Source: an uncultured virus (IMG/VR IMGVR_UViG_2663763407_000004)
Lineage: Duplodnaviria; Heunggongvirae; Uroviricota; Caudoviricetes
Reading direction: 5' to 3' (one strand)
IMG/VR virus record: IMGVR_UViG_2663763407_000004
Location: 1-64,000 of that record
Length of the DNA stretch: 64,000 nucleotides
The position numbers and the translations under genes were made by a program. Shown one piece after another: positions 1 through 64,000 of the stretch. Each line of letters starts with the position of its first letter. Within the stretch, counting starts at the first letter, position 1. The notes beneath the pieces were generated by a model. The model was given only the letters and a program-made list of their open reading frames with translations, made no database searches and had not been told where the DNA came from.

Positions 1-483
1 TTATTCCACTAAACATAATTCCCGCTCTACCTCGCGACGATTCTTTAACCCTTTCCACGACTGACCATCAGCATATATCCAGCGGCGTAACTCATCGCAA
101 GCGCCTTTGATGTCGCCAGTATTGAGCTTTTTAAGCAGCGTAGATTGGATAAAAGCATGCTGCCCGACGTTATAGGTGAACGAGTACAGAGCCGCTTTCT
201 GGTATTGGCTTAGTGGGATTTTCACAGCTGCATCAACAATGCGTTGTACCGGCGTCAGATCTTGTTGCAATAAAGCATCGCATTCCGCATCAGAATATTT
301 TTTACTGGGGATGATATCTTTACCGGTGTGGCCATCGCATACAGTGAGGACATTGACGACATCGTAGTAAGCCACATACTTGCGGCCCTCTAATCCATCT
401 TCACCACCTAGTAATACACCAGCAATAGCCAGTGCTCCGAAAGCAGAAACACCCATTAACTTACTGCGAAGAGTTGGAGACAT
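1..483 (-). CDS. Phage lysozyme/SAR-type endolysin (cryptic prophage)
   Basis: Hydrophobic N-terminus then EG..Y.D..V.TVC.GHTG lysozyme motif; closely resembles 44953-45435. Confidence 0.9.
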   Translation of the reverse strand: MSPTLRSKLMGVSAFGALAIAGVLLGGEDGLEGRKYVAYYDVVNVLTVCDGHTGKDIIPSKKYSDAECDALLQQDLTPVQRIVDAAVKIPLSQYQKAALYSFTYNVGQHAFIQSTLLKKLNTGDIKGACDELRRWIYADGQSWKGLKNRREVERELCLVE

Positions 484-484
484 T

Positions 485-661
485 TTATTTCTTCCGTAAT
501 TGAAATTCTTTTCGCTTATAGTGCCAATTCACAATAAAGGTTCCCGTCGTGCAGACAATACCGACTACCATGGCCCATTCGTTTAGAGATAACGCACCAA
601 TCGTTGTTGTTAACCCGCCGAACCACAAGGATATCGCGCTGGAATATTTATCCATCTTCAT
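485..661 (-). CDS. Class II holin, 58 aa, dual-start MKM motif
   Basis: Hand translation MKMDKYSSAISLWFGGLTTTIGALSLNEWAMVVGIVCTTGTFIVNWHYKRKEFQLRKK; directly upstream of endolysin; absent from ORF track. Confidence 0.85.
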   Translation of the reverse strand: MKMDKYSSAISLWFGGLTTTIGALSLNEWAMVVGIVCTTGTFIVNWHYKRKEFQLRKK

Positions 662-887
662 TGTCTCCCCCTGCCAGTTGGCCTGGGCATATATTTGCTG
701 CTTTTGGAAAATAGCTCGCCGCCGTGCCCCATCCAGACGCAGAGATTATTTGAGGATAATTGATGCTGGCGATGAACTATAAAAAACCACACAAATAGCG
801 AGGCCTAATAATTTAAATTATTATGTAAAAATACCGTCTCTTTCGGTGATAATAAGCCAACAACATAGACAAAAGGAAAATTGCTCG

Positions 888-1064
888 ATGAATACCGGTT
901 TTATTCTGCTCTGTATTTATGTAGTTGGCGTTATTATTTCTACTTTCATTATTTTCCCGCTGACACGTGACCAGAGCTTAGTAGTAAGGTGCTTATCATC
1001 ACTTTTAATTGGTATAACCTGGCCCTTAAGCCTGCCCGTTGCCCTGCTGCTCTCAATGTTCTAA
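888..1064 (+). CDS. GhoT/OrtT family membrane toxin
   Basis: 58 aa, two TM segments, C-terminal LLIGITWPLSLPVALL typical of GhoT/OrtT. Confidence 0.75.
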   Translation: MNTGFILLCIYVVGVIISTFIIFPLTRDQSLVVRCLSSLLIGITWPLSLPVALLLSMF

Positions 1065-1126
1065 TTAATACGCGTTAGGAGCTTAGCCCAAAAGTATCGG
1101 GCCTCATCAATGCTTGGGATAAAATG

Positions 1127-1155
1127 AAAAAACCCCGCCTGAGCGAGGTTTCTTT
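1127..1155. terminator. Probable bidirectional intrinsic terminator
   Basis: aaaaaaccccgcctgagcgaggtttcttt hairpin flanked by A and T runs between convergent genes. Confidence 0.55.
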
Positions 1156-1239
1156 GACTGTATGAGTGCAACTGCACAACCAACTGTTATCAGACTAATG
1201 CACTTTTTGCGGCCGCACCAACACTTTTATCATAAAAAA

Positions 1240-1659
1240 TTAATTTTGTATTTCGGCGTCCATCTCAAGGCGAATATCCATCATGGCAAGGCAACCATCA
1301 ACAAAGCCCTCAGCCATTTGTAGATTTATTCTTATTGCTCTTTCGTCTTTCTTTTGTTGCCTTGCAATAGCACGTTTAGATTGATTATAGACATAATGCC
1401 GAATGACCAATTCCCACTCGTCATACCGATGACGTTTTAAACGAGAAACACATCCATCAACGGCTAATCCATCATCATCACAACATGAAGGTCGTGATGA
1501 GGTGGTGTACGGGAGTAAACCTTTAAACCCTGCGGCAATAGAGGAATAGTCAATACCTGAATTATCTTTAGCCCATACACCCCAGCGTTCAAGAACAAGT
1601 TGAATATTACGCCTTGGTTTTTTCTGCCCTGAAGGCAAGTTTTTCGATATTCGCATCAT
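1240..1659 (-). CDS. Antiterminator Q family protein
   Basis: RNIQLVLERWGVWA, CCDDDGL and AEGFVDG motifs; upstream of lysis genes. Confidence 0.85.
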   Translation of the reverse strand: MMRISKNLPSGQKKPRRNIQLVLERWGVWAKDNSGIDYSSIAAGFKGLLPYTTSSRPSCCDDDGLAVDGCVSRLKRHRYDEWELVIRHYVYNQSKRAIARQQKKDERAIRINLQMAEGFVDGCLAMMDIRLEMDAEIQN

Positions 1660-1737
1660 AACTCTTCTTCCTTCCGTGAAATATACTGTGTGTGCATAAC
1701 GCCCCGTCCTAATTAGGGTCGATGGTGGCGCTATTAA

Positions 1738-2010
1738 TTAAATGGGGGAGTTTATGGAAAATATGGCATTTCCAGGCCCCTGCCCATTTGGAGGTTTAAT
1801 TGCACAGCGCGGCAATACATCACAGTATTTGAGGCAAGTTATAGGGGCTGCGTGCTTATCTGCCCACAAGCCGCTATGACGAATATATTTTGTTAAATAG
1901 TTGACGTAGCTGCATCTCAACTTGATTTTATAATGCAGATACTCCCTGACTTCGAGCATGGCCGGTGTCAGTATGTTATTGTCAGATTTGATAAATGATA
2001 GTTGTGTCAT
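1738..2010 (-). pseudogene. Truncated DUF1367-like (nin region) gene
   Basis: N-terminus MTQLSFIKSDNNILTPA resembles DUF1367 proteins, then degenerates. Confidence 0.45.
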
Positions 2011-2083
2011 CTTGCCCCCTTGAGTGATGACACAACAACTGCTTAGGTTGTCAGTTGTTCAGGCCGACAGAGCTATTATTCCG

Positions 2084-2266
2084 TTAAACATCGGGCATTG
2101 AAATTGTATACCCGGCTATTTCTGCCAATTCGATTAATACCGGTAAGGTCGCGACAAACTGATTATCTCTTAAGTGTTCCACACTCACTATCTCACCATG
2201 TTCGCAACGGAGTAAAACTGTACCATCCGAAGGCAGAAGCTTAATCAAGTTTTCTATAGGAATCAT
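2084..2266 (-). CDS. Small phage hypothetical protein
   Basis: 60-aa ORF with AAGGA RBS. Confidence 0.5.
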   Translation of the reverse strand: MIPIENLIKLLPSDGTVLLRCEHGEIVSVEHLRDNQFVATLPVLIELAEIAGYTISMPDV

Positions 2267-2409
2267 TAGGTAACATCCTTATATTATTAACCCCCTACAG
2301 GGGACCCGATTAAACTCGATTTCCCTTCTAACTAAATTAATTAAAACCACATATTAGAAATAGCTGACATAACCCCATGAAAGAGGAAATATCAGCTGCT
2401 CTCATTTTA

Positions 2410-3054
2410 TTAAGTGTCTTTTTCCCAAGGGCATAGCTCGGTTAACGCGGTTTCCAGCGTGGAGATATCGTCAGAGCTGAGCAATGGGATCAGCTTTTCA
2501 ATTTCATCATCTGGTCGTTTATAAATCCGTAGATTTACGATCCTCGTAATGACATCTTCAGAGAAACGGTATTTTATGACCCGAGCCGGGTTGCCACCGA
2601 CGACGGCATACGCAGGAATATCTTTTGTGACAATACTCCCCGCAGCAATAACAGCGCCCTCTCCGACCGTAATACCAGGCATAACCATACAGCGCATTCC
2701 AAGCCAGCAGCCATCATTCAGTACGGTATTTCCTCTGGGCTGATAAGATTTTTTCACCATACTCATAAAGGGATAAAGGCTAATAAAATCAATGGAGTGA
2801 TTATGATTCCCGCCCATTAATATTACAGCTTCCGCACCAATACAGACATAATCACCAATAATAAGTTGGTCAATATGCCCAAGCGGCTCCCATTGCTGGC
2901 TAACGTTGTCGCCGTGGAGATAACGAACAACCGAGAGTTCAAACCCATCATCCCAACAGTCACTGTAGTAACTATGTTGGCCTCTGATCAAAATATTCGG
3001 GTTCTTGACGGAAAGATGCAGATACTCGACTTGTGACCAGTGTTTATTTTTCAT
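2410..3054 (-). CDS. CatB/CatC/Vat-type hexapeptide-repeat O-acetyltransferase
   Basis: LIIGDYVCIG..MGGNHNH and ITVGEGAVIAAGSIVTKDIPAYAVVGGNPA; N-terminus resembles Vibrio type-C CAT. Confidence 0.85.
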   Translation of the reverse strand: MKNKHWSQVEYLHLSVKNPNILIRGQHSYYSDCWDDGFELSVVRYLHGDNVSQQWEPLGHIDQLIIGDYVCIGAEAVILMGGNHNHSIDFISLYPFMSMVKKSYQPRGNTVLNDGCWLGMRCMVMPGITVGEGAVIAAGSIVTKDIPAYAVVGGNPARVIKYRFSEDVITRIVNLRIYKRPDDEIEKLIPLLSSDDISTLETALTELCPWEKDT

Positions 3055-3111
3055 GACTTTTTCCTTTTCGATAAAAGAAAGCCACGGAACGTGTTGATTT
3101 CGTGGCAGTGA

Positions 3112-3189
3112 TTATACGTTCAGATAACCACTGCTTTTAGCTATTCGAGGATGGAACATCAGCGGACAACGGAAATAATTTATATTCAT
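3112..3189 (-). CDS. Putative leader peptide (25 aa) of acetyltransferase gene
   Basis: AGGTGG RBS, MNINYFRCPLMFHPRIAKSSGYLNV*, followed by gccacg..cgtggc hairpin and T-rich run. Confidence 0.45.
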   Translation of the reverse strand: MNINYFRCPLMFHPRIAKSSGYLNV

Positions 3190-3454
3190 AAAAACCACCT
3201 TTTAGCTTATTTTAAGTAGATTTTCTCATATGTTCAATTGTGATTTTTTATAACTAACCTTTTAACACTAGAGTTGCCTACCGCTACGTAATGGGTATTT
3301 TTGATCCCAGCCCAGTTTGGGCTGAAGATGGGCATTTTTGTCTGGGTAGCTTCAACCTCCACGTTAAACAGCAACCAGATTAAATCATAGGGTTACATCA
3401 AAGTACAACTAAAGAGTTATTTATATAATTAAACCTTTGATTTATAATCTTGAT

Positions 3455-3874
3455 ATGAAAGAAGAAAAAAGCTCACTGGAACCGCCTATTGCGGCTCGAC
3501 TTTATCACTTAATGAATAAAACCGGCGTGAATAAGTCGGGGCTTGCTCGTATCTGCGGAATAACTCCTCAAGCCGCTGGTCGCTGGTTCACGAAAGGAAA
3601 GATAAGCAAAGATTCGGCATTAAAATTATCTGAAGCCTTTGGTGTTTCCCTTTCCTGGTTGCTAAGTGATGAAACGGATAACCCAGAGCTCCCCACCGTC
3701 TCAGAAGTCGTTTTAAGTGAAAGACAAAGGGAATTGCTGAATTTGTTTGACCGACTACCTGAAAGTGATAAAGACAATTATATTGAAGCACTTAGGACCA
3801 AAGTTGAGAACTACGACAGGTTATTCAATGAGCTATTGAAATCCAGAAATATCAAAGAATTATCCTTAAAGTAG
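3455..3874 (+). CDS. Cro/CI-type HTH repressor (DicA-like)
   Basis: NKSGLARICGITPQAAGRWF HTH; TATAAT at 3443-3448 just before ATG suggests a leaderless mRNA. Confidence 0.85.
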   Translation: MKEEKSSLEPPIAARLYHLMNKTGVNKSGLARICGITPQAAGRWFTKGKISKDSALKLSEAFGVSLSWLLSDETDNPELPTVSEVVLSERQRELLNLFDRLPESDKDNYIEALRTKVENYDRLFNELLKSRNIKELSLK

Positions 3875-3902
3875 AAACAATAGACAAAATAAATCACCAA
3901 TG

Positions 3903-3926
3903 AAACCAGCTCTTGCTGGTTTTTTC
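3903..3926 (+). terminator. Intrinsic terminator
   Basis: aaaccagc-tctt-gctggttttttt. Confidence 0.7.
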
Positions 3927-4188
3927 GTCTAAACTTCAAAACATTAACCCTATGATTGATAATGAAGTAAAACTAATGATTGATATCAATATAACTCTAT
4001 GATTTAATCCACTCATCAACGGCACAGCAGCCGCTTAGGTGAGCAAGTTCTGACAATCTGAAAGCAGATAAATCGTGAGTAAAGCATAATTTTTGGAATA
4101 AGAATGGAATATAAAAAGATAGACTAAATAACAACTCCATCAATATAATCAACTCACTCATACACCAATTTATATAAGGAGGATTGCC

Positions 4189-4272
4189 ATGTTGACCCGT
4201 GAAATGTTTTTAGTTTCGCTCGTCCTTAGCGATCGTCATTGCTCAAGCATTACTGGTATCGTGCTGCGATAA
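4189..4272 (+). CDS. Putative leader peptide (27 aa) of ABC-F gene
   Basis: Strong AAGGAGG RBS, MLTREMFLVSLVLSDRHCSSITGIVLR*. Confidence 0.55.
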   Translation: MLTREMFLVSLVLSDRHCSSITGIVLR

Positions 4273-4384
4273 CCTGCTTGAGCGAAGCTAACTAAACAAT
4301 CTGAGAACTTCCCTCCGGCTTACCGGTTATCGTCAGTAATTTTTGACGATAGGCATTTTTATGCCTGAAATCTGGATAAGCATC

Positions 4385-6124
4385 ATGAGTACATTACTTT
4401 CTGCACAATCTGTCAGCTACGACAACACCTTCGGTCCGTTACTGGCTGAGATTTCTTTTAGCCTGAAAAAAGGCGACCGCATCGGCCTGATTGGGCATAA
4501 CGGCTGTGGCAAAAGTACCCTTCTGAATATCCTCAGCGGTGCACTATCTATGACCTCTGGCACCATCACAACAGCAAATCAATGCTTGATGGCCACGGTA
4601 GAACAGCATCTGCCCTGCGCATTAAACGAAGCTACGTTGATAGATGCGGTGCTCAATCATCTGCCGGGCAGCCTGCACCAACCGGAACGCTGGCAAGCCG
4701 AAGTCCTACTCGCCACACTGGGTTTTGAGGAAAACGTATGGTCACTGACTGCCGCAACTCTGAGCGGCGGGCAACATACGCGCCTGCTGCTAGCGCGAGC
4801 TTTGATCCGCCAGCCGGATTTACTGCTGCTGGATGAGCCCAGTAACCACCTGGATTTACCAACTCTGCTATGGCTTGAACAGTTTCTACAAAATTGGGGA
4901 GGCAGCTTTGTACTGGTATCGCACGACCGCAGCCTGCTCGACCGCGTGACCAACTGCACCTGGATCTTGCGCGATAAAACCCTGCAATTTATTCGTCTAC
5001 CCTGCTCACAAGCCAGGCTGGCGTTAGAAGAAAAGGATAGCGCCGATGCTCATCGCCATCATGCAGAACAAAAGGAGATCGACCGAGTAGCGAAAAGTGC
5101 CAAACGGTTGGCTATCTGGGGCAGCGTGTATGACAACGAAAAGCTGGCTCGTAAAGCCAAGCAGATGGAGAAACAAGTTGATCGAATGAAGGAAGATCAA
5201 ACTCTATTAACGGCCGGCAATCAATGGCAATTGCGGCTCAATGGTGAAGCATTGCCTGCTGATCGTGTGCTGGCACTATCTGATTTGCAGGTGCGTCCTG
5301 CGCCGGATGCACCTGTTTTATTCGAACTGGATGAAGTTAGAGTAAAAAGTGGCGATCGCATCGCGCTAGTTGGCCGCAATGGCTGCGGTAAGTCATCGTT
5401 ATTACATAGCTTATGGCAGGAATTTAACCAGCCAGAAACCTCCGATGCGGGTATAGTTTTTCATCCAAAAGTCCGTATGGGATATTACGATCAAAGCCTA
5501 CATCAATTACACGATGACGATTCAATCAGCGACGCGCTGACGCCTTTTGCACCATTGACGGAAGACCAGCGAAAAATGGCGCTGATTGGTGCGGGCTTCC
5601 CTTACCTGCGGCATCAACAAAAGGTAAGTACCCTAAGCGGTGGTGAACGTTCACGGCTGCTGTTTATCGGCTTAACACTGGCAAACTATTCGTTACTGCT
5701 ACTGGATGAGCCGACCAACCACCTCGATATAGAAGGTAAAGAGGAACTGGCGGAAACACTAAAAACGTTCAAAGGTGCAGTATTATTGGTGTCACATGAC
5801 CGCATGCTAATTGAGCAAAGTTGTAATCGCTTCTGGTTGATCCACCAACAACGGCTCGAAGAGTGGCACGACCTGGCTCCGGTTTACAACATTCTGGCCG
5901 ATAAACCAGTAATAGCGCCGAGTTCAAGTTCAGCCATTGCTACAGCTGCTATTACCACCCTCATGAAAAGTGAGGAAGATTATTTGCTGACAGCCTTGCT
6001 GGATCTGGAGGCCAAACTGGCCGAGGATTTGGCGCGGAAACCTAAACACCAAAAAATCACATTACAACGTGAGTGGCAGCAACAAATCGACGAGCTTAAT
6101 AGTCTGCTAGGTTTAAGAGAGTGA
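4385..6124 (+). CDS. ABC-F family ATP-binding protein (ribosome-associated)
   Basis: Two NBDs (GHNGCGKS, GRNGCGKS; LSGG; LLDEP), helical linker, no TM domains; start could be 4343 or 4361. Confidence 0.9.
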   Translation: MSTLLSAQSVSYDNTFGPLLAEISFSLKKGDRIGLIGHNGCGKSTLLNILSGALSMTSGTITTANQCLMATVEQHLPCALNEATLIDAVLNHLPGSLHQPERWQAEVLLATLGFEENVWSLTAATLSGGQHTRLLLARALIRQPDLLLLDEPSNHLDLPTLLWLEQFLQNWGGSFVLVSHDRSLLDRVTNCTWILRDKTLQFIRLPCSQARLALEEKDSADAHRHHAEQKEIDRVAKSAKRLAIWGSVYDNEKLARKAKQMEKQVDRMKEDQTLLTAGNQWQLRLNGEALPADRVLALSDLQVRPAPDAPVLFELDEVRVKSGDRIALVGRNGCGKSSLLHSLWQEFNQPETSDAGIVFHPKVRMGYYDQSLHQLHDDDSISDALTPFAPLTEDQRKMALIGAGFPYLRHQQKVSTLSGGERSRLLFIGLTLANYSLLLLDEPTNHLDIEGKEELAETLKTFKGAVLLVSHDRMLIEQSCNRFWLIHQQRLEEWHDLAPVYNILADKPVIAPSSSSAIATAAITTLMKSEEDYLLTALLDLEAKLAEDLARKPKHQKITLQREWQQQIDELNSLLGLRE

Positions 6125-6179
6125 GGACTAACGGATTCAAAAGTTTTTAACTCAAATATCCGCTGGGTGTATGACCAAT

Positions 6180-6209
6180 AAGCCTCATCAGTTTCTGATG
6201 GGGCTTATT
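6180..6209 (+). terminator. Hairpin/terminator after ABC-F
   Basis: aagcctcatcag-ttt-ctgatggggctt. Confidence 0.5.
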
Positions 6210-6585
6210 CCATGCTTTCAGGTTGCTGGCTCCCACAAAAATCAGTACCAGTAAACATAAATCGCCAACTAGACAGTATAACTCTCGCCATAATTTCAAA
6301 CTATTTTCAGAGCCTCGCTCGCTATAATCCTAGGGTATTACCTGTGACAACATTCACCGTTATCTATCTGGATTCCCATAGAAATGAGTGGGTAAAAATT
6401 TCGCCGGTTGAACCTGGCTAAAATAATCAATGTAGAAACCATGGCCGGACATCGATTATTTATTTTTTTATCAGAGATAAGAAAAATATTTACTCCACGA
6501 AAAGGCTAAATACAGAGCTTTCTTGTAGAAAATCTATTGAGCAATAGATATGCAGTGGCACTGCTTTAGTTAACACCATAAGGAA

Positions 6586-7189
6586 ATGGATATGAGTCTT
6601 AGCTTGCCTGGCAATGATTTGTATTACCTGCCACGTGATAATCTTCCCCCCGAAGAGTATGAGCGCATAATAAGCGCGTACGCCGCATGGTCACGTATCT
6701 GCCGTGAGTATGAATTTGATGACCACAATAATAATGGTCGTTACATTATTAATATGCGTGAAAATAGGGCAGCCTCGCATTCGAGAGCATCTCGTGGGGC
6801 TAGGGAAAAAGACAAACTGGAAAAAATGGTATTTTCCGGCGATGTTGTCATGCTTAGCGACATTCATGGCCCTGCCAAGCTATTTTACATTGATGAAAAC
6901 GGTAAGCTGATTTGCACCGATCCACTTGGTTTTCGTTTTGATGGTGTGAAAAAGATTATCGCTGAATTTAATAGCTCGGTGAGTAGAAAAGATTATAGTC
7001 ACTCTGAAGGAAAACCACGACCAACACAGGTTCAGCGTTTGGTACGTGCTTCTGTACCTGATTTGCCAGCACAGCAAGCCTTCCGTACTATTAACACCAA
7101 GGCTGCCGGAGCGACTGCTGGCTGCCGGAGGCGTTTACAACGGAAATGTTGAAGGTTATACGAAAACAGCCCAAGATTTAGGCGGTTAA
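6586..7189 (+). pseudogene. Frameshifted N-terminal part of a polymorphic toxin
   Basis: After a frameshift near 7110 the sequence reads RLLAAGGVYNGNVEGYTKTAQDLGG*, a linker seen in enterobacterial polymorphic toxins. Confidence 0.55.
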
Positions 7190-7205
7190 GCAAGCTAAAG
7201 CAAAA

Positions 7206-7493
7206 GTGTTAGCTGACGGTACTAGAGAAACGTTCCCTAATGGAAATATGGCGGATGCTCATGCCGAAATAGGTGCTCTTCAACAAGCACATGAAGCTGG
7301 GGTCTCGAAGGGAGCCGATATAAACATGGTTGTGAGCGGTAAAGATGTCTGTGGTTACTGTAGAGGCGAGTTTACTTCAGCCGCAAATGCCGCTGAAGTA
7401 AACTCGCTCACTATACATGCTGTCGATAAATATGGTGACCCAGTAAAATACACATGGGAAACAGGAATGAAATTTATCAAGGTGGCTAAATGA
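7206..7493 (+). CDS. Cytidine-deaminase-fold toxin C-terminal domain (probably truncated)
   Basis: HAE..(27 aa)..VCGYC zinc deaminase signature. Confidence 0.75.
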   Translation: MLADGTRETFPNGNMADAHAEIGALQQAHEAGVSKGADINMVVSGKDVCGYCRGEFTSAANAAEVNSLTIHAVDKYGDPVKYTWETGMKFIKVAK

Positions 7494-7900
7494 ATAAAGA
7501 TATGGTGTTAGGCGGTTATTTCTTTAGCCCTTCTGGTGATAGGGAACAGTTAAAACCTTTAAAGAAGCCTTCTGAGGATGACTTACTCCAAGTCCTTGAA
7601 CTTTTCCGTGATAACGTTGGTGTGTTGGGTATGAAAAATAACGCTTGTGACGATATCGGTCCTGAAGAGTTATCTTTATACACTGAATCTGGACGCTATA
7701 TGTTGTTGCTAGGTAAAAATGATTGTGATGGTGAATATAACGTCAGGACGTTGCACAACCTAAACTCACCAGGTGGCTTGCAGCTTATGCACGGTGAACC
7801 TTATGGAGCATCAACTATAGTTGATGATTTTGATCCGGTGATCACTGCTTTTCGAGAGTATCTAGCTGCTGGTAATGTATCGACAGACCTCCTTTATTAA
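7490..7900 (+). CDS. Putative immunity protein of the deaminase toxin
   Basis: Acidic 136-aa ORF whose start overlaps the toxin stop codon by 4 nt. Confidence 0.65.
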   Translation: MNKDMVLGGYFFSPSGDREQLKPLKKPSEDDLLQVLELFRDNVGVLGMKNNACDDIGPEELSLYTESGRYMLLLGKNDCDGEYNVRTLHNLNSPGGLQLMHGEPYGASTIVDDFDPVITAFREYLAAGNVSTDLLY

Positions 7901-8229
7901 TATTGCTTAAGTCATCAAAATGGCGATCCAACCCAGCGCCATTGCTAGGTTTTCGTGCTTGATCCCGACATCGTAATTACTCCAATAACGCGTCAAAACT
8001 CATGCTTTATTAACGCGTCAAGGATATCCGAATTGGTAGTTTTGAGATTTATTAACGCCAATAAATTGGATGAAAACATCATGCTGCAGATGATTATATT
8101 TTTTGAGATAACTTAGATAATTAATTGACAAGCCATATAACCTTATATTTAACAAAGTATTATTTATTAAAATTATGGGGATATAACAACATTCATAAGA
8201 AAACCGCATTATTAGACAAGAGATAAAAA

Positions 8230-8640
8230 ACATTGACACCCTCATGAAATATCCGTTGACCAATCAGTTCTGTCTTTAGAGCTACCATGGTTTTTATAAC
8301 ACCGAAACTTCCCCCTGCGGCGTGGAGTTCTGTATTCATTCCCTCTTCGGGAAAATTCTCAATTAAGATATCCTCGCTACTTTTATTTTTAAATCTCTCG
8401 CTCATAAAATATTCATATCAATAGCATTCCCTTCGGCATGTCTGATTCTTAATGATGGCGCTACGTTAAGCCCTCTCATACAGTACACTTTTACCATATT
8501 CTGTGTAGCTTTAATGCTTTTCGCAGTGTCCATACTGCCATCGATCTTTTAATGCGCCCATTGGATGCAAACACCCGTTTCAACCCGTACATATTCAGGC
8601 TTGGCAAGGTTTTTTGATATTTTACAAGACCAGTGCATCA
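8230..8640 (-). pseudogene. Decayed M15-like peptidoglycan peptidase/effector relic
   Basis: Fragmented frames include RHAEGNAIDM (HxxGxAxD) and GMNTELHAAGGSFGVIK. Confidence 0.3.
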
Positions 8641-8776
8641 AATAAACCCTCTCTGGGGGATTAATGTTGCAAATATAATTACTGCCGCGCAAATCTTATT
8701 AATTTAGATATAAAATTATCAATGCTTATTTTAAATGACGGACTTAATAATGAATTCCCTTTAGAAGTATTGTTAT

Positions 8777-9403
8777 CTATATACCAATGATAATACTCAA
8801 CGTCATTGAACCATCTATTTTAACATTCTCTGTAATGGGGCCTTTCATATCAGCAACACTGCCAAGTCTCGGCATGACTTCAATATCAGCACTGAATACT
8901 TTTCCTGGTGCTTTTTTTGCATTAGCATGGACCCAGCTCAGCCCATTCAGTGGCCCAATGCTTAATGATAAAATAGCCGCAGCGGCTTCTTCCTGTTTAC
9001 GGAAATATTTTGCAGTACCATCAACCTTTGCATTTGAAAAATAAACGCCGTAATCACCTATTTTTCCGGCGCCATTAACAAAACCTAATCCATAGCGACC
9101 TCCGGACGTGCTACTGCCAGCACGGTTATCGCTACCGGTCACGCTAACGTAGGTTTCAGCATCACAAATTACTGACCAGTTTTTGGTTATTGAAGGCAAT
9201 ACGGTGAGTGCCGAAGGTTTAACAGTATGCCCTGCAATTTCACCGACGTTATAGACTCCGCCGTCTGGAGCCATGACAATACAACCAGGGGGGCTCACCT
9301 GACCTTTGACTGTTAATTCTGCTGTTGGTGCTTTTGCGTTTGCTGCATTGAAGCCAAAAATCAAATAAGACAGTGCTGTAAGTGCTATCAGTTGCTTTTT
9401 CAT
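8777..9403 (-). CDS. DUF1120 / fimbrial-like exported protein
   Basis: Signal peptide; AELTVKG..PPGC, C.AET..DNR.GS and IDGSMT motifs. Confidence 0.75.
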   Translation of the reverse strand: MKKQLIALTALSYLIFGFNAANAKAPTAELTVKGQVSPPGCIVMAPDGGVYNVGEIAGHTVKPSALTVLPSITKNWSVICDAETYVSVTGSDNRAGSSTSGGRYGLGFVNGAGKIGDYGVYFSNAKVDGTAKYFRKQEEAAAAILSLSIGPLNGLSWVHANAKKAPGKVFSADIEVMPRLGSVADMKGPITENVKIDGSMTLSIIIGI

Positions 9404-9623
9404 GTTTATAGTCTGAGGTTATTCTAATTACATTATAAAATGTCAACACAATTGAGGTTATCAAAGTAACAATTTTATCAAAGTTTGATATTAATCAACA
9501 TTTTACCTTGTTGAGGTGATTAAACAATAAACAAAAAGGGGCGTATATCAGAATGGAAGCTGACTTATTGTAAGATATTTCTTATGCGAGATAATTTATT
9601 GTTATTTTTACAACAATAAATAC

Positions 9624-9815
9624 GGCTCTGTTGCAGTAATCCGTCGTCAGGCAATATGTTATTTTTTACGATGTTTTCTGCATATACCACTGAAAATACA
9701 GCACTGTTCATTGATATGGTCGCACAATGTATTTGGCTTGAACCTACACAATTTGGAGGAGATGATGGCAGAGTACGGTATTATCATTGACCATTCCCCG
9801 CTTTACCATTGAGTC
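9624..9815 (+). mobile_element. IS6-family relic
   Basis: ggctctgttgca resembles the IS6/IS26 terminal repeat; NLEEMMAEYGIIIDHSPLYH* resembles the IS6 transposase N-terminus. Confidence 0.6.
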
Positions 9816-10021
9816 ACGGAGTGCCCCTGCGTCCATAGCCATTTACGTTCAAAATATAGATTGACTCTTTTCACTGTCTGGCGCACCAGTTAGCTTTTCA
9901 TGGCCATCAACCTGTCGATATGTTCACATTTCTGGCGGTAATACATAGATAAAGAACGTTGCATTAGATTAGTTAGGCGTCATTTTGCAAACGATGAAGC
10001 CGCTAAGTACTTCTTTCAAAA

Positions 10022-10165
10022 TTTCATGAGATCAGAAGTTTAGCCGGACGATTGTATGAAAAGGAAAAAGGTAAGGAATTTGCGATGAAACTGCTGGGGC
10101 ATAAATCGGAGAAGATGACGAACAAGTATCTGGATACGAGGGGTAAAGAATACGTAATGCTATAA
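10022..10165 (+). pseudogene. int: C-terminal fragment of lambda-type tyrosine integrase
   Basis: FHEIRSLAGRLY...LLGHKSEKMTNKYLDTRG* (HxxR, LGH, catalytic Y); no N-terminal part. Confidence 0.85.
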
Positions 10166-10180
10166 AAGACCGAATATCAG

Positions 10181-10211
10181 ATTTCGATAAAATTTCGATA
10201 AATTTCGATAA
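10181..10211 (+). repeat. 3x ATTTCGATAA direct repeat, integrase arm-type sites
   Basis: Copies at 10181, 10192 and 10202, between the int stop and the att core. Confidence 0.7.
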
Positions 10212-10243
10212 ACCACAAAATTCACCTTTAAAATCAACAGCTT

Positions 10244-10267
10244 AAAAAGAGACCAAATACGATTCCT
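10244..10267 (-). other. att core resembling the 3' end of sdsR (ryeB) sRNA
   Basis: aaaaagagaccaaatacgattcct is the reverse complement of the recalled SdsR terminator end AGGAATCGTATTCGGTCTCTTTTT with 1 mismatch. Confidence 0.6.
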
Positions 10268-10431
10268 AAAGGTGAGAATTCTTAAATTTATCTATATAAA
10301 ACAATAAGATAATCAGAGTCATGACCTTTAGCACACGTTTAACACCGTCTTTAAAAGATCAACATGATCATATACTTATCAGCTATTTCGAAAATTCTCG
10401 GGAAAAGTTCGAGCGCTAAAATGAGGGAAAC

Positions 10432-10644
10432 ATGACATCGACACTATTTATAGCCTGCCTAATATTGGCCGCCTCAATGATCACCATCCACCCTGCTCTC
10501 TGCATTCCATTTGTTATCGCAGCTTACCTGCTGGCCGGTAAAGGTAATATGCATATGGACAGTAATACCAGTATCATCTTAGGTATCATCGTATTTATTC
10601 TGTTATTGGTTTTGTTCGTTATTGTGAATGACGCTATCAAATAA
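10432..10644 (+). CDS. Small membrane protein
   Basis: 70 aa, strongly hydrophobic, GAGG RBS. Confidence 0.55.
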   Translation: MTSTLFIACLILAASMITIHPALCIPFVIAAYLLAGKGNMHMDSNTSIILGIIVFILLLVLFVIVNDAIK

Positions 10645-10883
10645 TTATTGATGCTGCAATATGAATTAATCAGTCCCCAAACCGACAGTCAATGAAGAGC
10701 GTATTTGGTTGCTCTTCATTGGTAACGATTGTCAGATTATAATTTAGGTATATATACCGCTATAGTAGGCTAAGTAAGGCCATGCTTTAGAGTAATCAGG
10801 TATATATTCATTCAGGTCAGACATAAAAATTGATAACCTGAATGATTTTTGGATTTTATTTTAAATAATAATATTAAAACCTT

Positions 10884-12980
10884 TTAACCTTTTAACCTTT
10901 TTCGAGTTTGCATCAATTGCTGCTGCTTAACAGATAGCTCAAGCATTGAGTCAATGCGTTGTTTATCCTTATAATCTACAGGAAACATATAAACATGATG
11001 TATAATCATTTCTTTCAATATCCGTATGCAAACCGGGTTACCCTGAAGTTTACTTACAGCATAGGTAATTGAGTCGATATCCAACCGCCTCTTAAACTGA
11101 AGTTGGATTGCTTGCTTCAGTAAAATCTCAGCAGGGGTAGGCTCTTCACCACCAATTTCATTGTAAATTTCCGATGCTTCTTTCGAGCCAATGGATGATG
11201 CTATTTTTCTTATGACACCATTAATTACTCCATATGTCATATGTAAAAAGAATTTAGTAGCTTCTTTCTTTATTTGTTCATCAGTAAAGTTGGGATTTTC
11301 ACTTAATGTTACTTCAACTAATTTTACAACTTCATGTTTCGCTATATCTGAAAGACAAATGAAATAATTTAAGAATCGTAATCCAGTTTCAGAACCATTC
11401 ACTGTTAAGTTAAGGAGAGTATCTCTTGTCAAGGTAGCATGTCTATTGCGAACGATCTGACCAGCAATTTCCATACCTTTAAAAGTTTTGTTAATTTTTG
11501 CTAAAATATCATTTTCTTCAAACTCACCTAGCTCATTTGCATTATGTTCTATTCTATCGAGTAACTGATGATGATTTTTTCTTTCTTCTCTAACCTCCCT
11601 TTGCTCCATGATTAAGTCAGGGATTTGAGCAATAAATGCACTTAAAAATGTTAGTTGTGTTGTTGATAGCACCGCTGGTTTTTGGTCGGCAAACAGGCAA
11701 GAAAGAGTAGACTTTATTGACTCCAGAACCCATTTATCTTTGGTGTGGTGAGTAACAAAAACCAATATATTTGCATAATCCTCTCTGTGAAGATTGCTCA
11801 ATATTACTTTGGTATTTTCACAAACATTAGTATCTGTTGAATAAGATTCTGCTATTTTTTTTGCAGTAAAAAAGTAGTAAAGATATGGGTATTTGAATTC
11901 TGTTTTACCGTTTTTCAATGTTAGTATGGAATTAGATCTTAACCTTCCGATGACAGTATTTTCATCAACACCAAGATATATTTTTGAATAATGATCAAAA
12001 AATTCGTTTAACTCTCGAGTATTGAGTCCATCTTGATTTAAATGAATAGCCCATGCAAGCTCTGTTAATACGTTTAAATAGCGGTCAACTTCATTTTTAG
12101 GAATGCCTGAGCTATCAAATGCCTGATAAACAAGCTGCTGGTAACAATGACCATGTGATGTCAATTCAAGATTTTGCTGAGTATATGCCTCAAACATTTG
12201 TAATAAAATAAGGACATAGATAGGCTTTGGAGGAACTATATTTTTCCTAATAATAGCATCAAGTCTAGAGTTAAAATCATCACACTCCTCAAAAAGAGTC
12301 TCCTCTGATATTGATTCTTCTACCCCAAGGGAGACCCATTTCTCAACTATTTCAGCTCTCTTCTGATGCCCAAAACCGCGTAGTTCAAACTGCTTATAGT
12401 TGTTAAGTTCTGGAATCTCTGCTGTTATCAAAATAAAGGATGAATTACATGTTATAATAATATAGTTAAATTTTTCTGCTAAAGATGAAAGAAAGAATGC
12501 TCGAAATTTAATGTTTAGGCTAATATGGTCTAAATCATCAATAAGAATAGCTGTTTTACCGCTTATCAGATACTCATCAAATGTCACGTTAGAGTATTGT
12601 TCTTTCAAAGTATCTTCAAAGCATTTGGCCAATTCGGAACTCTTGATGTTTCTCGCATCAAAATAGATAGGTTGTATACCCAACTTAAGGAGTTCTTTAT
12701 ATGTCTGCTTTAGTAAAGTAGTCTTTCCTTGTTGCTCCTCTCCAGAAATTATATATAACCCTTCCTTTTCAAAAACAATATTTGAACTAAAAATCTTTGA
12801 AGATATTATCTTTTCATTTTTATCATAATAATCAAGAGGTTGAATATCACAAGGCACGTAGATATTTGAAAGATGAAGTTTATCTACGCTTCGGTGAGTT
12901 AAGATAACTTCTGTGTCTTCAATCCATGAAAGTATATTCTCGGTTGGCTGTATAGTTTTATCATCAACTACAGTCAGGAG
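10884..12980 (-). CDS. STAND/NACHT-like P-loop NTPase, in -1 frame relative to upstream TIR
   Basis: Walker A SGEEQQGKTT, Walker B ILIDDLD; frame stays open from the A9 tract to the stop; AT-rich. Confidence 0.8.
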   Translation of the reverse strand, partial: LLTVVDDKTIQPTENILSWIEDTEVILTHRSVDKLHLSNIYVPCDIQPLDYYDKNEKIISSKIFSSNIVFEKEGLYIISGEEQQGKTTLLKQTYKELLKLGIQPIYFDARNIKSSELAKCFEDTLKEQYSNVTFDEYLISGKTAILIDDLDHISLNIKFRAFFLSSLAEKFNYIIITCNSSFILITAEIPELNNYKQFELRGFGHQKRAEIVEKWVSLGVEESISEETLFEECDDFNSRLDAIIRKNIVPPKPIYVLILLQMFEAYTQQNLELTSHGHCYQQLVYQAFDSSGIPKNEVDRYLNVLTELAWAIHLNQDGLNTRELNEFFDHYSKIYLGVDENTVIGRLRSNSILTLKNGKTEFKYPYLYYFFTAKKIAESYSTDTNVCENTKVILSNLHREDYANILVFVTHHTKDKWVLESIKSTLSCLFADQKPAVLSTTQLTFLSAFIAQIPDLIMEQREVREERKNHHQLLDRIEHNANELGEFEENDILAKINKTFKGMEIAGQIVRNRHATLTRDTLLNLTVNGSETGLRFLNYFICLSDIAKHEVVKLVEVTLSENPNFTDEQIKKEATKFFLHMTYGVINGVIRKIASSIGSKEASEIYNEIGGEEPTPAEILLKQAIQLQFKRRLDIDSITYAVSKLQGNPVCIRILKEMIIHHVYMFPVDYKDKQRIDSMLELSVKQQQLMQTRKRLKG

Positions 12981-13435
12981 TTTTTTTTTGAGTCATCTAA
13001 GGACGTTATAGCTTTTCTTATCCCCTGAATCACCGTTAGCCATGCTTCATCTTCATCTTCCCATTTTGTGACTGCCAAAGCATCTTTAGGAAGTGCTTGA
13101 AATGAACCAAATGGACTATGAGCCCAGTCCGATGATCTTACAATAACGGGAATCAAAACAGCTTCCCCACGCTCATGCTTTCCAATTGCGGTTTTCACTT
13201 CAATATTTTGACAATATTCTGAAGCAAGAAAGCTAGCCGATATAAGGAATAAAATTATTTCTGCATCCCTAAGATTTTCAGATATTTCATTTTCCCAATT
13301 CTGTCCAGCTACAAGCTTTCTATCATTCCACGTCTCAATTTGACCATTTGTTTTCAATGTTGAAAGATGGTCTTCAAGAGAGTCCTTATGTGTTTCATCT
13401 TTGTGTGAGTAACTAATGAAGATTTTGACGCCCAT
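12974..13435 (-). CDS. TIR domain protein
   Basis: KIFISYSHKD, WNDRKLVAG, LISASFLASEYC..IE motifs. Confidence 0.9.
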   Translation of the reverse strand: MGVKIFISYSHKDETHKDSLEDHLSTLKTNGQIETWNDRKLVAGQNWENEISENLRDAEIILFLISASFLASEYCQNIEVKTAIGKHERGEAVLIPVIVRSSDWAHSPFGSFQALPKDALAVTKWEDEDEAWLTVIQGIRKAITSLDDSKKNS

Positions 13436-13468
13436 TATTGCTCCCTCAGTCCATATAGTTTATTTAAT

Positions 13469-13497
13469 CTTATACTTATAAGCATTTTAGTTTGCAA
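13469..13497 (-). promoter_or_regulatory. Putative sigma70 promoter of TIR locus
   Basis: TTGCAA-17bp-TATAAG. Confidence 0.4.
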
Positions 13498-13498
13498 C

Positions 13499-14154
13499 GG
13501 CTTTGTTGAATAAATCGAACTTTTGGCCGTAGTCAGGATCAGATCACCACACTCCTGATCCTGCAGCGATATCCCGTGGCAAAACAAAAGTTCAAAATCA
13601 CCAACTGGGCTACCTACAACAAGGCGCTCATCAATCGGGGCTCACTGACATTCTGGCTTGATGAGTCGGCCATTCAGGCCTGGTATGACGAGCCCAACAC
13701 GTCTTCACGTGGTCGTCCGCAACGCTATTCTGATCTCGCTATTTCCACCGTACTGATGCTCAAACACGTCTTTCATCTCACACTACGCGCCGCTCAGGGA
13801 TTCATTGATTCCATTTTTACCTTAATGAAGCTCCCGCTCCGTTGTCCAGATTATTCCTGCGTCAGCAGGCGGGCTAAGTCTGTCTGTATCCCTTTCAAAA
13901 ACACCACACGCGGCGAGATTGCCCATCTCGTTATCGATTCCACCGGCTTAAAAGTCTTCGGTGAAGGCGAATGGAAGGTGAAAAGCGCGGTCAGGAAAAG
14001 CGCCGCGTCTGGCAGGAACTGCACCTTGCGGTGGACGCCGGTCCGTGCCTTAAACAAAATGACGCGTGCAGGGATGCCAGAAAGTGTGCGGATTGCTTGA
14101 GTAGGTCAGTGACGGAAGGCGCTTTTATCTAAATCCGATTTATTCAACAAAGCC
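13499..14154 (+). mobile_element. IS5-family (IS903-like) element, internally deleted
   Basis: IRs GGCTTTGTTGAATAAATC at both ends; 9-bp target duplication GTTTGCAAC (13490-13498, 14155-14163); only 656 bp. Confidence 0.92.
13576..14100 (+). pseudogene. Truncated IS903-like transposase
   Basis: MAKQKFKITNWATYNKAL...IDSTGLKVFGEGEW joined directly to the C-terminal ALNKMTRAGMPESVRIA. Confidence 0.85.
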
Positions 14155-14346
14155 GTTTGCAACATCAACCAGTAGTTTCAGTCCACACATTAGTTAATGT
14201 CCGTTACTAGCGCAGGGCCAGCAGTCAGATCTGATTACACCCTGCCGAGGTTACTATTTAGTTTGTAAGTCACCCCTTGACTGTGACAACATTACCCTGC
14301 TTAAAAAGTTAATAAATTAGGGGGTTCGTTCAAACTCCCTTTTAAG

Positions 14347-17300
14347 TCACTTATTAAAATACGGATTCACCCGCTCCACCGCCTGCTGTACCAGTTTATT
14401 TCTGGTTGCCATCAGTCGGTCAATTTTTTCTCTTTTCTGATCCGCTGTGAGTATCCGGTCGCGCCGCATCATTTCAATCTGGGCATTCAGTGCCTTCACT
14501 TGTTTCTGTGTCGCAGTTAGCCCCTGACGCTGCGATAATTTCCCTCTATTTTCCTCTATCAACTCACTGGCATCATCGCCCCGCCCCTGCTTACGGAAGC
14601 TATTAATGGTGCTGTTTATCTGGTTGGCTTCGGTCATCATGCGGTAAAAATCTTCGGTGAACTGGGTAGATTTGGCCGGATCGGAGCCACGGAAGAAGGA
14701 TTTAATCACCGGCATTTCATCCAACCGCATGGCCGGGGTTTCGCCGTAGTCTTTCAGGTTACGCATCAGCAAATTGGTCGCGCCCATCACATAACCACCT
14801 AGGCTGCCGGTGTAGCCCATTACAATATGATCCAGCATCTTCGATGACATATTTGTAGCCTCACCCACTTCGCGCATCAGCAGGCTGGTCTGGTCGTTAT
14901 AACGAGCACCCGCAATCAAATTGCTGTCGGCCATATTCTCAATCGGCCCACCTTTGAAGAAATCATAGTTAACATAAGCCTCGGCAATCGGCATCGCGAC
15001 TTGTGGGATAGGGTTGAATGCCATGGTTTCCATAAAGTTATGCGCCACCAGCTTACCGAATTTAGCCGCGCTATCTTTACCGCCCAGCGCCCGGACAAAT
15101 CGCTCCGGCAAGGTGCCAAACATCAAGCCGATTTCGAACGGTTTGGGGAAACGGATATGCTGATCACCAATCCAGGCATGCCAATAGGTGTCTTTATCCC
15201 AGTCCTGTAGCTCCTCATAACGCTTATCGTCCCAATTCAGCGCCATCAGTGCTAAAGAGGCTGCGGTGATCATGCCGCCGCGTTTCAGTACCTCGCGCGG
15301 GTTCTCTTTGATAGCTCGGCCTAATTTACTCAGCCCCTGCATCCGGGCGTTGAAGAACGGCAGCATATCACTCAGGTTTATCATGATATTACTGGCCCCC
15401 ATCATGCTGAAGTCCATCAAGTCGCGCGACTCAAATGCTGCCTGCGCCTTACTTTTGCCCGATTTAATGGCGGCTTCATAAGTGGCCAGCCGGTTAGCGT
15501 TTTCTGCTGCTTCACTGAGATTTTTGTATTGATGTAACCCCTGCTCGACCTTGCCCATCACCTCTTTGCTGTTGCGGACAATGGACGATTCAAACTCTTG
15601 CATTTGGCTGTCGTTGTAGCCTTTACGCCGCAGCACGCTGCGTATCGTTTTGGCCGTAGACGCGGGATCATAGACATTGGAATAACCCCCGCCGAAAGTC
15701 GCGCCAGCAAACATCATATCCACCAAGCTATCATCGGTGCGTAGGGCTTTTCTAAATCCGGCCCATGAGGCTGTCACTGGCTTAAAGCCATCTTTGTTAA
15801 TGGCCCATGAATGAATCGAGTCACGTAAGAAGTTGCGGATAATAAAATCAGGCATCGATGTGGTACTGACGGTCAGCACCTTTTTCGCCTGACGGGCGGC
15901 TTTCATAAAGATCGAGTTACTGCGCTCAAGGTCAATCATGGTAAAGGCACGATACAGTTCCGGATCATTAACCTGAACCAGCTTTTCCTGCCCATCGATA
16001 AACACCTTCACCACATCTTTGCCGATCCGCTCAAAGTCCATTTTATTCGGTGATTCAATCACCTCCAGCACACCGGTATCCGCAAGATTGACCACTGAGC
16101 GGCGCATCGCCTCGTTTTTCATTGAAGCATCGACCGATTTCGCCACGTAGTTAAACAGGTTTTCGATAGGATCCTTAATGGTCAAATCACTGCCTTTTAA
16201 CTTGCGCACGGTACTGCTCTGGTTAGCAATGCCTTTGCTGGTCCACGGCCCCTTCACCTCGCCATTTTCTGCTTCACGGTAATAAGGCAAGTACCAGGCA
16301 TCCTCCCACTGGGCGCGGCTTTCTGGGTCAATCAATCCCATATCCTGTTGTAGATCGAGAATCGACTTAATAAAGGCATCATATTTTTTCTTCTGACCGT
16401 CGAATAAAGCCTCATTACCCCGGTTAAGGGTTTTCATATAAGCAATTTCGTCGGCATTAAAGTTGTTCTCTTTGCCCTCTTTCATCAGCCGTTCTGAGCG
16501 ATGGCCGGCGATCCATTTAAAGAAGTTTTCCCGATGATTTCCCAGTCCGTCGAGAATGCCCATCAGGGCATCCTCTTTGCCAGTACCGGATTGCCGTTCA
16601 ACTATCCCCTCAGCTTTGTTATAGCGCGGTAAGCCATGCTCTAAGGTGGCGGCGGTAACAGAACCCGCTCCGGCGGCCATCCTCGCCCCAATATAGGCAG
16701 AACTACGGGCATCATTGATACCGGCGGCATCTTCGGCATATTTCAGCGGAGCCATGCCATCAAAGGTTTTGGTATTGAGTTTACGGCCGGTTTCTTTTAG
16801 CCAGGCTTTCAGTTCCGTTTTGTCTTTGCTGGTCACAGTGGCGTAGAAAGATTTAGCTTTATCCAGTCGGGTTAGCTCAACGTTAAAGCCCATCTTGCGG
16901 TTGGTTTCTGTGTCCATTGCTGGGTTGGCGGTACGGGAATAGAGGGCATCAGAGCGAGAGAAAGTATTATCAAACTCCCGCGTTCCCGGTTGTTCGCCGT
17001 CATACATGGCCGTTTTTTTGAAGCGCCCAGCGACAGTACGCAGAATATTGCGTATTTCGGTTGGGGAGATATCACTCTCATTCATGATGCCGATTTTCTT
17101 CAATGAATTTGTCAGCAGAGAAACGAAACGATCCCACATCGCCCCAAGAGCGGTAAGTTCTGATCGCTCCGCCATATGGGCCAAGAATTCATTAGCCTGC
17201 ATTTCAAGGGACTCATTACGGTAGGATTTATCAACCTCCCGCCAGACCGCCTGAATCTCCTTATTTTTACTGTCACGCGTTTGATGTAGCACGCGCATGA

Positions 17301-20300
17301 TACGGTCATATTCCACATCACCAATAACGGAAGCCAGTCCGTGGTGCGCCAAGACCTCATGACGCAATTTCGCCCGAAGCTCGCGGTCAGAAGTGATGTT
17401 ATCCGCGACCACAATCACCCGGCTCAGCTCTGGCTGATAAATGGCATGAACAGTACCGAATTCTTTCGGGATCCCGCTCGGCATCATGGCCGCTGCCTCC
17501 GCCTGAGTTTGCACCACCTTAACTTTGATTTTGGCCGCGCCATTTAACCTGCGTACCCACGCATCTGCGATGATTTGCGCTCGCCCCTGGCGCATTCCCT
17601 GAGCGGGTTTTTCACCCGCAGCGGTGTAGCCGGTATCTGAAATGACATTGCCTTTATCAATGTCAGTCCCCTGACGCGAATAGAAAGCGATACCTTTAGC
17701 GGTGGGTTTGGTTTTCAAGGTTTGGAATAGGTGATCAAATGCCTGACGCACGCCGCCGTTTAATTCAGCTTCTGTTGGATAGGCATAAGTTTCAGGGTTG
17801 GCGTGTTCGTCAGCTTTGCGCAGGTTAACCAGATAGTCGTTCGTGATACCTTTACTCTGGGCTTTATCCAGCAGGTAGCGTTCAAAGGCTCGCGCTGACA
17901 TTTCCAGTTTAGTTGTCCAATATGCTTTACTTCGCCCACTGTCCAGCAACGCAGCGCGTTCCATCATTCCACTATGGGTAACTTTATCGACGGCGCTCTT
18001 AAAGGCGTCATGCACCTCTTGCCTGACCGGATGGATGATTTCTTGCTTTTTGCCGCTGCTAAATTCATAGCGCGGACGTTTACGGTCGGTAATAAATTCG
18101 GATGAATGCTTACCGGATGCCTCGCCATGGACATCATAGGTACCAAAATAGTTATCCAATGCATGGAACCACTCATGTGCCAGTGAGCCTGCGCCATTAC
18201 CTTTGGTGAGATTGATAACCACTTGCCTAGGCTCATAATGGGCTTTGGCCCCGCCCTTACCCCGCGCGCCAAATGCCAGGCCCAATTCGCCATTCAATGA
18301 CAGCGATTTTGGCGGCACATTCAGTAATTCGGCCATATCAACCAACGAGTCATAAGCATCGTTTAATTCAGTTTGGCGGCGTGCTCCTTCAACATAGTTA
18401 CCAAACTGAACACCTCGGAAACCGAAGGCATCACTAAATTGTTCAGGCGTCACATTACCCTTACGACGCTCAATACCGGTACGTGGCTCATTGGTCGCTT
18501 TGCGTTGTTCCTCCCGAGAGACTTTGCGTAATTTATCCAGTTTGGCTTCTATTTCTGCGCGATTCTCTGCCAGATAAGCGCGTGCCTCGTTGGGTGTTTT
18601 GAAGCCCGCTTTAAGCGGCAAAACGCCCATAGCCCCTTTGTAGCCAATAAACACGCTCTTATCTGCTCGCCGGGTATAGATCTCTAACTTAGCCTGTCTA
18701 GGGACTGCTTTCCCTTTATCACTATTGAGCTGAGTCTCGATAAAGGCCTTGGCTTTGGGTAATAGTTCCGCCATGGATCCCGCTGAAATATTTGCTATCA
18801 CTCCCCTTGGCGTGACCAGCTGATACAGTGTTCTCCCACCGGGATAGCTCTTGCCGTCAAAATAGGTGTAATGACCGGAGTGAACTGAGTACTTCGATGC
18901 TTCGGCCATCTGTTCAGGTTTAAACTGTGAGATTAAATCAACAGTATCGGCGGCAGATCGTAAGGAGGACTTACTGCGAAAAATGGTTTTTATATCGTCA
19001 ACACTCGCATGGCTATTGATAATAGAACTCGCTAAATCACGAACACCCTTAACCTGTTCAGCCCACTGATTAAGCTTATAAGGGGAGCCCGGTTTGGTCG
19101 GGATAAACGAGCGCAATGCTGCAAGCAATGCCAGTTTTTCTGGTTCAATGCCATTTTCATGCATTTTGCTGTAATCAGGGTGTGGGAAGAGTTTCGAAAG
19201 AGGCTGTTTCTTAATTTCTTCGATATCATGGTCGGCTTTCAGTGACTCTGCCAATTGGCCCCATTTATGCTTCGCCGCTCCCTTAAGTTCCTCACCAAAA
19301 TCATCAATTTTTGCGTCCCTGTTTTTGGCTTGACCCACTGGCTCAGGTACGGGTAAGCGGACACCGTACCCCTTTCCTACCGGTTCAATCGTGGCACCCG
19401 GCATCCTGCCCCATTTGGAATACTTAGCGACTTTCTCACTGTTGAAGGGTTTGCCGAGATGCAGTCTTAATTCACCGACTTGCTGCTCACCAGACGCCAC
19501 AACGCCCTCATTAGAGGGCGCTGTTTTCGTATTTTCCGTTGTTGGCTCAGGTGGCAATCGCACACCAAAACCATCACCAACCGGTTCAATCACCGCCCCC
19601 GGCATCTTGGCCCATTTCGTGAATCTGGCTACTTTTTCATTGGGGAATGGCTTGCCGTGGTGCAATCTCAACTCGCCTTGTGGAGTTCCTGATTCAATAT
19701 GCCCCTCTTTGGTTGATGCAATACCGCTATCAGTTGATTTTGCAGGTAATCGCACGCCAAAACCGTCGCCTACTGGCTCAATAACAGCACCTGGCATTTT
19801 TGCCCACTTAGTGAATCTGGCCACTTTCTCATTAGGGAATGGCTTACCGTGGTGCAATCTCAACTCGCCAAGAGTTTCACCTTTTGCATAAGCTTCGGTA
19901 CGTGCATCTATAGGGACACCACCAGCACGCTGACGCTGATCGGTAATCGCTGTTTCAGACTGCGCTCCCATCGCCTCAGTAAAGCGGCGCACATCTTTAC
20001 GCTGCCCTCCCTCAAACTGCGGTGCTTTCCCTGACTGAACATCATCAGGATTAACTACAGGTCCATCAGCAAAGATGATGTTTTTATCCGTAATGGCCTG
20101 CGGATCCGTTTGCCCATCGTAGGTATGGGTTTCTCTGACCGCACCTTGCTGCTCTGCCTGCTCCCTCGGCAAATACACTTGCCCACGAGTCTGTTCCCCG
20201 GCTGTGAATTGTGGCGCGGAACCCGCTTGAGGTTCATCACCTTGAATTGGTCCTGGCATTGGGAAACCTTCACCCGGATGAATATTACCGGGAGCTGGCA

Positions 20301-21984
20301 GGCGTGGAGTTCGCTGCGCCCGAATCTGATCAGCCTGCTGAAGTATCGACAACTCATCAGGTGTAAAGCCCTGCTCACCCGACTCCATTTGTTGCTGAAT
20401 CAGATCTTGTGCGGTCGGCTGTGCTTCTGGCTCTGCAAGTGAACGTTGAACATCGCTATCATCAGCAAAGCCTTGTACCCGAGGATCCTGACGTAAGTAA
20501 GCTGGGGTATCGCGGAAATCATCAATTTGAGAGTTGGGTACACCATTTTCACTGACTGAGTTTTGTTGTACTGCCACTTCAGGGGAACTCTGATTTTCTG
20601 CCTGCGGTGTAACTTCCTGCTGTTGGGAGGGATCGATATTTTCAGATACGGGTGAACCGTCAGCATTAACGGGGTTTTCTGATGTTGCTTCTGCTGCTGA
20701 CCTGCGGCCACGAATTCCACCGATAGTTCCCGCTGCGCCACCAATGCCAGCCCCTAGCACTGCATTATTAGCACCGGTTTCTACCACCCCTTTCATTGGG
20801 TCTATTTTCTGACCTGCGGTGTCAATTAACTGCTGATTTTGAACATAGCGCTGGGCTGCACCCTGAGTGAACTCAGTTCCACCTTCCGCCGCCGCACCTA
20901 ATGAAGCCCCGGAAATAACACCAGAAGCCGCCCCTTTTTTGGTAAGCAAATTCAATAAGGTATGATCGCCCAATGTAGAAGCTGCAATGTTTATCGCTAG
21001 CATGCGCGGATCTACCGTCACACTGCTGGCGGCCTGTTCTGCAACCTGATTGCGAGCTAGCGTTAATTTTTGTGTATCTGACAGTGCTGAGTTATTTGGA
21101 TCCGAATCTATGGTTGAAAAGGCTTTTTGAAAAGTAGGGCTTTGCACTAACTGATCAAAGGGCAATGCATTGATCTCATCGCGCATTTCATTACCAGAAG
21201 AACCTTGTGCAGTACCTGCCATTATTCCGACAAATCCAGATTTTTGAGCCTGAATGCCCGCTTTAATTGCTGTTTCTTTTGCCGTTTCTCTCGCTACAAA
21301 TTCAGGTAACAGATTCTTAAGTTTCTGAAAAGTAAGTTCCTCAATACTTTTAGCGATGACCTTACCACCAAGTTTGGCAAATCCACCCACAGAGAACAGC
21401 TGAGAAAGTGTGGGTACTGCATTCATTACCCATGCATCTTTATCAAAAGCACCAGCACCAAGCTTCAGATTATCTTGAGAATCAGTTTCAATGAAAGGCA
21501 TCTCTGCTGCCTGCTTAGCCCCCTCACTGTAATTAGACTTTATTTTATCAGTGACATCACCAGCTAAATTACTTATGCCAGCTAAGGCACTAACCCCAAC
21601 TTTACCGAGTGCTTTAGGTAAATCATTACCAGGATTTTTTCGAATTACATTCAACAACTCAGGATCAACATCCAGTGATATCCTTGGTTTTTCGGTGGCT
21701 AATCTGTCCAATTTTCTATCAGCACCAACAACCATTTGGGATAATCCGTGAATAATTTCAGAAGGTGCTGTCGCTGCTGCGAAAGCAACATCTTTTAAAC
21801 CTACACTAGGGTCATTCTCCTGCGGAGCTTTTGACTGCCGCCCAGCAGCTTCACGCGCAGCCCTGACGGCACCCCAGTCGAAACCAGTATTAGCATTCTC
21901 ACCTGGTTGCTGGATATTGAGTGTTTCACGATTACTGTTATTGGTTTGCTCTTCTGGACGTTGTTGTTGCGGATCGTAAGTCAT
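14347..21984 (-). CDS. Giant polyvalent virion/ejection protein (~2545 aa)
   Basis: Last gene of late operon; HEWFH and HEVLAH zincin-like motifs; C-terminus resembles LPD38; start ATGA-coupled to rha stop. Confidence 0.8.
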   Translation of the reverse strand: MTYDPQQQRPEEQTNNSNRETLNIQQPGENANTGFDWGAVRAAREAAGRQSKAPQENDPSVGLKDVAFAAATAPSEIIHGLSQMVVGADRKLDRLATEKPRISLDVDPELLNVIRKNPGNDLPKALGKVGVSALAGISNLAGDVTDKIKSNYSEGAKQAAEMPFIETDSQDNLKLGAGAFDKDAWVMNAVPTLSQLFSVGGFAKLGGKVIAKSIEELTFQKLKNLLPEFVARETAKETAIKAGIQAQKSGFVGIMAGTAQGSSGNEMRDEINALPFDQLVQSPTFQKAFSTIDSDPNNSALSDTQKLTLARNQVAEQAASSVTVDPRMLAINIAASTLGDHTLLNLLTKKGAASGVISGASLGAAAEGGTEFTQGAAQRYVQNQQLIDTAGQKIDPMKGVVETGANNAVLGAGIGGAAGTIGGIRGRRSAAEATSENPVNADGSPVSENIDPSQQQEVTPQAENQSSPEVAVQQNSVSENGVPNSQIDDFRDTPAYLRQDPRVQGFADDSDVQRSLAEPEAQPTAQDLIQQQMESGEQGFTPDELSILQQADQIRAQRTPRLPAPGNIHPGEGFPMPGPIQGDEPQAGSAPQFTAGEQTRGQVYLPREQAEQQGAVRETHTYDGQTDPQAITDKNIIFADGPVVNPDDVQSGKAPQFEGGQRKDVRRFTEAMGAQSETAITDQRQRAGGVPIDARTEAYAKGETLGELRLHHGKPFPNEKVARFTKWAKMPGAVIEPVGDGFGVRLPAKSTDSGIASTKEGHIESGTPQGELRLHHGKPFPNEKVARFTKWAKMPGAVIEPVGDGFGVRLPPEPTTENTKTAPSNEGVVASGEQQVGELRLHLGKPFNSEKVAKYSKWGRMPGATIEPVGKGYGVRLPVPEPVGQAKNRDAKIDDFGEELKGAAKHKWGQLAESLKADHDIEEIKKQPLSKLFPHPDYSKMHENGIEPEKLALLAALRSFIPTKPGSPYKLNQWAEQVKGVRDLASSIINSHASVDDIKTIFRSKSSLRSAADTVDLISQFKPEQMAEASKYSVHSGHYTYFDGKSYPGGRTLYQLVTPRGVIANISAGSMAELLPKAKAFIETQLNSDKGKAVPRQAKLEIYTRRADKSVFIGYKGAMGVLPLKAGFKTPNEARAYLAENRAEIEAKLDKLRKVSREEQRKATNEPRTGIERRKGNVTPEQFSDAFGFRGVQFGNYVEGARRQTELNDAYDSLVDMAELLNVPPKSLSLNGELGLAFGARGKGGAKAHYEPRQVVINLTKGNGAGSLAHEWFHALDNYFGTYDVHGEASGKHSSEFITDRKRPRYEFSSGKKQEIIHPVRQEVHDAFKSAVDKVTHSGMMERAALLDSGRSKAYWTTKLEMSARAFERYLLDKAQSKGITNDYLVNLRKADEHANPETYAYPTEAELNGGVRQAFDHLFQTLKTKPTAKGIAFYSRQGTDIDKGNVISDTGYTAAGEKPAQGMRQGRAQIIADAWVRRLNGAAKIKVKVVQTQAEAAAMMPSGIPKEFGTVHAIYQPELSRVIVVADNITSDRELRAKLRHEVLAHHGLASVIGDVEYDRIMRVLHQTRDSKNKEIQAVWREVDKSYRNESLEMQANEFLAHMAERSELTALGAMWDRFVSLLTNSLKKIGIMNESDISPTEIRNILRTVAGRFKKTAMYDGEQPGTREFDNTFSRSDALYSRTANPAMDTETNRKMGFNVELTRLDKAKSFYATVTSKDKTELKAWLKETGRKLNTKTFDGMAPLKYAEDAAGINDARSSAYIGARMAAGAGSVTAATLEHGLPRYNKAEGIVERQSGTGKEDALMGILDGLGNHRENFFKWIAGHRSERLMKEGKENNFNADEIAYMKTLNRGNEALFDGQKKKYDAFIKSILDLQQDMGLIDPESRAQWEDAWYLPYYREAENGEVKGPWTSKGIANQSSTVRKLKGSDLTIKDPIENLFNYVAKSVDASMKNEAMRRSVVNLADTGVLEVIESPNKMDFERIGKDVVKVFIDGQEKLVQVNDPELYRAFTMIDLERSNSIFMKAARQAKKVLTVSTTSMPDFIIRNFLRDSIHSWAINKDGFKPVTASWAGFRKALRTDDSLVDMMFAGATFGGGYSNVYDPASTAKTIRSVLRRKGYNDSQMQEFESSIVRNSKEVMGKVEQGLHQYKNLSEAAENANRLATYEAAIKSGKSKAQAAFESRDLMDFSMMGASNIMINLSDMLPFFNARMQGLSKLGRAIKENPREVLKRGGMITAASLALMALNWDDKRYEELQDWDKDTYWHAWIGDQHIRFPKPFEIGLMFGTLPERFVRALGGKDSAAKFGKLVAHNFMETMAFNPIPQVAMPIAEAYVNYDFFKGGPIENMADSNLIAGARYNDQTSLLMREVGEATNMSSKMLDHIVMGYTGSLGGYVMGATNLLMRNLKDYGETPAMRLDEMPVIKSFFRGSDPAKSTQFTEDFYRMMTEANQINSTINSFRKQGRGDDASELIEENRGKLSQRQGLTATQKQVKALNAQIEMMRRDRILTADQKREKIDRLMATRNKLVQQAVERVNPYFNK
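19351..19869 (-). repeat. Three 42-aa (126-bp) internal repeats in the giant protein
   Basis: GELRLHHGKPFPNEKVARFTKWAKMPGAVIEPVGDGFGVRLP at 19744-19869 and 19552-19677, diverged copy at 19351-19476. Confidence 0.9.
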
Positions 21985-22556
21985 TTGGCGCTCCAAATTT
22001 CAGACGTAAAAAAAGCCTCGTTGTGAGGCTGTTCGATAGTATTAATAAGGTCCGGTTGCGCGAGATCTTTAATCCGTTCATATTCGAGATTAAGTCTGTG
22101 TTTTTCCTTCTTTCGCGCATTCATCAATCGACTACCGATAGTCCCCTTAACCTTCGAAACATTTTCTTTTATGGCAAACAAATGCTCCGCTTCTTCGCCG
22201 ATTGCAAGACGGCGCTTTAGTTGCTCTGTCATCCAGTTGAAAGCATTGATATACGCCTCTTTAATCGCTGTCGCAGGTTTACCGGTAAATCCCATAATTA
22301 ACATCATGCAACCATCACGAGTTATATTAAACATCGGCTGCATATCGCCATTTTTATCAATGAAATCAGTGGGCGCAAAATTGCGCTGGGTAAAATCATC
22401 GGAACATTTCAGGTTTCGAATTGCCCTTAGAACATCTTTGTGACGCTTGCTAAAGCATTGAGCAACCTTAAGTGAGGTGGTTATCACTTTGTTCTCTGAC
22501 ATAACCACCATGTCTCGAAAATCAAATTGTGGGATGACTACCATTTGTTTGTTCAT
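21981..22556 (-). CDS. rha: Rha family phage regulatory protein
   Basis: TTSLKVAQCFSKRHKDVLRAI...LIMGFTG..A..KEAYINAFN. Confidence 0.85.
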   Translation of the reverse strand: MNKQMVVIPQFDFRDMVVMSENKVITTSLKVAQCFSKRHKDVLRAIRNLKCSDDFTQRNFAPTDFIDKNGDMQPMFNITRDGCMMLIMGFTGKPATAIKEAYINAFNWMTEQLKRRLAIGEEAEHLFAIKENVSKVKGTIGSRLMNARKKEKHRLNLEYERIKDLAQPDLINTIEQPHNEAFFTSEIWSAK

Positions 22557-22746
22557 TGGCACTTCCTTATTAGAAATGAACCTTTGGCGCATAGGAAACC
22601 AGCCCATCGAGGCGTACCAACCGTACTGGCTCCTCAAAGGCTCATTTCTAATCAGGTTCGATGATTTGAAGCACATGCGTTGTGCTGGGGAAACTGGAAT
22701 AAAAAAAACCCGGCAGGCGAACCTGTCGAGGCTAGATTTCGTGCAT

Positions 22747-22821
22747 AAAAAAACCGAAGGGCTTTTTAAAGCTCACTTCGGCATCTTTGGATAATTTAGC
22801 GCGTTCCGTTTGGCTAAGCAA
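22747..22821 (-). promoter_or_regulatory. Late pR'-like promoter + terminator cassette 1
   Basis: TTGCTT-17-TAAATT, conserved cgcgcTAAATTatccaaagatgcc, then hairpin + T7. Confidence 0.7.
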
Positions 22822-22902
22822 GATTATAAATTGCAAATATCTCATACTACAATTGACGATACAGACTCCAATATTTTATAGTCTCAATTAAAAGCAATAC
22901 AG

Positions 22903-23616
22903 TCAGTAGTATTCGGTGTTATACATGGCAGAGTATGCTTCTGTTACTCTGCCATCAGGGTATATGTCTTTTATTTTACAGGATACAGGGTTACCATGTG
23001 AATCTATCGTACAGTCTCTTGTTGTTGAAACTTCAAGCTTATCATTAATGTAAGTTTTCGTTTCATAGTTAAATGGATTTATTGCTTTAGCATCAAATTC
23101 AGTCACTATTTTATTCACGAAATTCTCTTCATAACTTACGTCTAAAATAGGATATCCACTTTCGTCATACTCGTAATGTTTTCTTATTTTCCCACTTTCT
23201 GATATTTTAACATCCGTTACAAACCCTTTATCATTCAGTAGTGTTTTAACATCTCCATTCATAGTTTGCGTAATGTTGCATTTCTCATTCAAAATTAACT
23301 TTCTTTCTTTGGTATTACTATTAATATAAAAATTACCATCTTTAACGTAATCCGTATCTATTTCTGATATTGGAGTGCGGACCTTTATTGAAGTAAAGCA
23401 GCCTTTCTCATCAATATTTGCATGAGCTTCAGAAATAACATTCCCATTGGCATCCAGCATTTTTTGACTGAGTGATTTAACAGGTCCATGTAACGGGTCT
23501 AACCCAAATATGTTAGAGATGCTTGCAACATTCGGCGTAAAAACTAAAGATTCATTATTCCTATCGCAGGCACTTAATACCACAATCAGGGTGCAGACAC
23601 TTATAATCCGTTTCAC
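22903..23616 (-). CDS. YnfC-family lipoprotein (moron)
   Basis: Lipobox LSAC-DR; FTP..SN.FGLDPL.GPVK motif; AT-rich. Confidence 0.75.
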   Translation of the reverse strand: MKRIISVCTLIVVLSACDRNNESLVFTPNVASISNIFGLDPLHGPVKSLSQKMLDANGNVISEAHANIDEKGCFTSIKVRTPISEIDTDYVKDGNFYINSNTKERKLILNEKCNITQTMNGDVKTLLNDKGFVTDVKISESGKIRKHYEYDESGYPILDVSYEENFVNKIVTEFDAKAINPFNYETKTYINDKLEVSTTRDCTIDSHGNPVSCKIKDIYPDGRVTEAYSAMYNTEYY

Positions 23617-23691
23617 TATGCACTATTCCTTATAATAAGTAGCTGATTACATAATATCAGGAGTCGCTAAGAATAATAAGAAACATATTTA

Positions 23692-25068
23692 TTACTTTGC
23701 CGCTCGACTATAAACTTCTCGTAACTGCTGCGCAGTAAAGCTATCACCAGAAACGAGTGTTTCCTGGGTGGTACTGTTTGTAGCCCTCTGCTGCCTTCCT
23801 TCCCTTTGTTTCTGTTTCCATGCCACAAAGGCCTGCTGATCCTGTGGGCTATTCAGATCAGGCGCTTCACCAAACTCTTTTTGGTACTCTCCTGCAAATG
23901 CTTCCAACTCTGCCGGGTCAATACCTGATTGATTTTGCGAACTACGTCCCCCGCCAACACCGTAGAGCTCCGAGGCCTGCTGACGGCGTTGCTCCGAGTT
24001 GCTCTTAATCTCCTGTTTTGCAGCAGTCAGTTGTTTTTCATCCATCATCGCACCATCTTTATTCAGTGCAGCCAGTTGCTTACCTTCATCTTTGCTAATA
24101 TCCAGCAGTTCTTTACGGTAGCCCTCACTTTCCTGACGCATAGCGGCTTTATCTGGCGGGTTAACCATGCTGCCAATGAACTTGGCCCTATCTGGTTGGT
24201 TAAGCTGACCAACCATCTGGCTGTAACCTCTGACCTTATTCATAAACTCATCGATAGGGATTTTAGCTACCTGGTTATCATTCACATCAGCGGAACCGAA
24301 TTGAGTCATAGGTTTGTTGGCGGTTGAACCATCGCTATAAGTGACTTTCAGACCGGGAATAACAAACTTGCCATCTTCACTGATACCAATATGAGCCAAC
24401 TCTTTGCTCTTAATCTTCTTCCCTGACTCTGGATCGACTTCATCAATATTGCGTTCAATATAGGGGGCCAGCACAGTATTCATCGTTTTTAATACTTTCG
24501 GGTCGTTATAGTTCATTTCCCCGGAAAGCACCTTCGGCATAATCTGGTTAATCTCCATCACATTATCAATTGCTCCCTGACCAAAGAAACGCGAAGGGTG
24601 AAGCGGGTTATCCTTTGAAATTTGCCCATACAATTGAGGGTCAACCTGACCGGTGGTTTCAATTTGCTTATACAGCGCCTGAACAACCGGCATTTCTTCT
24701 TGCATGCGCTGCTGCCGCTCAGCTTGAGAACGTTGGAAATTAAACTCGTTCTTACGCATATTGAGTTCCTGCGCCCGCATGCCCAAGCTGGCATTTGCCG
24801 TGCGCTGACTAGCCTGCGCCAAGCCATAGTTCTTATTCCACTGCTCATCACCCACGCTATCACGCTGTGATTTATATTGATGATCACGATTGTCAGTTTC
24901 TTTGCGCCAGTTAACCTGATCCTGCGCCAGACCATAGTTACGGTCAGAGTCCTTAACCTGTTGCTGTTGTGCCGCATCCCGCAAACCCAGTTCACGGTCA
25001 CGACTGATAGCCTGATCCGCAGTATTGAAGCCTGCCAAGAAGCCGTCTGCTAAACCTTGTACACCCAT
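23692..25068 (-). CDS. Putative DNA ejection/internal virion protein
   Basis: Q/R-rich helical protein in the ejection module position. Confidence 0.55.
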   Translation of the reverse strand: MGVQGLADGFLAGFNTADQAISRDRELGLRDAAQQQQVKDSDRNYGLAQDQVNWRKETDNRDHQYKSQRDSVGDEQWNKNYGLAQASQRTANASLGMRAQELNMRKNEFNFQRSQAERQQRMQEEMPVVQALYKQIETTGQVDPQLYGQISKDNPLHPSRFFGQGAIDNVMEINQIMPKVLSGEMNYNDPKVLKTMNTVLAPYIERNIDEVDPESGKKIKSKELAHIGISEDGKFVIPGLKVTYSDGSTANKPMTQFGSADVNDNQVAKIPIDEFMNKVRGYSQMVGQLNQPDRAKFIGSMVNPPDKAAMRQESEGYRKELLDISKDEGKQLAALNKDGAMMDEKQLTAAKQEIKSNSEQRRQQASELYGVGGGRSSQNQSGIDPAELEAFAGEYQKEFGEAPDLNSPQDQQAFVAWKQKQREGRQQRATNSTTQETLVSGDSFTAQQLREVYSRAAK

Positions 25069-25080
25069 AATAATGATCCT

Positions 25081-25341
25081 TTAGAAGAAACTACTGGCCA
25101 GCAAACCCACTGCGGCACCAATACCCGCACCAATCGGCCCACCCGCAGCACCATAGGTGGCACCCACCGCCATGCCAGTACCGGCCCCGACGCCAATCAT
25201 GCTCATTTGGCTCTGTTTCTGTTGGGATTTGAGCTGCTCATTGGCAGATTCGCGCTGTATCTCACGGTTAGAAGCATCACCTAGCCCTTGCATGGCCTGC
25301 TGCCGAGTATCCCGTGCAACATCAATCAGTCCGTATCCCAT
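25081..25341 (-). CDS. Small glycine-zipper virion protein
   Basis: GAGTGMAVGA..GGPIGAGIGAAVG. Confidence 0.6.
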   Translation of the reverse strand: MGYGLIDVARDTRQQAMQGLGDASNREIQRESANEQLKSQQKQSQMSMIGVGAGTGMAVGATYGAAGGPIGAGIGAAVGLLASSFF

Positions 25342-25724
25342 TAGTTCCTCCCCCCGCCAATACTCATTTGCTCACGTAGGCTTGCACTGCCACCGGTTAA
25401 AATATTCATCTGTCGATCTTGCTCAGCCTCCCGGATACCATTCTTCGCCCCGGCAGTGGCCAGTGCCGAGCGCAGACCTAAACTGTTATCGTTCGGGTTT
25501 GCCGTCTGAGTAGTGCCATAACGCGCTAACTGATTTTGAGTACCCAACTGAGCAGAACGCAGACTGTTAGCAGAACTATCACTGACGCGGGTTAATTGCT
25601 GATTCATCAGTTCGCCGCTGGTAGCCAAACCCATCAGCTCTTTTTGCTTTGGATAAAAACGAGTGAGCCAATCGTTATACTGATCACGAATAAGATTGGC
25701 ATAGGTATCAGATGCTTGTCCCAT
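25341..25724 (-). CDS. Phage virion hypothetical protein
   Basis: Coupled ORF with GGAG RBS. Confidence 0.6.
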   Translation of the reverse strand: MGQASDTYANLIRDQYNDWLTRFYPKQKELMGLATSGELMNQQLTRVSDSSANSLRSAQLGTQNQLARYGTTQTANPNDNSLGLRSALATAGAKNGIREAEQDRQMNILTGGSASLREQMSIGGGRN

Positions 25725-25739
25725 AACGCTCTCCTGTCA

Positions 25740-26375
25740 TTAGTTGCCGCCAAAGATGCCCGTGGATTTGCTGCTCACGTCTTTGAGTCCATAAGTCGAT
25801 TTGCTGCTGACGTCCTTGACCCCATAATTACGAGCGGCCATCCCACCCGCAGCACCAACTAATTGCCCTACTGCCTGTCGGTCGCTAAGTGACTTCTGTG
25901 CATCACTGGTCGCTTTACTTAAACTCTGGCTGGCAATGTTGCTATAACCAGACAGTGCATCAGCTTTTTGCCCTGAACCCATAGCGACGACATCTTGCAA
26001 ACCGGCAACATATTTATCTTGTTGTGAGGTTTGCGCCCGGTTAGTCGTGTCGATTTGCCCTGCTACCTGGTCACTTTGCAACGTTTGTAGTGTTCCCTGG
26101 AATTTACCGCTACTCGGATCAACACCACCCGCAGACAATTCAGTCGCCGCCTGTTGGCGTGCCTTACCAAACTCCTGTTGATAACCTAAGTTGACGGTCC
26201 CAGCAGCATCGTCGTATTTCGACTCGTTATTCATACTGTCTACTTTGCTAATAAACAGATTTTCCATTGGCTTAAGTTCGTTCTGGTACAGCGTCCATTG
26301 TTTACCCGCAATTTCAGCCGCTGCCAGTTCCTGAGAGGTTTCTTTCACCTCGGTGCTACCGCCACCTTTTCCCAT
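25740..26375 (-). CDS. Phage virion/ejection protein
   Basis: MGKGGGS start; duplicated C-terminal KDVSSKST. Confidence 0.6.
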   Translation of the reverse strand: MGKGGGSTEVKETSQELAAAEIAGKQWTLYQNELKPMENLFISKVDSMNNESKYDDAAGTVNLGYQQEFGKARQQAATELSAGGVDPSSGKFQGTLQTLQSDQVAGQIDTTNRAQTSQQDKYVAGLQDVVAMGSGQKADALSGYSNIASQSLSKATSDAQKSLSDRQAVGQLVGAAGGMAARNYGVKDVSSKSTYGLKDVSSKSTGIFGGN

Positions 26376-26390
26376 AATGACCTCCCATTT

Positions 26391-26537
26391 TCACCACCAA
26401 CGAACTACGGATAGCACGCTGGCCACACCATATAAAATGCCGACCAGTACAGTGGAGTAATACATGCGCCGGAGTGTTTTACTTCGTTCAAACAGTTCTA
26501 GAGCTTTCACAACCCATTCTCCTAGGTTAATATTCAC
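26391..26537 (-). CDS. Small single-TM peptide ending RWW (type I toxin-like candidate)
   Basis: MNINLGEWVVKALELFERSKTLRRMYYSTVLVGILYGVASVLSVVRWW*; absent from ORF track. Confidence 0.5.
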   Translation of the reverse strand: MNINLGEWVVKALELFERSKTLRRMYYSTVLVGILYGVASVLSVVRWW

Positions 26538-26575
26538 CCATCTTCTCCCTTGCCTTTTTCAAGGTGCAGAAAGTA

Positions 26576-26612
26576 GAAAGCCCCGGCTGCGGCTAACAGT
26601 TCGGGGCTTTCG
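26576..26612. terminator. Strong hairpin, possibly bidirectional terminator
   Basis: gaaagccccgg...tcggggctttc. Confidence 0.6.
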
Positions 26613-26630
26613 CTTATCTACTCGTTTACA

Positions 26631-27005
26631 TTAAACCGGTATTTTGAATTTCATCAGTCCATCTTCGTCCACCAGACGCTCAAAACCGAGACGCCGCGCA
26701 ATTCGGATAAACCCTTTTCGTGCTGTATAAAACTCCGCCCAGCGTCCGCCTATCATCCGAGTCAGTTGCTGAACCTCCGGCGTGTACTTAACCAAACCTT
26801 GCGGCCCGCTACTGATACCCAGCCAAACCACCACATAAGGAATGCCTTCTTTCATTCGCGGGCGCAGGACTATCACTGCATCGTCCGCTGAAAAGCAAAA
26901 CGCCTGCTTGTTACGGCAGGCGTCTTGGACATGAATGAGGAGTTCCGGATCACCGGCATCGCTGGCTATTCGGGCCAGTTTAGAAGTGAAAGTAGTTTGC
27001 AGCAT
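26631..27005 (-). CDS. Phage hypothetical protein (GNAT-like fold possible)
   Basis: RKGFIRIARRLGF motif; position in tail module. Confidence 0.5.
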   Translation of the reverse strand: MLQTTFTSKLARIASDAGDPELLIHVQDACRNKQAFCFSADDAVIVLRPRMKEGIPYVVVWLGISSGPQGLVKYTPEVQQLTRMIGGRWAEFYTARKGFIRIARRLGFERLVDEDGLMKFKIPV

Positions 27006-27978
27006 CCAGCACCATGATAGGAATACTTGAAACGTAATAGGTTAATGGGCCATGGGATGCCGGTTGATTTCTGGCCCATCCCCAAGCAGGGCCAATCTGC
27101 GTGCCGTTGCTGTTCACCCAGACATAAACCTGCCACGGGTAACTGTACATCGCACCAATATTGCACGGCGCGTACATTGGTCGGGCAATGCCCTCAACAC
27201 TCCGCATTGAGCCTAATGCTGCACCGGTTAAAGGAACCAATTTAGGGCGGGCCAAAATATCGTAGCCAGAGTTATAAACCACTGAGCCATTTTGTTTTGA
27301 ATAGATTTCCAAGCCATATTTGCTGCGATTTAACGCACCATTACCAAAGATACAGACCTTGGCTCTAATAGTCGCGCCGCCACCGCCATTGACATAAAAA
27401 ACCCGATATCGGCGGTCAGTGGGGTCAGGCGACATACAAATGGTTTTACTGGCATCTGTTGTGTAGAAATAACACATCACCTGATCGGCTGCGAATGCCG
27501 GATTAATATAACTGGGTAACCAGCCATCATTTATATCAACTTCACCTTTAAATAACAGGCAAGAGAATTGACTGATATTGCTAATGCCGGTGAAGTTATT
27601 AACCCCCATAAATTGGATACCATAACCGCCCACCGATCCAGAAGCGGGCCAGATATAAACACCATAATATGAAGATGGAATAGCACCATAATAATTAACT
27701 GAGTTTACTTTCAGTGTACGGTTAGCGTCTAAATAAGGTTGATTATAAGCGAATCCACCTGGTACCCACTGACTACCACTAACGGTGTAATCAAGCCAGG
27801 CATAAGAAGACATCCAAAGAAAATAGTCATAGCCAGAAGGAATAGTAATCCCCGTATTCCATTCCCCATATGAAGTACCTTTACTGCCCATGCCAACTAT
27901 TTTAGTGACCGTAGTTTTGTTATCCATCACGACTGATGTGCCATCAGGGCGGAATACTTCTAAACCGTAGCGCGACAC
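26980..27978 (-). CDS. Tail protein with repeated YGL/YGI modules
   Basis: YGLEVF, YGIQF and YGLEIY repeats; follows tail tip gene. Confidence 0.6.
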   Translation of the reverse strand: MSRYGLEVFRPDGTSVVMDNKTTVTKIVGMGSKGTSYGEWNTGITIPSGYDYFLWMSSYAWLDYTVSGSQWVPGGFAYNQPYLDANRTLKVNSVNYYGAIPSSYYGVYIWPASGSVGGYGIQFMGVNNFTGISNISQFSCLLFKGEVDINDGWLPSYINPAFAADQVMCYFYTTDASKTICMSPDPTDRRYRVFYVNGGGGATIRAKVCIFGNGALNRSKYGLEIYSKQNGSVVYNSGYDILARPKLVPLTGAALGSMRSVEGIARPMYAPCNIGAMYSYPWQVYVWVNSNGTQIGPAWGWARNQPASHGPLTYYVSSIPIMVLDAANYFHF

Positions 27979-28044
27979 TGCCAGATACCGTTAAAGTTAA
28001 AATCAGGAGGGGGATTCTTACCCACGGACATACACGCGGTTAAA

Positions 28045-29151
28045 CTAATCAAGCTTGCCAAGACGAACCATAAGCGCACCTTTCTCATCATAAACCTCTA
28101 TTCTCTCGTTAGTGATGACAAGGCCAATACTGCCTGCACCTTGCCTGATGGTAATTCTTCCCGTATTTGAAACACTGAATAGGTCGCCAATCTTCAGATT
28201 ACCGGCGGCATCAACTGTGAACTTACCGTTATTTATCGTGGCGCTATTGAGCGTGGGCGTTGAAATGCTGATTCCCGCTTTAACTTCATCAGCGATAATC
28301 GTTTGAGCGTTCAAAATCTTAATAGTGGCTTCACGAATGGCAGCCTCATCAATGACCACTCGCCCGCCGGAAATAGAAAACGGAATCGCATAGGAACCGG
28401 TATCGGTTGGATTATTCGGATCAAAGACAAAAAACTGACTGGCCGATATGGCGACCTGAGCAATGGGTTTACCCTCAGCATCCCTGCCAGCGACAATTCC
28501 GATACCTGCGGTGATGCCGCTGGCATCAACTTTGGTGCTCCACATTTTCTGAAATGCCTGGCCGCCATTCTGGTCAAGATCATTGACGCTATTGGTCAGC
28601 TCACCGATTAATGGAGAGTCATTAATCTCCTTATTAATCAGGTCAATGATTTCATCAATATCAGCAGCGGTTTTGGCCGGTGTTCCCTCACTGGAGTTAT
28701 ATGGCCCCGCCACACCAGCAGAATTGATAAAGCGGATCCAGTAATACCCTTGCCAACCCGGATCAACCGGGTCGCCATATACCGCCGCCGCCGAGCTGGC
28801 CACCATCACCGCATTAGCCAGGTTATCTTCAGTGCTACGATAGATTTCCGTCAGCGAATGCCCACGGTAATTCGGCATATCCCATTCCAGCAGTACCGCA
28901 CCGAATCCCCCATTAGCTTTGAAGTTTCGCGGTTGAGTGGGAAAAGAGGGGGCTGGGCCAGTATTATCATTGGGATGAGGTTTGAGCTGTAATTTACCGC
29001 CTGCTCCGGTGCGTAACTTGGCTAAATCCAGATCGGCCAACTCGGCATAAGTGACGGCACGATTACGGCCGTCACCGCGCTGCCCGGTCAACACCTCAAT
29101 ATTTTCAGAGAGTGCCGCAGCATCACGACCCGCACGGAATCCTTTGGTCAT
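28045..29151 (-). CDS. Tail tip/fiber protein (DUF1983-like C-terminus)
   Basis: FN3-like WDMP..YYWIRF; AGIG..ASQFFV..PF....GRVVIDEA. Confidence 0.7.
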   Translation of the reverse strand: MTKGFRAGRDAAALSENIEVLTGQRGDGRNRAVTYAELADLDLAKLRTGAGGKLQLKPHPNDNTGPAPSFPTQPRNFKANGGFGAVLLEWDMPNYRGHSLTEIYRSTEDNLANAVMVASSAAAVYGDPVDPGWQGYYWIRFINSAGVAGPYNSSEGTPAKTAADIDEIIDLINKEINDSPLIGELTNSVNDLDQNGGQAFQKMWSTKVDASGITAGIGIVAGRDAEGKPIAQVAISASQFFVFDPNNPTDTGSYAIPFSISGGRVVIDEAAIREATIKILNAQTIIADEVKAGISISTPTLNSATINNGKFTVDAAGNLKIGDLFSVSNTGRITIRQGAGSIGLVITNERIEVYDEKGALMVRLGKLD

Positions 29152-30776
29152 GCTGGCATCTCCGCCATTGATGTACTCAGAGTGATACGATCAACTTGCG
29201 CGTAGCCCCAGACCTCAATGATCCATTTACGTCCAGTGATTGGAGGCAGTTTCAGGAGCCCATCAATTAAGGTTCCCGGTGGCAAAGACAAGACCGGTGA
29301 GCCATCAACAATCAAATTGACGCCCACGCGTATTGCACTCTCGCTCATAATCCGCAGACATGAAAACGATGTACCCGGTGGGGCAAGAAACGGCTTGCTA
29401 CGCCACGTAATAGGTAAGGGTGTGGTACTAACTTGCGAGATATATAGTTTGTCGCCTTTAATGGTATAGAGCGTATCCGACTCCAGATCATTAAAGGCCG
29501 TATCAAAAACGGTGGTCAGGTGACGGATATCCATCGCTTGTGGATCGAAAATAAATCCGGCGCTGGTTCCTTTTTCCGTCTGGTAAATCGCCAGATATTC
29601 GCCTTCCACCTGCCATGCTTTGATACTTTCAGGATTGAAGTTTTTCCGCCATTGCCGTGGCTCGATAATCTGCTCAGTGGCAACTAATGCATTGCCAGCA
29701 CTATCAACCGATACCAACCCATTGGGTGACGCGTAGAGCGCAAAGCTATCCATACTCACCATGCTGCGGCGGCTGACACAGGCTTGCATCACCGGTAACT
29801 TGGCGTTGGTTATATTGGACGGAGTGATACCACTGAACAGATAAGGCCGCCCTTTGGTTCCCACCACCAGCCCGGCACCAATAGGTGCAATAGCCACAAT
29901 ATCGTGCTCGGTACTTTGCTTGTAATTTTCCGGCCAGGCATAGGGGAGAAACGCCTCAGAGAACATGACTTGGTTACCAGCAAAACCAGCTGCTATACCG
30001 TTTGCCATCAGGCACAAACCAATCATTTCATCTGGCGGCATCAGGAAGTTTTCGGTTTCCAATACCGGCCCAAGTTCTTTATCAAGCAAAGTGTCCTGAT
30101 ACACAAGCACACCAACGTCCAACTCGACCAACAGCAGATAATCAGCAACCCCGCCGCCAGAGGCAGAGCGATAAATGCGGCGGCGGGTGGTATTTGAATT
30201 CTGGCTGCCAGGTGGTTGCAGGGCGAGGTCTACGCTACTGCCGGGGTACACAATGGTCACTTCCTGCGAAACTGGCCCCGGCGGCCCCTCTTCCCCGTAG
30301 CCCGTGACATAGGTTTCAACATAAAAACGGGTATCGTCATCGGTTGGATCATCATCACCATGATCAGCCGGCGGCGTAATCGCAGTCACTTCAATAGGAT
30401 TAACTGGAGCTGGAATGCCCAGCCGAAAACTCACCGCTGGGAAGTTACCCTCTCCTTGAGTCGCTATTTCATTGCTGGTGACCTTGGGATATTTGCCATC
30501 AGTGAAATACACTCGCTCATATTTATCCTGCGCCACCGGGCTGCGGATCGCGTCAACAATGTCAGTCCAGGCAAACCAATAATCATCGCGGTAACGGAAA
30601 ATAGTGGTTGGCTTCAACTTAAATGTTTTCCCACTATCAACATCCGCCATAACCGGAGTAATAACGCCGTGGCGGAAATGGCAGTTTTTAGCAATGGTCG
30701 CCGCTTGCTCTGGCAATAGATGTGGCACCGCCCGTGGCATTTCGCCACGCATGGTAGTGATATCGATAGCTGACAT
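29148..30776 (-). CDS. Tail tube/nozzle protein
   Basis: 542 aa; YVTGYGEEGPP and FSE.FLPYAWP motifs of podophage tail proteins. Confidence 0.65.
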   Translation of the reverse strand: MSAIDITTMRGEMPRAVPHLLPEQAATIAKNCHFRHGVITPVMADVDSGKTFKLKPTTIFRYRDDYWFAWTDIVDAIRSPVAQDKYERVYFTDGKYPKVTSNEIATQGEGNFPAVSFRLGIPAPVNPIEVTAITPPADHGDDDPTDDDTRFYVETYVTGYGEEGPPGPVSQEVTIVYPGSSVDLALQPPGSQNSNTTRRRIYRSASGGGVADYLLLVELDVGVLVYQDTLLDKELGPVLETENFLMPPDEMIGLCLMANGIAAGFAGNQVMFSEAFLPYAWPENYKQSTEHDIVAIAPIGAGLVVGTKGRPYLFSGITPSNITNAKLPVMQACVSRRSMVSMDSFALYASPNGLVSVDSAGNALVATEQIIEPRQWRKNFNPESIKAWQVEGEYLAIYQTEKGTSAGFIFDPQAMDIRHLTTVFDTAFNDLESDTLYTIKGDKLYISQVSTTPLPITWRSKPFLAPPGTSFSCLRIMSESAIRVGVNLIVDGSPVLSLPPGTLIDGLLKLPPITGRKWIIEVWGYAQVDRITLSTSMAEMPA

Positions 30777-30799
30777 AGGGAGTGATTTCCGACAGGCAT

Positions 30800-30870
30800 A
30801 AAAAAAGCCCCACTAAAAAGTGAGGCTTGGCATCTTTGGGTAATTTAGCGCGTTGTTGATAAGAGAGCAA
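30800..30870 (-). promoter_or_regulatory. Late pR'-like promoter + terminator cassette 2
   Basis: TTGCTC-17-TAAATT-acccaaagatgcc, hairpin + T7. Confidence 0.7.
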
Positions 30871-30880
30871 TGGGGTATTT

Positions 30881-30920
30881 ATTTAATTTAAGGCGCATAA
30901 ATTTAATTTAAGGCGCATAA
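30881..30920 (+). repeat. Perfect 20-bp tandem duplication
   Basis: ATTTAATTTAAGGCGCATAA x2. Confidence 0.9.
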
Positions 30921-31077
30921 CGACCAGGCTTCGAGGTAGCGGATATTTTTCAATATATGTGGGAAATATCTGATGTTGTTATATTTTCAGAATTTTGCTC
31001 GCCATAATTGTTTGGAGTAATCATCCAAATCCAATATTCTTGGACGGGGATTAATGTGGTAATAACAAGGAAAAGTT

Positions 31078-31719
31078 ATGGAGACATCAAGATTTATTAA
31101 AGCTATGGCTGAGGGAATCAAATCCATCCCCATGGATTTATATTTGGGGGTTGAACGAACTTTTCAAGATTTGAACCTTTCAGATGGCGGACGATATTAT
31201 CAGCAGCGCAATATGTTTGATGATAAACGTTTTGTCAGTGCTTTTAGTAATCTCATTCGCGATCGATTTATTATCGCTAAGGTGGCTAATATCATCATTA
31301 ATGATACTCTTAGCCGTCTACCCGATGAAACCATACAGCAATTACACCAAGAGCTTATTTATGGTGCAACGGGTAAGGCCACCCGCATGACGGCTCAAAC
31401 GCTGATAGCAGGCCACATAAGTGGTAAGGTTGTCAGTGGCTTAGCTGCTGGGATTACAGTAAAACTTAGTTTAAGATTTGGTACCACCATTATGATTTCC
31501 GGTGTAATGTTTCAAGGGGTTATGGCTCGAGCATGTGAAGCATCTCGAACATTGGCACGAGAGAATCCATCTCTTTTCAATAAGCTAAAACCGGATGACT
31601 ACGATATGCTGTTCTTCCTGTTTGAGAAGCCATTTGAGCGTTTTACTCAACTCAGTAAAATGGCAAAAAATAACCCTTTAGCTTTGAGGCGCTTTGCTGA
31701 TGAAATCAAAAGTTATTAA
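31078..31719 (+). CDS. Moron membrane-associated hypothetical protein
   Basis: Opposite strand to late operon; AAGGA RBS; hydrophobic middle. Confidence 0.7.
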   Translation: METSRFIKAMAEGIKSIPMDLYLGVERTFQDLNLSDGGRYYQQRNMFDDKRFVSAFSNLIRDRFIIAKVANIIINDTLSRLPDETIQQLHQELIYGATGKATRMTAQTLIAGHISGKVVSGLAAGITVKLSLRFGTTIMISGVMFQGVMARACEASRTLARENPSLFNKLKPDDYDMLFFLFEKPFERFTQLSKMAKNNPLALRRFADEIKSY

Positions 31720-31918
31720 TGGGTTACTACGTTTTACCTTTGATATGATTGGGACTATAGTCTCATTTGCAGTAGTAGTAGGACTGGTTGTTGCTTATGC
31801 CTTCTATGAAGGGATAACTGCCTGGCTAGTCGCTATCGGATCCATCATCGGTGGCGCCATACTCTTTTGGTATGTACAAAAATGCAGTGATAAATTCACA
31901 GTAACGAAACAGAAATAA
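31700..31918 (+). CDS. Small two-TM protein (partner of upstream moron gene)
   Basis: Overlaps upstream stop; 2 TM segments. Confidence 0.65.
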   Translation: MKSKVINGLLRFTFDMIGTIVSFAVVVGLVVAYAFYEGITAWLVAIGSIIGGAILFWYVQKCSDKFTVTKQK

Positions 31919-31968
31919 AAGATTGGTAATTGCGAATGGTGATATCTGACATTTTTAGCCAGCTTTAA

Positions 31969-31996
31969 ATAACCGGGCCATTAAGCCCGGTTTTAT
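31969..31996. terminator. Bidirectional terminator
   Basis: aaccgggccattaagcccggtttt between convergent genes. Confidence 0.65.
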
Positions 31997-31999
31997 ATT

Positions 32000-32413
32000 T
32001 TATGCTTCTGTTAGAACAGCATCAGGTGACACTGGCCACTCAATATTCGGCGCAAGAGAAACATCAACGTTTTTCACTACAACACGGTATTGCTTCCACG
32101 CTTTCAAATCAGCACGCAGTTTATCTGGCACATCCTCTTCAGCCTCCTCTAGCCCCTCTATCTCATCAGTAATAGCCCCTATCATGTCAGACGCATGGGA
32201 TAACATATCCTTTTGCTTTTGAATGGCTTCAACAAGCATCTGTTGGACAATTTGCGGGGCAGGGCCGATCAACCATTCGCCATTTTCACTTGCGTAGTAA
32301 GTAGGATCGGGTCGGGGGCCATTCATTAATGTCCATCCGGTGGTATCCGAGAATAGCTCCTCCGGTATAGTCCATTCTTGTGAGTCACCAATAATTCCAT
32401 AATATTTATACAT
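32000..32413 (-). CDS. tfa: Tail fiber assembly protein
   Basis: LKAWKQYRV..NVDVS.APNIEWP C-terminus. Confidence 0.85.
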   Translation of the reverse strand: MYKYYGIIGDSQEWTIPEELFSDTTGWTLMNGPRPDPTYYASENGEWLIGPAPQIVQQMLVEAIQKQKDMLSHASDMIGAITDEIEGLEEAEEDVPDKLRADLKAWKQYRVVVKNVDVSLAPNIEWPVSPDAVLTEA

Positions 32414-32414
32414 T

Positions 32415-34658
32415 TTAATCCTCCGTACTTACGCGAACTCTAAATGGTGCCGATGCAGCCGATCCAGAGGTAATCCCAAAGGGGTTGCCCTCAATGATTG
32501 ATACCGTATAAATCGTAAAGCCAGCCGCCTGTACTATAATCGACTCGTCCGTTCCGGTAGGGCCAATAGTATGAGCCAATGCTCCACTCGATGTGTTATT
32601 TGACCCATTAAAAATCCAAGTTGTGGCCCCCCACTTTCCGGATAGAAAAATCTCAACAATAGCGGTAATCCTGCGACCAGGGAACGGGTTAGCAATTGTT
32701 TTTCTTTGATTAACACCAAGCGTGGCCGGGGCTGCTTCAGTGCCTTCAGGATATAAGATAACGAACTTTTGATGCGCCTCTAATGTCGTGACTCGAGTTG
32801 CCAACAATGTTATTTCAGTCGCCAGCTCCAGTGCATTTATTTGGCCTTCATTGAATGCAGCCCCCGCAAGTTTAATTACCCAACAACCTGTGGAGTTGAG
32901 CATCCGGTTTTCATCTGCAACGAGATATCCAGGAGACTGAGATGCATCAAATAACAAATCCTTTGCACCAATTGCTTGAGTAGTAAGGCCCGCTGTTTTG
33001 TTAGTAGTACCCTTTACAAATGCCCCACCTACAGTAGATATGTCTAATACTGCCCCTGAAGAAGGGGAAAACGCAAAGGAACCCGTGATATTCCTTGCAG
33101 CGTCCATCTGAATAGTGCCGGTAACACCATTTGATTTAGCGCCATCACCACGCCGGACAGGCGCGCCCACACTGCCGGGAGATTTGCCATTTTCATCAGG
33201 TATTCTGAAAGTGGTTGTGCCGTTGCCGCTTGACCACTTCATTCTTTTGAGGGGATCGGCTTGCCATTCAGCCTCTGTAATTACAAGGCCTTTAGCTTGA
33301 GCCGCCGCCCATGCATCTGGGAATAAAGCCCTGCTAAGTTCTTGTCCATCGCGCGGGGCCGTTCCCTCTGGGATGTGTGCGCGGCTTTCTTCCCACCAAC
33401 TGAACAGCAGCGGTAAACCGCCTGCGGGCTTTGCATCTAACTGTTGCTTAGTGACCGCACCTTTCGGGTCTGTCGCATCACCGACTAAAATAAGGGAGCC
33501 TGTTAACGTGCCTCCAGTCGTATCCAGCTTCCCGGCCAACCCATCTGTCAGATCCTGATTGCTGGCCTTGTCTGCAATAGCCTCATCAAACTCCGTCTGG
33601 CTGACTTTCTGATTAATCTGTTGTTCAAGCACTGACACATCGATGCTTTCTGCTGATGCTTTCGCCCTGGCGGCGAACTGTTCCGCTTCATCCCGAAATC
33701 CCTTGGCGGCAGTTTTATCTCCCGCGGCCGCTGTTGCTGAGTTTCTCGCTGCCTCGGCACCGGCCAAAGCAGATTGCTCACTCTGAGCGGCGGCGTTCTT
33801 GCTGCTTTCGCTTTCACTGGCGGATTGGGCGGCACTGTTCGCACTACCGGCAGCAGCAGAGGCTAATTGCCCCACTTCAGTATGCAGTCGGTTAACTTCA
33901 CCGACCTGGGTATCAACCGCTAATTGTGCGGTTTCGGCACCTTCGCGAGCAGCTTCAGCCCGATCTGCATCCGTTTTCACTGCCAGCTTAATTTTAGTGG
34001 CGGTCTGTTCAGCAGCGAGTGTTGATGCTTCGTCTGCTGCTGACTGGGCCTCATTTCTATACTGCAAAGTATTGGCTTCAGACAAAGCCGCAGCCTTGGC
34101 GTTAGCAATAACAACACTCTCACTTTCAAACGCATGAATCGCTGATTTAGCGGCGGCAGCGGCACTGACACCAGACTCATCCCGGTAACCTTGTGCGACT
34201 GCCAACGCAGTGTCTAAATCCGCTGCATACTGTTTTGCTTCGTCACGATAATGGGCGGCGCTCTCTGCCGCATCTGTGGCACTGCTTTCTAAAACCTTAA
34301 TGGTTGCCAGATCATTGGCGACCTGCTGTTGGATTTGCCGAAAATACAGGATCACATCGGGCGTGAGTTCAGACTCCATAATCTGCTGCTTCAGCAATTG
34401 ATTCAGGGTGCTGGGGCCGGTGGTGTTATCCAGCGTAACCGCGCCATAGACAAAACTACGACCATTGGCCGCCACCGTAATAGAGTAGCTACCCTCTTCC
34501 AACTGGATGCGGTATGCACCTGTGTTGTCTGTTCTTACCGTCACTGAAAAAGTATTTAGGACAGTCAGACTATTTGCTACCGCAGTAAGGGTGATTTGTG
34601 CATTGACCACCGGCTCACCCACCGGATTAATCATAATGCCGGAAACAGTTACGCTCAC
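32415..34658 (-). CDS. Side tail fiber protein
   Basis: Stf-like N-terminal domain, Ala/Ser-rich coil, tail collar GNGTTTFRIPD. Confidence 0.88.
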   Translation of the reverse strand: MSVTVSGIMINPVGEPVVNAQITLTAVANSLTVLNTFSVTVRTDNTGAYRIQLEEGSYSITVAANGRSFVYGAVTLDNTTGPSTLNQLLKQQIMESELTPDVILYFRQIQQQVANDLATIKVLESSATDAAESAAHYRDEAKQYAADLDTALAVAQGYRDESGVSAAAAAKSAIHAFESESVVIANAKAAALSEANTLQYRNEAQSAADEASTLAAEQTATKIKLAVKTDADRAEAAREGAETAQLAVDTQVGEVNRLHTEVGQLASAAAGSANSAAQSASESESSKNAAAQSEQSALAGAEAARNSATAAAGDKTAAKGFRDEAEQFAARAKASAESIDVSVLEQQINQKVSQTEFDEAIADKASNQDLTDGLAGKLDTTGGTLTGSLILVGDATDPKGAVTKQQLDAKPAGGLPLLFSWWEESRAHIPEGTAPRDGQELSRALFPDAWAAAQAKGLVITEAEWQADPLKRMKWSSGNGTTTFRIPDENGKSPGSVGAPVRRGDGAKSNGVTGTIQMDAARNITGSFAFSPSSGAVLDISTVGGAFVKGTTNKTAGLTTQAIGAKDLLFDASQSPGYLVADENRMLNSTGCWVIKLAGAAFNEGQINALELATEITLLATRVTTLEAHQKFVILYPEGTEAAPATLGVNQRKTIANPFPGRRITAIVEIFLSGKWGATTWIFNGSNNTSSGALAHTIGPTGTDESIIVQAAGFTIYTVSIIEGNPFGITSGSAASAPFRVRVSTED

Positions 34659-35308
34659 TGTCCACCTCCCTGATACTGCGCTTCTTTCAATTGCTGGGCG
34701 AAGCTCTCTGAGTTCTGTTTAACCCCCAACTGGTCGCTGAATGCCTGGTAATGCTGCATGGCTAAATTGAGATTGGCCCCTGCATCGCCATCCTTACTAA
34801 ATGAACGAAACAACATCCAATCTACCAACGGATTCACATAGAGCTCATCAATCGGTACCGGCGTTTTATCCGCCAGATCATTGATAGCAACCACAGTTGG
34901 AACTCTGGCAACGACCGCCTCGATATCCGTAGGCTGAGTGGCACCGGGAAACAGGTAATACACTTTGGGAGTTAATTCGTTATAGGTATAACGCTCAATT
35001 GAACCCGTCATCTGATGCCAGTCAGGATATTGGCTATCCAGAACATCGCGAGGTACCGGCCTTAATGCCCTGCCATCGACTAAACGAATCATCTCAATTA
35101 AGCGGATAGCGCCCTCCGGCAACCTCTGTTTGGTTCCCACTTCCGTGGTCATCACTTCAGTCGTAGCACCTGCATCTGGCCTTGCCAGAATAATGGCCCG
35201 GATAGCATCATTGTAATAATCACATAGCTCCGCCAACGGCCAGCGCAGCCATGCAGTATCTTTGAGCTGGGTGTTAACCCGCCCAATAATCTCGGCAATG
35301 GTGATCAT
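34655..35308 (-). CDS. Head-tail adaptor-like virion protein
   Basis: Position after capsid genes; RWPLAEL..Y.NDA motif. Confidence 0.6.
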   Translation of the reverse strand: MITIAEIIGRVNTQLKDTAWLRWPLAELCDYYNDAIRAIILARPDAGATTEVMTTEVGTKQRLPEGAIRLIEMIRLVDGRALRPVPRDVLDSQYPDWHQMTGSIERYTYNELTPKVYYLFPGATQPTDIEAVVARVPTVVAINDLADKTPVPIDELYVNPLVDWMLFRSFSKDGDAGANLNLAMQHYQAFSDQLGVKQNSESFAQQLKEAQYQGGGQ

Positions 35309-35904
35309 TAGAAGAACTCGTGTTTACGAACAGGGTTATTGAAGGCGGTGATCGGGGAGTTATCCAGCGCCTCACGGAATGCCCGACGATAACCATCGAC
35401 AAAGCGCACCCCGAAGTATTGTGAACGCTGCGGATCCGTCCACGGTTTGCCCGGCATGATAAATAAATCTTCCAGCGCACCAATGGCGATCACATCAGCG
35501 TAATCATCTGCCAGTACATCCGGTACTTCAGTCACATCACGTTTGGGTTCAATAGCAAAATCCACCGTCACTTTGGTCAACGGCTGATTGAAGATGATTT
35601 GATTGGCAGACTTGACGGTAAATTCAATGCCTGCCGTCAACATAATACCCGGCGCACTGGCATTACTAAGCTGATTAGTGAGGTCAACTACCCGTAGCCG
35701 CTTGACGCATTTCACCAGCTCACTGTCCGTCAGGATATAAGTCGTGCCCGGAGTAATATCATTAAAAGTGACCGCGTCACGGCAGAGTAATGACTCACGA
35801 CAAAAGGTGATCGCTGCTTCTAATGCGGCCTGTTTCATCATGATATCCAGCGGGCCGCTGATATGCTTTCGTATGCTCGGCAGAAATGCGTCAAGTGTTG
35901 CCAT
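35308..35904 (-). CDS. Adaptor-like virion protein
   Basis: Coupled ORF; AAITFCRES..MPGKPWTDP. Confidence 0.6.
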   Translation of the reverse strand: MATLDAFLPSIRKHISGPLDIMMKQAALEAAITFCRESLLCRDAVTFNDITPGTTYILTDSELVKCVKRLRVVDLTNQLSNASAPGIMLTAGIEFTVKSANQIIFNQPLTKVTVDFAIEPKRDVTEVPDVLADDYADVIAIGALEDLFIMPGKPWTDPQRSQYFGVRFVDGYRRAFREALDNSPITAFNNPVRKHEFF

Positions 35905-35906
35905 CG

Positions 35907-36359
35907 TTATTCAGCCTCAGTGCTAGCCGCGTTCTTGGCCTGAATTGCTTCACGAACACGAGCGCGGAAATCATCAACCTTTTCCTGGGCACCCTGCTTG
36001 ATATCCAGATCTTCAGATTCGACTAAGGTGGCCAGTTGAACAGAAGTCAGTTTGGCAATATCAACCTCATCGCTACCGATCTTCAGGACAAAACTATTTT
36101 TTGCAGCCTCAAGTTTGGCTTGTGCTATAAGTTGCGCAGCCAGATCTGCATGTTCTTGCTCTGAGGCTTGTTGCAGATTGAGCGTACTTTCCAATTCATC
36201 GTGTCGAATAAATACTGTTGGGAAATCCAGCAGTTGATGAGCAATGGCACTTTCAACATCAACCGGTTTATGGCGCGGGAATACCAAGCGGCTACCGGTA
36301 ATGGTGTCACGTTTTTTTTCTTTTGGGCCAATATAGACCACTGCGATTTTATTAGGCAT
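35907..36359 (-). CDS. Phage hypothetical protein
   Basis: GGAG RBS; head module. Confidence 0.6.
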   Translation of the reverse strand: MPNKIAVVYIGPKEKKRDTITGSRLVFPRHKPVDVESAIAHQLLDFPTVFIRHDELESTLNLQQASEQEHADLAAQLIAQAKLEAAKNSFVLKIGSDEVDIAKLTSVQLATLVESEDLDIKQGAQEKVDDFRARVREAIQAKNAASTEAE

Positions 36360-36432
36360 AGGAAACTCCAGATAGCAGATAGCAGATAGCAAAAAGCCCA
36401 CCGAAGCGGGCTTAGAGGGGAATAATATGGAA

Positions 36433-36816
36433 TTAGTAACCGACAGCTACGTACAAGATGTTAACGACCAAACGGCCATTTGCCGCACCACCGGCAATTA
36501 CCGCAGTCACTTTCTCGCCTGCTGCTTGCGTGCTGTAAGGGACAATTGGCACATTCTTTGCGACAGCAGCGGTATGGCTAGCAGCAGCCACTAATGAGGT
36601 GGTTCCGCTCTTAACCTCTACGGTTACACCTGCACCAAGCGCTTCACTGACCACACTCACACCATAGATTCGCATACCAATAGGCAATTCCAAAAACTCA
36701 ATCACATCACCGGCAGCAGCATCTTTCAAAATAATCTGCCCTTCAGCCAGCGACAGGTTTCCTTGCGGGCCTTGATATACCGCATCGCCAATAGAAGGCG
36801 CTTTAATAATGGTCAT
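36433..36816 (-). CDS. Putative capsid decoration protein
   Basis: Beta-rich 127 aa immediately after MCP. Confidence 0.55.
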   Translation of the reverse strand: MTIIKAPSIGDAVYQGPQGNLSLAEGQIILKDAAAGDVIEFLELPIGMRIYGVSVVSEALGAGVTVEVKSGTTSLVAAASHTAAVAKNVPIVPYSTQAAGEKVTAVIAGGAANGRLVVNILYVAVGY

Positions 36817-36893
36817 AACATTTTTCTCCAGACAAAAAGAGAGCAGACCGAAGTCTGCCCCTTGGGGTATTAGCGTATTGAATTACTGAGGGA

Positions 36894-38117
36894 TTACTTG
36901 CCCAGAGTGACCGCTGAATCCACGACCATGACGCCGTGGTCATTGACTCGGCCATCTTTCTGTTTGAAGCGGATCTTCTTCAAACCGTTAATCCAGCGGA
37001 TAGAGACTTCAGTCCCGTTGCCATGGTCCACTTTCTCTTCGTTGTAACCGAAGAAACCGCCGCCATCGCCAGTACCGTAAGCGTTAGCCAGTGCCTGGCC
37101 GCCCAACAGCATAGCGCGGTCAATAGTGGTGCCAGTGGTGATGATCTTGGTTGATGCCGCCAAGTCATTATTGGATACCAGCACCTTAGAACCCGTATTA
37201 AAGCGGACTGGCGTACCGCCATATTTCCGCACCAGCACGTTGCGCCACATGGCACATTCGCCTTTGAATAGCGGGTGATCAAAGCCCTTAGAACGCTGCA
37301 CTGCTCGGGTCATCATGGCTTGCCAGTCTTTACCGGACGTTGAGGTATACCAGTCATTCCACTGGCGCGGTGTCACGTAGAGAACAAAGTACGGATCTTC
37401 GTTAGCCAACTCATCTTTAGACATGCGGATCGGCTGTAACGGGTGAGCCATTTCATCAAGGAACAGGGCGATGTTATCGACAGTGGCCAGCGTGAACAGG
37501 TCCGCTGCATCCAAGGTTTCCATGGAGGTGGCATCACCAGAATAGAAATGGCGGTCATAGGTTGGCGGCAACACATCGTTAATCATGATTTTGCCAAATT
37601 CACCATGATCAGCCAGTGGCACGATGGTGTCATCGGCCATGTAATCGCCACGCGCCCCCGCCAGATGGAAGGTCGCAGACTGATCCTGCACATCATTGAA
37701 GTAGGTCCCCAGCAAGGTGCGGGCAGTCTTATTCAGGTTGTGCTTGAAGCGCTGCTCAGACATCTTGCCACCAGCATCAACCAGGTGGCGGCCTTGGTTA
37801 ATCTTCAGTGAGAAATCTGCGAAGGCCAGATTTTCACCGCGACCAGCCAATTTCTCATCGCCCATAGTTGGACGCTTAGACAGTTTGTGGACGATCTGCA
37901 TATCCACTTCATCACCTTTCTGCTTTTGCAGGTCAGTGATACGCACAACTGGCGCATTGTGGCTGGTTTGAGTGGTGCCTTTCTTATCAGGATTGACCGA
38001 CTTCGGCGCTTCCTGTTGTTCGGTTAACACGTTAACAAATGAGCGGTTGCGGTTTGCCGCCGTGAACAGCGCGACCTGCATCAGCTTATTCGCTTGGGCA
38101 GAGGTGATAGTCGTCAT
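36894..38117 (-). CDS. Major capsid protein (N4-gp56/933W type)
   Basis: MTTITSAQANKLMQVALFTAANRNRS N-terminus characteristic of 933W-like capsid. Confidence 0.85.
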   Translation of the reverse strand: MTTITSAQANKLMQVALFTAANRNRSFVNVLTEQQEAPKSVNPDKKGTTQTSHNAPVVRITDLQKQKGDEVDMQIVHKLSKRPTMGDEKLAGRGENLAFADFSLKINQGRHLVDAGGKMSEQRFKHNLNKTARTLLGTYFNDVQDQSATFHLAGARGDYMADDTIVPLADHGEFGKIMINDVLPPTYDRHFYSGDATSMETLDAADLFTLATVDNIALFLDEMAHPLQPIRMSKDELANEDPYFVLYVTPRQWNDWYTSTSGKDWQAMMTRAVQRSKGFDHPLFKGECAMWRNVLVRKYGGTPVRFNTGSKVLVSNNDLAASTKIITTGTTIDRAMLLGGQALANAYGTGDGGGFFGYNEEKVDHGNGTEVSIRWINGLKKIRFKQKDGRVNDHGVMVVDSAVTLGK

Positions 38118-38176
38118 AGATACTCCATAAATAAAAAACCCGCCAAAGCGGGTTGAGGTTTAAGTCAATTGGATTA

Positions 38177-39259
38177 CTAGATTGCCTGGTCTAACAACGC
38201 CTCAATTTGGGCATCAGTCATACCGGCAAACATTGCCTGTAACTGATCTGGAGAAGCATTAGCAGCCTGCTCCAAGGGCGAAGCTGTATGAGTCGTTGTT
38301 ACACCGAGATCTGACGGTGAGCCAGGTACTTGAGTCGCCGCAGTTGCAGCGGCTAGTTTCTCAGCAGCAATCCGTTGCACATCTGCGGTGGTCTGCGTGG
38401 CCGCAGTGGTGGTGGTGGTCGTAGCCTGCTCTTGTTGAACCGGTTCGACCGATTCACCGTAGGCAGCCTTAGTGCGTTTCGCTACTTCCGCAAAGCGCTC
38501 AGTTAAAGACTTGTCTTTCCATGCAGGGTCATTTTGCAGATTAGTATCAATGTGTACCGCCAGTGTGAAGCGGTCAGGGTCTTGATCCTGCCATGACTTC
38601 AAATCAGGTACGGCATTCATGGCATCTGCAACTGGATTACCGCTCGGCTGATGGGTAGCTTGTGCTGGCTGGCCTTGTTGCAGGTAATCGATTTTCTGCA
38701 CCACGGTGTCCAGCACTGCCGCCATCTCAGGAAAGTTTTCACGGATGAAATTGATTTGCTCAGGGGTAACCTGTGCTTTTTCAGGTAAGGGAACGGGCTG
38801 CATACCAGCAGAGTTGATTTGTCGCGTTAACGCTGCCAGTTGGCGTTTCGCTTCAGCTAACTCCGTTGCCGTTTGCTGATTGGTGCCTGCTAAGCGCTGT
38901 TTTTCAGTCCGCTCGGCCACCAGCACATCGTAAGGAATGACGTGCTGACCGTCTTTGCTGAGAATACCTTTTGGCTTATCAGTGCCTTCAGTTGTTGCCG
39001 CTGGCGTGGTTGCAGCCGTTTTAGTGATTGGCACTTCCGTGGTTTGTGCTGTAGTCGCGCCCGGCGTCAGCTCGTCTTTCTTATCGCCCGTATTGACTAC
39101 TGCATTGGTGTCTTCAGTACTATTGTCCGTAACGACAGCAACTGGGGTAGTCGTTACCGCTGCTGTATGTGTTACATCAGAAATATCCACATCACCAAAT
39201 CCATCGATCAGCGCTTCCAACTCTTCTGGCGTTTCATTACCTGTTAATTCAATGTCCAC
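38177..39259 (-). CDS. Putative scaffolding protein
   Basis: Acidic, T/A-rich coiled-coil between portal and MCP. Confidence 0.65.
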   Translation of the reverse strand: MDIELTGNETPEELEALIDGFGDVDISDVTHTAAVTTTPVAVVTDNSTEDTNAVVNTGDKKDELTPGATTAQTTEVPITKTAATTPAATTEGTDKPKGILSKDGQHVIPYDVLVAERTEKQRLAGTNQQTATELAEAKRQLAALTRQINSAGMQPVPLPEKAQVTPEQINFIRENFPEMAAVLDTVVQKIDYLQQGQPAQATHQPSGNPVADAMNAVPDLKSWQDQDPDRFTLAVHIDTNLQNDPAWKDKSLTERFAEVAKRTKAAYGESVEPVQQEQATTTTTTAATQTTADVQRIAAEKLAAATAATQVPGSPSDLGVTTTHTASPLEQAANASPDQLQAMFAGMTDAQIEALLDQAI

Positions 39260-39439
39260 GTTATGACTCCTGCATGACTATTTACCGGATAGATCCGAAT
39301 GAGAAAGGCGTATCGCTGCCCATGCGAATAAGCACTCTTGGATAAGAGCGCTTAGCGGCATGAACCTTGATGGTAGAAAAAGAAAAGCCCACGAATTGTG
39401 GGCAAGTAATTCAGATGAAAATCAGAGATACCAGAAAGC

Positions 39440-39525
39440 AAAAAGCCCCGCGGTTAGGCGAGGCTTAATTCAGTGCAATGTAGTGCATCTTTCGGAAATT
39501 TAGCGCGTATTTTGCAGGCATGCAA
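39440..39525 (-). promoter_or_regulatory. Late pR'-like promoter + terminator cassette 3
   Basis: TTGCAT-17-TAAATT-tccgaaagatgc, then aagcctcgc..gcggggctttt. Confidence 0.7.
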
Positions 39526-39528
39526 TAG

Positions 39529-41649
39529 CTATAATGGTATTTGGTCAATTTGACCTTGAATGGTCTGCATCATTTCTTCATGTAACGCACCAATCTCTTC
39601 GGTCACATTCTGCATATCTTGCAGTACCTGCCCCGTTTTAGCCTGAGTATAAGCATCATTGAAGCGCTGACCATTCGCTAATGTTGCCTCGCGTTCCGCT
39701 TGGGCATTAATACGTTGGGCTTCAGCCTCCAATTTTGCAACCTTACCGGCAATCTCACGCATCGCCAGTTCCTGCTGTTGCTGTTGTAACTGTTGCTCCT
39801 GCTGCGCCGCCTGCTGTTCTTCTGGTGTCATCTCATCCGGCGATTTTGGTGTACCCAATGCGCCACGGATCCGCTCAACAAATTCTTGTTTATTTGGCAG
39901 GTCTAACAGTTCTACCCACATATCCAACACGCTAACCTGAATCTGCGGTGGCAACCCGACAATAACTTCAGATAACCGTTGTGCCAGTTGAGATTTATAG
40001 GTTGGCGTCTGTTGAATCGGTGCCAGAGCGATATGCGCACGTAGCCGTGATACATCGTTATTCATCCGGCCAGCCTCTTCGGCGGCATTCAGTACCACCT
40101 CTTTGCGCTTGCGTGGATCATCACGATTAATCACTACCGGATAATTTCGGCGCTTAGTTAACTCTTCCAGCAAATAGCACAACAATAACTGGCCCACTTG
40201 TTGGCAAGCAAACTGATAGTTGTCGTTAATTTCCGCCAAGGTAGTCGCACCCTGCTCTACCAAGTTACTGATCGCCACCCCACTGGATGCATTGGAGTCT
40301 TGCCCGAGGAACGCTGAGTAAACACCCAGCCCATCCTGAATTAACTTCATGGATTCCTGCATAACCTGAAACTGCTGCTGTGCAACTTGAAAGTCTTGCT
40401 GGATGTTTAATGCATCTGCCGCTGTCGTCTTATTGGCACGGTTGGGATTTAGGTTAATCACCCCATCCGGGCGTTCAATTTCTTCGGCCAACTGTTTATC
40501 GGTCATTTCCGTGGCATCTGCATCTTTAATTACCCGTTTTGCTTGCAGCAGCCAGGTCAGTTTAATGCGGCGGAAATTCACTTCATCCTGTGCGGGAATG
40601 GCACGGCAGGCCAAACCATACGGCGCTCCCGTTTTATCTTTGCGATAGCCCCAGAACGGAATCAGTGGAAACATACCTTGCGGCGCTGTACATGGGCGGT
40701 CAATGATGAAATGAGGACCGACAAACCACGACTCACGGATCCGGCTGACACGAGCCATGGTGACCTGAACCCGGTCAGTGGCCACAGCCACAGCATGCAT
40801 CACGTTGTTCTTGTCATATTCTACAACGCGGCCATTGCTTAATTGCAGGATTGGCAGGCGCTGGAAGGTCCGATAGTAGATAACCTGAAGCAATACACGC
40901 TTACGGTTGGATGATACCCATTCGGTGCTCTCACGGCTCCACGATTGATACTCTTCATAAGCACTGATCAAATCAGATTCTTGCCCTGCGGCCAGATCGG
41001 TATCCACAAAGCCTTTCCACTCATTGAGGGAGTAATCGATAATTTGCGATTTGTCGGGGAATGTCCCTTTCACCTCATCTACATCCAGCCAACGCTTACG
41101 CATCAACCAACGGCAATCACTCAGATCCGCCTCGCGGCTGAACCAATCCCAGAACACTTCATTACGATGAACGGTAGAGACTTTGAATTTATTATCGAAT
41201 GGGTCACTGTTGCGGCGTACCTCAACCCACGATAGCCCGGCTTTAATTTGCTCGGCATAAGCATCACTACGGGCCTTATTCAAACCACTTAGTCGGCAGG
41301 CATCAGCAAACTCAGCATTGACTGCTTCGGCCATGATCTCCATTTCCTCATTGGGATCATCGGCAATCACCATTAAATCAGTACGGGTCTTGGCTTCCAT
41401 ACCCAGCACGCCGTCAATAGTGGGCGCGATAAGGTTATGCTGCGTCAATGGTTGCCCGCGCTCCCGCAGCTTTGCCACCACTTCCGGCGCAAGTTGATCT
41501 CCATCGTAATAAGCACAAGCCGTGTTAGCACTGGTGCGCCAGTCTGGCTGATGGTCAATATCTGAAGAGATATCCATCAAGCGCTCAAGCGTAAAACGGT
41601 CGCGGTTGACTGGCTGAGCAGGCTCAGTTTGATTGGTCGCGGTATTCAT
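39529..41649 (-). CDS. Portal protein
   Basis: 706 aa after terminase; YYDGDQ, N.IAPTID.VLG, SGVAI; long C-terminal helix. Confidence 0.88.
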   Translation of the reverse strand: MNTATNQTEPAQPVNRDRFTLERLMDISSDIDHQPDWRTSANTACAYYDGDQLAPEVVAKLRERGQPLTQHNLIAPTIDGVLGMEAKTRTDLMVIADDPNEEMEIMAEAVNAEFADACRLSGLNKARSDAYAEQIKAGLSWVEVRRNSDPFDNKFKVSTVHRNEVFWDWFSREADLSDCRWLMRKRWLDVDEVKGTFPDKSQIIDYSLNEWKGFVDTDLAAGQESDLISAYEEYQSWSRESTEWVSSNRKRVLLQVIYYRTFQRLPILQLSNGRVVEYDKNNVMHAVAVATDRVQVTMARVSRIRESWFVGPHFIIDRPCTAPQGMFPLIPFWGYRKDKTGAPYGLACRAIPAQDEVNFRRIKLTWLLQAKRVIKDADATEMTDKQLAEEIERPDGVINLNPNRANKTTAADALNIQQDFQVAQQQFQVMQESMKLIQDGLGVYSAFLGQDSNASSGVAISNLVEQGATTLAEINDNYQFACQQVGQLLLCYLLEELTKRRNYPVVINRDDPRKRKEVVLNAAEEAGRMNNDVSRLRAHIALAPIQQTPTYKSQLAQRLSEVIVGLPPQIQVSVLDMWVELLDLPNKQEFVERIRGALGTPKSPDEMTPEEQQAAQQEQQLQQQQQELAMREIAGKVAKLEAEAQRINAQAEREATLANGQRFNDAYTQAKTGQVLQDMQNVTEEIGALHEEMMQTIQGQIDQIPL

Positions 41650-43355
41650 CAGATAGCCATCCAGTGTTTAGGTTGCGAACGGTCAATAGGCGTATGTTTA
41701 GGGCGTGCTGGCATACGGGCTCTCATTTCTTGTGCAATGGCATAGCTCATCACCTGGTCATCAAAACAACCGGTTTGGGCATTCATGCGACCTCTTGCAT
41801 CGTATACGTAGGTATTCAATTCATTGATGGTGCCAATCCAGCGCACACCAGAGGCGCTCTCTCGAAGCAGTGATTTAAGTCCTTCAATAATGACCGGCTT
41901 GCTTTGTGCTGTAGTTAGCCAGCCCAGTTTTGGCGTTTCATCATCATGGTCACGGTCGAGATATTGCTCTGAGTAGATAGCGCGGTGCGGGTAAACTTCA
42001 CGTAACTTCTGTATGACAGCATGGCCGTGGTTGTTTCGTTCCGGGCCAATAAATGCGGTGTTGTACCAGCGGCCAACGTGGGCCATTAGTTGAGCAAATA
42101 ACTCAGCATCCAGATAGCCGAACCAGTGGGCGACCTGTTCCCCGGTAGACTTTTTCACCACATCAAATGATGATCGGTCGCCATTTTCCAAGCCCTCAGC
42201 GACATCCCCACCAATAGCGTAATCCTCATCTGGATCCGGCAGTTCCCACACCAATAAGTGATTCAGTAGCGTGCGTTGCAGTTCTTCTGCATTGCCAGCA
42301 CGTAATGCCTGAACTTTGGTTCGTTTACCGGTTACTGGCTCAATGTCATATACCAGCAACGGAGACTTACACTGACCTTCGGCCTGCATGACATTGATGG
42401 CGGCGAATACTCGGCGGCCAGATGTTAGAAATGCCTCAGATGGCGTGCTAGGAAATTCCTGTTTCATTTCCTCCTGCTGCTCAATCTCTTTGCGGATATA
42501 CCACTGCTTTTGTTCATCAAGCAAAGTGATAGCCATCGCCTGCTCAACGGCAGCAAAATATTCCTGATGGTATTTACTTAAACGCAGGCCACCCGCTGGT
42601 ACTGAAGTCTGATATTTAGGATCCTGCCACCAGGCGAAGAAATGGAATTTATAATCTTGTGAGGTGAGCGGTAGCTTTAATTGGTCTAAATCCATGGCTC
42701 GCGTGCTCATGGTGTGGAAATCACCGCCTACGCCTTCAGCAGTGCTTTCAATAAAGACAATGCAGCCGTCTTTGATGGCGTTAAGCGTCCCCGTTCTGAC
42801 CTCTTTCGCCTTGGCCGGATACTTGGCGCAAATCTTTCCATGCTCTGAAATATGTAGCCGTTGCACCGTCCCGGAGCGAAATGAGGTTGATACGCGGATC
42901 TTGGAGCCATGAGCAAATTCTATATGCCCTCCATTGGCACCTTCACGTCGGGTATTGATTTGAAACGTTGCGCGTAACCAAACAGGCAAGTTATCGAACG
43001 GAATAGATATTTTGGTACTGAATATTTCCCCTGCCGCCGGTAAATCCTGAGCGATGATCCCACAGGAGAGATTTTTGTTAAAAAGCGCCTGATCGAGCAG
43101 GTAGATATCTATACCTGTTGAGAAGCCTAGTTGGCGAGCTTTGAGAATGATATTTCGATAGTGCATATTCTTGAACAACTCTCGCTGTGCAGGGCGCATG
43201 CGAAAGGTCACTAGCTCGCCATCTTCATTGACTATCTTGTATAGGTTATTCAACCGCCACCAAACATCAGATAAATGAGCTTTGATATAGGCTATCTGTT
43301 CTGCCTCAGTCATTACGGCAATATCTGCATCGTTAAGTCTATCGTCTTGTTTCAC
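41649..43355 (-). CDS. terL: Terminase large subunit
   Basis: ILKARQLGFST Walker A, HISE, FIESTAEG, DVAEG, DDQVMSYA. Confidence 0.92.
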   Translation of the reverse strand: MKQDDRLNDADIAVMTEAEQIAYIKAHLSDVWWRLNNLYKIVNEDGELVTFRMRPAQRELFKNMHYRNIILKARQLGFSTGIDIYLLDQALFNKNLSCGIIAQDLPAAGEIFSTKISIPFDNLPVWLRATFQINTRREGANGGHIEFAHGSKIRVSTSFRSGTVQRLHISEHGKICAKYPAKAKEVRTGTLNAIKDGCIVFIESTAEGVGGDFHTMSTRAMDLDQLKLPLTSQDYKFHFFAWWQDPKYQTSVPAGGLRLSKYHQEYFAAVEQAMAITLLDEQKQWYIRKEIEQQEEMKQEFPSTPSEAFLTSGRRVFAAINVMQAEGQCKSPLLVYDIEPVTGKRTKVQALRAGNAEELQRTLLNHLLVWELPDPDEDYAIGGDVAEGLENGDRSSFDVVKKSTGEQVAHWFGYLDAELFAQLMAHVGRWYNTAFIGPERNNHGHAVIQKLREVYPHRAIYSEQYLDRDHDDETPKLGWLTTAQSKPVIIEGLKSLLRESASGVRWIGTINELNTYVYDARGRMNAQTGCFDDQVMSYAIAQEMRARMPARPKHTPIDRSQPKHWMAI

Positions 43356-44209
43356 AGCAAACCGTCCTGTCCTGAGTCCCTAACTTCCTTCACTGCTTCG
43401 CTGAGTGGTGTTGTAACTCCCTTGCCTTCTGACGTTAATTTTTGAGTCTCAGCCTCCAACTTAGAAGTGGCTGCTTTAATGCGGTAGGTATCAGCCTTTA
43501 AACGAGGTCCGTTGATGGCATCCAACTTCAATTTACTCAAACTGTTCTCTATGGATTCAATACGGCCAATGTTTCTATCCAGCGCTGATTCAGCCTTGAG
43601 CAGCTTGTCATACAGTTCTATTCGCGCTTCAACAGACTCCGCTGCCACTAAATCCTCGTGGATTTTCCGCATGGTCTTGGTAACTGATAATGCCCGCGCT
43701 CGGGTGAATATCAGTTCGTCATGGAGATCTGAATCTGCCGCCGCCTCAAACAAATCATCTGCATTCAGATACCGCGCATAAGCGCCATGCTTTCTGGCTG
43801 CCTGATTGCCGGGAGTAAAAGCGCCAACCGGATTGGGATTACCTGCATTACCTTCTGAATGACGGTTGCCTTTGGTGAATTGCCCATTGCCAGATCTGCC
43901 GGAGTTCGGTTTCTCGGTTGGCTCTGACTCGGGATCGCGGTCATCGTCTGTGTCCGATGATAATTTCTGTTCTTCCTCTTCCACGTCATCACTGTTTGCG
44001 CACTGTTGCGCAGTAGCATCGGATTGCGCATTGTGCGCAGTTCTACGGGGTTTCTTTTGCGCAGACTGCGCAGCACGAGGTTTGATATAGCGGCGTGCAG
44101 ATTGGTAATTAAGTCCATGCTGTTCACACCATTGCTGAGCGGTAATTCCTGTAACCGCGTTATCAGCCAGAAAGGCAGCTTGTAACGCTTCCCAATCATG
44201 CTTTGCCAT
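43352..44209 (-). CDS. terS: Terminase small subunit
   Basis: N-terminal HTH, GNQAARKHGAY motif, upstream of terL. Confidence 0.8.
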   Translation of the reverse strand: MAKHDWEALQAAFLADNAVTGITAQQWCEQHGLNYQSARRYIKPRAAQSAQKKPRRTAHNAQSDATAQQCANSDDVEEEEQKLSSDTDDDRDPESEPTEKPNSGRSGNGQFTKGNRHSEGNAGNPNPVGAFTPGNQAARKHGAYARYLNADDLFEAAADSDLHDELIFTRARALSVTKTMRKIHEDLVAAESVEARIELYDKLLKAESALDRNIGRIESIENSLSKLKLDAINGPRLKADTYRIKAATSKLEAETQKLTSEGKGVTTPLSEAVKEVRDSGQDGLL

Positions 44210-44284
44210 AGTGTTCTATTAGTCTGTTGTGGGCCATTATTGAGCCACCTCTTGGGAAGTGACTCTGTAATGACTTGCTTCAGC

Positions 44285-44821
44285 TCATTTATCCCCATTG
44301 GATTGCTGTGATGGCAGACTGCGGATCAACTCTCTATCGTTATTAGCCCGGTCTAACAGGATCAGTAACGGGTCAAGCCACAGCACTGCTTGGCGGTAAG
44401 TCATTCTGTGGGGGGAAGTGGTACCAGTAAGGGTTCCGTCAGGTTGGCCGGAATTGCGCATTGCCCTGGCACGTAGACCGTCCGTATAGTCGTACATCCG
44501 CTGAGCAGTAGAATCAGGGATATACCGATCAGCGCATTCCTCAACTTTGAGGTCTTTGCGATTTTCAATTTGCCTTTCCTCGCTTTTGGCAGAAATGGTG
44601 ACGTTATAGCTACCGGCCTGCGCAGCTATCTCATTGGAGCGCTGGAACTGAAAAGCCTGTAATGCCTGGGTGGCTTTTGATTCATCCAGATCACTTTGCA
44701 GTTGTGATAATTGCCCGGCCTTCTCAACAGCAGATTTGTGGAAATAGAAAGCGGTACCGCCAAGGCACAGGATCACCACCAGCAGAACGCTGGCAATCGC
44801 GATAAGTAGTTTTGTGGACAT
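44285..44821 (-). CDS. Rz-like i-spanin (C-terminus apparently from the Rz1 frame)
   Basis: N-terminal TM and coiled coil; tail MTYRQAVLW..RANNDRELIR resembles o-spanin C-termini. Confidence 0.75.
   Translation of the reverse strand: MSTKLLIAIASVLLVVILCLGGTAFYFHKSAVEKAGQLSQLQSDLDESKATQALQAFQFQRSNEIAAQAGSYNVTISAKSEERQIENRKDLKVEECADRYIPDSTAQRMYDYTDGLRARAMRNSGQPDGTLTGTTSPHRMTYRQAVLWLDPLLILLDRANNDRELIRSLPSQQSNGDK
44401..44544 (-). CDS. Embedded Rz1-like o-spanin lipoprotein, apparently truncated
   Basis: TTG start; RNALIGISLILLLSGC lipobox; Pro-rich TTIRTVYVPGQCAIPANLTEPLLVPLPPTE*. Confidence 0.7.
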   Translation of the reverse strand: MRNALIGISLILLLSGCTTIRTVYVPGQCAIPANLTEPLLVPLPPTE

Positions 44822-44952
44822 ATCAGGATCCGGGCTTAATGCCGTTTACTATGAAAAAAGCAGGGGTAATGGCATACACCAGTGATTCAGATTTCACGTA
44901 GCGTTACCAAAACAGCATGTAAATGGGTGTTATTAGCTAATTTATAACGGTT

Positions 44953-45435
44953 TTATGGCATCAGACATAATTCGCGCTCGACTTCACGGCGATTGACTAA
45001 CCCCTTCCAAACCTTGCCGCCAGCCTTAATCCATCTACGCAGCTCATCGCACGCGCCAGAAGTATCGCCACGGTTGAGTTTTTTCACCATGGTGGAATTG
45101 GCCATGGCAGTAATACCAACGTTGTAGCCAAATGATGCCAGGGCAGCTTTGCGAAAATCGGACATTGGAACGTTAACGATGCGGTCGATGGCGGCAAATA
45201 CGGGGATCAAATCTTTGTGTAGCAAAGCATCACATTCAGCATCACTGTAACGTTTGCTGGGGATGATATCTTTGCCAGTGTGACCATCGCAGACCGTTAG
45301 CACGCCAACCACATCACGATAAGGCAAGTATTCACGCCCTTCTAGTCCGTCATGACCACCAGTTAACGCCACCGCAATTGCCATAGCACCGCCTGAAGCC
45401 GCACCGATTATTTTATTTCGCAATCCAGGAGACAT
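44953..45435 (-). CDS. SAR-type endolysin (lysozyme)
   Basis: Gly/Ala-rich N-terminal SAR segment, EG..Y.DVVGV.TVCDGHT. Confidence 0.9.
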   Translation of the reverse strand: MSPGLRNKIIGAASGGAMAIAVALTGGHDGLEGREYLPYRDVVGVLTVCDGHTGKDIIPSKRYSDAECDALLHKDLIPVFAAIDRIVNVPMSDFRKAALASFGYNVGITAMANSTMVKKLNRGDTSGACDELRRWIKAGGKVWKGLVNRREVERELCLMP

Positions 45436-45436
45436 A

Positions 45437-45721
45437 TCACCTCTCCATTCTTTGTAGAGCTTCATTCACTACAGCTATAGCTTCTGGGTTAGTCTCGGCG
45501 GTCTTATCTTCTAAGAACTCACGAAGTAACTGCGTCCGCTTCTGTTCTTCTTTTAGTTGAGCATCCTTTTCTCGCCTGTTTGCGTAATACGTTTTTATTG
45601 TGAACCATGCACTAATCGCTGCGCCGACAATAAATATGTAGTCCTGTGTGCTTAATACGGAGAACGCGGCAAGTGACCCCGTCCACCAATACTGAAATTG
45701 GCTTGTGTCATTCATTTTCAT
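45437..45721 (-). CDS. Holin with dual-start MKM motif
   Basis: GGAGG RBS, MKMND.., TM segment, basic RREK; directly upstream of endolysin. Confidence 0.75.
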   Translation of the reverse strand: MKMNDTSQFQYWWTGSLAAFSVLSTQDYIFIVGAAISAWFTIKTYYANRREKDAQLKEEQKRTQLLREFLEDKTAETNPEAIAVVNEALQRMER

Positions 45722-45748
45722 GCACCACCTCCCCGGTTTGGGGAAATA

Positions 45749-45782
45749 AAAAAGCCTGCTGGGCGAACCATGCAGGCTTTTG
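45749..45782 (-). terminator. Second late-leader terminator
   Basis: aaagcctgc-loop-gcaggctttttt on minus strand. Confidence 0.7.
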
Positions 45783-45813
45783 GGGTAGTCAGGACTGACC
45801 GGAACTGACCAAT

Positions 45814-45886
45814 AAAAAACCGGAGCAGCTTTTAAGCATACTCCGGCATCTTTCGGAAATTTAGCGCATATATGATTCAGGGTCAA
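45814..45886 (-). promoter_or_regulatory. pR'-like promoter + tR' (cassette 4, immediately after Q-like gene)
   Basis: TTGACC-17-TAAATT-tccgaaagatgcc, ccggag..ctccgg-T6. Confidence 0.75.
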
Positions 45887-45893
45887 TCATTGG

Positions 45894-46703
45894 TCAAAAG
45901 TCTTTTTCTAACTGAATTCTCTCAATTAAAACATCACCGGCATTCGACTCTTCTACATATAGCCAGTGCATGCATTCTTTAACTAACGGCACATATTGCG
46001 CAGCCCACTCCCCGGGAGGTATCTCAGCCCCTATGATGCCCATGGATTTGCGCAGATGTTCCATTGTTGGCGGTATACGGCCACCACCACCGCATTCGTT
46101 ACATGTTTCTGGATGAGGTCGCAGAGTTTTACCGGCACCGTGACAACGTGGACATACCTGCGTTATAGATGCCTGCTGCTTAGCCCATGCCCGCAATGCG
46201 CCACGCTCTGTTTTGATTTTGGACTGAAGGGTTTTTATTTCGTCTGCCAGTAATGCGATAGTGCCATCATCAAGTGCCTGGGCTTTATCTCTTTCCAGTA
46301 ATTTGATTTGCTGCTGTAGCCCATCAACGACTTTTCTGGTCATTCCAGTACGGGAGCCGTAACGCCGCAGTAAAGTTGCAATTTGCTCTACCTGCGCCGG
46401 GAGATTTCTATCCAATACCATATTCAGCGCTAACTGGCAGGCAGCAATGGCTCGAGGTGGATGTGGTCGCTTATGCAGCCACACACTAATTGCGGCCCGT
46501 AAGCGTTGCTCTGCTTTGCAGTCATTGCGGTATTTGGTCATCAAAATATCGAATCCGACAGGGTGTATATGCTGGCACGTAGCAAAGGTACCTAATATCT
46601 GGTCTTTGGTCAAAACTGCACGGCCTCGGCCAATGTTCAGCGATTCAATGCTGACGCAGCGCGGATCGTGCATTTTGATAAGTTGTTCAATAGCAGTGGT
46701 CAT
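45894..46703 (-). CDS. Late antiterminator/Q-like zinc-finger protein (TIGR02642-like)
   Basis: CPRCHGAG..CNECGGGG; position upstream of lysis genes. Confidence 0.7.
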   Translation of the reverse strand: MTTAIEQLIKMHDPRCVSIESLNIGRGRAVLTKDQILGTFATCQHIHPVGFDILMTKYRNDCKAEQRLRAAISVWLHKRPHPPRAIAACQLALNMVLDRNLPAQVEQIATLLRRYGSRTGMTRKVVDGLQQQIKLLERDKAQALDDGTIALLADEIKTLQSKIKTERGALRAWAKQQASITQVCPRCHGAGKTLRPHPETCNECGGGGRIPPTMEHLRKSMGIIGAEIPPGEWAAQYVPLVKECMHWLYVEESNAGDVLIERIQLEKDF

Positions 46704-46875
46704 TGGTCAGTCCTGTGTTTGGCGGTCAGGACTGATTGTATAGCTCATACTATGAATCGCAACAATGATTAGAGTCATTTTGAGCAGTCAATGCCTATCC
46801 ATTGCTCTTTTTTCAAAAAAATAACGATACCTATTATCTATAATAAGCACAAAATCACATTTGTTATACAACCAA

Positions 46876-47856
46876 TCATTTACTCTTATTGAATAGATTA
46901 TCCCTATGCCACTTAAGATATTTCATTGATCTATTATTAATTTTTATTTTTATATCTGTTTTTATATTGAGTTCTTCTATTATTTCACTAATTAATGGCT
47001 CGTCTCCGATAAGCATTTCCCCCTGATCGGAAAAACTAATAAAACCCTTATCGAACAATACATCCACATGCGCGGCCAGCATCAAACCATTATATCGATC
47101 TAATCTCTCTTTATCAGAGCTTTCTCGCCACGGTTTTATGTGACTAGCACGGATCATTTCAGGCATACCTATGCCGGTAACTGGGCATTTGGGGTAGAGT
47201 TCTATTAATTTTTTTCTAAAACCACCTTGACCTACACGTGCATCAACTAAAAGTTTCTTGGTAGTTTCAGGAATATTATTTGAGTCAAGAACCTCTTGCA
47301 CATCCTGATAAATATCATCGACTCCCAATGATTCAGCTAATTGCGATTCCCTTACTGACATTGAAATCTTATCAGATATTTTTAATATATTCTTGCTTTC
47401 ACTCAATTTGAGCAAAAGCATACCGAGCTCTTCACTCAGTTTCGTTAAATAGAACTTTTGATTTCCGCCTCCGTCAGTACGAATTGGCGAGTATTTATTT
47501 TCAAGAAGCGGCGAGATTTCTTTTATTTTATCTTTAGGTTTGAATGGAGTCAGTGGATAACTGAAGTCCACGTTAACTTTTTGAAGTGGTTTTTCAAATC
47601 CATTTAAATCTGGAGATCTTACAACTTGATACGATGTAGAGGTAGCAACACCTAGAGCACCAATCTCTTGTTTGGCGAATGAAAAAATTATATCACCAAG
47701 TTTCACGTCCCGGATATTTGTATAAGTTTGATTATTAGAACCATCCTTATTGGTATAAGGGCAGCGTAAAAAACCACCACTTCGTTCAGTTTTATATAGC
47801 TTATTATGATTTACCCAGAAAAATTGCCGTGCCGATGTATCACTCTTCATAATCAT
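46876..47856 (-). CDS. EVE/PUA-like + HNH endonuclease (putative modification-dependent restriction)
   Basis: N-terminal FFWVNH..GGFL..P..GDIIFS; C-terminal RVGQG.FR..CPVTG..ASHIKPW..NGL.L..HVD.LFDKG; AT-rich. Confidence 0.75.
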   Translation of the reverse strand: MIMKSDTSARQFFWVNHNKLYKTERSGGFLRCPYTNKDGSNNQTYTNIRDVKLGDIIFSFAKQEIGALGVATSTSYQVVRSPDLNGFEKPLQKVNVDFSYPLTPFKPKDKIKEISPLLENKYSPIRTDGGGNQKFYLTKLSEELGMLLLKLSESKNILKISDKISMSVRESQLAESLGVDDIYQDVQEVLDSNNIPETTKKLLVDARVGQGGFRKKLIELYPKCPVTGIGMPEMIRASHIKPWRESSDKERLDRYNGLMLAAHVDVLFDKGFISFSDQGEMLIGDEPLISEIIEELNIKTDIKIKINNRSMKYLKWHRDNLFNKSK

Positions 47857-48054
47857 CTCATAACATTATAACTTTCAGACAAAGTTACAACCGAAACAAT
47901 TACATATCAACTAATGTATCTACTTATTAGGAGTTCGTGACCAAAATCACAGAACAATGATAACACATAGTTATTATAATGGATTAGCTCGAGTTTGGGT
48001 ATAAATATAAAGAACTATTAAAAATGGTATTAATCCTCAATTTTTACTACTAAT

Positions 48055-48492
48055 TTAGGATAAGTAGCACCTTATCTCTGCTTTGGCATGTTCAAATCCA
48101 TGGCAAACTTTAGCCACATATTTGGCATCAGTTAGTCGATATATCCACCCTAGTTGCATTTTAGTGACCTTTCCGTTTTCCGCTTTCATCTCAATCCACA
48201 ATCCCGCATAACCACCGCGCGGCAGCGCCAGAAACAAATCTGGCACACCTTTCCGCAATCCAAGCCGCTTAGCATCCCTTGCTGCCTTTGGCCCGCGCTT
48301 CCCCTCATTGGGGATATGTATCAGATAATCCCCGATACAAATACCATCGATAACGGTTTTATCTGCCCACGCAATAAGCGCGGCCTGTTCCTCGGTTTCC
48401 GCCTGGTGGTTAACTTTACGAACTTTCCCGTTACGCACTTCCAGCTTTGCTGCTGTTCCGATGATGCCAATGGCATCTATGCTATTAAGCAA
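48055..48492 (-). CDS. VRR-NUC domain nuclease
   Basis: HIPNEG..GVPDL..LWIEMK..Q. Confidence 0.85.
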   Translation of the reverse strand: MLNSIDAIGIIGTAAKLEVRNGKVRKVNHQAETEEQAALIAWADKTVIDGICIGDYLIHIPNEGKRGPKAARDAKRLGLRKGVPDLFLALPRGGYAGLWIEMKAENGKVTKMQLGWIYRLTDAKYVAKVCHGFEHAKAEIRCYLS

Positions 48493-48814
48493 ACTGGCCC
48501 CCTTTAGCGATTACCAGCGATTCCTCAAGCCAAACCCTAAGAGTTGCATGCAATGCCTGTAATATCGTTTCCTCAAGCTCTCCGGGCTGCCAGTCATATG
48601 GTACCCGCCCATCAATAACATCATGGCAGCAGTTGCACCCAAATACGGCCCAGTAGTCATCTGACTTATACCCCATGCCGTGGGTTGAACTGGGTAAATG
48701 GCACAGTACCGTTGTTTCTGGGTTACTGTTACAGATACCGGAGATCTGGAGCGTACAGCATTGGCCCCGCGCAGAATCGCGCAGGGCTTTACTTCTAAAT
48801 GCCGGAGATTTCAT
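48485..48814 (-). CDS. DUF1364-like HNH-fold protein
   Basis: ARGQCCTL..C....ETTVLCH..GMGYKSDD..C..CHD.IDGR. Confidence 0.8.
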   Translation of the reverse strand: MKSPAFRSKALRDSARGQCCTLQISGICNSNPETTVLCHLPSSTHGMGYKSDDYWAVFGCNCCHDVIDGRVPYDWQPGELEETILQALHATLRVWLEESLVIAKGGQFA

Positions 48815-48815
48815 A

Positions 48816-49463
48816 TCAATACTCCAGCAGCCGGTTAACTGCCTGTTCCATTTCATACTCGTTATCAAAGTGCTGGCCTAATGTCTCATTCCAGATAACA
48901 CCGGCCACGCCTTTATAAATACGGTCAAAAGCCCCCTGATCCATATTCACGAATGCGATACTCCAACGCTGTTTCAATGTGCCACCCTCTGGGTTTGGCA
49001 TCAGGTCATAGAATCCGGCTTTGATCATGACGTGGTTGAAGTAGGCTGCATCAGTCTTTACAGCCTCCCCATCAAACCTCTTCTGGCGCTGCCGGATTAC
49101 CCTATCTAATACTGCTTGAGCAATAGACTTTGTAACATTCTCATAGAGTTCAGGATCTCCAGCGGCACTACCCACAGCTTTAGCCACCTCATGGGCTATC
49201 CATTCCTCTGGCGCACTAACAAAGGTCCAATCCGGTACCCAATATGAGAAACCCAGCTCCAACAATTTCCAGAATTTACGGTGATGCTTCAGGTTGCGCC
49301 GGTCGCCAATTGGACTCATTGAGATTGGTGTGCCCGCAGGCACCCCTTTCATCGTTTCGCGATCATGATCAGTGGCGTACTTGATTCCACCACCAGGTAA
49401 CAGGACGCCCAGCACCTCAGTCTTTTTCTTTCTCGGGGACTTAGTTCGCTGAGTTGTTGTCAT
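48816..49463 (-). CDS. DUF1367 family protein
   Basis: RNLKHHRKFWKLLELGF, SIAFVNMDQ..F..IY. Confidence 0.8.
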   Translation of the reverse strand: MTTTQRTKSPRKKKTEVLGVLLPGGGIKYATDHDRETMKGVPAGTPISMSPIGDRRNLKHHRKFWKLLELGFSYWVPDWTFVSAPEEWIAHEVAKAVGSAAGDPELYENVTKSIAQAVLDRVIRQRQKRFDGEAVKTDAAYFNHVMIKAGFYDLMPNPEGGTLKQRWSIAFVNMDQGAFDRIYKGVAGVIWNETLGQHFDNEYEMEQAVNRLLEY

Positions 49464-50125
49464 ACGGCCCCCATTAAGGACAGCCGCTCGGCCTCTCTAC
49501 GGATCTGGGCTAAAAATGCTTCGCCAGTGGCAAGTAACTGCTCACGGCTGATATAGCTAATGGCTGGGCCACGCCATTCCTTATCGAAAATGGCAATAGC
49601 CGCACCAAACCCAGCATTACAGGCCACCTGAGTGCTATCTTCGGGACGGAACCATGCAGGTACTTCAAAACCAATTCTGCCGCGAATGAAAGCGATATGG
49701 TCAGCTTCTTCAGGCCACCACACCTCTGACGTGGCCGCTTTGGTCAAATAGACATAGCGACCTCCGCGCTGCCGCATTTCGGAGGTATAAGCCATGATGT
49801 GCCGCATACCAGTGATATATTGCCCTTCATGCTTCTTCGCCGTGCTGTAGGGAGGATTGGCGAAAGCGGCACCATTCAACTCGGTCAGTTTCGCTGCCCA
49901 ATCTTGAGTGAGCGCATTATCTTCCGCAGTGTAATAAGCGGGTGTTTTTGCATTATCACCATCACTGAACAGATCCAGGACTAACGGGCCAAACATCGCA
50001 TTGATACCCCAGAACAGAGCATCTGGCGTGCGCCACTGATCACCAATCAATTTCAACTTATGCGTTGGGGCGGATTTGAGAGCTGCCAGATCATGAACAT
50101 ATTGGGTATTGGAGAAATCAATCAT
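49460..50125 (-). CDS. Phage N6-adenine DNA methyltransferase
   Basis: DQWRTP, LDLF, NPPYS. Confidence 0.88.
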   Translation of the reverse strand: MIDFSNTQYVHDLAALKSAPTHKLKLIGDQWRTPDALFWGINAMFGPLVLDLFSDGDNAKTPAYYTAEDNALTQDWAAKLTELNGAAFANPPYSTAKKHEGQYITGMRHIMAYTSEMRQRGGRYVYLTKAATSEVWWPEEADHIAFIRGRIGFEVPAWFRPEDSTQVACNAGFGAAIAIFDKEWRGPAISYISREQLLATGEAFLAQIRREAERLSLMGAV

Positions 50126-50474
50126 GCAATGGCTCCCCATGACCAGAATTTGGAACCAGGCGATAAAACCAAACACGCTTACCGCTATCCTCATTGCGGA
50201 CAGTTCTAACCTGTTTCACCAGCCCATGACGGACAGGATTAATTTCACGCAGGCGTGCGCTTATAGCGGTCTGGGTATCACCTTCACCGGGGAACATCTG
50301 GGATAATAATTTTTCGAGATCGCGCAGGGTCCGCCAGTCAGCACCACTGGCGGCACTGATCACGCGGTTTAACTGGCTGTTTGCATCACTTAACCGACCA
50401 GCCAGACGCATAGATCTTATATCGTTGTTAATACCAACCCTTTCGGCGTTGGGTACGTGTGGCTTGATCACCAT
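50118..50474 (-). CDS. Hypothetical wHTH-like protein
   Basis: WRTLRDL..DTQTAISARLRE. Confidence 0.55.
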   Translation of the reverse strand: MVIKPHVPNAERVGINNDIRSMRLAGRLSDANSQLNRVISAASGADWRTLRDLEKLLSQMFPGEGDTQTAISARLREINPVRHGLVKQVRTVRNEDSGKRVWFYRLVPNSGHGEPLHD

Positions 50475-51610
50475 TACGCGCCCTCCCCGACCAGCACTTG
50501 GCGGGTTCCGTCTGGCGTTGGTTGTGACACAATGCCTTCAACCTGCATTCTTTCTAGCAGCCAGGCAGCACGGTTATAACCAATGCGGAGTTCACGCTGT
50601 AGCCCAGAGATTGAAGCTTTACCTTTTGCCTTGATGAACACCACTGCTTCAGGGTAGCGATCATCATCGTCCCGTTCTGCACCGTCCAAGTCTACCCATG
50701 AACTACTGGTTGCCTCTCCGCCTAATGCGGTAACCAAATCCGCAATCAAGGCAGCTAATTCACCCGTCATCAGAATGAAATCGGCATCAAATCGCTGGGC
50801 ATAATCCTCGCGATCGATATCGTCGTTTTGCTCCAGAAGCGTGGCACTGTATTTAACTCTCTTCAGGCTGCCATCGTCGGACAACATGAAACTGATACGT
50901 TCTCGCCACTCCAAAGCCAACTTGGTAACCAGTTTACCGGCGGCGATATGCCCACGGATCTCGTCACTGACTAAATCCTGATGTTTACTGCGCAGAATGC
51001 CACCCTGTTCCAACACAGCCTTTAACTCAGCTTCTTCCTGAAGCACAAACCCAGCAGGCGCTGCACCTGAGCGCAACCATTCGGTCAGCGTCAGTTCGAT
51101 TGGGGTATCAAGTGTCATAGGGATAACAGGCAGTGAACCCATGGTTTTGCGCAATAATGACAATGCATTTTCAGCTTTCCGCGCGCTAGCGGCATCGATG
51201 ATGATTAACCCAGCCCCTGCGTTAATCCAGATGGATGTTGTAGAGTATTTGCTAAAGGCCCGTGGCAGCAGAGTCTGGATAACTTCATCTTTCAGCGAGT
51301 CTTTTTCTGTTTTTTTCAGTTTACGGTGTTGCTCTTGTTCCAAGCGTTCAGCTTTACTCGCCAGCTCACGGGCGATAACCGGCGCAGGTAAATCCTTTTT
51401 TTCACACTGCAATGTGATCAGGATTTGCTTGTTAGCCACATGCGCTAGCGTGGCGCTTTCGTTACCCATTGGCGATATCCAACCAGTTTTCGCCATATCC
51501 TGGCTACCACACGGTGTAAATGCGAATTGCGCCATTTGCTCTTCCAGATTGGCGAAAGATACATCGCGGGATAGTTTGTAAATCAACACGTTCTTGAAAT
51601 TAATGCTCAT
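50474..51610 (-). CDS. rdgC: RdgC with C-terminal FtsK-gamma-like domain
   Basis: [24 protein letters not shown]; tail [18 protein letters not shown]. Confidence 0.88.
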
Positions 51611-51613
51611 TGG

Positions 51614-52387
51614 TCAGTCCTCAGTAATTTGATTATTATGCAAACCGTGGTCGGCGGCCTGCTGCAATGACTCTCGGTGTTTACTGTCCAGAGACTCTTG
51701 TAACCTGATACTTTCATCGCACCATCTTCTTGCCCTTTCCTCCTGATCCTGTTTAATTTTGTCTTTCAACTCGTCTAAAAAATGACGGATTTTTGTTGGT
51801 ACCCCATTACCCAACTTGCCCTTATCTGATAACAACAACTGATATTTCTCAGCTTTAGGTTTGGGCAATAGTCCTGTTGTTACCGCCTGTTCAACCGTGC
51901 GTTTTACCGTTTCTTTGTCCCATCCCTCCGACACTGACCACTCCGGTGATCGCCCTGTCCCCTGTGCTGCCTTAGTCAATCGCTCATAGGCCGCAATGAA
52001 AGCCATACGCGCACCTACCTTGTCGCCTTCCTGCATAATTGGCTGAGCAATATTCCATGCCTGAGCAATTTCATTCGTCCAGACCACGGTGTTAGCCTCA
52101 TCTTGCGCGGGTAATGCCAATGCCCACGCCTCATTCGCTGAAAGCCAATCGGGCTTACCGGCAATATGTTGGATATTGCGGATAATATCGGCAGGCTTTG
52201 GCGAGAAACGGCCCTGATCCGGATCGGTCAGCCAGTTACTGAATGCCTGGCGCACTGTGTCGATATCGTTGGGCAGCAACGCATTCCAATAGAGTTCCAG
52301 CACGGCTTTTGAAGCATCTTTGCCGTATATCGCCAGAGTGGCTTTCATGATTTCTGCAAATTCACGTTTATCATCTAAACCCTGCAT
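51614..52387 (-). CDS. Putative replication/helicase loader-like protein
   Basis: Follows initiator; F.PKPADII motif. Confidence 0.55.
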   Translation of the reverse strand: MQGLDDKREFAEIMKATLAIYGKDASKAVLELYWNALLPNDIDTVRQAFSNWLTDPDQGRFSPKPADIIRNIQHIAGKPDWLSANEAWALALPAQDEANTVVWTNEIAQAWNIAQPIMQEGDKVGARMAFIAAYERLTKAAQGTGRSPEWSVSEGWDKETVKRTVEQAVTTGLLPKPKAEKYQLLLSDKGKLGNGVPTKIRHFLDELKDKIKQDQEERARRWCDESIRLQESLDSKHRESLQQAADHGLHNNQITED

Positions 52388-52389
52388 AC

Positions 52390-53235
52390 TCACCACCCAT
52401 CATTGACAAAATCATCCGCAACCCGCGCATTGTGTGCCTCCAGCGCTTCCTGACGACTCATGCCGGTGTTACCAGCGCACTGATTTTGTGGCCGACTACG
52501 ATTCTGCAACCATTCAAATTTCAACCCCTGCCAACCGGCGGCCATGGCTTCAGACAACGCATCATCCACAGACCATCCAGCAGCAACCGCTTTACTCAAC
52601 TCCTTACCCAGCATGTTCACCACGGTCTGAGTCATTGGCGCTCGTTTTGCTTTTCGGTGTTTTAGGTAGTCATCCCAAATCTCAGAGCTAACAGCCATCG
52701 GAAAAGCTGAGAAGTCTATTGCCGAACTTTTAGCCGCCTTACGTGTGCGCTTCTCTGTAGTAATCTCTGTAGTAATCTCTGTATGATCGAAATGGGGAAT
52801 CCCTTGCCCGCCAGTTAGGGAATCCCTTGCTGGCGGCTTGGGCTTTTCCTCGTTCGCCAATTGGGGTTTTCCCGTTTCCCGAAATGGGCTTTCCCCATTT
52901 GGGGATTTATCAATAGGTTGCGATAGCATTCCATCCAACCGGTCGGTATCAATCTGATAGTAAATACGGTGTTCTAACCGCTTATTTGTTTCTTTCAAAA
53001 CCCCCGCTTGCTTGAGCTTTTTACGAGCTGTGAGTTGTTCCTCGTAGGTCAATCCTGTTTCAGATTCAATCTCTTCCGTAGTTTTAAAAATGCCAAACTC
53101 TGAAGTTTCTTTGCCAGTCCAATAGAAGAACTGGCAGAACAAAATGACTGCGTTTACGCTCCCAAGATATGGAACCAAGCCAGGGTAGTAAGCAATCGGC
53201 CGGCCAAATTGGTATATGAGTTCAGATGGCGTCAT
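52390..53235 (-). CDS. Replication initiator protein
   Basis: RPIAYYP..NAVILFCQ..W wHTH, TEITTEITTE linker, W..Y.KHRK. Confidence 0.8.
   Translation of the reverse strand: MTPSELIYQFGRPIAYYPGLVPYLGSVNAVILFCQFFYWTGKETSEFGIFKTTEEIESETGLTYEEQLTARKKLKQAGVLKETNKRLEHRIYYQIDTDRLDGMLSQPIDKSPNGESPFRETGKPQLANEEKPKPPARDSLTGGQGIPHFDHTEITTEITTEKRTRKAAKSSAIDFSAFPMAVSSEIWDDYLKHRKAKRAPMTQTVVNMLGKELSKAVAAGWSVDDALSEAMAAGWQGLKFEWLQNRSRPQNQCAGNTGMSRQEALEAHNARVADDFVNDGW
52790..52910. other. Candidate replication origin (iteron-like repeats inside initiator gene)
   Basis: gggaatcccttgc x2, plus gggcttttcc / ggggttttccc / gggctttcccc variants. Confidence 0.5.
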
Positions 53236-53243
53236 AGTTCCCC

Positions 53244-53423
53244 CTACGGCTGCTTTGCAACAGAGGGACTATGTTGGCGGGAATAAAATGCCTGGGTAAT
53301 ACCAGACAAAGCCCCTGTGATAGCCATACGGCGGGCCTCCTGCCCGTCAATAGCCAGTTTTTTACCCACAATACTGGCAATCAATTCTACCGATTGTGTG
53401 GTCGTTGGCGTGATATTGGTCAT
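53244..53423 (-). CDS. Small hypothetical protein (59 aa)
   Basis: GGAG RBS; ATGA-coupled to upstream gene. Confidence 0.5.
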   Translation of the reverse strand: MTNITPTTTQSVELIASIVGKKLAIDGQEARRMAITGALSGITQAFYSRQHSPSVAKQP

Positions 53424-53782
53424 TGGGATTTCTCCTGGCTGATTGGAAGCTCAGGCAGCCACTCGGGTACCGGCAGCCCGGCGAGTTTTAATTCAGCATG
53501 GACGTGAGCCAGCATTTCTGGAGCTTCAGCAAACATCGCCAAAAAACCACGAATTGCGGCCACATTGGTTTCTACTGCAGGGTTTGAATCCAGCGCATTG
53601 GCGGTGCTTTTTATGGCCACTGCCTCGCTTTCTGTCCACCTGGTCTTAATCTGATCTTCACGCACGGTATGGAACGGTAAACCGTTCTTTCCCACCTTTT
53701 TCCGGGATAGCAACTCCCGCCGGACGTCAGAGGCTATCGTAGCCCCTGCCGTTATAGCGGCAGGTTGATAAATTGTGGTCAT
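53420..53782 (-). CDS. Hypothetical regulator (CII position)
   Basis: Preceded by AGGACTGACCAATG motif. Confidence 0.55.
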   Translation of the reverse strand: MTTIYQPAAITAGATIASDVRRELLSRKKVGKNGLPFHTVREDQIKTRWTESEAVAIKSTANALDSNPAVETNVAAIRGFLAMFAEAPEMLAHVHAELKLAGLPVPEWLPELPISQEKSQ

Positions 53783-53867
53783 TGGTCAGTCCTTAAATAT
53801 CTTGGGTGATTACACGCATGGACATAAACTGTTAATCGTTTCTTTTTTAGTCCGCCATGGAGGCGCA

Positions 53868-54173
53868 ATGTCCAGTGATAATTCCCTTAGTTACATTAGA
53901 GCCTTGGTCGATGTTGTCGCCATTACCGTGCTATCCGGTAGTGATGAACAACATAAGCTCCGCATCAAGCAAAGTCTGGATGCAATCATGAATCATCCGA
54001 CATTGGAGATTTCACCTGAGGGTCAGGAATTATTTGCTCACTTTGCTGCCCTTCTGGATGGTTCAAGTACTGAGGTTTTCCTTTCAGCACGCATAAGCCA
54101 AGAAGATCCAGATCCTGAAAAGTCACACTCTTCCCCTCATTTGCGTTTATTGAGAGGGGGCAAAGAGGAGTAG
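53868..54173 (+). CDS. Hypothetical protein antisense within pR operon
   Basis: GGAGG RBS; ends HLRLLRGGKEE. Confidence 0.5.
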   Translation: MSSDNSLSYIRALVDVVAITVLSGSDEQHKLRIKQSLDAIMNHPTLEISPEGQELFAHFAALLDGSSTEVFLSARISQEDPDPEKSHSSPHLRLLRGGKEE

Positions 54174-54237
54174 CAGTTTTTTGTGTTTTACGCTTAGCTC
54201 TCCAGCTAGCGAGCCAACGCTTTGGGCTAATAGTCAT
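53986..54237 (-). CDS. Small hypothetical protein
   Basis: Preceded by GAGGACTGACCAATG motif. Confidence 0.4.
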   Translation of the reverse strand: MTISPKRWLASWRAKRKTQKTATPLCPLSINANEGKSVTFQDLDLLGLCVLKGKPQYLNHPEGQQSEQIIPDPQVKSPMSDDS

Positions 54238-54254
54238 TGGTCAGTCCTCTATCT

Positions 54255-54500
54255 TTACTGATGAGCTGGTTTGGTCAGAACCAGGCTGAGATTTTCCGGA
54301 TTACGGCCATAGTCGGCCGGGTTATAGGTGTATGGGATGCAGGAAGATAAATGGCACAACAGGGCAATATCTTCAGGCACACCTTGTGAACGCCACTTAC
54401 CAACAGCTTGCCCGGTTCGTGGCTTACCTTTTGCAGGAAAGCGGCGGCCAATTTCCGCATTGCTGCCAATTTCAGTTTTCAAAATTTCATATAGTTTCAT
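54255..54500 (-). CDS. cro: Cro-like regulator
   Basis: GGAGG RBS; HTH ..GQAVGKW; divergent from cI. Confidence 0.75.
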   Translation of the reverse strand: MKLYEILKTEIGSNAEIGRRFPAKGKPRTGQAVGKWRSQGVPEDIALLCHLSSCIPYTYNPADYGRNPENLSLVLTKPAHQ

Positions 54501-54519
54501 TGAAACCTCCTCGCTAAGC

Positions 54520-54592
54520 GTAACTAAAGTGTCGGGCTCACGCAAGAGAATAACGAAAACAAAGTTTCCAAAGATGGTGTTACTTTGGTGTC
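54520..54592. promoter_or_regulatory. OR operators (3 imperfect palindromes)
   Basis: GTAACTAAAGTGTC (54520), GAAAACAAAGTTTC (54555), GTTACTTTGGTGTC (54579); same consensus as OL sites. Confidence 0.6.
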
Positions 54593-54626
54593 AGATTTTA
54601 GCTATACACAATATTTGGAGAATTTA

Positions 54627-55313
54627 ATGACAAGCACTCTGGCTGAAAGGGTTAGCGAACGTAGAGCGGCTTTGAATCTTAGTCAGGAAGAATTAGCCAG
54701 GAAAGCCGGTGTATCGAGGGTTGCCATAAGCAAAGCTGAGCTGGGGCTGACCAAAAATTTTAATGGTGATACGCTGTTTAATATTGCCCGTGCTCTTTTA
54801 TGCAATCCAGAATGGCTTCAGACGGGAAAGGGAAATCCTGAATTACAATCCACATCCAGCGCTAATTGGGATGCGAATGTGAAAGAGAATAAAGACTCGC
54901 ATCCTGTACAATCCTATGAGTACCCAAAAATCAGTTGGGTTAGCGCGGGGAATTGGTCTGAAGCTATTGAGCCATACAGCCTCAACGAAATAGATGATTG
55001 GGTCACTACCACCAAATATGCGGGCCAAAACGCTTTTTGGCTTGATGTTAAAGGAGACTCCATGACCTCCCCGGTGGGGCTAACCATTCCAGAAGGTATG
55101 TCAGTATTAGTGAATCCTGATATCGAACCCACTTCGGGTAAATTGGTGATTGCTAAATTAACTGATGATAATGAGGCTACATTCAAACGTTATATTGAAG
55201 ATGCTGGCAATAAATATCTCAAACCGCTTAACCCTCAGTATCCAATGATAAAAATCAATGGTAACTGTCGTATTATTGGGGTTGTCGTTGAAGCCAAATG
55301 GGAAAATTTATAG
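54627..55313 (+). CDS. cI: CI repressor (HTH + S24 peptidase)
   Basis: SQEELARKAGVSRVAIS HTH; SAG cleavage site; GDSM and TFKR catalytic motifs. Confidence 0.93.
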   Translation: MTSTLAERVSERRAALNLSQEELARKAGVSRVAISKAELGLTKNFNGDTLFNIARALLCNPEWLQTGKGNPELQSTSSANWDANVKENKDSHPVQSYEYPKISWVSAGNWSEAIEPYSLNEIDDWVTTTKYAGQNAFWLDVKGDSMTSPVGLTIPEGMSVLVNPDIEPTSGKLVIAKLTDDNEATFKRYIEDAGNKYLKPLNPQYPMIKINGNCRIIGVVVEAKWENL

Positions 55314-55323
55314 GGAGATAGCA

Positions 55324-55938
55324 ATGTATTGTATGAAATGCGGCGCATCAGTTGAGCCCCATAGCAAGTATTGTTCATCATGCGGAACTCAAGTTAGTCA
55401 ACCAAGCCAAATAAATCCCTCAAATACCTGGCTGAGTGATTCGCCTAAAAGGCAGCAAACCATTATTGATCCAAAACCTGCCGCAACAACAGAAAATAGC
55501 CTCATAGGTTTTATCAAAAAATGGGGCACGAGAGCTATTATTCTCATTGTTGCTACTATCTTTGCTGTCCTCGCTAAAGATTTAGGGCGCACACTAACAG
55601 ATAAATCAGATAATGCTTCAATTTGGGAAAAAGCCGTACCAGCATTTGCTGAAGAAAAAATCAAAATTGGCATCCCTAAGCGTTTAGATGACAACACCCT
55701 TTTAACTGATATGTTTGTCAAAGAAAAAAGCATTAATTATATATATAAAATAAATGATATGAGTCCTGATGACGAAACGGTTATTCACGCTAAAGCCGTT
55801 GCGAAAGAAAGTTTTACTCATGCACTTTGCGACAACATTCTCATCGATAAATATCAAGGCTCAGTTAACTATATTTACCAATTCCCCACAAAGACATTGA
55901 CCGCCACCTTTAATAAATCAGACTGCCCACCTCGTTAA
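55324..55938 (+). CDS. Zinc-ribbon membrane protein co-transcribed with cI
   Basis: MYCMKCG..KYCSSCG, one TM, periplasmic C-terminus. Confidence 0.7.
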   Translation: MYCMKCGASVEPHSKYCSSCGTQVSQPSQINPSNTWLSDSPKRQQTIIDPKPAATTENSLIGFIKKWGTRAIILIVATIFAVLAKDLGRTLTDKSDNASIWEKAVPAFAEEKIKIGIPKRLDDNTLLTDMFVKEKSINYIYKINDMSPDDETVIHAKAVAKESFTHALCDNILIDKYQGSVNYIYQFPTKTLTATFNKSDCPPR

Positions 55939-55990
55939 CTCCCCCATCTTTCAGAAAAACCACACTAAATGGTTTTTCACAACAGCACCC

Positions 55991-56042
55991 GAAACTAAAG
56001 TATCAAATCTCACTTGACGCAATCCGAAACTATAGTTACATT
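55991..56042 (+). promoter_or_regulatory. pL promoter with OL operators
   Basis: TTGACG-17-TACATT; GAAACTAAAGTATC (55991), GAAACTATAGTTAC (56026). Confidence 0.65.
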
Positions 56043-56248
56043 TGGATTCAAGAACAGAACCACCACCCGAAACAATGGGTACGCTCTTTAACAAATCGGT
56101 TAAGTGACATCAAACGGTCCGCGTGTACCGGTCACGGCTCAGCTAAACCACGAATCACCCACAATTGAGAAAAAAATCATGAAGTGGACTTACCCTGCCT
56201 CTGTCAGTGTGAGGAAGTAGGTATAAGATCACTGATAACGGTGTTTAC

Positions 56249-56464
56249 ATGAATAAACCTAGCCTAGATATACAACTACAAATAAAGGAACTACTGGAAA
56301 AATATCCGAGCTTTACTTTCCAGCAACTCAATAACTGGCTGAATAAAGACGGTCTTATGCTGTCAATTCGCACTATTGAAGAAAATCAACAGTTAGCGGG
56401 CACTGATATAACGATGAGTAACTCGGTTCCCTGTGGGAAGAACCTCAAAAGCAATCTCCAATAA
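56249..56464 (+). CDS. Small hypothetical protein
   Basis: 71-aa ORF downstream of pL. Confidence 0.4.
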   Translation: MNKPSLDIQLQIKELLEKYPSFTFQQLNNWLNKDGLMLSIRTIEENQQLAGTDITMSNSVPCGKNLKSNLQ

Positions 56465-56671
56465 TGGTTCTTCTGGAGTAGTGTTTGCCAGCGATGCATA
56501 AAATGCTCTTCTCTCTAGTGGCATATTTCTTACTAGTTTTTCTGCATGCGTACTGATTTCAAATACCCCGCACTCGACACATTTATAAGCTTTGTAGTTA
56601 GAAGAATCGGTGAACACATAGCTTCCAGCGCTATCACATAGCGGGCAAGTAGATTCAAATCTTTCTTTCAT
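56393..56671 (-). CDS. Small zinc-finger protein antisense to pL operon
   Basis: AAGGA RBS; CPLC..C.ECG. Confidence 0.55.
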   Translation of the reverse strand: MKERFESTCPLCDSAGSYVFTDSSNYKAYKCVECGVFEISTHAEKLVRNMPLERRAFYASLANTTPEEPLLEIAFEVLPTGNRVTHRYISAR

Positions 56672-56762
56672 ACAGATATCCTTACTTGTTGTGGTGACAG
56701 CAAGGATAGCACGCGCCGGGCGTGGATAAATATCCCGGCAAAAGCCAACTGAGGACTGACCA

Positions 56763-57008
56763 ATGGCCACAACATCTCGTCAAAAGCGTATGGCAAAAAA
56801 ACGCAATGCCCATATCCAGGCACTGGCAAAGCGTGAAAGTAACCGAGTTGAAAAAGCAGTATTAGTTTTGGTGCGGTGTAAACCGATGCCAGATATGCCA
56901 GCAGTACCCAGCAAGCCCAGAACTTCAGCAGATCCAGAGAAACGGATTGCAGCAGTTGCCCGCCAAAAGATGCGTGGTTGCAGTAAGTTACCTCGCGGCG
57001 TGCGTTAA
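56763..57008 (+). CDS. N-like arginine-rich antitermination peptide
   Basis: TSRQKRMAKKRNA basic motif, NRVEKAV; early in pL operon. Confidence 0.55.
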   Translation: MATTSRQKRMAKKRNAHIQALAKRESNRVEKAVLVLVRCKPMPDMPAVPSKPRTSADPEKRIAAVARQKMRGCSKLPRGVR

Positions 57009-57091
57009 GCATTAATTAGCAGTAAAGCAAAATAAACCATCGGAGCTACAGCTTAGGCTGTGGCTCTTTTTTTTACCTAAAAGGAACCAAT

Positions 57092-57361
57092 ATGAGCAAT
57101 TTACCAGCAATTAGTATGAAGCAGATTGAATCTTCCCAGATCCACAGCATCGGCCATGACCCAGTTAGCAACACTCTGGCGATTCGTTTTAAGTCGAAGG
57201 GTGAACCGGCAGCCCTGTATCACTACCAGAATGTGTCCGCTGATGATTACGCGGCATTCTCCGGTGCTGAATCAATTGGCTCCCACTTCTACCGCAATAT
57301 CAAGCCAGATACTGATCGTTATCCATTCCAACGCATTAATGAAAAGAAAGACGGCGAATAA
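57092..57361 (+). CDS. KTSC domain protein
   Basis: IESSQIHSIGHD..TLAIRF..YHY.NV..SIGSHFY.NIK. Confidence 0.85.
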   Translation: MSNLPAISMKQIESSQIHSIGHDPVSNTLAIRFKSKGEPAALYHYQNVSADDYAAFSGAESIGSHFYRNIKPDTDRYPFQRINEKKDGE

Positions 57362-57424
57362 GTGGCTTAACCGCTGCCTCTGTTCGCAGGGGCTTCGGCA
57401 ACACTCCTTACCGTGAGGTGCATC

Positions 57425-57751
57425 GTGAATGAATACAACTATCAGCGAATGGTTGAGCAATCGCTGGAACAGTATGACCGCCTATTAATTTCGGATCCTG
57501 ATGAGCAAGAGGAATTAGGCAAGCGGATTGAGTTTTTACGCCGTCATTCAAAAATGCTCGGCGCTTTTAAAACCGCTGTCAAAAATGGCTGCTTTATTGC
57601 GGGTGCAAGTACCCATTACCTTGCAGCTCTTACCGAAACAACCGCTATGGAACTCTATCTGGATGAGGTGCAGGAGGAAATATTTCTCCGTGTTGCCAAA
57701 GCAGAAAGAGCCATGGAGTTAGATGCAACACAAAGCACCTTCATAGACTAG
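57425..57751 (+). CDS. Phage hypothetical protein
   Basis: GAGGT RBS. Confidence 0.6.
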   Translation: MNEYNYQRMVEQSLEQYDRLLISDPDEQEELGKRIEFLRRHSKMLGAFKTAVKNGCFIAGASTHYLAALTETTAMELYLDEVQEEIFLRVAKAERAMELDATQSTFID

Positions 57752-57769
57752 GAATAATAATCGCGATAA

Positions 57770-58420
57770 TTATTTGATAGCCTTTTCAATGAAAATTGCT
57801 CTGCAATTAGCAAGGAATTCATTCTTTGTTGCTATTGGATCTGCTTTAATCTCAGCCCCCATTTCTGGGTTAGCCTTAGCCTGATTCAATATCGATCTTA
57901 AATAGTAATAAGCCGATTTATTAAATTCAGCATCAGCAGATTTTCCTATTTTTTTATTGAAATCATCCCAAACGCTAACGCCTGCGGCGATAGCAAGCTC
58001 GTCTGATTTTCCTTCACTGAAATAAGCTTTTAGTGTTTGAAAACCGGCAAGGCAGTTTGTATCTAATATCGTTAGAGTCTTATACCAAGATGCCTCTGAT
58101 TCTTTGCCTTCACATCCAGTCAGACGATACTCACTTTTCTCATTCTTAGAAAGATCTGAACTCACGTAGATAGTTTTGTGTTGAGTATAAACAAAGGGAA
58201 TGAAATCAGCCTCTTGACTATTTTCCCCTGTAATACGGACCTCACCACAAACAAACGTTTCGCCGGTAGAGTTGGTTACTTCAGTGATTGACCGATATTC
58301 CACTGTTTTCGGGTTCTGCATGCCTTCACGCATCACCTTTTCCATGGCTGGAATATCTACAGCAAATGCTGATGGAATACTAAGAATTGATGCTAATAAA
58401 ACTACAAGTTGTCTTTTCAT
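57770..58420 (-). CDS. Exported hypothetical protein (moron)
   Basis: Signal peptide ending AFA; VCGEV motif; antisense to pL operon. Confidence 0.65.
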   Translation of the reverse strand: MKRQLVVLLASILSIPSAFAVDIPAMEKVMREGMQNPKTVEYRSITEVTNSTGETFVCGEVRITGENSQEADFIPFVYTQHKTIYVSSDLSKNEKSEYRLTGCEGKESEASWYKTLTILDTNCLAGFQTLKAYFSEGKSDELAIAAGVSVWDDFNKKIGKSADAEFNKSAYYYLRSILNQAKANPEMGAEIKADPIATKNEFLANCRAIFIEKAIK

Positions 58421-58588
58421 ACCTTTTCTTACTTATCCATATCCTAAAAGAGAAAAGCCCCAGCGATTAAGCCGGGGCTATCCCAGGAGTGCGGGACCAA
58501 CCGCAAACCTACTGAGGACTGAACAATAACCACGAGGATTATTATCAGCGTGGTTGAGTGACCAAACCCAACCATGGGAAAGCATACC

Positions 58589-58738
58589 ATGACTATTGAA
58601 TTCATCAAGAAACTCCAATACCGCCACCGCGTTACCGGCGACGACTTCAACCTGCATCCCCGCCAATCTGGCCTGAAATTCTTCTTCGCCTGTGTTTTAG
58701 GCGCATTCATGTTTCTGGCTATCGCTGTCAAAATCTGA
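58589..58738 (+). CDS. Small membrane peptide (49 aa)
   Basis: MTIEFIKKLQYRHRVTGDDF...C-terminal TM. Confidence 0.55.
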   Translation: MTIEFIKKLQYRHRVTGDDFNLHPRQSGLKFFFACVLGAFMFLAIAVKI

Positions 58739-58748
58739 GGGCTGACCA

Positions 58749-60548
58749 ATGACCACCCAAGCAGTAACAACCAGTAATCTCCCGCCCGCCGTGGTTGGGT
58801 TGAATATTGACGAACCAACGTGGAACGCGCTGAAAAACAGTATTTACCCTGGCGCTAAAGATGATTCAGTCATCATGGCGGTGAGTTATTGCCGCGCCCG
58901 CCAGTTAGATCCACTGATGAAACCCGTTCATTTAGTTCCTATGAGCGTGAAAGATGCGGTAAGTGGTAAATATGAAATGCGTGATGTGGTGATGCCCGGT
59001 GTTGGGCTCTATCGCATACAGGCAGACCGCTCTGGTAACTATGCCGGTGCACAGGAACCCGAATTTGGCCCTGACCTCACACAAGTTTTTAACGGAGTAG
59101 AAATTACTTTCCCTCAGTGGTGCAAATACACCCTGAGCAAACTCATGCCTAACGGCACTATCGTGGAGTTCAGTGCGAAGGAATATTGGCTGGAGAACTA
59201 TGCCACCGCGGGCCGCGATACTCAGGCACCCAATGCCATGTGGAAAAAACGGCCCTATGGGCAACTCGCCAAATGCTTTGATGATGAAACTGAAATACTC
59301 ACTGATGAAGGGTTTCAGCTATTTTCTAAAGTAACAGGGAAAATATTACAAGTAACAACTAATGGTTTGGAATCATCCTCTGCAATTCCATTTGTGCAGC
59401 CTTATAGCGGCTCAATGGTAACAGCGAATGGTAGTCGCTTGAATTTTAGCGTAACACCAAATCACGATATGTTAACGAACAACGGAAAAGTAGAGGCAGC
59501 AACACTATACCAAAAAGCTACGACAGATAGTTCTAAGTGGGCAATTCCGAGATCTGTTGTTTCAAATCGTCCTGATTCGAATATTAGTGATCAACTTTTA
59601 TACTTGGTTGGGTACCTATTAGCCGATGGCTACCACTCTGGATACCATCAAATCAGGGTTTCCGTATCTAGGCTCTATAAAATAGAAGCTTTATTTTCTT
59701 TGGGATTGCATAGCAAAGTATCAGTAAAAAAAGACGCTGGCAGAGAGGCTGTGACCGGCAAAAGAATCATTAAAACCATCAGGGATAAGAAGAGTTTTAC
59801 GTATGATTTTAGCTTAGTGTCAAAATATATGACGGCCGATAAGCGTGTTCATCCTGAATGGATTTTATCATTATCATCTCGGCAGGCAAAAATTGTTGTT
59901 GATTCCCTTTTAGAATTTGATGGATCTCACAATGGCTCTGTACGCCGCTTACATCAACGAAATACCAATGTCATATCTGCATTTGAGTTATTAGCCATTC
60001 AAGCTGGTTATTCAATAAGTAGCCCTTCCGTACAAAAAAGCGATATTGGCTCGTGCTCATTATTCACCCTTTCTGAAACAACCACTTCACCAGTAGTGAA
60101 AGGCCTCAGTAAAAACTCATCATCATTAGTAATAACTCAAAACACCTCCGGCAAAGTATGGTGCGTAACAGTACCATCAGGTGTCATTGTTGTGCGTCGC
60201 CACGGGTTATCTATGCTCTGCGGTAATTGCGCCGAAGCCCAGGCATTGCGTAAAGGGTGGCCGGAAATTGGTCAGCAGCCAACAGCAGAAGAAATGGAAG
60301 GTAAAAGTCTTGATGTGAATGAAGGTAAAGAACACAGCCAAGGCAGCCAGCAACCAAGCCAGCCGCAGGCACTACCAGAATATAGCGCGGAACAATTTCA
60401 ACGCGCACTTGCTGACTGGACAACGCTGATCAACAAGGGCAAGAAAACTGCCGCGCAAATCATCAACACCATCGAAAGTAAATACACCCTCACCTCGGCA
60501 CAAATCAAAACTATCGAATATCTGGAGGCAGAAGATGCAAATCATTAA
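58749..60548 (+). CDS. bet: Bet/RecT single-strand annealing protein containing an intein
   Basis: YCRARQLDPLMKPVH, GLYRIQADRSG, MWKKRPYGQLAK|C..N|CAEAQALRKGWP. Confidence 0.9.
   Translation: MTTQAVTTSNLPPAVVGLNIDEPTWNALKNSIYPGAKDDSVIMAVSYCRARQLDPLMKPVHLVPMSVKDAVSGKYEMRDVVMPGVGLYRIQADRSGNYAGAQEPEFGPDLTQVFNGVEITFPQWCKYTLSKLMPNGTIVEFSAKEYWLENYATAGRDTQAPNAMWKKRPYGQLAKCFDDETEILTDEGFQLFSKVTGKILQVTTNGLESSSAIPFVQPYSGSMVTANGSRLNFSVTPNHDMLTNNGKVEAATLYQKATTDSSKWAIPRSVVSNRPDSNISDQLLYLVGYLLADGYHSGYHQIRVSVSRLYKIEALFSLGLHSKVSVKKDAGREAVTGKRIIKTIRDKKSFTYDFSLVSKYMTADKRVHPEWILSLSSRQAKIVVDSLLEFDGSHNGSVRRLHQRNTNVISAFELLAIQAGYSISSPSVQKSDIGSCSLFTLSETTTSPVVKGLSKNSSSLVITQNTSGKVWCVTVPSGVIVVRRHGLSMLCGNCAEAQALRKGWPEIGQQPTAEEMEGKSLDVNEGKEHSQGSQQPSQPQALPEYSAEQFQRALADWTTLINKGKKTAAQIINTIESKYTLTSAQIKTIEYLEAEDANH
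59274..60227 (+). mobile_element. Intein (318 aa) with LAGLIDADG homing endonuclease
   Basis: Cys1 CFDDETEILT; block B VTPNHDML; YLVGYLLADG and SLLEFDGS; block F VWCVTV; terminal GN followed by Cys+1. Confidence 0.92.
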
Positions 60549-62139
60549 TGTCCAGCAAGGCACGCCAGAATGGCACGCCTTACGCAGTCGCCATTTCACT
60601 GCCAGCGAAGCCCCGGTAATGATGGCAGCCTCCAGTAAAATGCGCCGCGATGAATTGCTGAACATGAAGGCCACCGGCTCGGAACGGGAAATCAGCGATT
60701 GGGTACAAACCAACTTGTTCGATAAAGGCCACGCGCAAGAAGCCACCGCGCGGGTCATCGTAGAATCTATGATCGGTACCGAATTATTCCCTGCAACCGC
60801 CATCGATGATGATGGCTATTTGTTGGCTTCCTTTGATGGCATGACCATGATGGAAGATGTGTTGTTTGAACACAAAATGTGGAATGCCACACTGGCGCTG
60901 GCGGTGAAAAATAAAGACTTGCCGCCAGAGTATTACTGGCAGTTAGAACAGCAACTTTTAGTGAGTGAGTCCGAAAAGGTCATTTTTGTGGTATCAGATG
61001 GCACTGAGGATAACTTTGTGTGGATGGAGTATTTACCGGTACCTGGTCGCCGTGAAGCTTTGATGGCGGGTTGGCAGCAATTTGAACAGGATTTGAACGG
61101 TTACACAGCCCCTGAGATAAAAGACATACCGCAAGGTAAAGCCTTAATGCGCCTCCCTGCCCTATTGGTGGAGATAGAGGGCGCGGTAAAAGAATCAAAC
61201 CTGACTGTTTACCAGAATCAAGCGTTGGCTTTTATTCAATCCATCAACACTAATCTGGTGACCGATCAGGACTTCGCTGACGCAGAAGAAACCGTTAAGT
61301 TCTGTGAAAAAGCAGAGAAAGAGCTGGATCTGATTAAACAACAGGCACTGTCTAAGACTGAGCAGATTGATCTACTTTTCCGCACCATTGATACCTTGCG
61401 CAATGAAATGCGAAACAAACGGCTAGACCTGTCAAAACTCGTTAAGTTGCGCAAAGAAGCTATTCGCCTTGAAATACTGAATAAGGTAAAAGCCGCTCTT
61501 GCTGAGCACATTGCCAGTATCAATAAACAGTTGGCTATTGTCACTCTACCTACTATCCCGGCTGATTTTGCCACTGCTATCAAAGGCAAGAAAACCCTCA
61601 CCTCTTTGAAGAGTGCAGCCAACGATGAACTGGCACGCGCCAAGATAGCTGCTAACCAATTAGGTGAGAAATATCAGTCCAACTTAGTGCTATTTGCTGA
61701 TATTGAACCGGCTTATAAAAATCTGTTCGCTGACATCAACCAGATAATTGCCCTTGAGCACGAACATCTGGCGCTGATGATTGATCAACGCATTACCAGG
61801 CAAAAACAGATTGAGGAACAGCACAGACAGCAGGAAGCATTGCGGCTTGATGAATTGAAAAAACAACAACAGGCAGTGCCAGTGTCCACTACAGAAACAG
61901 TCACCGCAAGTACGGATGCAACAGTCCATCAGTCGTTACACCCTGCGGGATCGGTTAACTTCCCTAAACAACTGGGCGGATCGGTAAATACGCCACTAAC
62001 AGACAAGCCAGCTAATTGGATTGCCCAAATTGATGCTGATTTAGTGGCGGCAGGAATTGAGCTTACTACTGAAACAGTTAACCGCCTGTACAACGCGGTA
62101 AAAGCTGGCCGGATCCGCTATTTCTCTATCACGCAGTAA
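60535..62139 (+). CDS. YqaJ-like exonuclease with long coiled-coil extension
   Basis: QGTPEWHALR..FTASEA, ASFDG, FEHK, YYWQLEQQ. Confidence 0.88.
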   Translation: MQIINVQQGTPEWHALRSRHFTASEAPVMMAASSKMRRDELLNMKATGSEREISDWVQTNLFDKGHAQEATARVIVESMIGTELFPATAIDDDGYLLASFDGMTMMEDVLFEHKMWNATLALAVKNKDLPPEYYWQLEQQLLVSESEKVIFVVSDGTEDNFVWMEYLPVPGRREALMAGWQQFEQDLNGYTAPEIKDIPQGKALMRLPALLVEIEGAVKESNLTVYQNQALAFIQSINTNLVTDQDFADAEETVKFCEKAEKELDLIKQQALSKTEQIDLLFRTIDTLRNEMRNKRLDLSKLVKLRKEAIRLEILNKVKAALAEHIASINKQLAIVTLPTIPADFATAIKGKKTLTSLKSAANDELARAKIAANQLGEKYQSNLVLFADIEPAYKNLFADINQIIALEHEHLALMIDQRITRQKQIEEQHRQQEALRLDELKKQQQAVPVSTTETVTASTDATVHQSLHPAGSVNFPKQLGGSVNTPLTDKPANWIAQIDADLVAAGIELTTETVNRLYNAVKAGRIRYFSITQ

Positions 62140-62183
62140 CCTTTCATAACCTGCCACGGCAGGCATTCCACAGGTAACCCATC

Positions 62184-63323
62184 ATGACCACACAGGCCAC
62201 AACTGCCAGTGTGCTGGAGTCATCTCTGCGTCCAGTTCGGGCGCAGTTAGACCTTGCCATTGAGCAGACTACCGGCACCGCACAGCGCTCTATAGAGAGC
62301 GCGACTGTTTTACTCAACCAAGCACAGTCCCTATGTATTGAACAACTCAACATCGAGACTGACGAGTACAACCTTTTATTCGACCGTTTAGAAAAAACTG
62401 AAAACGACCTAACCACGAAATCCTTGGCGTTAACACAAGTGCAGGAACGCATAGAAAATGCAGACCTGTTAGTCGCTGAAGCCAATGCGCAGCGAGACAG
62501 TATTTCAGCCAAATACAATCTTTCACTTTCAGACCAACGCGTGTTGGCTACTGAGGTGAATCGGTTGAAGTCACTGAATCCTGAAAAAATGAAAATCCAG
62601 ATCGTTCGCCTCAAAGATGATTTGGAGAGCAAGCGTACGTTGTTAAACCAGCAACTAACAGAGATCCGGCGATACAAAAAAGAGGTGGCAGAAAAAACCA
62701 GCAAACTGGCTGTCATGGTCAATGTTAATGACCAATTGAATAATGCCGTTTCTGACCTCACCAACCGGATCCAGCGTATGGATGGTGACGTCGAGCCAAC
62801 CTACTATCGTGGCAATGATGGCACTGAATTTTACTTTTATACCTTCCAGTGGGGGCTGAAACTACGCTCAGGTGATTACGATATGCAGCTCATTAACGAT
62901 ATTGACTGGCATATTGAAATTCGCTCCACCAGCGGCATTGGCCTGATCGTCTCGGTCAATGAGTGGGCATTACCCGTCTATCCCATGGTTGATGATTTCA
63001 AACAGAACTGGCCGGATGGCCTGACCCCAGCGGTTACCCAGCGTATTCGAGATCTGCTTGAGCCTACTCACCCACACTTAGTTAAGCGGGCTGAGTGGGC
63101 AGGAACCGTGCTGACCGAAACCCTACCGTTGAAAGAGCAGCATTTAGAGCTGCTGGCCCGCTCTGGGATCCATTCGTTATTTGATGTTGTCCGTCGAACC
63201 CCGGATATGTTGGCTAATGCCGTCAAAGGCTTTGGGATCGCCAGCGCCCGCCAGGTACATGCTCAATGCACCCGAATCGTAAAAGAGTGGGAATTAGAGC
63301 AGAAACAGAAGGAAGCCGCATGA
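62184..63323 (+). CDS. Coiled-coil hypothetical protein with C-terminal HhH-like motif
   Basis: Long heptad region; VKGFGIASARQV. Confidence 0.6.
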   Translation: MTTQATTASVLESSLRPVRAQLDLAIEQTTGTAQRSIESATVLLNQAQSLCIEQLNIETDEYNLLFDRLEKTENDLTTKSLALTQVQERIENADLLVAEANAQRDSISAKYNLSLSDQRVLATEVNRLKSLNPEKMKIQIVRLKDDLESKRTLLNQQLTEIRRYKKEVAEKTSKLAVMVNVNDQLNNAVSDLTNRIQRMDGDVEPTYYRGNDGTEFYFYTFQWGLKLRSGDYDMQLINDIDWHIEIRSTSGIGLIVSVNEWALPVYPMVDDFKQNWPDGLTPAVTQRIRDLLEPTHPHLVKRAEWAGTVLTETLPLKEQHLELLARSGIHSLFDVVRRTPDMLANAVKGFGIASARQVHAQCTRIVKEWELEQKQKEAA

Positions 63324-63748
63324 TGGATGAGGAACTGAACCAGAGTACCGGCAACTACTTTAAAGAAGATGACCGGGGGGACTATACCGCTCGTATCATC
63401 TGGCTAATGCGCTGTCGCGCAGAGATCCGCAGTGGTAATCCCTATCGACCGATGCCAAAACCAATTTATCCCGGTAATGAGCAATGGCGTGGCTTATCTC
63501 AGGTGAATACGGTCGATATCGGTATTCGTAAGCGCTACTCATTGGAAGTTTTGCTGGCTATCTATCAGTTTTACCGCGCTGGCCACAATGAAAATTTGAT
63601 TGCCAGCAGTACCGGTATCCCGGTGACCACTATCCGCAAAATGTTGGAACATAAAACTCAGAATCAGCGCAAAGCATGGCAATTGGCCTACCAGCTTCGC
63701 ATTCCCTCCAAAAGAGACATTATCAACCGGTTAATTCGGGAGGTTTAA
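63320..63748 (+). CDS. Hypothetical HTH protein
   Basis: NLIASSTGIPVTTIRKML. Confidence 0.55.
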   Translation: MMDEELNQSTGNYFKEDDRGDYTARIIWLMRCRAEIRSGNPYRPMPKPIYPGNEQWRGLSQVNTVDIGIRKRYSLEVLLAIYQFYRAGHNENLIASSTGIPVTTIRKMLEHKTQNQRKAWQLAYQLRIPSKRDIINRLIREV

Positions 63749-63868
63749 CCATATCCGACCGTAGCATTCGATAGCAGTATCACTAAAACATAGCCCCTTA
63801 CCACTCTAGACCAAACGACCATAATAGGGCGTAACATCTTTGCGCCCTTTCCTACTGAGGAAAGACCA

Positions 63869-64000
63869 ATGACCAAACTACTGACATTAGAAGAATGGGC
63901 GGAAGAAACCTACCGCAGCAAGCAACCAACCCCCCAGACACTCCAGCGCTGGGCGCGAGGCGGCAATATTTACCCGGCACCTGAAAAACATGGGCGCGAG
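63869..64000 (+). CDS. xis: Excisionase (partial, runs off window)
   Basis: MTKLLTLEEWAEETY..PTPQTLQRWARGGNIYPAPEKHGRE. Confidence 0.85.
   Translation, partial: MTKLLTLEEWAEETYRSKQPTPQTLQRWARGGNIYPAPEKHGRE

What the first reader, a model, noticed from the sequence alone, without database searches (positions are those of the whole stretch)
10884..13435. Prophage TIR + STAND NTPase defence locus joined by an A9 slippery site
Seen: the TIR ORF ends ...TCA AAA AAA AAC TCC TGA (T9 on + strand at 12981-12989). The -1 frame is open from there (KLLTVVDDKTIQ..IYVPCD) into the NTPase, which has no convincing start of its own. A_AAA_AAC is an X_XXY_YYZ heptamer, and 6 nt downstream is a possible bulged hairpin ctgtagtt..aactatacag. 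The fusion would be 850 aa. Known: TIR-NLR/STAND proteins are NAD-depleting antiphage sensors. Inference: programmed -1 frameshifting or transcriptional slippage could give both free TIR and a TIR-sensor fusion, or a phase-variable on/off defence switch at the prophage end.
Basis: partly seen in the sequence, partly recalled or inferred. Interest (0 to 1): 0.78.

Follow-up and report, generated by a model that had tools for sequence, protein, structure and literature searches.

The report
Slippery A-run splits TIR-STAND defence gene
A phage-defence gene that is normally one 850-residue protein is cut in two by a run of nine A's in this prophage, and in the same way in several related enterobacterial lineages, which suggests the full-length sensor-killer protein is made only occasionally, by slipping on the A's.

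Summary
A 153-aa TIR ORF (12974-13435, minus strand) ends 5 nt after the only A9 run in the 64-kb window (12981-12989). The -1 frame opens 3 nt before that run and reads into a nSTAND4/NACHT-like NTPase; A10 would give 850 aa.

It is not an assembly error. Contigs from a 2011 isolate, a gut metagenome and a second organism all show A9.

It is not a one-off pseudogene. 106 of the 120 listed homologues are fused TIR-STAND proteins. The same out-of-frame split at an A9/A10 run sits in the inter-domain linker of at least five DNA-verified lineages, and in each well-sampled one it is the majority allele. Both halves stay under purifying selection, and invariant STAND residues lie upstream of any usable start codon.

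No conserved downstream RNA structure exists, and the locus is internal to the provirus, not at its end.

Best reading (0.45): one gene whose full-length product depends on RNA-polymerase slippage or -1 frameshifting at the A-run, with free TIR as the default product. DNA-level phase switching, recurrent inactivation and a two-protein system are not excluded. No RNA or protein evidence was obtainable. It is a new variant of a known kind.

The parts
12974..13435 (-). TIR-domain ORF (153 aa), the product of standard decoding. It ends at the TIR domain boundary.
   Evidence: One search gives the ORF. Pfam TIR_2 E 1.1e-17, 65.1 bits against cut-off 28. PADLOC ThsB1 model PDLC00420 E 3.6e-55 over positions 3-151 of 319. 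Glu79 falls in a column invariant across 60 homologues. In the AF2 model of the fused relative P0132 the TIR fold spans 1-152.
12981..12989 (-). A9 run; with the following C it forms the heptamer A_AAA_AAC in the TIR frame. This is the proposed slip site for RNA polymerase, the ribosome or DNA replication.
   Evidence: it is the only A9/T9 run in the window. It is unchanged in contigs of three other runs. It corresponds to KKK at residues 153-155 of P0132, inside the low-confidence linker 152-159.
12977..12992 (-). The only stretch where the TIR frame and the NTPase frame are both open. It is bounded by the -1-frame TGA at 12995-12993 and the TIR stop at 12976-12974.
12858..12980 (-). 41 codons of the NTPase frame with no canonical start codon (LLTVVDDKTIQPTENILSWIEDTEVILTHRSVDKLHLSNIY). 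They can be translated only as a continuation of the TIR ORF, or from a non-canonical start.
   Evidence: One search gives the translation. Columns W171, T175, E176 and H181 of the 60-sequence alignment are invariant and fall in this stretch. It forms helix 166-173, with mean pLDDT 86 for residues 161-170, in the model of P0132. No SD-like motif precedes any candidate start.
10884..12857 (-). NTPase ORF as callable from the first GTG (657 aa): NACHT-like P-loop (GEEQQGKT), nSTAND4 domain and a helical C-terminal region.
   Evidence: Pfam nSTAND_NTPase4 E 2.6e-08 and AAA_14 E 4.7e-06. PADLOC PDC-S60 E 2.3e-83 over 197-902 of 906. NCBIfam DS8_antiphage E 1.2e-164 over 305-993 of 994, below cut-off. 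Foldseek on the proxy model hits NLRC4, NOD2, NLRP3, Avs4, EfAvs5 and RPP1.
13496..14100 (+). Context: a remnant of an IS903-like (IS5 family) element that begins about 60 nt upstream of the TIR start codon. It may have displaced or replaced the native promoter.
   Evidence: The transposase ORF 13576..14100 is 174 aa and matches only positions 4-137 of a 309-position PHROG and Pfam DDE_Tnp_1_5. A 22-nt stretch at 13496-13517 recurs inverted in the contigs (table 8). IS903 matches appear.

Best explanation
This is one antiphage gene of the TIR + nSTAND4/NACHT-like (bacterial NLR-like) kind, not two genes. By analogy with characterised TIR-STAND and Avs proteins (inferred, not tested), the helical C-terminal region would sense infection, the NTPase would drive oligomerisation, and the N-terminal TIR would deplete NAD+.

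A run of nine A's sits in the disordered linker between the TIR and the NTPase, and the NTPase part lies in the -1 frame. Standard decoding therefore yields only a complete free TIR domain (153 aa). I propose that the 850-aa sensor-effector is made from the minority of transcripts into which RNA polymerase inserts one extra A at the run. A -1 ribosomal slip on A_AAA_AAC (A_AAA_AAG in a sister allele) may contribute.

This would keep a potentially self-toxic abortive-infection protein at a low, fixed dose. Occasional replication slippage to A10 produces constitutively fused alleles.

Shown: the anatomy, its recurrence in five lineages, its majority-allele status, and purifying selection on both halves. 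Inferred: that slippage occurs at a useful rate, that the fused product is the active form, and the dose-limiting purpose.
For: (1) Real sequence. A9 with no indel appears in contigs of a 2011 isolate, a gut metagenome and a second organism. 12 isolate runs from 6 studies hold all sampled words of the stretch.

(2) The ancestral form is fused. 106 of the 120 listed homologues are 836-906 aa with a TIR Pfam domain.

(3) The same break recurs. The NTPase lies in the -1 frame at an A9 or A10 run in the window, in an Enterobacter-type lineage (L023, L024, L039), a Yersinia-type lineage (L026), an E. coli/Citrobacter-type lineage (L027, L028, L043, L053, L064) and an environmental lineage (L046, L059). 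On the tree these need at least three origins or long retention.

(4) Among 34 metagenome loci with a determinable state, 7 of 7 split loci carry an A-run of 8 or more at the break, against 3 of 27 fused loci (Fisher p 2e-5).

(5) The split is the majority allele.
- Enterobacter type: TIR-only P0125 is on 142 contigs; the fused P0132 is on 1 (15 of 31 cluster members listed).
- Citrobacter type: the 'EKKN*' tail is on 64+22+2 contigs; no fused form is listed.
- Window lineage: 16+5+1 contigs are split; none is fused.

(6) Purifying selection acts between loci that share the same out-of-frame state.
- L027 vs L053: dS about 0.9, omega 0.08-0.14.
- L027 vs L064: 22 synonymous to 12 non-synonymous changes.
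- L023 vs L024: 6 to 3.
- Window vs X14: 7 to 8.
- The last three pooled: p 1e-8 against a neutral 25% synonymous share.

(7) Invariant residues W171, T175, E176 and H181 lie between the run and the first canonical start. No SD-like motif precedes any candidate start in 5 of 6 loci examined. Start positions are not conserved between lineages.

(8) The run falls exactly in the low-confidence inter-domain linker, so the short product is a whole TIR domain.

(9) Precedent. Runs of nine A or T are the length at which bacterial RNA-polymerase slippage becomes evident, and they are used for expression in Shigella mxiE, Thermus dnaX and IS elements (PMC1088944, abstract and Background read). A_AAA_AAC is the proven IS1 -1 frameshift motif with no established stimulator (PMC4066793, passages read).
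Against: - There is no direct evidence of slipped mRNA or of a fused protein. The one RNA run laid 0 reads and is no test.
- No significant or conserved downstream RNA structure was found, and no upstream SD-like element, so an efficient classical -1 frameshift is unlikely.
- The tract is polymorphic at DNA level among near-identical sequences. L066 is A9 where L027 is A10, which puts the NTPase in the +1 frame. P0230, P0143, P0147 and P0157 indicate the same variant. P0132 is fused where P0004 is split. A hypermutable tract that flips often would also give omega below 1 and shared states without any RNA-level recoding.
- The Yersinia-type locus L026 carries a second frameshift at a T6 run inside the NTPase, a sign of decay there.
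- Within the window lineage the 7:8 synonymous to non-synonymous ratio is only weakly non-neutral (p 0.057).
- Contig counts may be inflated by clonal sampling.
Confidence: 0.45

Rival explanations
1. DNA-level phase variation only. The A-run is a contingency tract. Cells are usually OFF (A9), and rare replication slippage to A10 switches the whole gene ON heritably, with selection acting only on ON cells during phage attack. No meaningful RNA-level or ribosomal recoding takes place.
For: - Tract length differs between near-identical sequences. Fused P0132 and split P0004 have tree branch lengths of 0 and 0.0037.
- L066 (A9) and L027 (A10) differ by 1 synonymous change in 409 compared codons.
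- Fused P0002 sits inside the otherwise split window clade.
- This model also explains omega below 1 and the absence of a conserved RNA stimulator.
Against: - ON alleles are very rare in the samples: 1 contig against 142 in the Enterobacter type, and none listed for the window or the E. coli/Citrobacter types.
- The minor E. coli/Citrobacter allele (A9) moves away from the in-frame length rather than towards it.
- An A9/A10 run is expected to cause RNA-polymerase slippage anyway (PMC1088944), so a purely DNA-level switch is hard to isolate.
Confidence: 0.2
2. Recurrent inactivation. The fused gene is costly or self-toxic. The A-run is simply its most mutable site, so independent lineages have each recently lost one A and carry a dead gene that has not yet decayed.
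For: - All breaks are at the longest homopolymer.
- L026 has a second frameshift at a T6 run.
- The window-lineage polymorphism is 7 synonymous to 8 non-synonymous, only weakly non-neutral.
- The IS903-like insertion 60 nt upstream of the TIR start may already have disturbed expression.
Against: - It requires the same one-base loss to have become the majority allele independently in at least five lineages.
- Loci sharing the identical out-of-frame junction differ at dS about 0.9 with omega about 0.1 (L027 vs L053), and at 22 synonymous to 12 non-synonymous changes (L027 vs L064).
- Apart from L026, neither half has acquired stops in any of the loci read.
Confidence: 0.2
3. A genuine two-protein system. 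The free TIR and a separately initiated NTPase (from a non-canonical or downstream start) act together non-covalently, and the A-run is irrelevant to expression.
For: - Both ORFs are intact and under purifying selection.
- RefSeq annotates the E. coli locus as two ordinary CDS.
- An ATG at the 'CDM' position is shared by L024, L026, L027 and L053.
Against: - The window itself has ATT at the shared ATG position, and its first canonical start is GTG at 12857.
- No SD-like motif precedes any candidate start in 5 of 6 loci.
- Invariant residues W171, T175, E176 and H181 and a predicted helix would be lost.
- The -1 frame stays open back to the run in every lineage.
- 106 of the 120 listed relatives are single chains.
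Confidence: 0.1
4. Sequencing or assembly error: the true sequence is A10.
For: Homopolymer miscounts are common in some sequencing chemistries.
Against: - A9 is present in contigs from three further runs, including a different organism with 17 substitutions.
- 12 isolate runs from 6 studies dated 2011-2025 hold all sampled words.
- The TIR-only protein with this tail is on 16 contigs, and its A9G sister allele on 5.
Confidence: 0.01

Closest known systems
Single-chain bacterial TIR-STAND / NLR-like antiphage proteins (PADLOC candidate PDC-S60; Pfam nSTAND_NTPase4; compare the TIR-NLR of P4 satellites in Rousset et al. 2022, PMC9122126, and Avs/AVAST proteins)
   Same: The order is the same: N-terminal TIR, a NACHT-like P-loop NTPase, then a helical C-terminal region. 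PDC-S60 matches at E 2.3e-83. Foldseek hits NLRC4, NOD2, NLRP3, Avs4, EfAvs5 and RPP1. 106 of the 120 listed homologues are one 836-906 aa chain. The gene sits in mobile-element accessory regions: next to a P2 gpA-like gene in L024 and next to an integrase in L027.
   Different: Here, and in several enterobacterial lineages, the chain is interrupted by an out-of-frame A9/A10 run in the linker. The Rousset TIR-NLR is described as carrying TPR repeats, and its sequence was not compared here.
DS-8 (DefensePredictor, PMC13092281; NCBIfam NF053861)
   Same: The NACHT and C-terminal part is clearly homologous: E 1.2e-164 over profile positions 305-993 of 994. DS-8 is an experimentally validated single-protein defence whose NACHT residue is required (passages read).
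   Different: The DS-8 effector is an N-terminal metallophosphatase, while this gene has a TIR instead. The score of 549.6 bits is below the 790-bit cut-off. This is an effector-swapped relative, not a member.
Programmed transcriptional slippage genes (Shigella mxiE, Thermus thermophilus dnaX, IS elements with 9A/9T; Baranov et al. 2005, PMC1088944)
   Same: A run of nine or more A in the sense strand lies inside the short overlap of two ORFs. One untemplated base fuses them into the longer product, as described for mxiE. The run and the frame relation are conserved among homologues.
   Different: mRNA heterogeneity has not been shown here. The tract length itself also varies at DNA level between near-identical strains.
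-1 programmed ribosomal frameshift sites of E. coli dnaX and IS1 (Sharma et al. 2014, PMC4066793)
   Same: The heptamers are A_AAA_AAC (window, as in IS1), A_AAA_AAG (X14 allele and L024, as in dnaX) and A_AAA_AAA (L026), each in the upstream frame.
   Different: No conserved downstream stem-loop and no upstream SD-like stimulator was found.
Thoeris ThsB
   Same: The TIR ORF matches the PADLOC ThsB1 model PDLC00420 at E 3.6e-55.
   Different: None of the 13 neighbouring ORFs scanned carries a ThsA-type (SIR2/SLOG or Macro) domain. The match covers only the first half of the model, and the natural partner is the covalently linked STAND module. An automatic call of Thoeris here would be a mis-annotation.

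Membership tests
TIR-STAND / bacterial NLR-like single-gene defence (PDC-S60-like, nSTAND4) | N-terminal TIR domain with the conserved catalytic-type glutamate | tested here: met
   Pfam TIR_2 E 1.1e-17. Glu79 (…YCQNIE…) occupies a column invariant in 60 homologues. That this Glu is the catalytic one is recalled from knowledge of TIR NADases, not tested.
TIR-STAND / bacterial NLR-like single-gene defence (PDC-S60-like, nSTAND4) | STAND/NACHT-type P-loop NTPase with Walker A, followed by a helical sensor region | tested here: met
   GEEQQGKT is present and is invariant or nearly invariant in the alignment. PF24406 and AAA_14 pass their cut-offs. PDC-S60 matches at E 2.3e-83. Foldseek on the model of the fused relative P0132 hits NLRC4, NOD2, NLRP3 and Avs4 at E 1e-7 to 5e-7.
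TIR-STAND / bacterial NLR-like single-gene defence (PDC-S60-like, nSTAND4) | Effector and NTPase encoded as one continuous ORF | tested here: not met
   The window has two ORFs in different frames. It is met in 106 of the 120 listed homologues.
TIR-STAND / bacterial NLR-like single-gene defence (PDC-S60-like, nSTAND4) | Confers phage resistance; NAD+ depletion on activation | not testable with these tools
Only the related DS-8 NACHT family has published validation.
DS-8 (NF053861) | N-terminal metallophosphatase effector; whole-protein score above 790 bits | tested here: not met
   The match covers only profile positions 305-993, and 549.6 bits is below 790. The N-terminal domain here is a TIR.
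Thoeris (ThsA + ThsB) | A ThsA (SIR2/Macro-SLOG) gene adjacent to the TIR gene | tested here: not met
   A Pfam scan of 13 ORFs of 110 aa or more between 1 and 25068 found no SIR2, SLOG or Macro domain. Smaller ORFs were not scanned.
Programmed transcriptional slippage site | Homopolymer of nine or more A/T within the overlap of two ORFs, such that one untemplated base fuses them | tested here: met
   The length criterion comes from PMC1088944 (abstract read).
Programmed transcriptional slippage site | Run and frame relation conserved among diverged homologues | tested here: met
   Five DNA-verified lineages carry A9 or A10 with the NTPase in the -1 frame. There is one minor A9 variant in the +1 state (L066).
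Programmed transcriptional slippage site | Heterogeneous run length in mRNA exceeding that in DNA | not testable with these tools
   The only RNA run offered laid 0 reads on the stretch, so this is no test.
-1 programmed ribosomal frameshift (dnaX / IS type) | X_XXY_YYZ heptamer in the zero frame | tested here: met
   A_AAA_AAC in the window. A_AAA_AAG in the X14 allele and L024. A_AAA_AAA in L026.
-1 programmed ribosomal frameshift (dnaX / IS type) | Conserved downstream structure and/or upstream SD-like stimulator | tested here: not met
   Fold z-scores are -1.55, -0.33, +0.26 and -1.25, with unrelated structures. No SD-like motif was seen upstream of the run on reading the sequences. IS1-type sites are reported to work without an established stimulator (PMC4066793).
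Phase-variable contingency locus | Hypermutable repeat in the ORF with ON and OFF alleles among near-identical strains | tested here: inconclusive
   Length variants exist: P0132 against P0004, and L066 against L027. ON alleles are 1 against 142 contigs in one lineage and absent from the listings of two others. No switching rate is measurable here.

The most novel reading that the evidence does not exclude
The out-of-frame A-run is a conserved recoding device that makes two functional products from one NLR-like immune gene in a fixed ratio: abundant free TIR domain and rare full-length TIR-STAND sensor. On phage sensing, the few full-length molecules would nucleate an oligomer that recruits the free TIR pool. 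This would amplify NAD+ destruction while keeping the autoactivation-prone sensor at a safe dose. It would be a bacterial counterpart of sensor/helper dosage control in eukaryotic NLR immunity.
Probability: 0.15. Interest if true: 0.85.

Novelty: new variant of a known kind. Interest (0 to 1): 0.62.

Why it matters
Annotation. Hundreds of enterobacterial assemblies annotate this locus as two unrelated genes, 'TIR protein' and 'NACHT protein'. Defence-finding tools will score it as broken, as an orphan, or as Thoeris ThsB.

Biology. If the split is a maintained slip-dependent arrangement, these strains carry a working NLR-like defence that current catalogues miss. It would also be a natural example of how bacteria might throttle a self-toxic abortive-infection effector, by requiring a rare polymerase or ribosome slip rather than by transcriptional control.

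Testability. It offers a tractable system in ordinary E. coli strains, with natural A9, A10 and fused alleles available. These can be used to ask how expression dose and free effector domains affect NLR-type immunity.

Wider use. The comparative signature used here can be applied to other 'pseudogenised' defence genes. That signature is the same frame break at a homopolymer in diverged lineages, purifying selection on both halves, and invariant residues upstream of any start.

Tried and rejected
- RNA evidence. No listed holder of the stretch is on record as RNA. The one RNA run offered by species label (X23) laid 0 reads, so it is no test of expression or slippage.
- Near-identical DNA in annotated collections. 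Megablast of the locus against E. coli genomes, plasmids and phages matched only the IS903-like end. tblastn against phages found nothing, and against plasmids only relatives at 21-31% identity.
- Species-representative genomes. The scan returned 22 loci, none enterobacterial. Only 10 of them contain the exact motif used for frame analysis, and all 10 are fused. The other 12 were not analysed.
- Sampling Enterobacterales genomes around the E. coli locus. This was not possible: the window is a virus record and records reached through loci get no relatives.
- Promoter and terminator scan. 16 promoter-like sites against 11.6 expected, and 3 terminator-like sites against 1.6 expected; uninformative.
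- Earlier findings of this scan. Nothing was found by sequence.
- Sequence search of solved structures. It matched only the TIR part.
- Literature. Searches for a poly-A or frameshift split in TIR-STAND or NACHT defence genes listed no paper on it. That covers only the open-access library searched.
- Rejected readings. Thoeris was rejected because there is no ThsA. DS-8 membership was rejected because the effector differs and the score is below cut-off. The 'prophage end' placement was rejected.
- Unverified labels. The 'split' label given by length alone to P0050, P0059 and P0114 in the tree was not verified, and these rows are not counted as lineages.
Full report
**Observation**

On the minus strand a 153-aa ORF (13435..12974) ends ...TCA AAA AAA AAC TCC TGA. 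The nine A's occupy 12989-12981. They are the only A9 or T9 run in the 64-kb window. Shuffles expect 2.84 such runs, so the run itself is not improbable, but its position is.

In the -1 frame a TGA lies at 12995-12993, 3 nt before the run. From there the frame reads LKKKLLTVVDDKTIQPTENILSWIEDTEVILTHRSVDKLHLSNIYVPCD... and stays open for 702 codons to 10884. The two frames are therefore both open only over 12977-12992, which contains the run. One extra A gives 152 + 698 = 850 residues. The first canonical start codon in the NTPase frame is GTG at 12857, 41 codons downstream of the run, with no Shine-Dalgarno-like motif.

**What the two halves are**

The upstream ORF is a TIR domain:
- Pfam TIR_2, E 1.1e-17.
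- Glu79 sits in a column that is invariant in 60 homologues.

The downstream frame is a NACHT-like STAND NTPase:
- Walker A GEEQQGKT is present.
- Pfam nSTAND_NTPase4 and AAA_14 both pass their cut-offs.
- PADLOC candidate single-gene system PDC-S60, E 2.3e-83 over positions 197-902 of 906.
- NCBIfam DS8_antiphage, E 1.2e-164, but only over positions 305-993 of 994 and below the cut-off.

DS-8 is a validated single-protein defence whose effector is an N-terminal metallophosphatase (PMC13092281, passages read). The gene here is therefore an effector-swapped relative, not a member.

The TIR also hits PADLOC's ThsB1 model at E 3.6e-55. However, none of the 13 neighbouring ORFs scanned carries a ThsA-type domain, so this is not Thoeris.

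An AlphaFold2 model of the natural fused relative P0132 (82% identical in the NTPase part; mean pLDDT 78.4) shows four features:
- a TIR fold at 1-152;
- a low-confidence linker at 152-159 that contains the KKK encoded by the A-run;
- a helix at 166-173;
- the P-loop domain and a long helical C-terminal region.

Foldseek places the model with NLRC4, NOD2, NLRP3, Avs4, the SIR2-STAND EfAvs5 and the plant TIR-NLR RPP1 (E 1e-7 to 1e-5; low TM-scores, as expected for a multi-domain chain).

**Not an error**

- Twelve isolate runs of one organism, from six studies dated 2011-2025, hold all sampled words of the stretch.
- Contigs of a 2011 isolate (X10) and of a gut metagenome (X13, 3 substitutions) show no indel at the run.
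- Contigs of a second organism (X14, 17 substitutions) also show no indel there. X14 changes the base after the run, giving A9G, i.e. A_AAA_AAG and the tail KKKS*.
- TIR-only proteins with these tails are on 16, 5 and 1 contigs.

**Not a one-off**

Of the 120 best homologues listed, out of 450 significant among 7,998 scored, 106 are 836-906 aa with a TIR Pfam domain. The family norm is therefore a single chain. The closest relatives are different: most are NTPase-only ORFs of 653-692 aa, each with a matching TIR-only ORF whose tail ends just after a KKK or EKK.

DNA was obtained for five lineages. In every one the NTPase lies in the -1 frame relative to the TIR, at an uninterrupted A-run:

| Lineage | Loci | Junction |
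|---|---|---|
| Window | window | TC-A9-C |
| Enterobacter type | L023, L024, L039 | TC-A9-G |
| Yersinia type | L026 | ATT-A9-GCC |
| E. coli / Citrobacter type | L027, L028, L043, L053, L064 | GTG-A10-CTAAC |
| Environmental | L046, L059 | A10 |

Further TIR-only tails are known as proteins only:
- KKKF*, KKKPNL*, KKKP* (Serratia marcescens) and KKKHHR*;
- EKKNLS* (Rouxiella aceris), DEKKNS* and QEKKN*.

In an unbiased pull of 36 metagenome loci by a motif just downstream of the junction, the states were as follows:
- 27 loci are fused.
- 2 are cut by contig ends.
- 7 are split, 6 in the -1 state and 1 in the +1 state.

All 7 split loci have an A-run of 9-10 at the break, against 3 of 27 fused loci with a run of 8 or more (Fisher p 2e-5).

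**Phylogeny**

The tree used 104 of 122 candidate rows. The other 18 were left out because the Walker A anchor did not match or fewer than 550 residues followed it. The method was the quick one (LG+G4, SH-aLRT support).

A starred clade of 13 rows holds all enterobacterial forms. Within it:
- The E. coli/Citrobacter split pair is sister to a fused protein without a KKK (P0011).
- The Yersinia-type locus is sister to the window clade.
- The window clade holds 5 split and 2 fused rows (P0002 and P0132).
- The environmental split P0104 sits elsewhere, among fused proteins.

The split has therefore either arisen several times or been retained for long periods with occasional reversion.

**The split is the majority allele where sampling is deep**

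- Enterobacter type: the TIR-only protein P0125 is on 142 contigs. NTPase-only forms are on 60, 23, 12 and fewer contigs. The fused P0132 is on one contig. Only 15 of the cluster's 31 members were listed.
- Citrobacter type: the EKKN* tail is on 64 + 22 + 2 contigs. A one-A-shorter variant (P0230) is on 3. No fused form is listed.
- Window lineage: 22 contigs, all split.

These counts are of contigs, not independent events, and clonal sampling may inflate them.

**Selection**

- Window vs L024: synonymous sites are saturated while dN is about 0.1 in both halves.
- L027 vs L053 (E. coli and Citrobacter types) share the identical out-of-frame junction. They differ at dS about 0.9 with omega 0.075 (TIR), 0.14 (8 linker codons) and 0.10 (NTPase).
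- Closer pairs sharing the same state: L027 vs L064 gives 22 synonymous to 12 non-synonymous changes, and L023 vs L024 gives 6 to 3.
- Window vs X14 gives 7 to 8.
- These last three pooled give p 1e-8 against a neutral 25% synonymous share. The window pair alone gives only p 0.057.

Both halves have therefore been under purifying selection across divergences spanned by loci that are all out of frame.

**The stretch between the run and the first start is translated, or has been until very recently**

- It holds four invariant columns (W171, T175, E176, H181) and five nearly invariant ones, and it forms a predicted helix.
- Between the window and L024, the 24 compared codons give omega about 0.09.
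- Between the E. coli and Citrobacter types it differs by an in-frame one-codon indel (TTSSSS against TPSSS).
- Candidate start codons fall at different places in each lineage. None has an SD-like motif, except a GAGG that is simply the Glu-Asp of the conserved motif in L024.

**Mechanism**

No significant or shared RNA structure follows the run (z -1.55, -0.33, +0.26 and -1.25 in four lineages). No SD-like element precedes it. A dnaX-style stimulated frameshift is therefore unlikely.

Runs of nine A or T are the length at which selection against RNA-polymerase slippage becomes evident in many bacterial genomes. They are used to fuse ORFs in Shigella mxiE and in IS elements, and to make two dnaX products in Thermus (PMC1088944, abstract and Background read). 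A_AAA_AAC is the proven IS1 frameshift motif and has no established stimulator (PMC4066793, passages read).

I therefore commit to untemplated insertion of one A by RNA polymerase as the main route to the 850-aa protein. Unstimulated -1 ribosomal slippage is a possible contributor. The free TIR domain is the default product.

The tract also changes length in DNA on short time scales:
- P0132 is fused where the near-identical P0004 is split.
- L066 is A9 where L027 is A10, which puts the NTPase in the +1 frame.

Heritable switching therefore certainly occurs. Phase variation alone could explain the selection signal, and I cannot separate the two without RNA or protein data.

Against a purely functional picture, L026 carries a second frameshift at a T6 run inside the NTPase. 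That lineage at least appears to be decaying.

**Context**

The window's record is a provirus of 65,907 bases. The locus lies in an accessory island (about 2.4-14.1 kb) with these features:
- On one side: antiterminator Q and endolysin (4-1659).
- On the other side: a 2,549-aa large polyvalent protein and a Rha regulator (14347-22676).
- Inside the island: a hexapeptide transferase, an HTH regulator, a two-domain ABC ATPase, and DUF6911 and DUF1120 proteins.

The locus is internal to the provirus, not at its end. A truncated IS903-like element starts about 60 nt upstream of the TIR start codon. Relatives sit next to a P2 gpA-like replication gene (L024) and next to an integrase beside rcnR in E. 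coli (L027). Both are typical defence hotspots on mobile elements. Rousset et al. describe a validated single-gene TIR-NLR from P4 satellites (PMC9122126, passages read), but its sequence was not compared here.

**Novelty and verdict**

Poly-A slippage sites and phase-variable defence genes are known kinds, and TIR-STAND defences are known. I found no report in the open-access library searched of a conserved out-of-frame homopolymer separating the effector from the sensor of an NLR-like defence gene.

It remains unproven at the level of RNA and protein. I rate it a new variant of a known kind, interest 0.62.

Noticed in passing
window 13496-14100: A truncated IS903-like (IS5 family) element abuts the TIR gene. 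Its transposase ORF is 174 aa against a 309-position profile, and a 22-nt terminal repeat at 13496-13517 lies only about 60 nt upstream of the TIR start codon. It could supply or destroy the promoter of the defence gene.
   Followed up: partly
window 14347-21996 (-): A 2,549-aa large polyvalent protein (Pfam LPD1, LPD5, LPD38; weak PHROG match to DarB-like antirestriction) lies next to a Rha-like regulator. It is a candidate injected anti-defence protein of the prophage.
   Followed up: no
window 2410-9403: The accessory island beside the TIR-STAND locus holds a hexapeptide acyltransferase, an HTH regulator, a 593-aa ATPase with two ABC_tran domains (weak AAA_21/AbiEii-type and NACHT hits), and DUF6911 and DUF1120 proteins. 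These may be further defence or moron genes.
   Followed up: no
window 10860-10895: The NTPase stop lies in a tandem 8-nt repeat (AAAAGGTT three times on the coding strand). The gut-metagenome contig X13 carries one extra unit inserted behind 10877, just after the stop. This is a second slippage-prone site at the 3' end of the gene.
   Followed up: no
L026 5690-5700: The Yersinia enterocolitica-type copy has a second frame break at an A4T6 stretch inside the NTPase (534 + 118 aa). This suggests decay in that lineage, or a sequencing error in that record.
   Followed up: partly
L066 (metagenome) versus L027: An E. coli-type allele is one A shorter (A9 instead of A10). This extends the TIR ORF to 170 aa and puts the NTPase in the +1 frame. 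The 704-709 aa annotated proteins P0143, P0147, P0142 and P0157 start with (M)KKKL or MV(T/A)LVKKKL and correspond to this state.
   Followed up: partly
L001 and L042: Fused relatives carry an in-frame A9 in the same linker: Marinospirillum (FKPKKNAG) and a metagenome contig (DSKKKVEK). L045 and L063 carry A8. Long A-runs in this Lys-rich linker therefore arise repeatedly and are not always out of frame.
   Followed up: partly
window 12974-13435: The PADLOC ThsB1 model PDLC00420 matches this TIR at E 3.6e-55 over only the first half of the model. Automatic pipelines may mislabel these orphan TIR ORFs as Thoeris ThsB.
   Followed up: partly
L027 4417-9420: In E. coli the split TIR/NACHT pair sits directly after a tyrosine integrase inserted beside rcnR. 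A serine recombinase and a DEAD/DEAH helicase lie downstream. This is a small integrative island, possibly satellite-like, present in 3 of 5,426 complete E. coli genomes.
   Followed up: no

What the first reader, a model, noticed from the sequence alone, without database searches (positions are those of the whole stretch)
59274..60227. LAGLIDADG intein inside the phage Bet/RecT recombinase
Seen: a 318-aa in-frame insert splits the conserved Bet motif GQLAK|CAEAQALR. It has Cys1, a TxxH block B, two LAGLIDADG-like helices, a terminal Gly-Asn (no penultimate His) and a Cys+1 nucleophile. Removing it gives a normal 281-aa Bet. Known: phage inteins usually sit in terminases, helicases, RNR or polymerases; I do not recall one in a Red-beta-type annealase. 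Inference: the intein may make recombination depend on splicing, and homing could be helped by the host protein's own Bet/Exo repair activity.
Basis: partly seen in the sequence, partly recalled or inferred. Interest (0 to 1): 0.82.

Follow-up and report, generated by a model that had tools for sequence, protein, structure and literature searches.

The report
Homing intein family in phage annealases
A prophage of likely Yersinia origin carries a 318-residue intein (a protein insert predicted to splice itself out and to copy its own gene) in the inferred DNA-gripping helix of its recombination protein Bet; hundreds of related inserts sit in the same host family, which I found no paper describing as an intein host.

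Summary
Confirmed. 59274-60227 is a precise in-frame 318-aa insert in Bet (58749-60548). A natural empty allele encodes identical exteins (L017, 281 aa). Pfam misses the insert. Its AlphaFold model matches LAGLIDADG inteins (TliVMA, PI-SceI; Foldseek E 8e-12, Z 19.2). Cys1, the block-B His, Asn, Cys+1 and both nuclease aspartates are present.

It is not a one-off: 320 protein clusters share it, and 120 of 120 listed have Cys1 and Cys+1 at this helix site. Named carriers include Yersinia, Aeromonas and Rhodococcus. Homing is likely ongoing: intein and extein trees conflict, filled/empty pairs differ almost only within about 100 bp of the site, and dN/dS is about 0.1. The site maps, by ungapped extension of an alignment, between the equivalents of Redβ H153 and K154, which contact DNA. 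The same family also sits in three Mgm101/Rad52-like proteins, on the corresponding helix.

Splicing, cleavage, regulation and Bet/Exo-assisted homing are untested. Ten literature searches found no report; InBase could not be searched. This scan noted the same thing earlier in an Aeromonas prophage (e1-5906617). Verdict: a known kind of selfish element in an apparently undescribed host family.

The parts
58749..59273 (+). Bet/RecT annealase N-extein (aa 1-175, ends ...GQLAK)
   Evidence: TIGR01913 105.6 bits, PF03837 E 3e-22; 100% identical to empty allele L017
59274..59573 (+). Intein N-terminal splicing region (about aa 1-100): Cys1, block B T61/H64
   Evidence: Model secondary structure and fold match; C1 and H64 in 218 of 218; boundary approximate
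59574..60089 (+). LAGLIDADG homing-endonuclease region (about aa 101-272); motifs ending D118-G and D216-G
   Evidence: Foldseek matches to PI-SceI, PI-PfuI, I-DmoI; both acids in 211 of 218; boundary approximate
60090..60227 (+). Intein C-terminal splicing region: block F VWCVTVP (Cys297), block G C316-G317-N318
60228..60548 (+). Bet C-extein, Cys+1 (CAEAQALRK...)
   Evidence: 100% identical to L017
59174..59273 (+). Upstream flank haplotype that travels with the intein (putative co-conversion tract, about 70-100 bp)
60535..62139 (+). YqaJ/RecE-like exonuclease, partner gene overlapping the end of bet
   Evidence: PF09588, TIGR03033 below cut-off, phrog_7655

Best explanation
The insert is a LAGLIDADG-type intein that sits in frame in the Bet annealase gene, is predicted to splice itself out by the class-1 route to leave the normal 281-aa Bet, and likely spreads as a selfish element by cutting and converting empty bet alleles of related phages. 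Shown: precise in-frame insertion, empty alleles with identical exteins, conserved splicing and nuclease residues, a large family at one site, and intein/extein incongruence. Predicted from the model: Hint plus LAGLIDADG fold. Inferred steps: (1) Cys1 N-S shift helped by T61/H64, transfer to Cys+1, Asn318 cyclisation without a penultimate His. (2) The unspliced precursor is inactive because 318 aa interrupt the groove-floor helix. (3) During co-infection or prophage induction the endonuclease cuts the empty K|C junction and the break is repaired from the filled copy with short flank co-conversion. (4) The repair uses the phage's Bet/Exo and/or host RecA. The site persists because it is nearly invariant, functionally constrained, and supplies a Cys nucleophile.
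For: Fold: AF2 pLDDT 96.1. Foldseek's top 10 rows are all endonuclease-bearing inteins, best E 8e-12. VIA Z 19.2, rmsd 5.2, 282 aligned to TliVMA; Z 16.5, rmsd 2.5, 138 aligned to a mini-intein. Homologous inserts (24-27% identity) occur in unrelated phage hosts in 294 records, including one annotated 'contains hypothetical intein'. Of 218 annealase-hosted copies: C1 218, H64 218, terminal N/Q 218, +1 C/S 218, both catalytic acids 211. Mobility: 35 of 58 supported intein splits conflict with the N-extein tree, against 3 of 29 in the Hint-versus-nuclease control. P0007 and P0029 have 100% identical N-exteins but 56% identical inteins. L015 (filled) against L018 (empty): 0 differences in 380 bp distal upstream, 10 in the proximal 100 bp, 2 in the next 30, 0 in 280 bp distal downstream; window/L017 gives 2/9/2/0. 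Window versus L014 intein: dN 0.014, dS 0.144. Site: helix 169-185 in the empty-allele model, which matches Redβ, LiRecT and RAD52. Precedent for a spliced penultimate-Gly phage intein: PMC5050341.
Against: No Pfam Hint or LAGLIDADG hit for the insert; only 1 of 76 aligned members has even a weak LAGLIDADG_3 hit (E 0.073). Block F lacks the usual Asp and His, and the penultimate His is absent, so splicing efficiency is unknown. No activity was measured. Prophage mosaicism by ordinary recombination can mimic conversion tracts; L020 needs only one crossover. The dN/dS rests on one pair. 7 of 218 copies lack a catalytic acid.
Confidence: 0.85

Rival explanations
1. Domesticated switch: the intein is kept because conditional (for example redox-sensitive) splicing gates Bet activity and so phage recombination. 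The junction has four cysteines (C1, C297, C316, C+1), and C316-G-N-C+1 forms a CxxC across the C-terminal junction.
For: C297 in 218 of 218 and C316 in 204 of 218. The site lies in the DNA-gripping helix. Conditional splicing is reported for mycobacterial DnaB and RecA inteins (abstract starts in the listing only).
Against: Patchy distribution: 4 filled of 93 related loci, and 5493 intein-length-excluded Bet clusters against 320 clusters with the insert (different searches, not a frequency). The nuclease is intact and the trees conflict, as expected of a parasite. C297 (10 of 11) and C316 (4 of 11) also occur in relatives in other hosts, several with Ser+1, so they look like family traits.
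Confidence: 0.1
2. The element is an intein but no longer homes; filled and empty alleles are shuffled only by ordinary phage recombination.
For: Lambdoid prophages are mosaic; flanking blocks of L014 and L020 differ from the window. The direction of exchange cannot be read from pairs alone.
Against: Two crossovers tightly around the site in two backgrounds (window/L017, L015/L018). The proximal 70 bp is identical in 5 of 6 filled alleles while empty alleles vary. Nuclease region dN 0.020, dS 0.217.
Confidence: 0.12
3. Splicing uses the invariant block-F cysteine as an extra branch point (class-3-like chemistry) despite having Cys1.
For: C297 invariant. The best mini-intein structural match is the class-3 AceL NrdHF intein (Z 16.5).
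Against: The class-3 WCT triad is not met: M66 rather than Trp, C316 rather than Thr. Cys1 is present in 218 of 218 (definition from PMC5050341).
Confidence: 0.1
4. It is an ordinary inserted domain of Bet or an assembly artefact.
For: No Pfam intein hit.
Against: Intein fold; identical empty alleles; an independent run (X17) holds the whole filled allele in one contig; the 90% cluster has 76 members.
Confidence: 0.01

Closest known systems
Endonuclease-bearing class-1 inteins TliVMA, PhoVMA, PI-SceI, PI-PfuI (PDB 7qsu, 7qst, 1vde, 1dq3)
   Same: Hint domain split by a two-motif LAGLIDADG domain; Cys1...Asn|Cys
   Different: 10-18% identity; compact 318 aa; block-F Cys, penultimate Gly; phage annealase host
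Inserts in Corynebacterium phage P1201 thymidylate synthase (annotated 'contains hypothetical intein'), Salmonella/Shigella phage NrdA, and mycobacteriophage nucleotidyltransferase
   Same: Full-length sequence homologues, 24-27% identity; nucleotidyltransferase and thymidylate synthase inteins are discussed in PMC5050341
   Different: Unrelated host proteins and sites
Mycobacteriophage Bethlehem RDF intein (PMC5050341)
   Same: Class-1 phage intein with penultimate Gly that splices fully; Gly-to-His slows it
   Different: Different host; no sequence relationship tested here
M. tuberculosis RecA and P. horikoshii RadA inteins
   Same: Inteins inside homologous-recombination proteins; Hint fold matches at Z 12-13.5
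   Different: RecA/RadA are P-loop ATPase strand-exchange proteins (recalled); Bet is an ATP-independent annealase of the RAD52 family (PMC13110880)
Terminase-to-Cas4 extein switching (bioRxiv 10.1101/2025.01.02.630785)
   Same: One intein lineage found in two host protein families
   Different: There the sites share DNA sequence. Here the Bet and Mgm101-like sites match at most 14 of 30 nt (mean 9.2), but lie on the corresponding helix of one superfamily

Membership tests
Intein (class 1) | In-frame insert absent from homologues, precise junctions | tested here: met
   L017 exteins 100% identical; 88 of 93 loci show the uninterrupted K-C motif
Intein (class 1) | Hint fold | tested here: met
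   Predicted model: VIA Z 13-16.5 to mini-inteins, 19.2 to TliVMA. Pfam HMMs give no hit
Intein (class 1) | Cys/Ser1, block-B Thr/His, terminal Asn/Gln, +1 Cys/Ser/Thr | tested here: met
   C1, T61, H64, N318, C+1
Intein (class 1) | Penultimate His and block-F Asp/His (usual, not obligatory) | tested here: not met
   Gly317 (199 of 218) and Cys297. Penultimate Gly is common in phage class-1 inteins (PMC5050341), so this does not exclude membership
Intein (class 1) | Protein splicing activity | not testable with these tools
   needs a reporter assay
Intein (class 3) | Trp(B12)-Cys(F4)-Thr(G5) triad and no nucleophile at position 1 | tested here: not met
   M66, C297, C316; Cys1 present
LAGLIDADG homing endonuclease | Two LAGLIDADG helices with terminal acidic residues and the matching fold | tested here: met
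   Helices 106-118 and 202-216 end in D118 and D216; fold matches; both acids in 211 of 218
LAGLIDADG homing endonuclease | Cleaves the intein-less allele | not testable with these tools
   only indirect genomic signs
Bet/RecT (Redβ-type) annealase | TIGR01913/PF03837 match, RAD52-family fold, adjacent exonuclease | tested here: met

The most novel reading that the evidence does not exclude
An intein lineage specialised on RAD52-superfamily annealases. It arose at the Bet/RecT K|C site, moved 3 codons along the helix in a host lacking that Cys (P0123), and jumped into Mgm101/Rad52-like annealases at the corresponding DNA-gripping helix without shared target DNA. It homes using the very protein it splices out of, and its cysteine-rich junction lets redox state gate phage recombination.
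Probability: 0.15. Interest if true: 0.82.

Novelty: new variant of a known kind. Interest (0 to 1): 0.6.

Why it matters
It adds the phage single-strand annealing proteins, the workhorses of recombineering and phage mosaicism, to the list of intein hosts. The family has hundreds of clusters that Pfam misses and databases label as plain Bet/RecT; anyone mining annealases for genome editing would pick up 600-aa precursors. Filled and empty alleles with identical exteins give a ready natural pair for testing whether a homing element depends on the repair protein it interrupts. Three sites on one helix in two annealase families give a case for studying how inteins acquire new sites.

Tried and rejected
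Sequence searches for the insert: Pfam none, PDB by phmmer only chance hits, PHROGs one weak ribonucleotide reductase hit. Sequence mapping of the empty Bet to solved structures failed; only the A2 profile reached Redβ, ending at L151, so the residue register past L151 is an ungapped extension. hhalign of Bet against Mgm101 profiles: no similarity (probability 0.2); the helix correspondence therefore rests on published structure comparisons. The AU test did not reject a tree with all 26 Bet-hosted inteins as one clade (p 0.072), so the Bet-to-Mgm101 direction is not established. No DNA-level likeness of the Bet and Mgm101-like sites. No viral contig was found for P0220, and 0 of 13 phage Mgm101-like loci hold the intein (site located in 11 of 13), so the three filled Mgm101-like proteins have no genomic context. 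RNA runs were contigs only. The 954-nt joint in X5 carries 34 other differences and is an empty allele, not RNA splicing; expression is not shown. No second copy of this intein family in the window. A residue-level structural alignment of the empty Bet to LiRecT could not be obtained. No complex prediction was run.

Full report
OBSERVATION. The ORF 58749-60548 (+) encodes 599 aa. Bases 59274-60227 encode 318 aa from Cys to Gly-Asn, between GQLAK and CAEAQALR. The host matches TIGR01913 Bet above cut-off and PF03837. The next gene, overlapping its end, is a YqaJ/RecE-like exonuclease. The window also holds a repressor-like gene, portal, capsid, tail and lysozyme genes. The closest named relatives are Yersinia; the species was not determined. 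The insert is AT-rich: 39.6% GC against 50.9% and 48.6% in the exteins.

IT IS A PRECISE INSERT. Of 93 loci related to the N-extein, 4 carry the insert and 88 show the uninterrupted motif; one locus (L036) did not show the motif at the expected place. L017 encodes a 281-aa Bet identical to both exteins. One independent run holds the filled allele in one contig, and another holds a joint exactly at 59273/60228.

IT IS AN INTEIN WITH A LAGLIDADG DOMAIN. Pfam finds nothing in the insert, NCBIfam gives only a weak intein_Nterm hit (E 0.093), and 1 of 76 aligned members has a weak LAGLIDADG_3 hit. The AlphaFold model (pLDDT 96.1) matches TliVMA, PhoVMA, PI-SceI and PI-PfuI inteins (best E 8e-12; Z 19.2, rmsd 5.2, 282 aligned) and mini-inteins (Z 16.5, rmsd 2.5, 138 aligned). 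Sequence homologues occur in 294 phage records. The listed rows include ribonucleotide reductase, thymidylate synthase and nucleotidyltransferase genes; the P1201 gene is annotated as containing a hypothetical intein. Cys1, T61/H64, N318 and Cys+1 fit class 1; the class-3 triad is not met. Penultimate Gly is compatible with full splicing in a phage intein (PMC5050341 section 12).

FAMILY. 320 clusters at 90% identity match the insert. All 120 listed begin with Cys and are followed by Cys at the same helix site. The 50% library gives 127 hits at E<=1e-30. From 249 retrieved proteins, 229 had a full-length copy; I set aside 11 in large non-annealase hosts. The remaining 218 were assigned as annealase-hosted from their flanks, with Pfam checked on subsets (two checked proteins had no Pfam hit). 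In these, C1, H64 and C297 are invariant, both nuclease acids are kept in 211, and termini are GN 194, HQ 12, GQ 5, other 7. Named carriers: Y. intermedia, Y. frederiksenii, Aeromonas caviae and A. veronii, Rhodococcus ruber, and metagenomic Microcoleus and Thermaerobacter bins. All are labelled Bet, RecT or hypothetical.

MOBILITY. Among 208 hosts, 35 of 58 supported intein splits conflict with the N-extein tree, against 3 of 29 for the internal control. 14 of 58 pairs with inteins at least 90% identical have N-exteins under 75% identical, and identical N-exteins can carry 56%-identical inteins. In the Yersinia-like set, L015/L018 differ at 0/10/2/0 sites (distal 380 bp, proximal 100 bp, next 30 bp, distal 280 bp), window/L017 at 2/9/2/0, and L020/L021 at 0/12/4/17. 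Five of six filled alleles share the proximal 70 bp exactly. L014 carries a second intein allele (39 differences) on other proximal flanks. This is the pattern expected of homing with short co-conversion; ordinary mosaic recombination is not excluded. Window versus L014: dN 0.014, dS 0.144; nuclease part dN 0.020, dS 0.217 (one pair).

WHERE IT SITS. In the model of the empty allele the junction is mid-helix (169-185), and the model matches Redβ, LiRecT and RAD52. The profile alignment to Redβ pairs W165 with W143 and ends at L151. Extending without gaps puts K175|C+1 at H153|K154 and R183 at R161. W143, H153, K154 and R161 hydrogen-bond the template strand (PMC9512822, passages). W165, K175, C176 and R183 are invariant in 30 empty alleles. 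I infer that the precursor cannot anneal DNA until spliced.

SAME FAMILY, OTHER SITES. Three proteins with PF06420 Mgm101 carry the intein at NALMRC|CKD. 104 of 120 intein-free Mgm101 hits match the site motif. This is yeast C194|C195, between R193 and K196, which bind ssDNA and equal RAD52 R153/R156 (PMC13110880, passages). LiRecT K206/S214 equal RAD52 T148/R156 (PMC9772228, passages). If Bet K175 equals K206 (inferred from the motif, not tested), the Mgm101 site lies about six residues further along the same helix, and P0123's site lies three along. Trees nest the Mgm101-hosted inteins among Bet-hosted ones (FastTree on 229 rows; IQ-TREE on 35 chosen rows, clade support 100). The AU test does not reject Bet monophyly (p 0.072), so the direction is likely but unproven. 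The sites share no notable DNA similarity.

MECHANISM. Best reading (0.85): a selfish class-1 intein that splices out to restore Bet and homes into empty bet alleles when phages or prophages meet. Whether repair uses its own Bet/Exo is open; short tracts are compatible with it but not diagnostic. A regulated switch (0.1) has only the cysteine-rich junction in its favour, and the patchy distribution argues against it.

LITERATURE. Ten searches of the held library: intein+RecT+phage, intein+'recombination protein bet' (0 papers), intein+'single-strand annealing protein', intein+Rad52+phage, (structures; homing and Red), and intein+RecT whole-word. No listing describes an intein in Bet, RecT or Mgm101. 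No 'intein' in the annealase surveys PMC8093625 and PMC11783212 or in PMC13110880. In PMC7886860 and PMC12403621 the terms co-occur without connection (passages). Other papers were seen as listings only. InBase, most subscription journals and unseen supplements may hold a record. My own hits include Aeromonas carriers.

VERDICT. A real, likely mobile LAGLIDADG intein; a known kind of element in an apparently undescribed and widespread host family, with a probable jump between annealase families. Interest 0.6.

Noticed in passing
P0151, P0193, P0220 (protein hits): The same intein family sits in Mgm101-like proteins (PF06420) at NALMRC|CKD, i.e. yeast C194|C195, between the ssDNA-contacting R193 and K196. 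Nearest inteins are Bet-hosted (48-52% identity).
   Followed up: partly
P0123: A RecT with Val in place of the usual +1 Cys; its intein sits three residues downstream, before Ser (KKVAE|SQAIR). Nearest inteins are at the standard site (60% and 57%). Single sequence.
   Followed up: partly
window 10884-13435 (-): A TIR-domain gene (PADLOC ThsB E 4e-55) followed by a STAND-like NTPase (PDC-S60 E 6e-77): a candidate anti-phage cargo pair near the prophage end.
   Followed up: no
window 14347-21996 (-): A 2549-aa polyvalent protein with LPD38, LPD5 and LPD1 domains.
   Followed up: no
window 46876-47856 (-) and 49460-50194 (-): An HNH endonuclease gene and a Dam methyltransferase gene in the prophage.
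   Followed up: no
L147-L159: 13 viral contigs encode intein-free Mgm101-like annealases; in 3 loci the next gene has a PD-(D/E)XK nuclease hit.
   Followed up: partly
P0022, P0023, P0026-P0033, P0044 and others: 18 of 218 family members end in Gln (12 His-Gln) rather than Asn, some in exteins identical to those of Gly-Asn alleles.
   Followed up: no
P0495: A 466-aa cluster member labelled Y. frederiksenii whose C-terminus departs from the intein sequence, apparently frameshifted.
   Followed up: no
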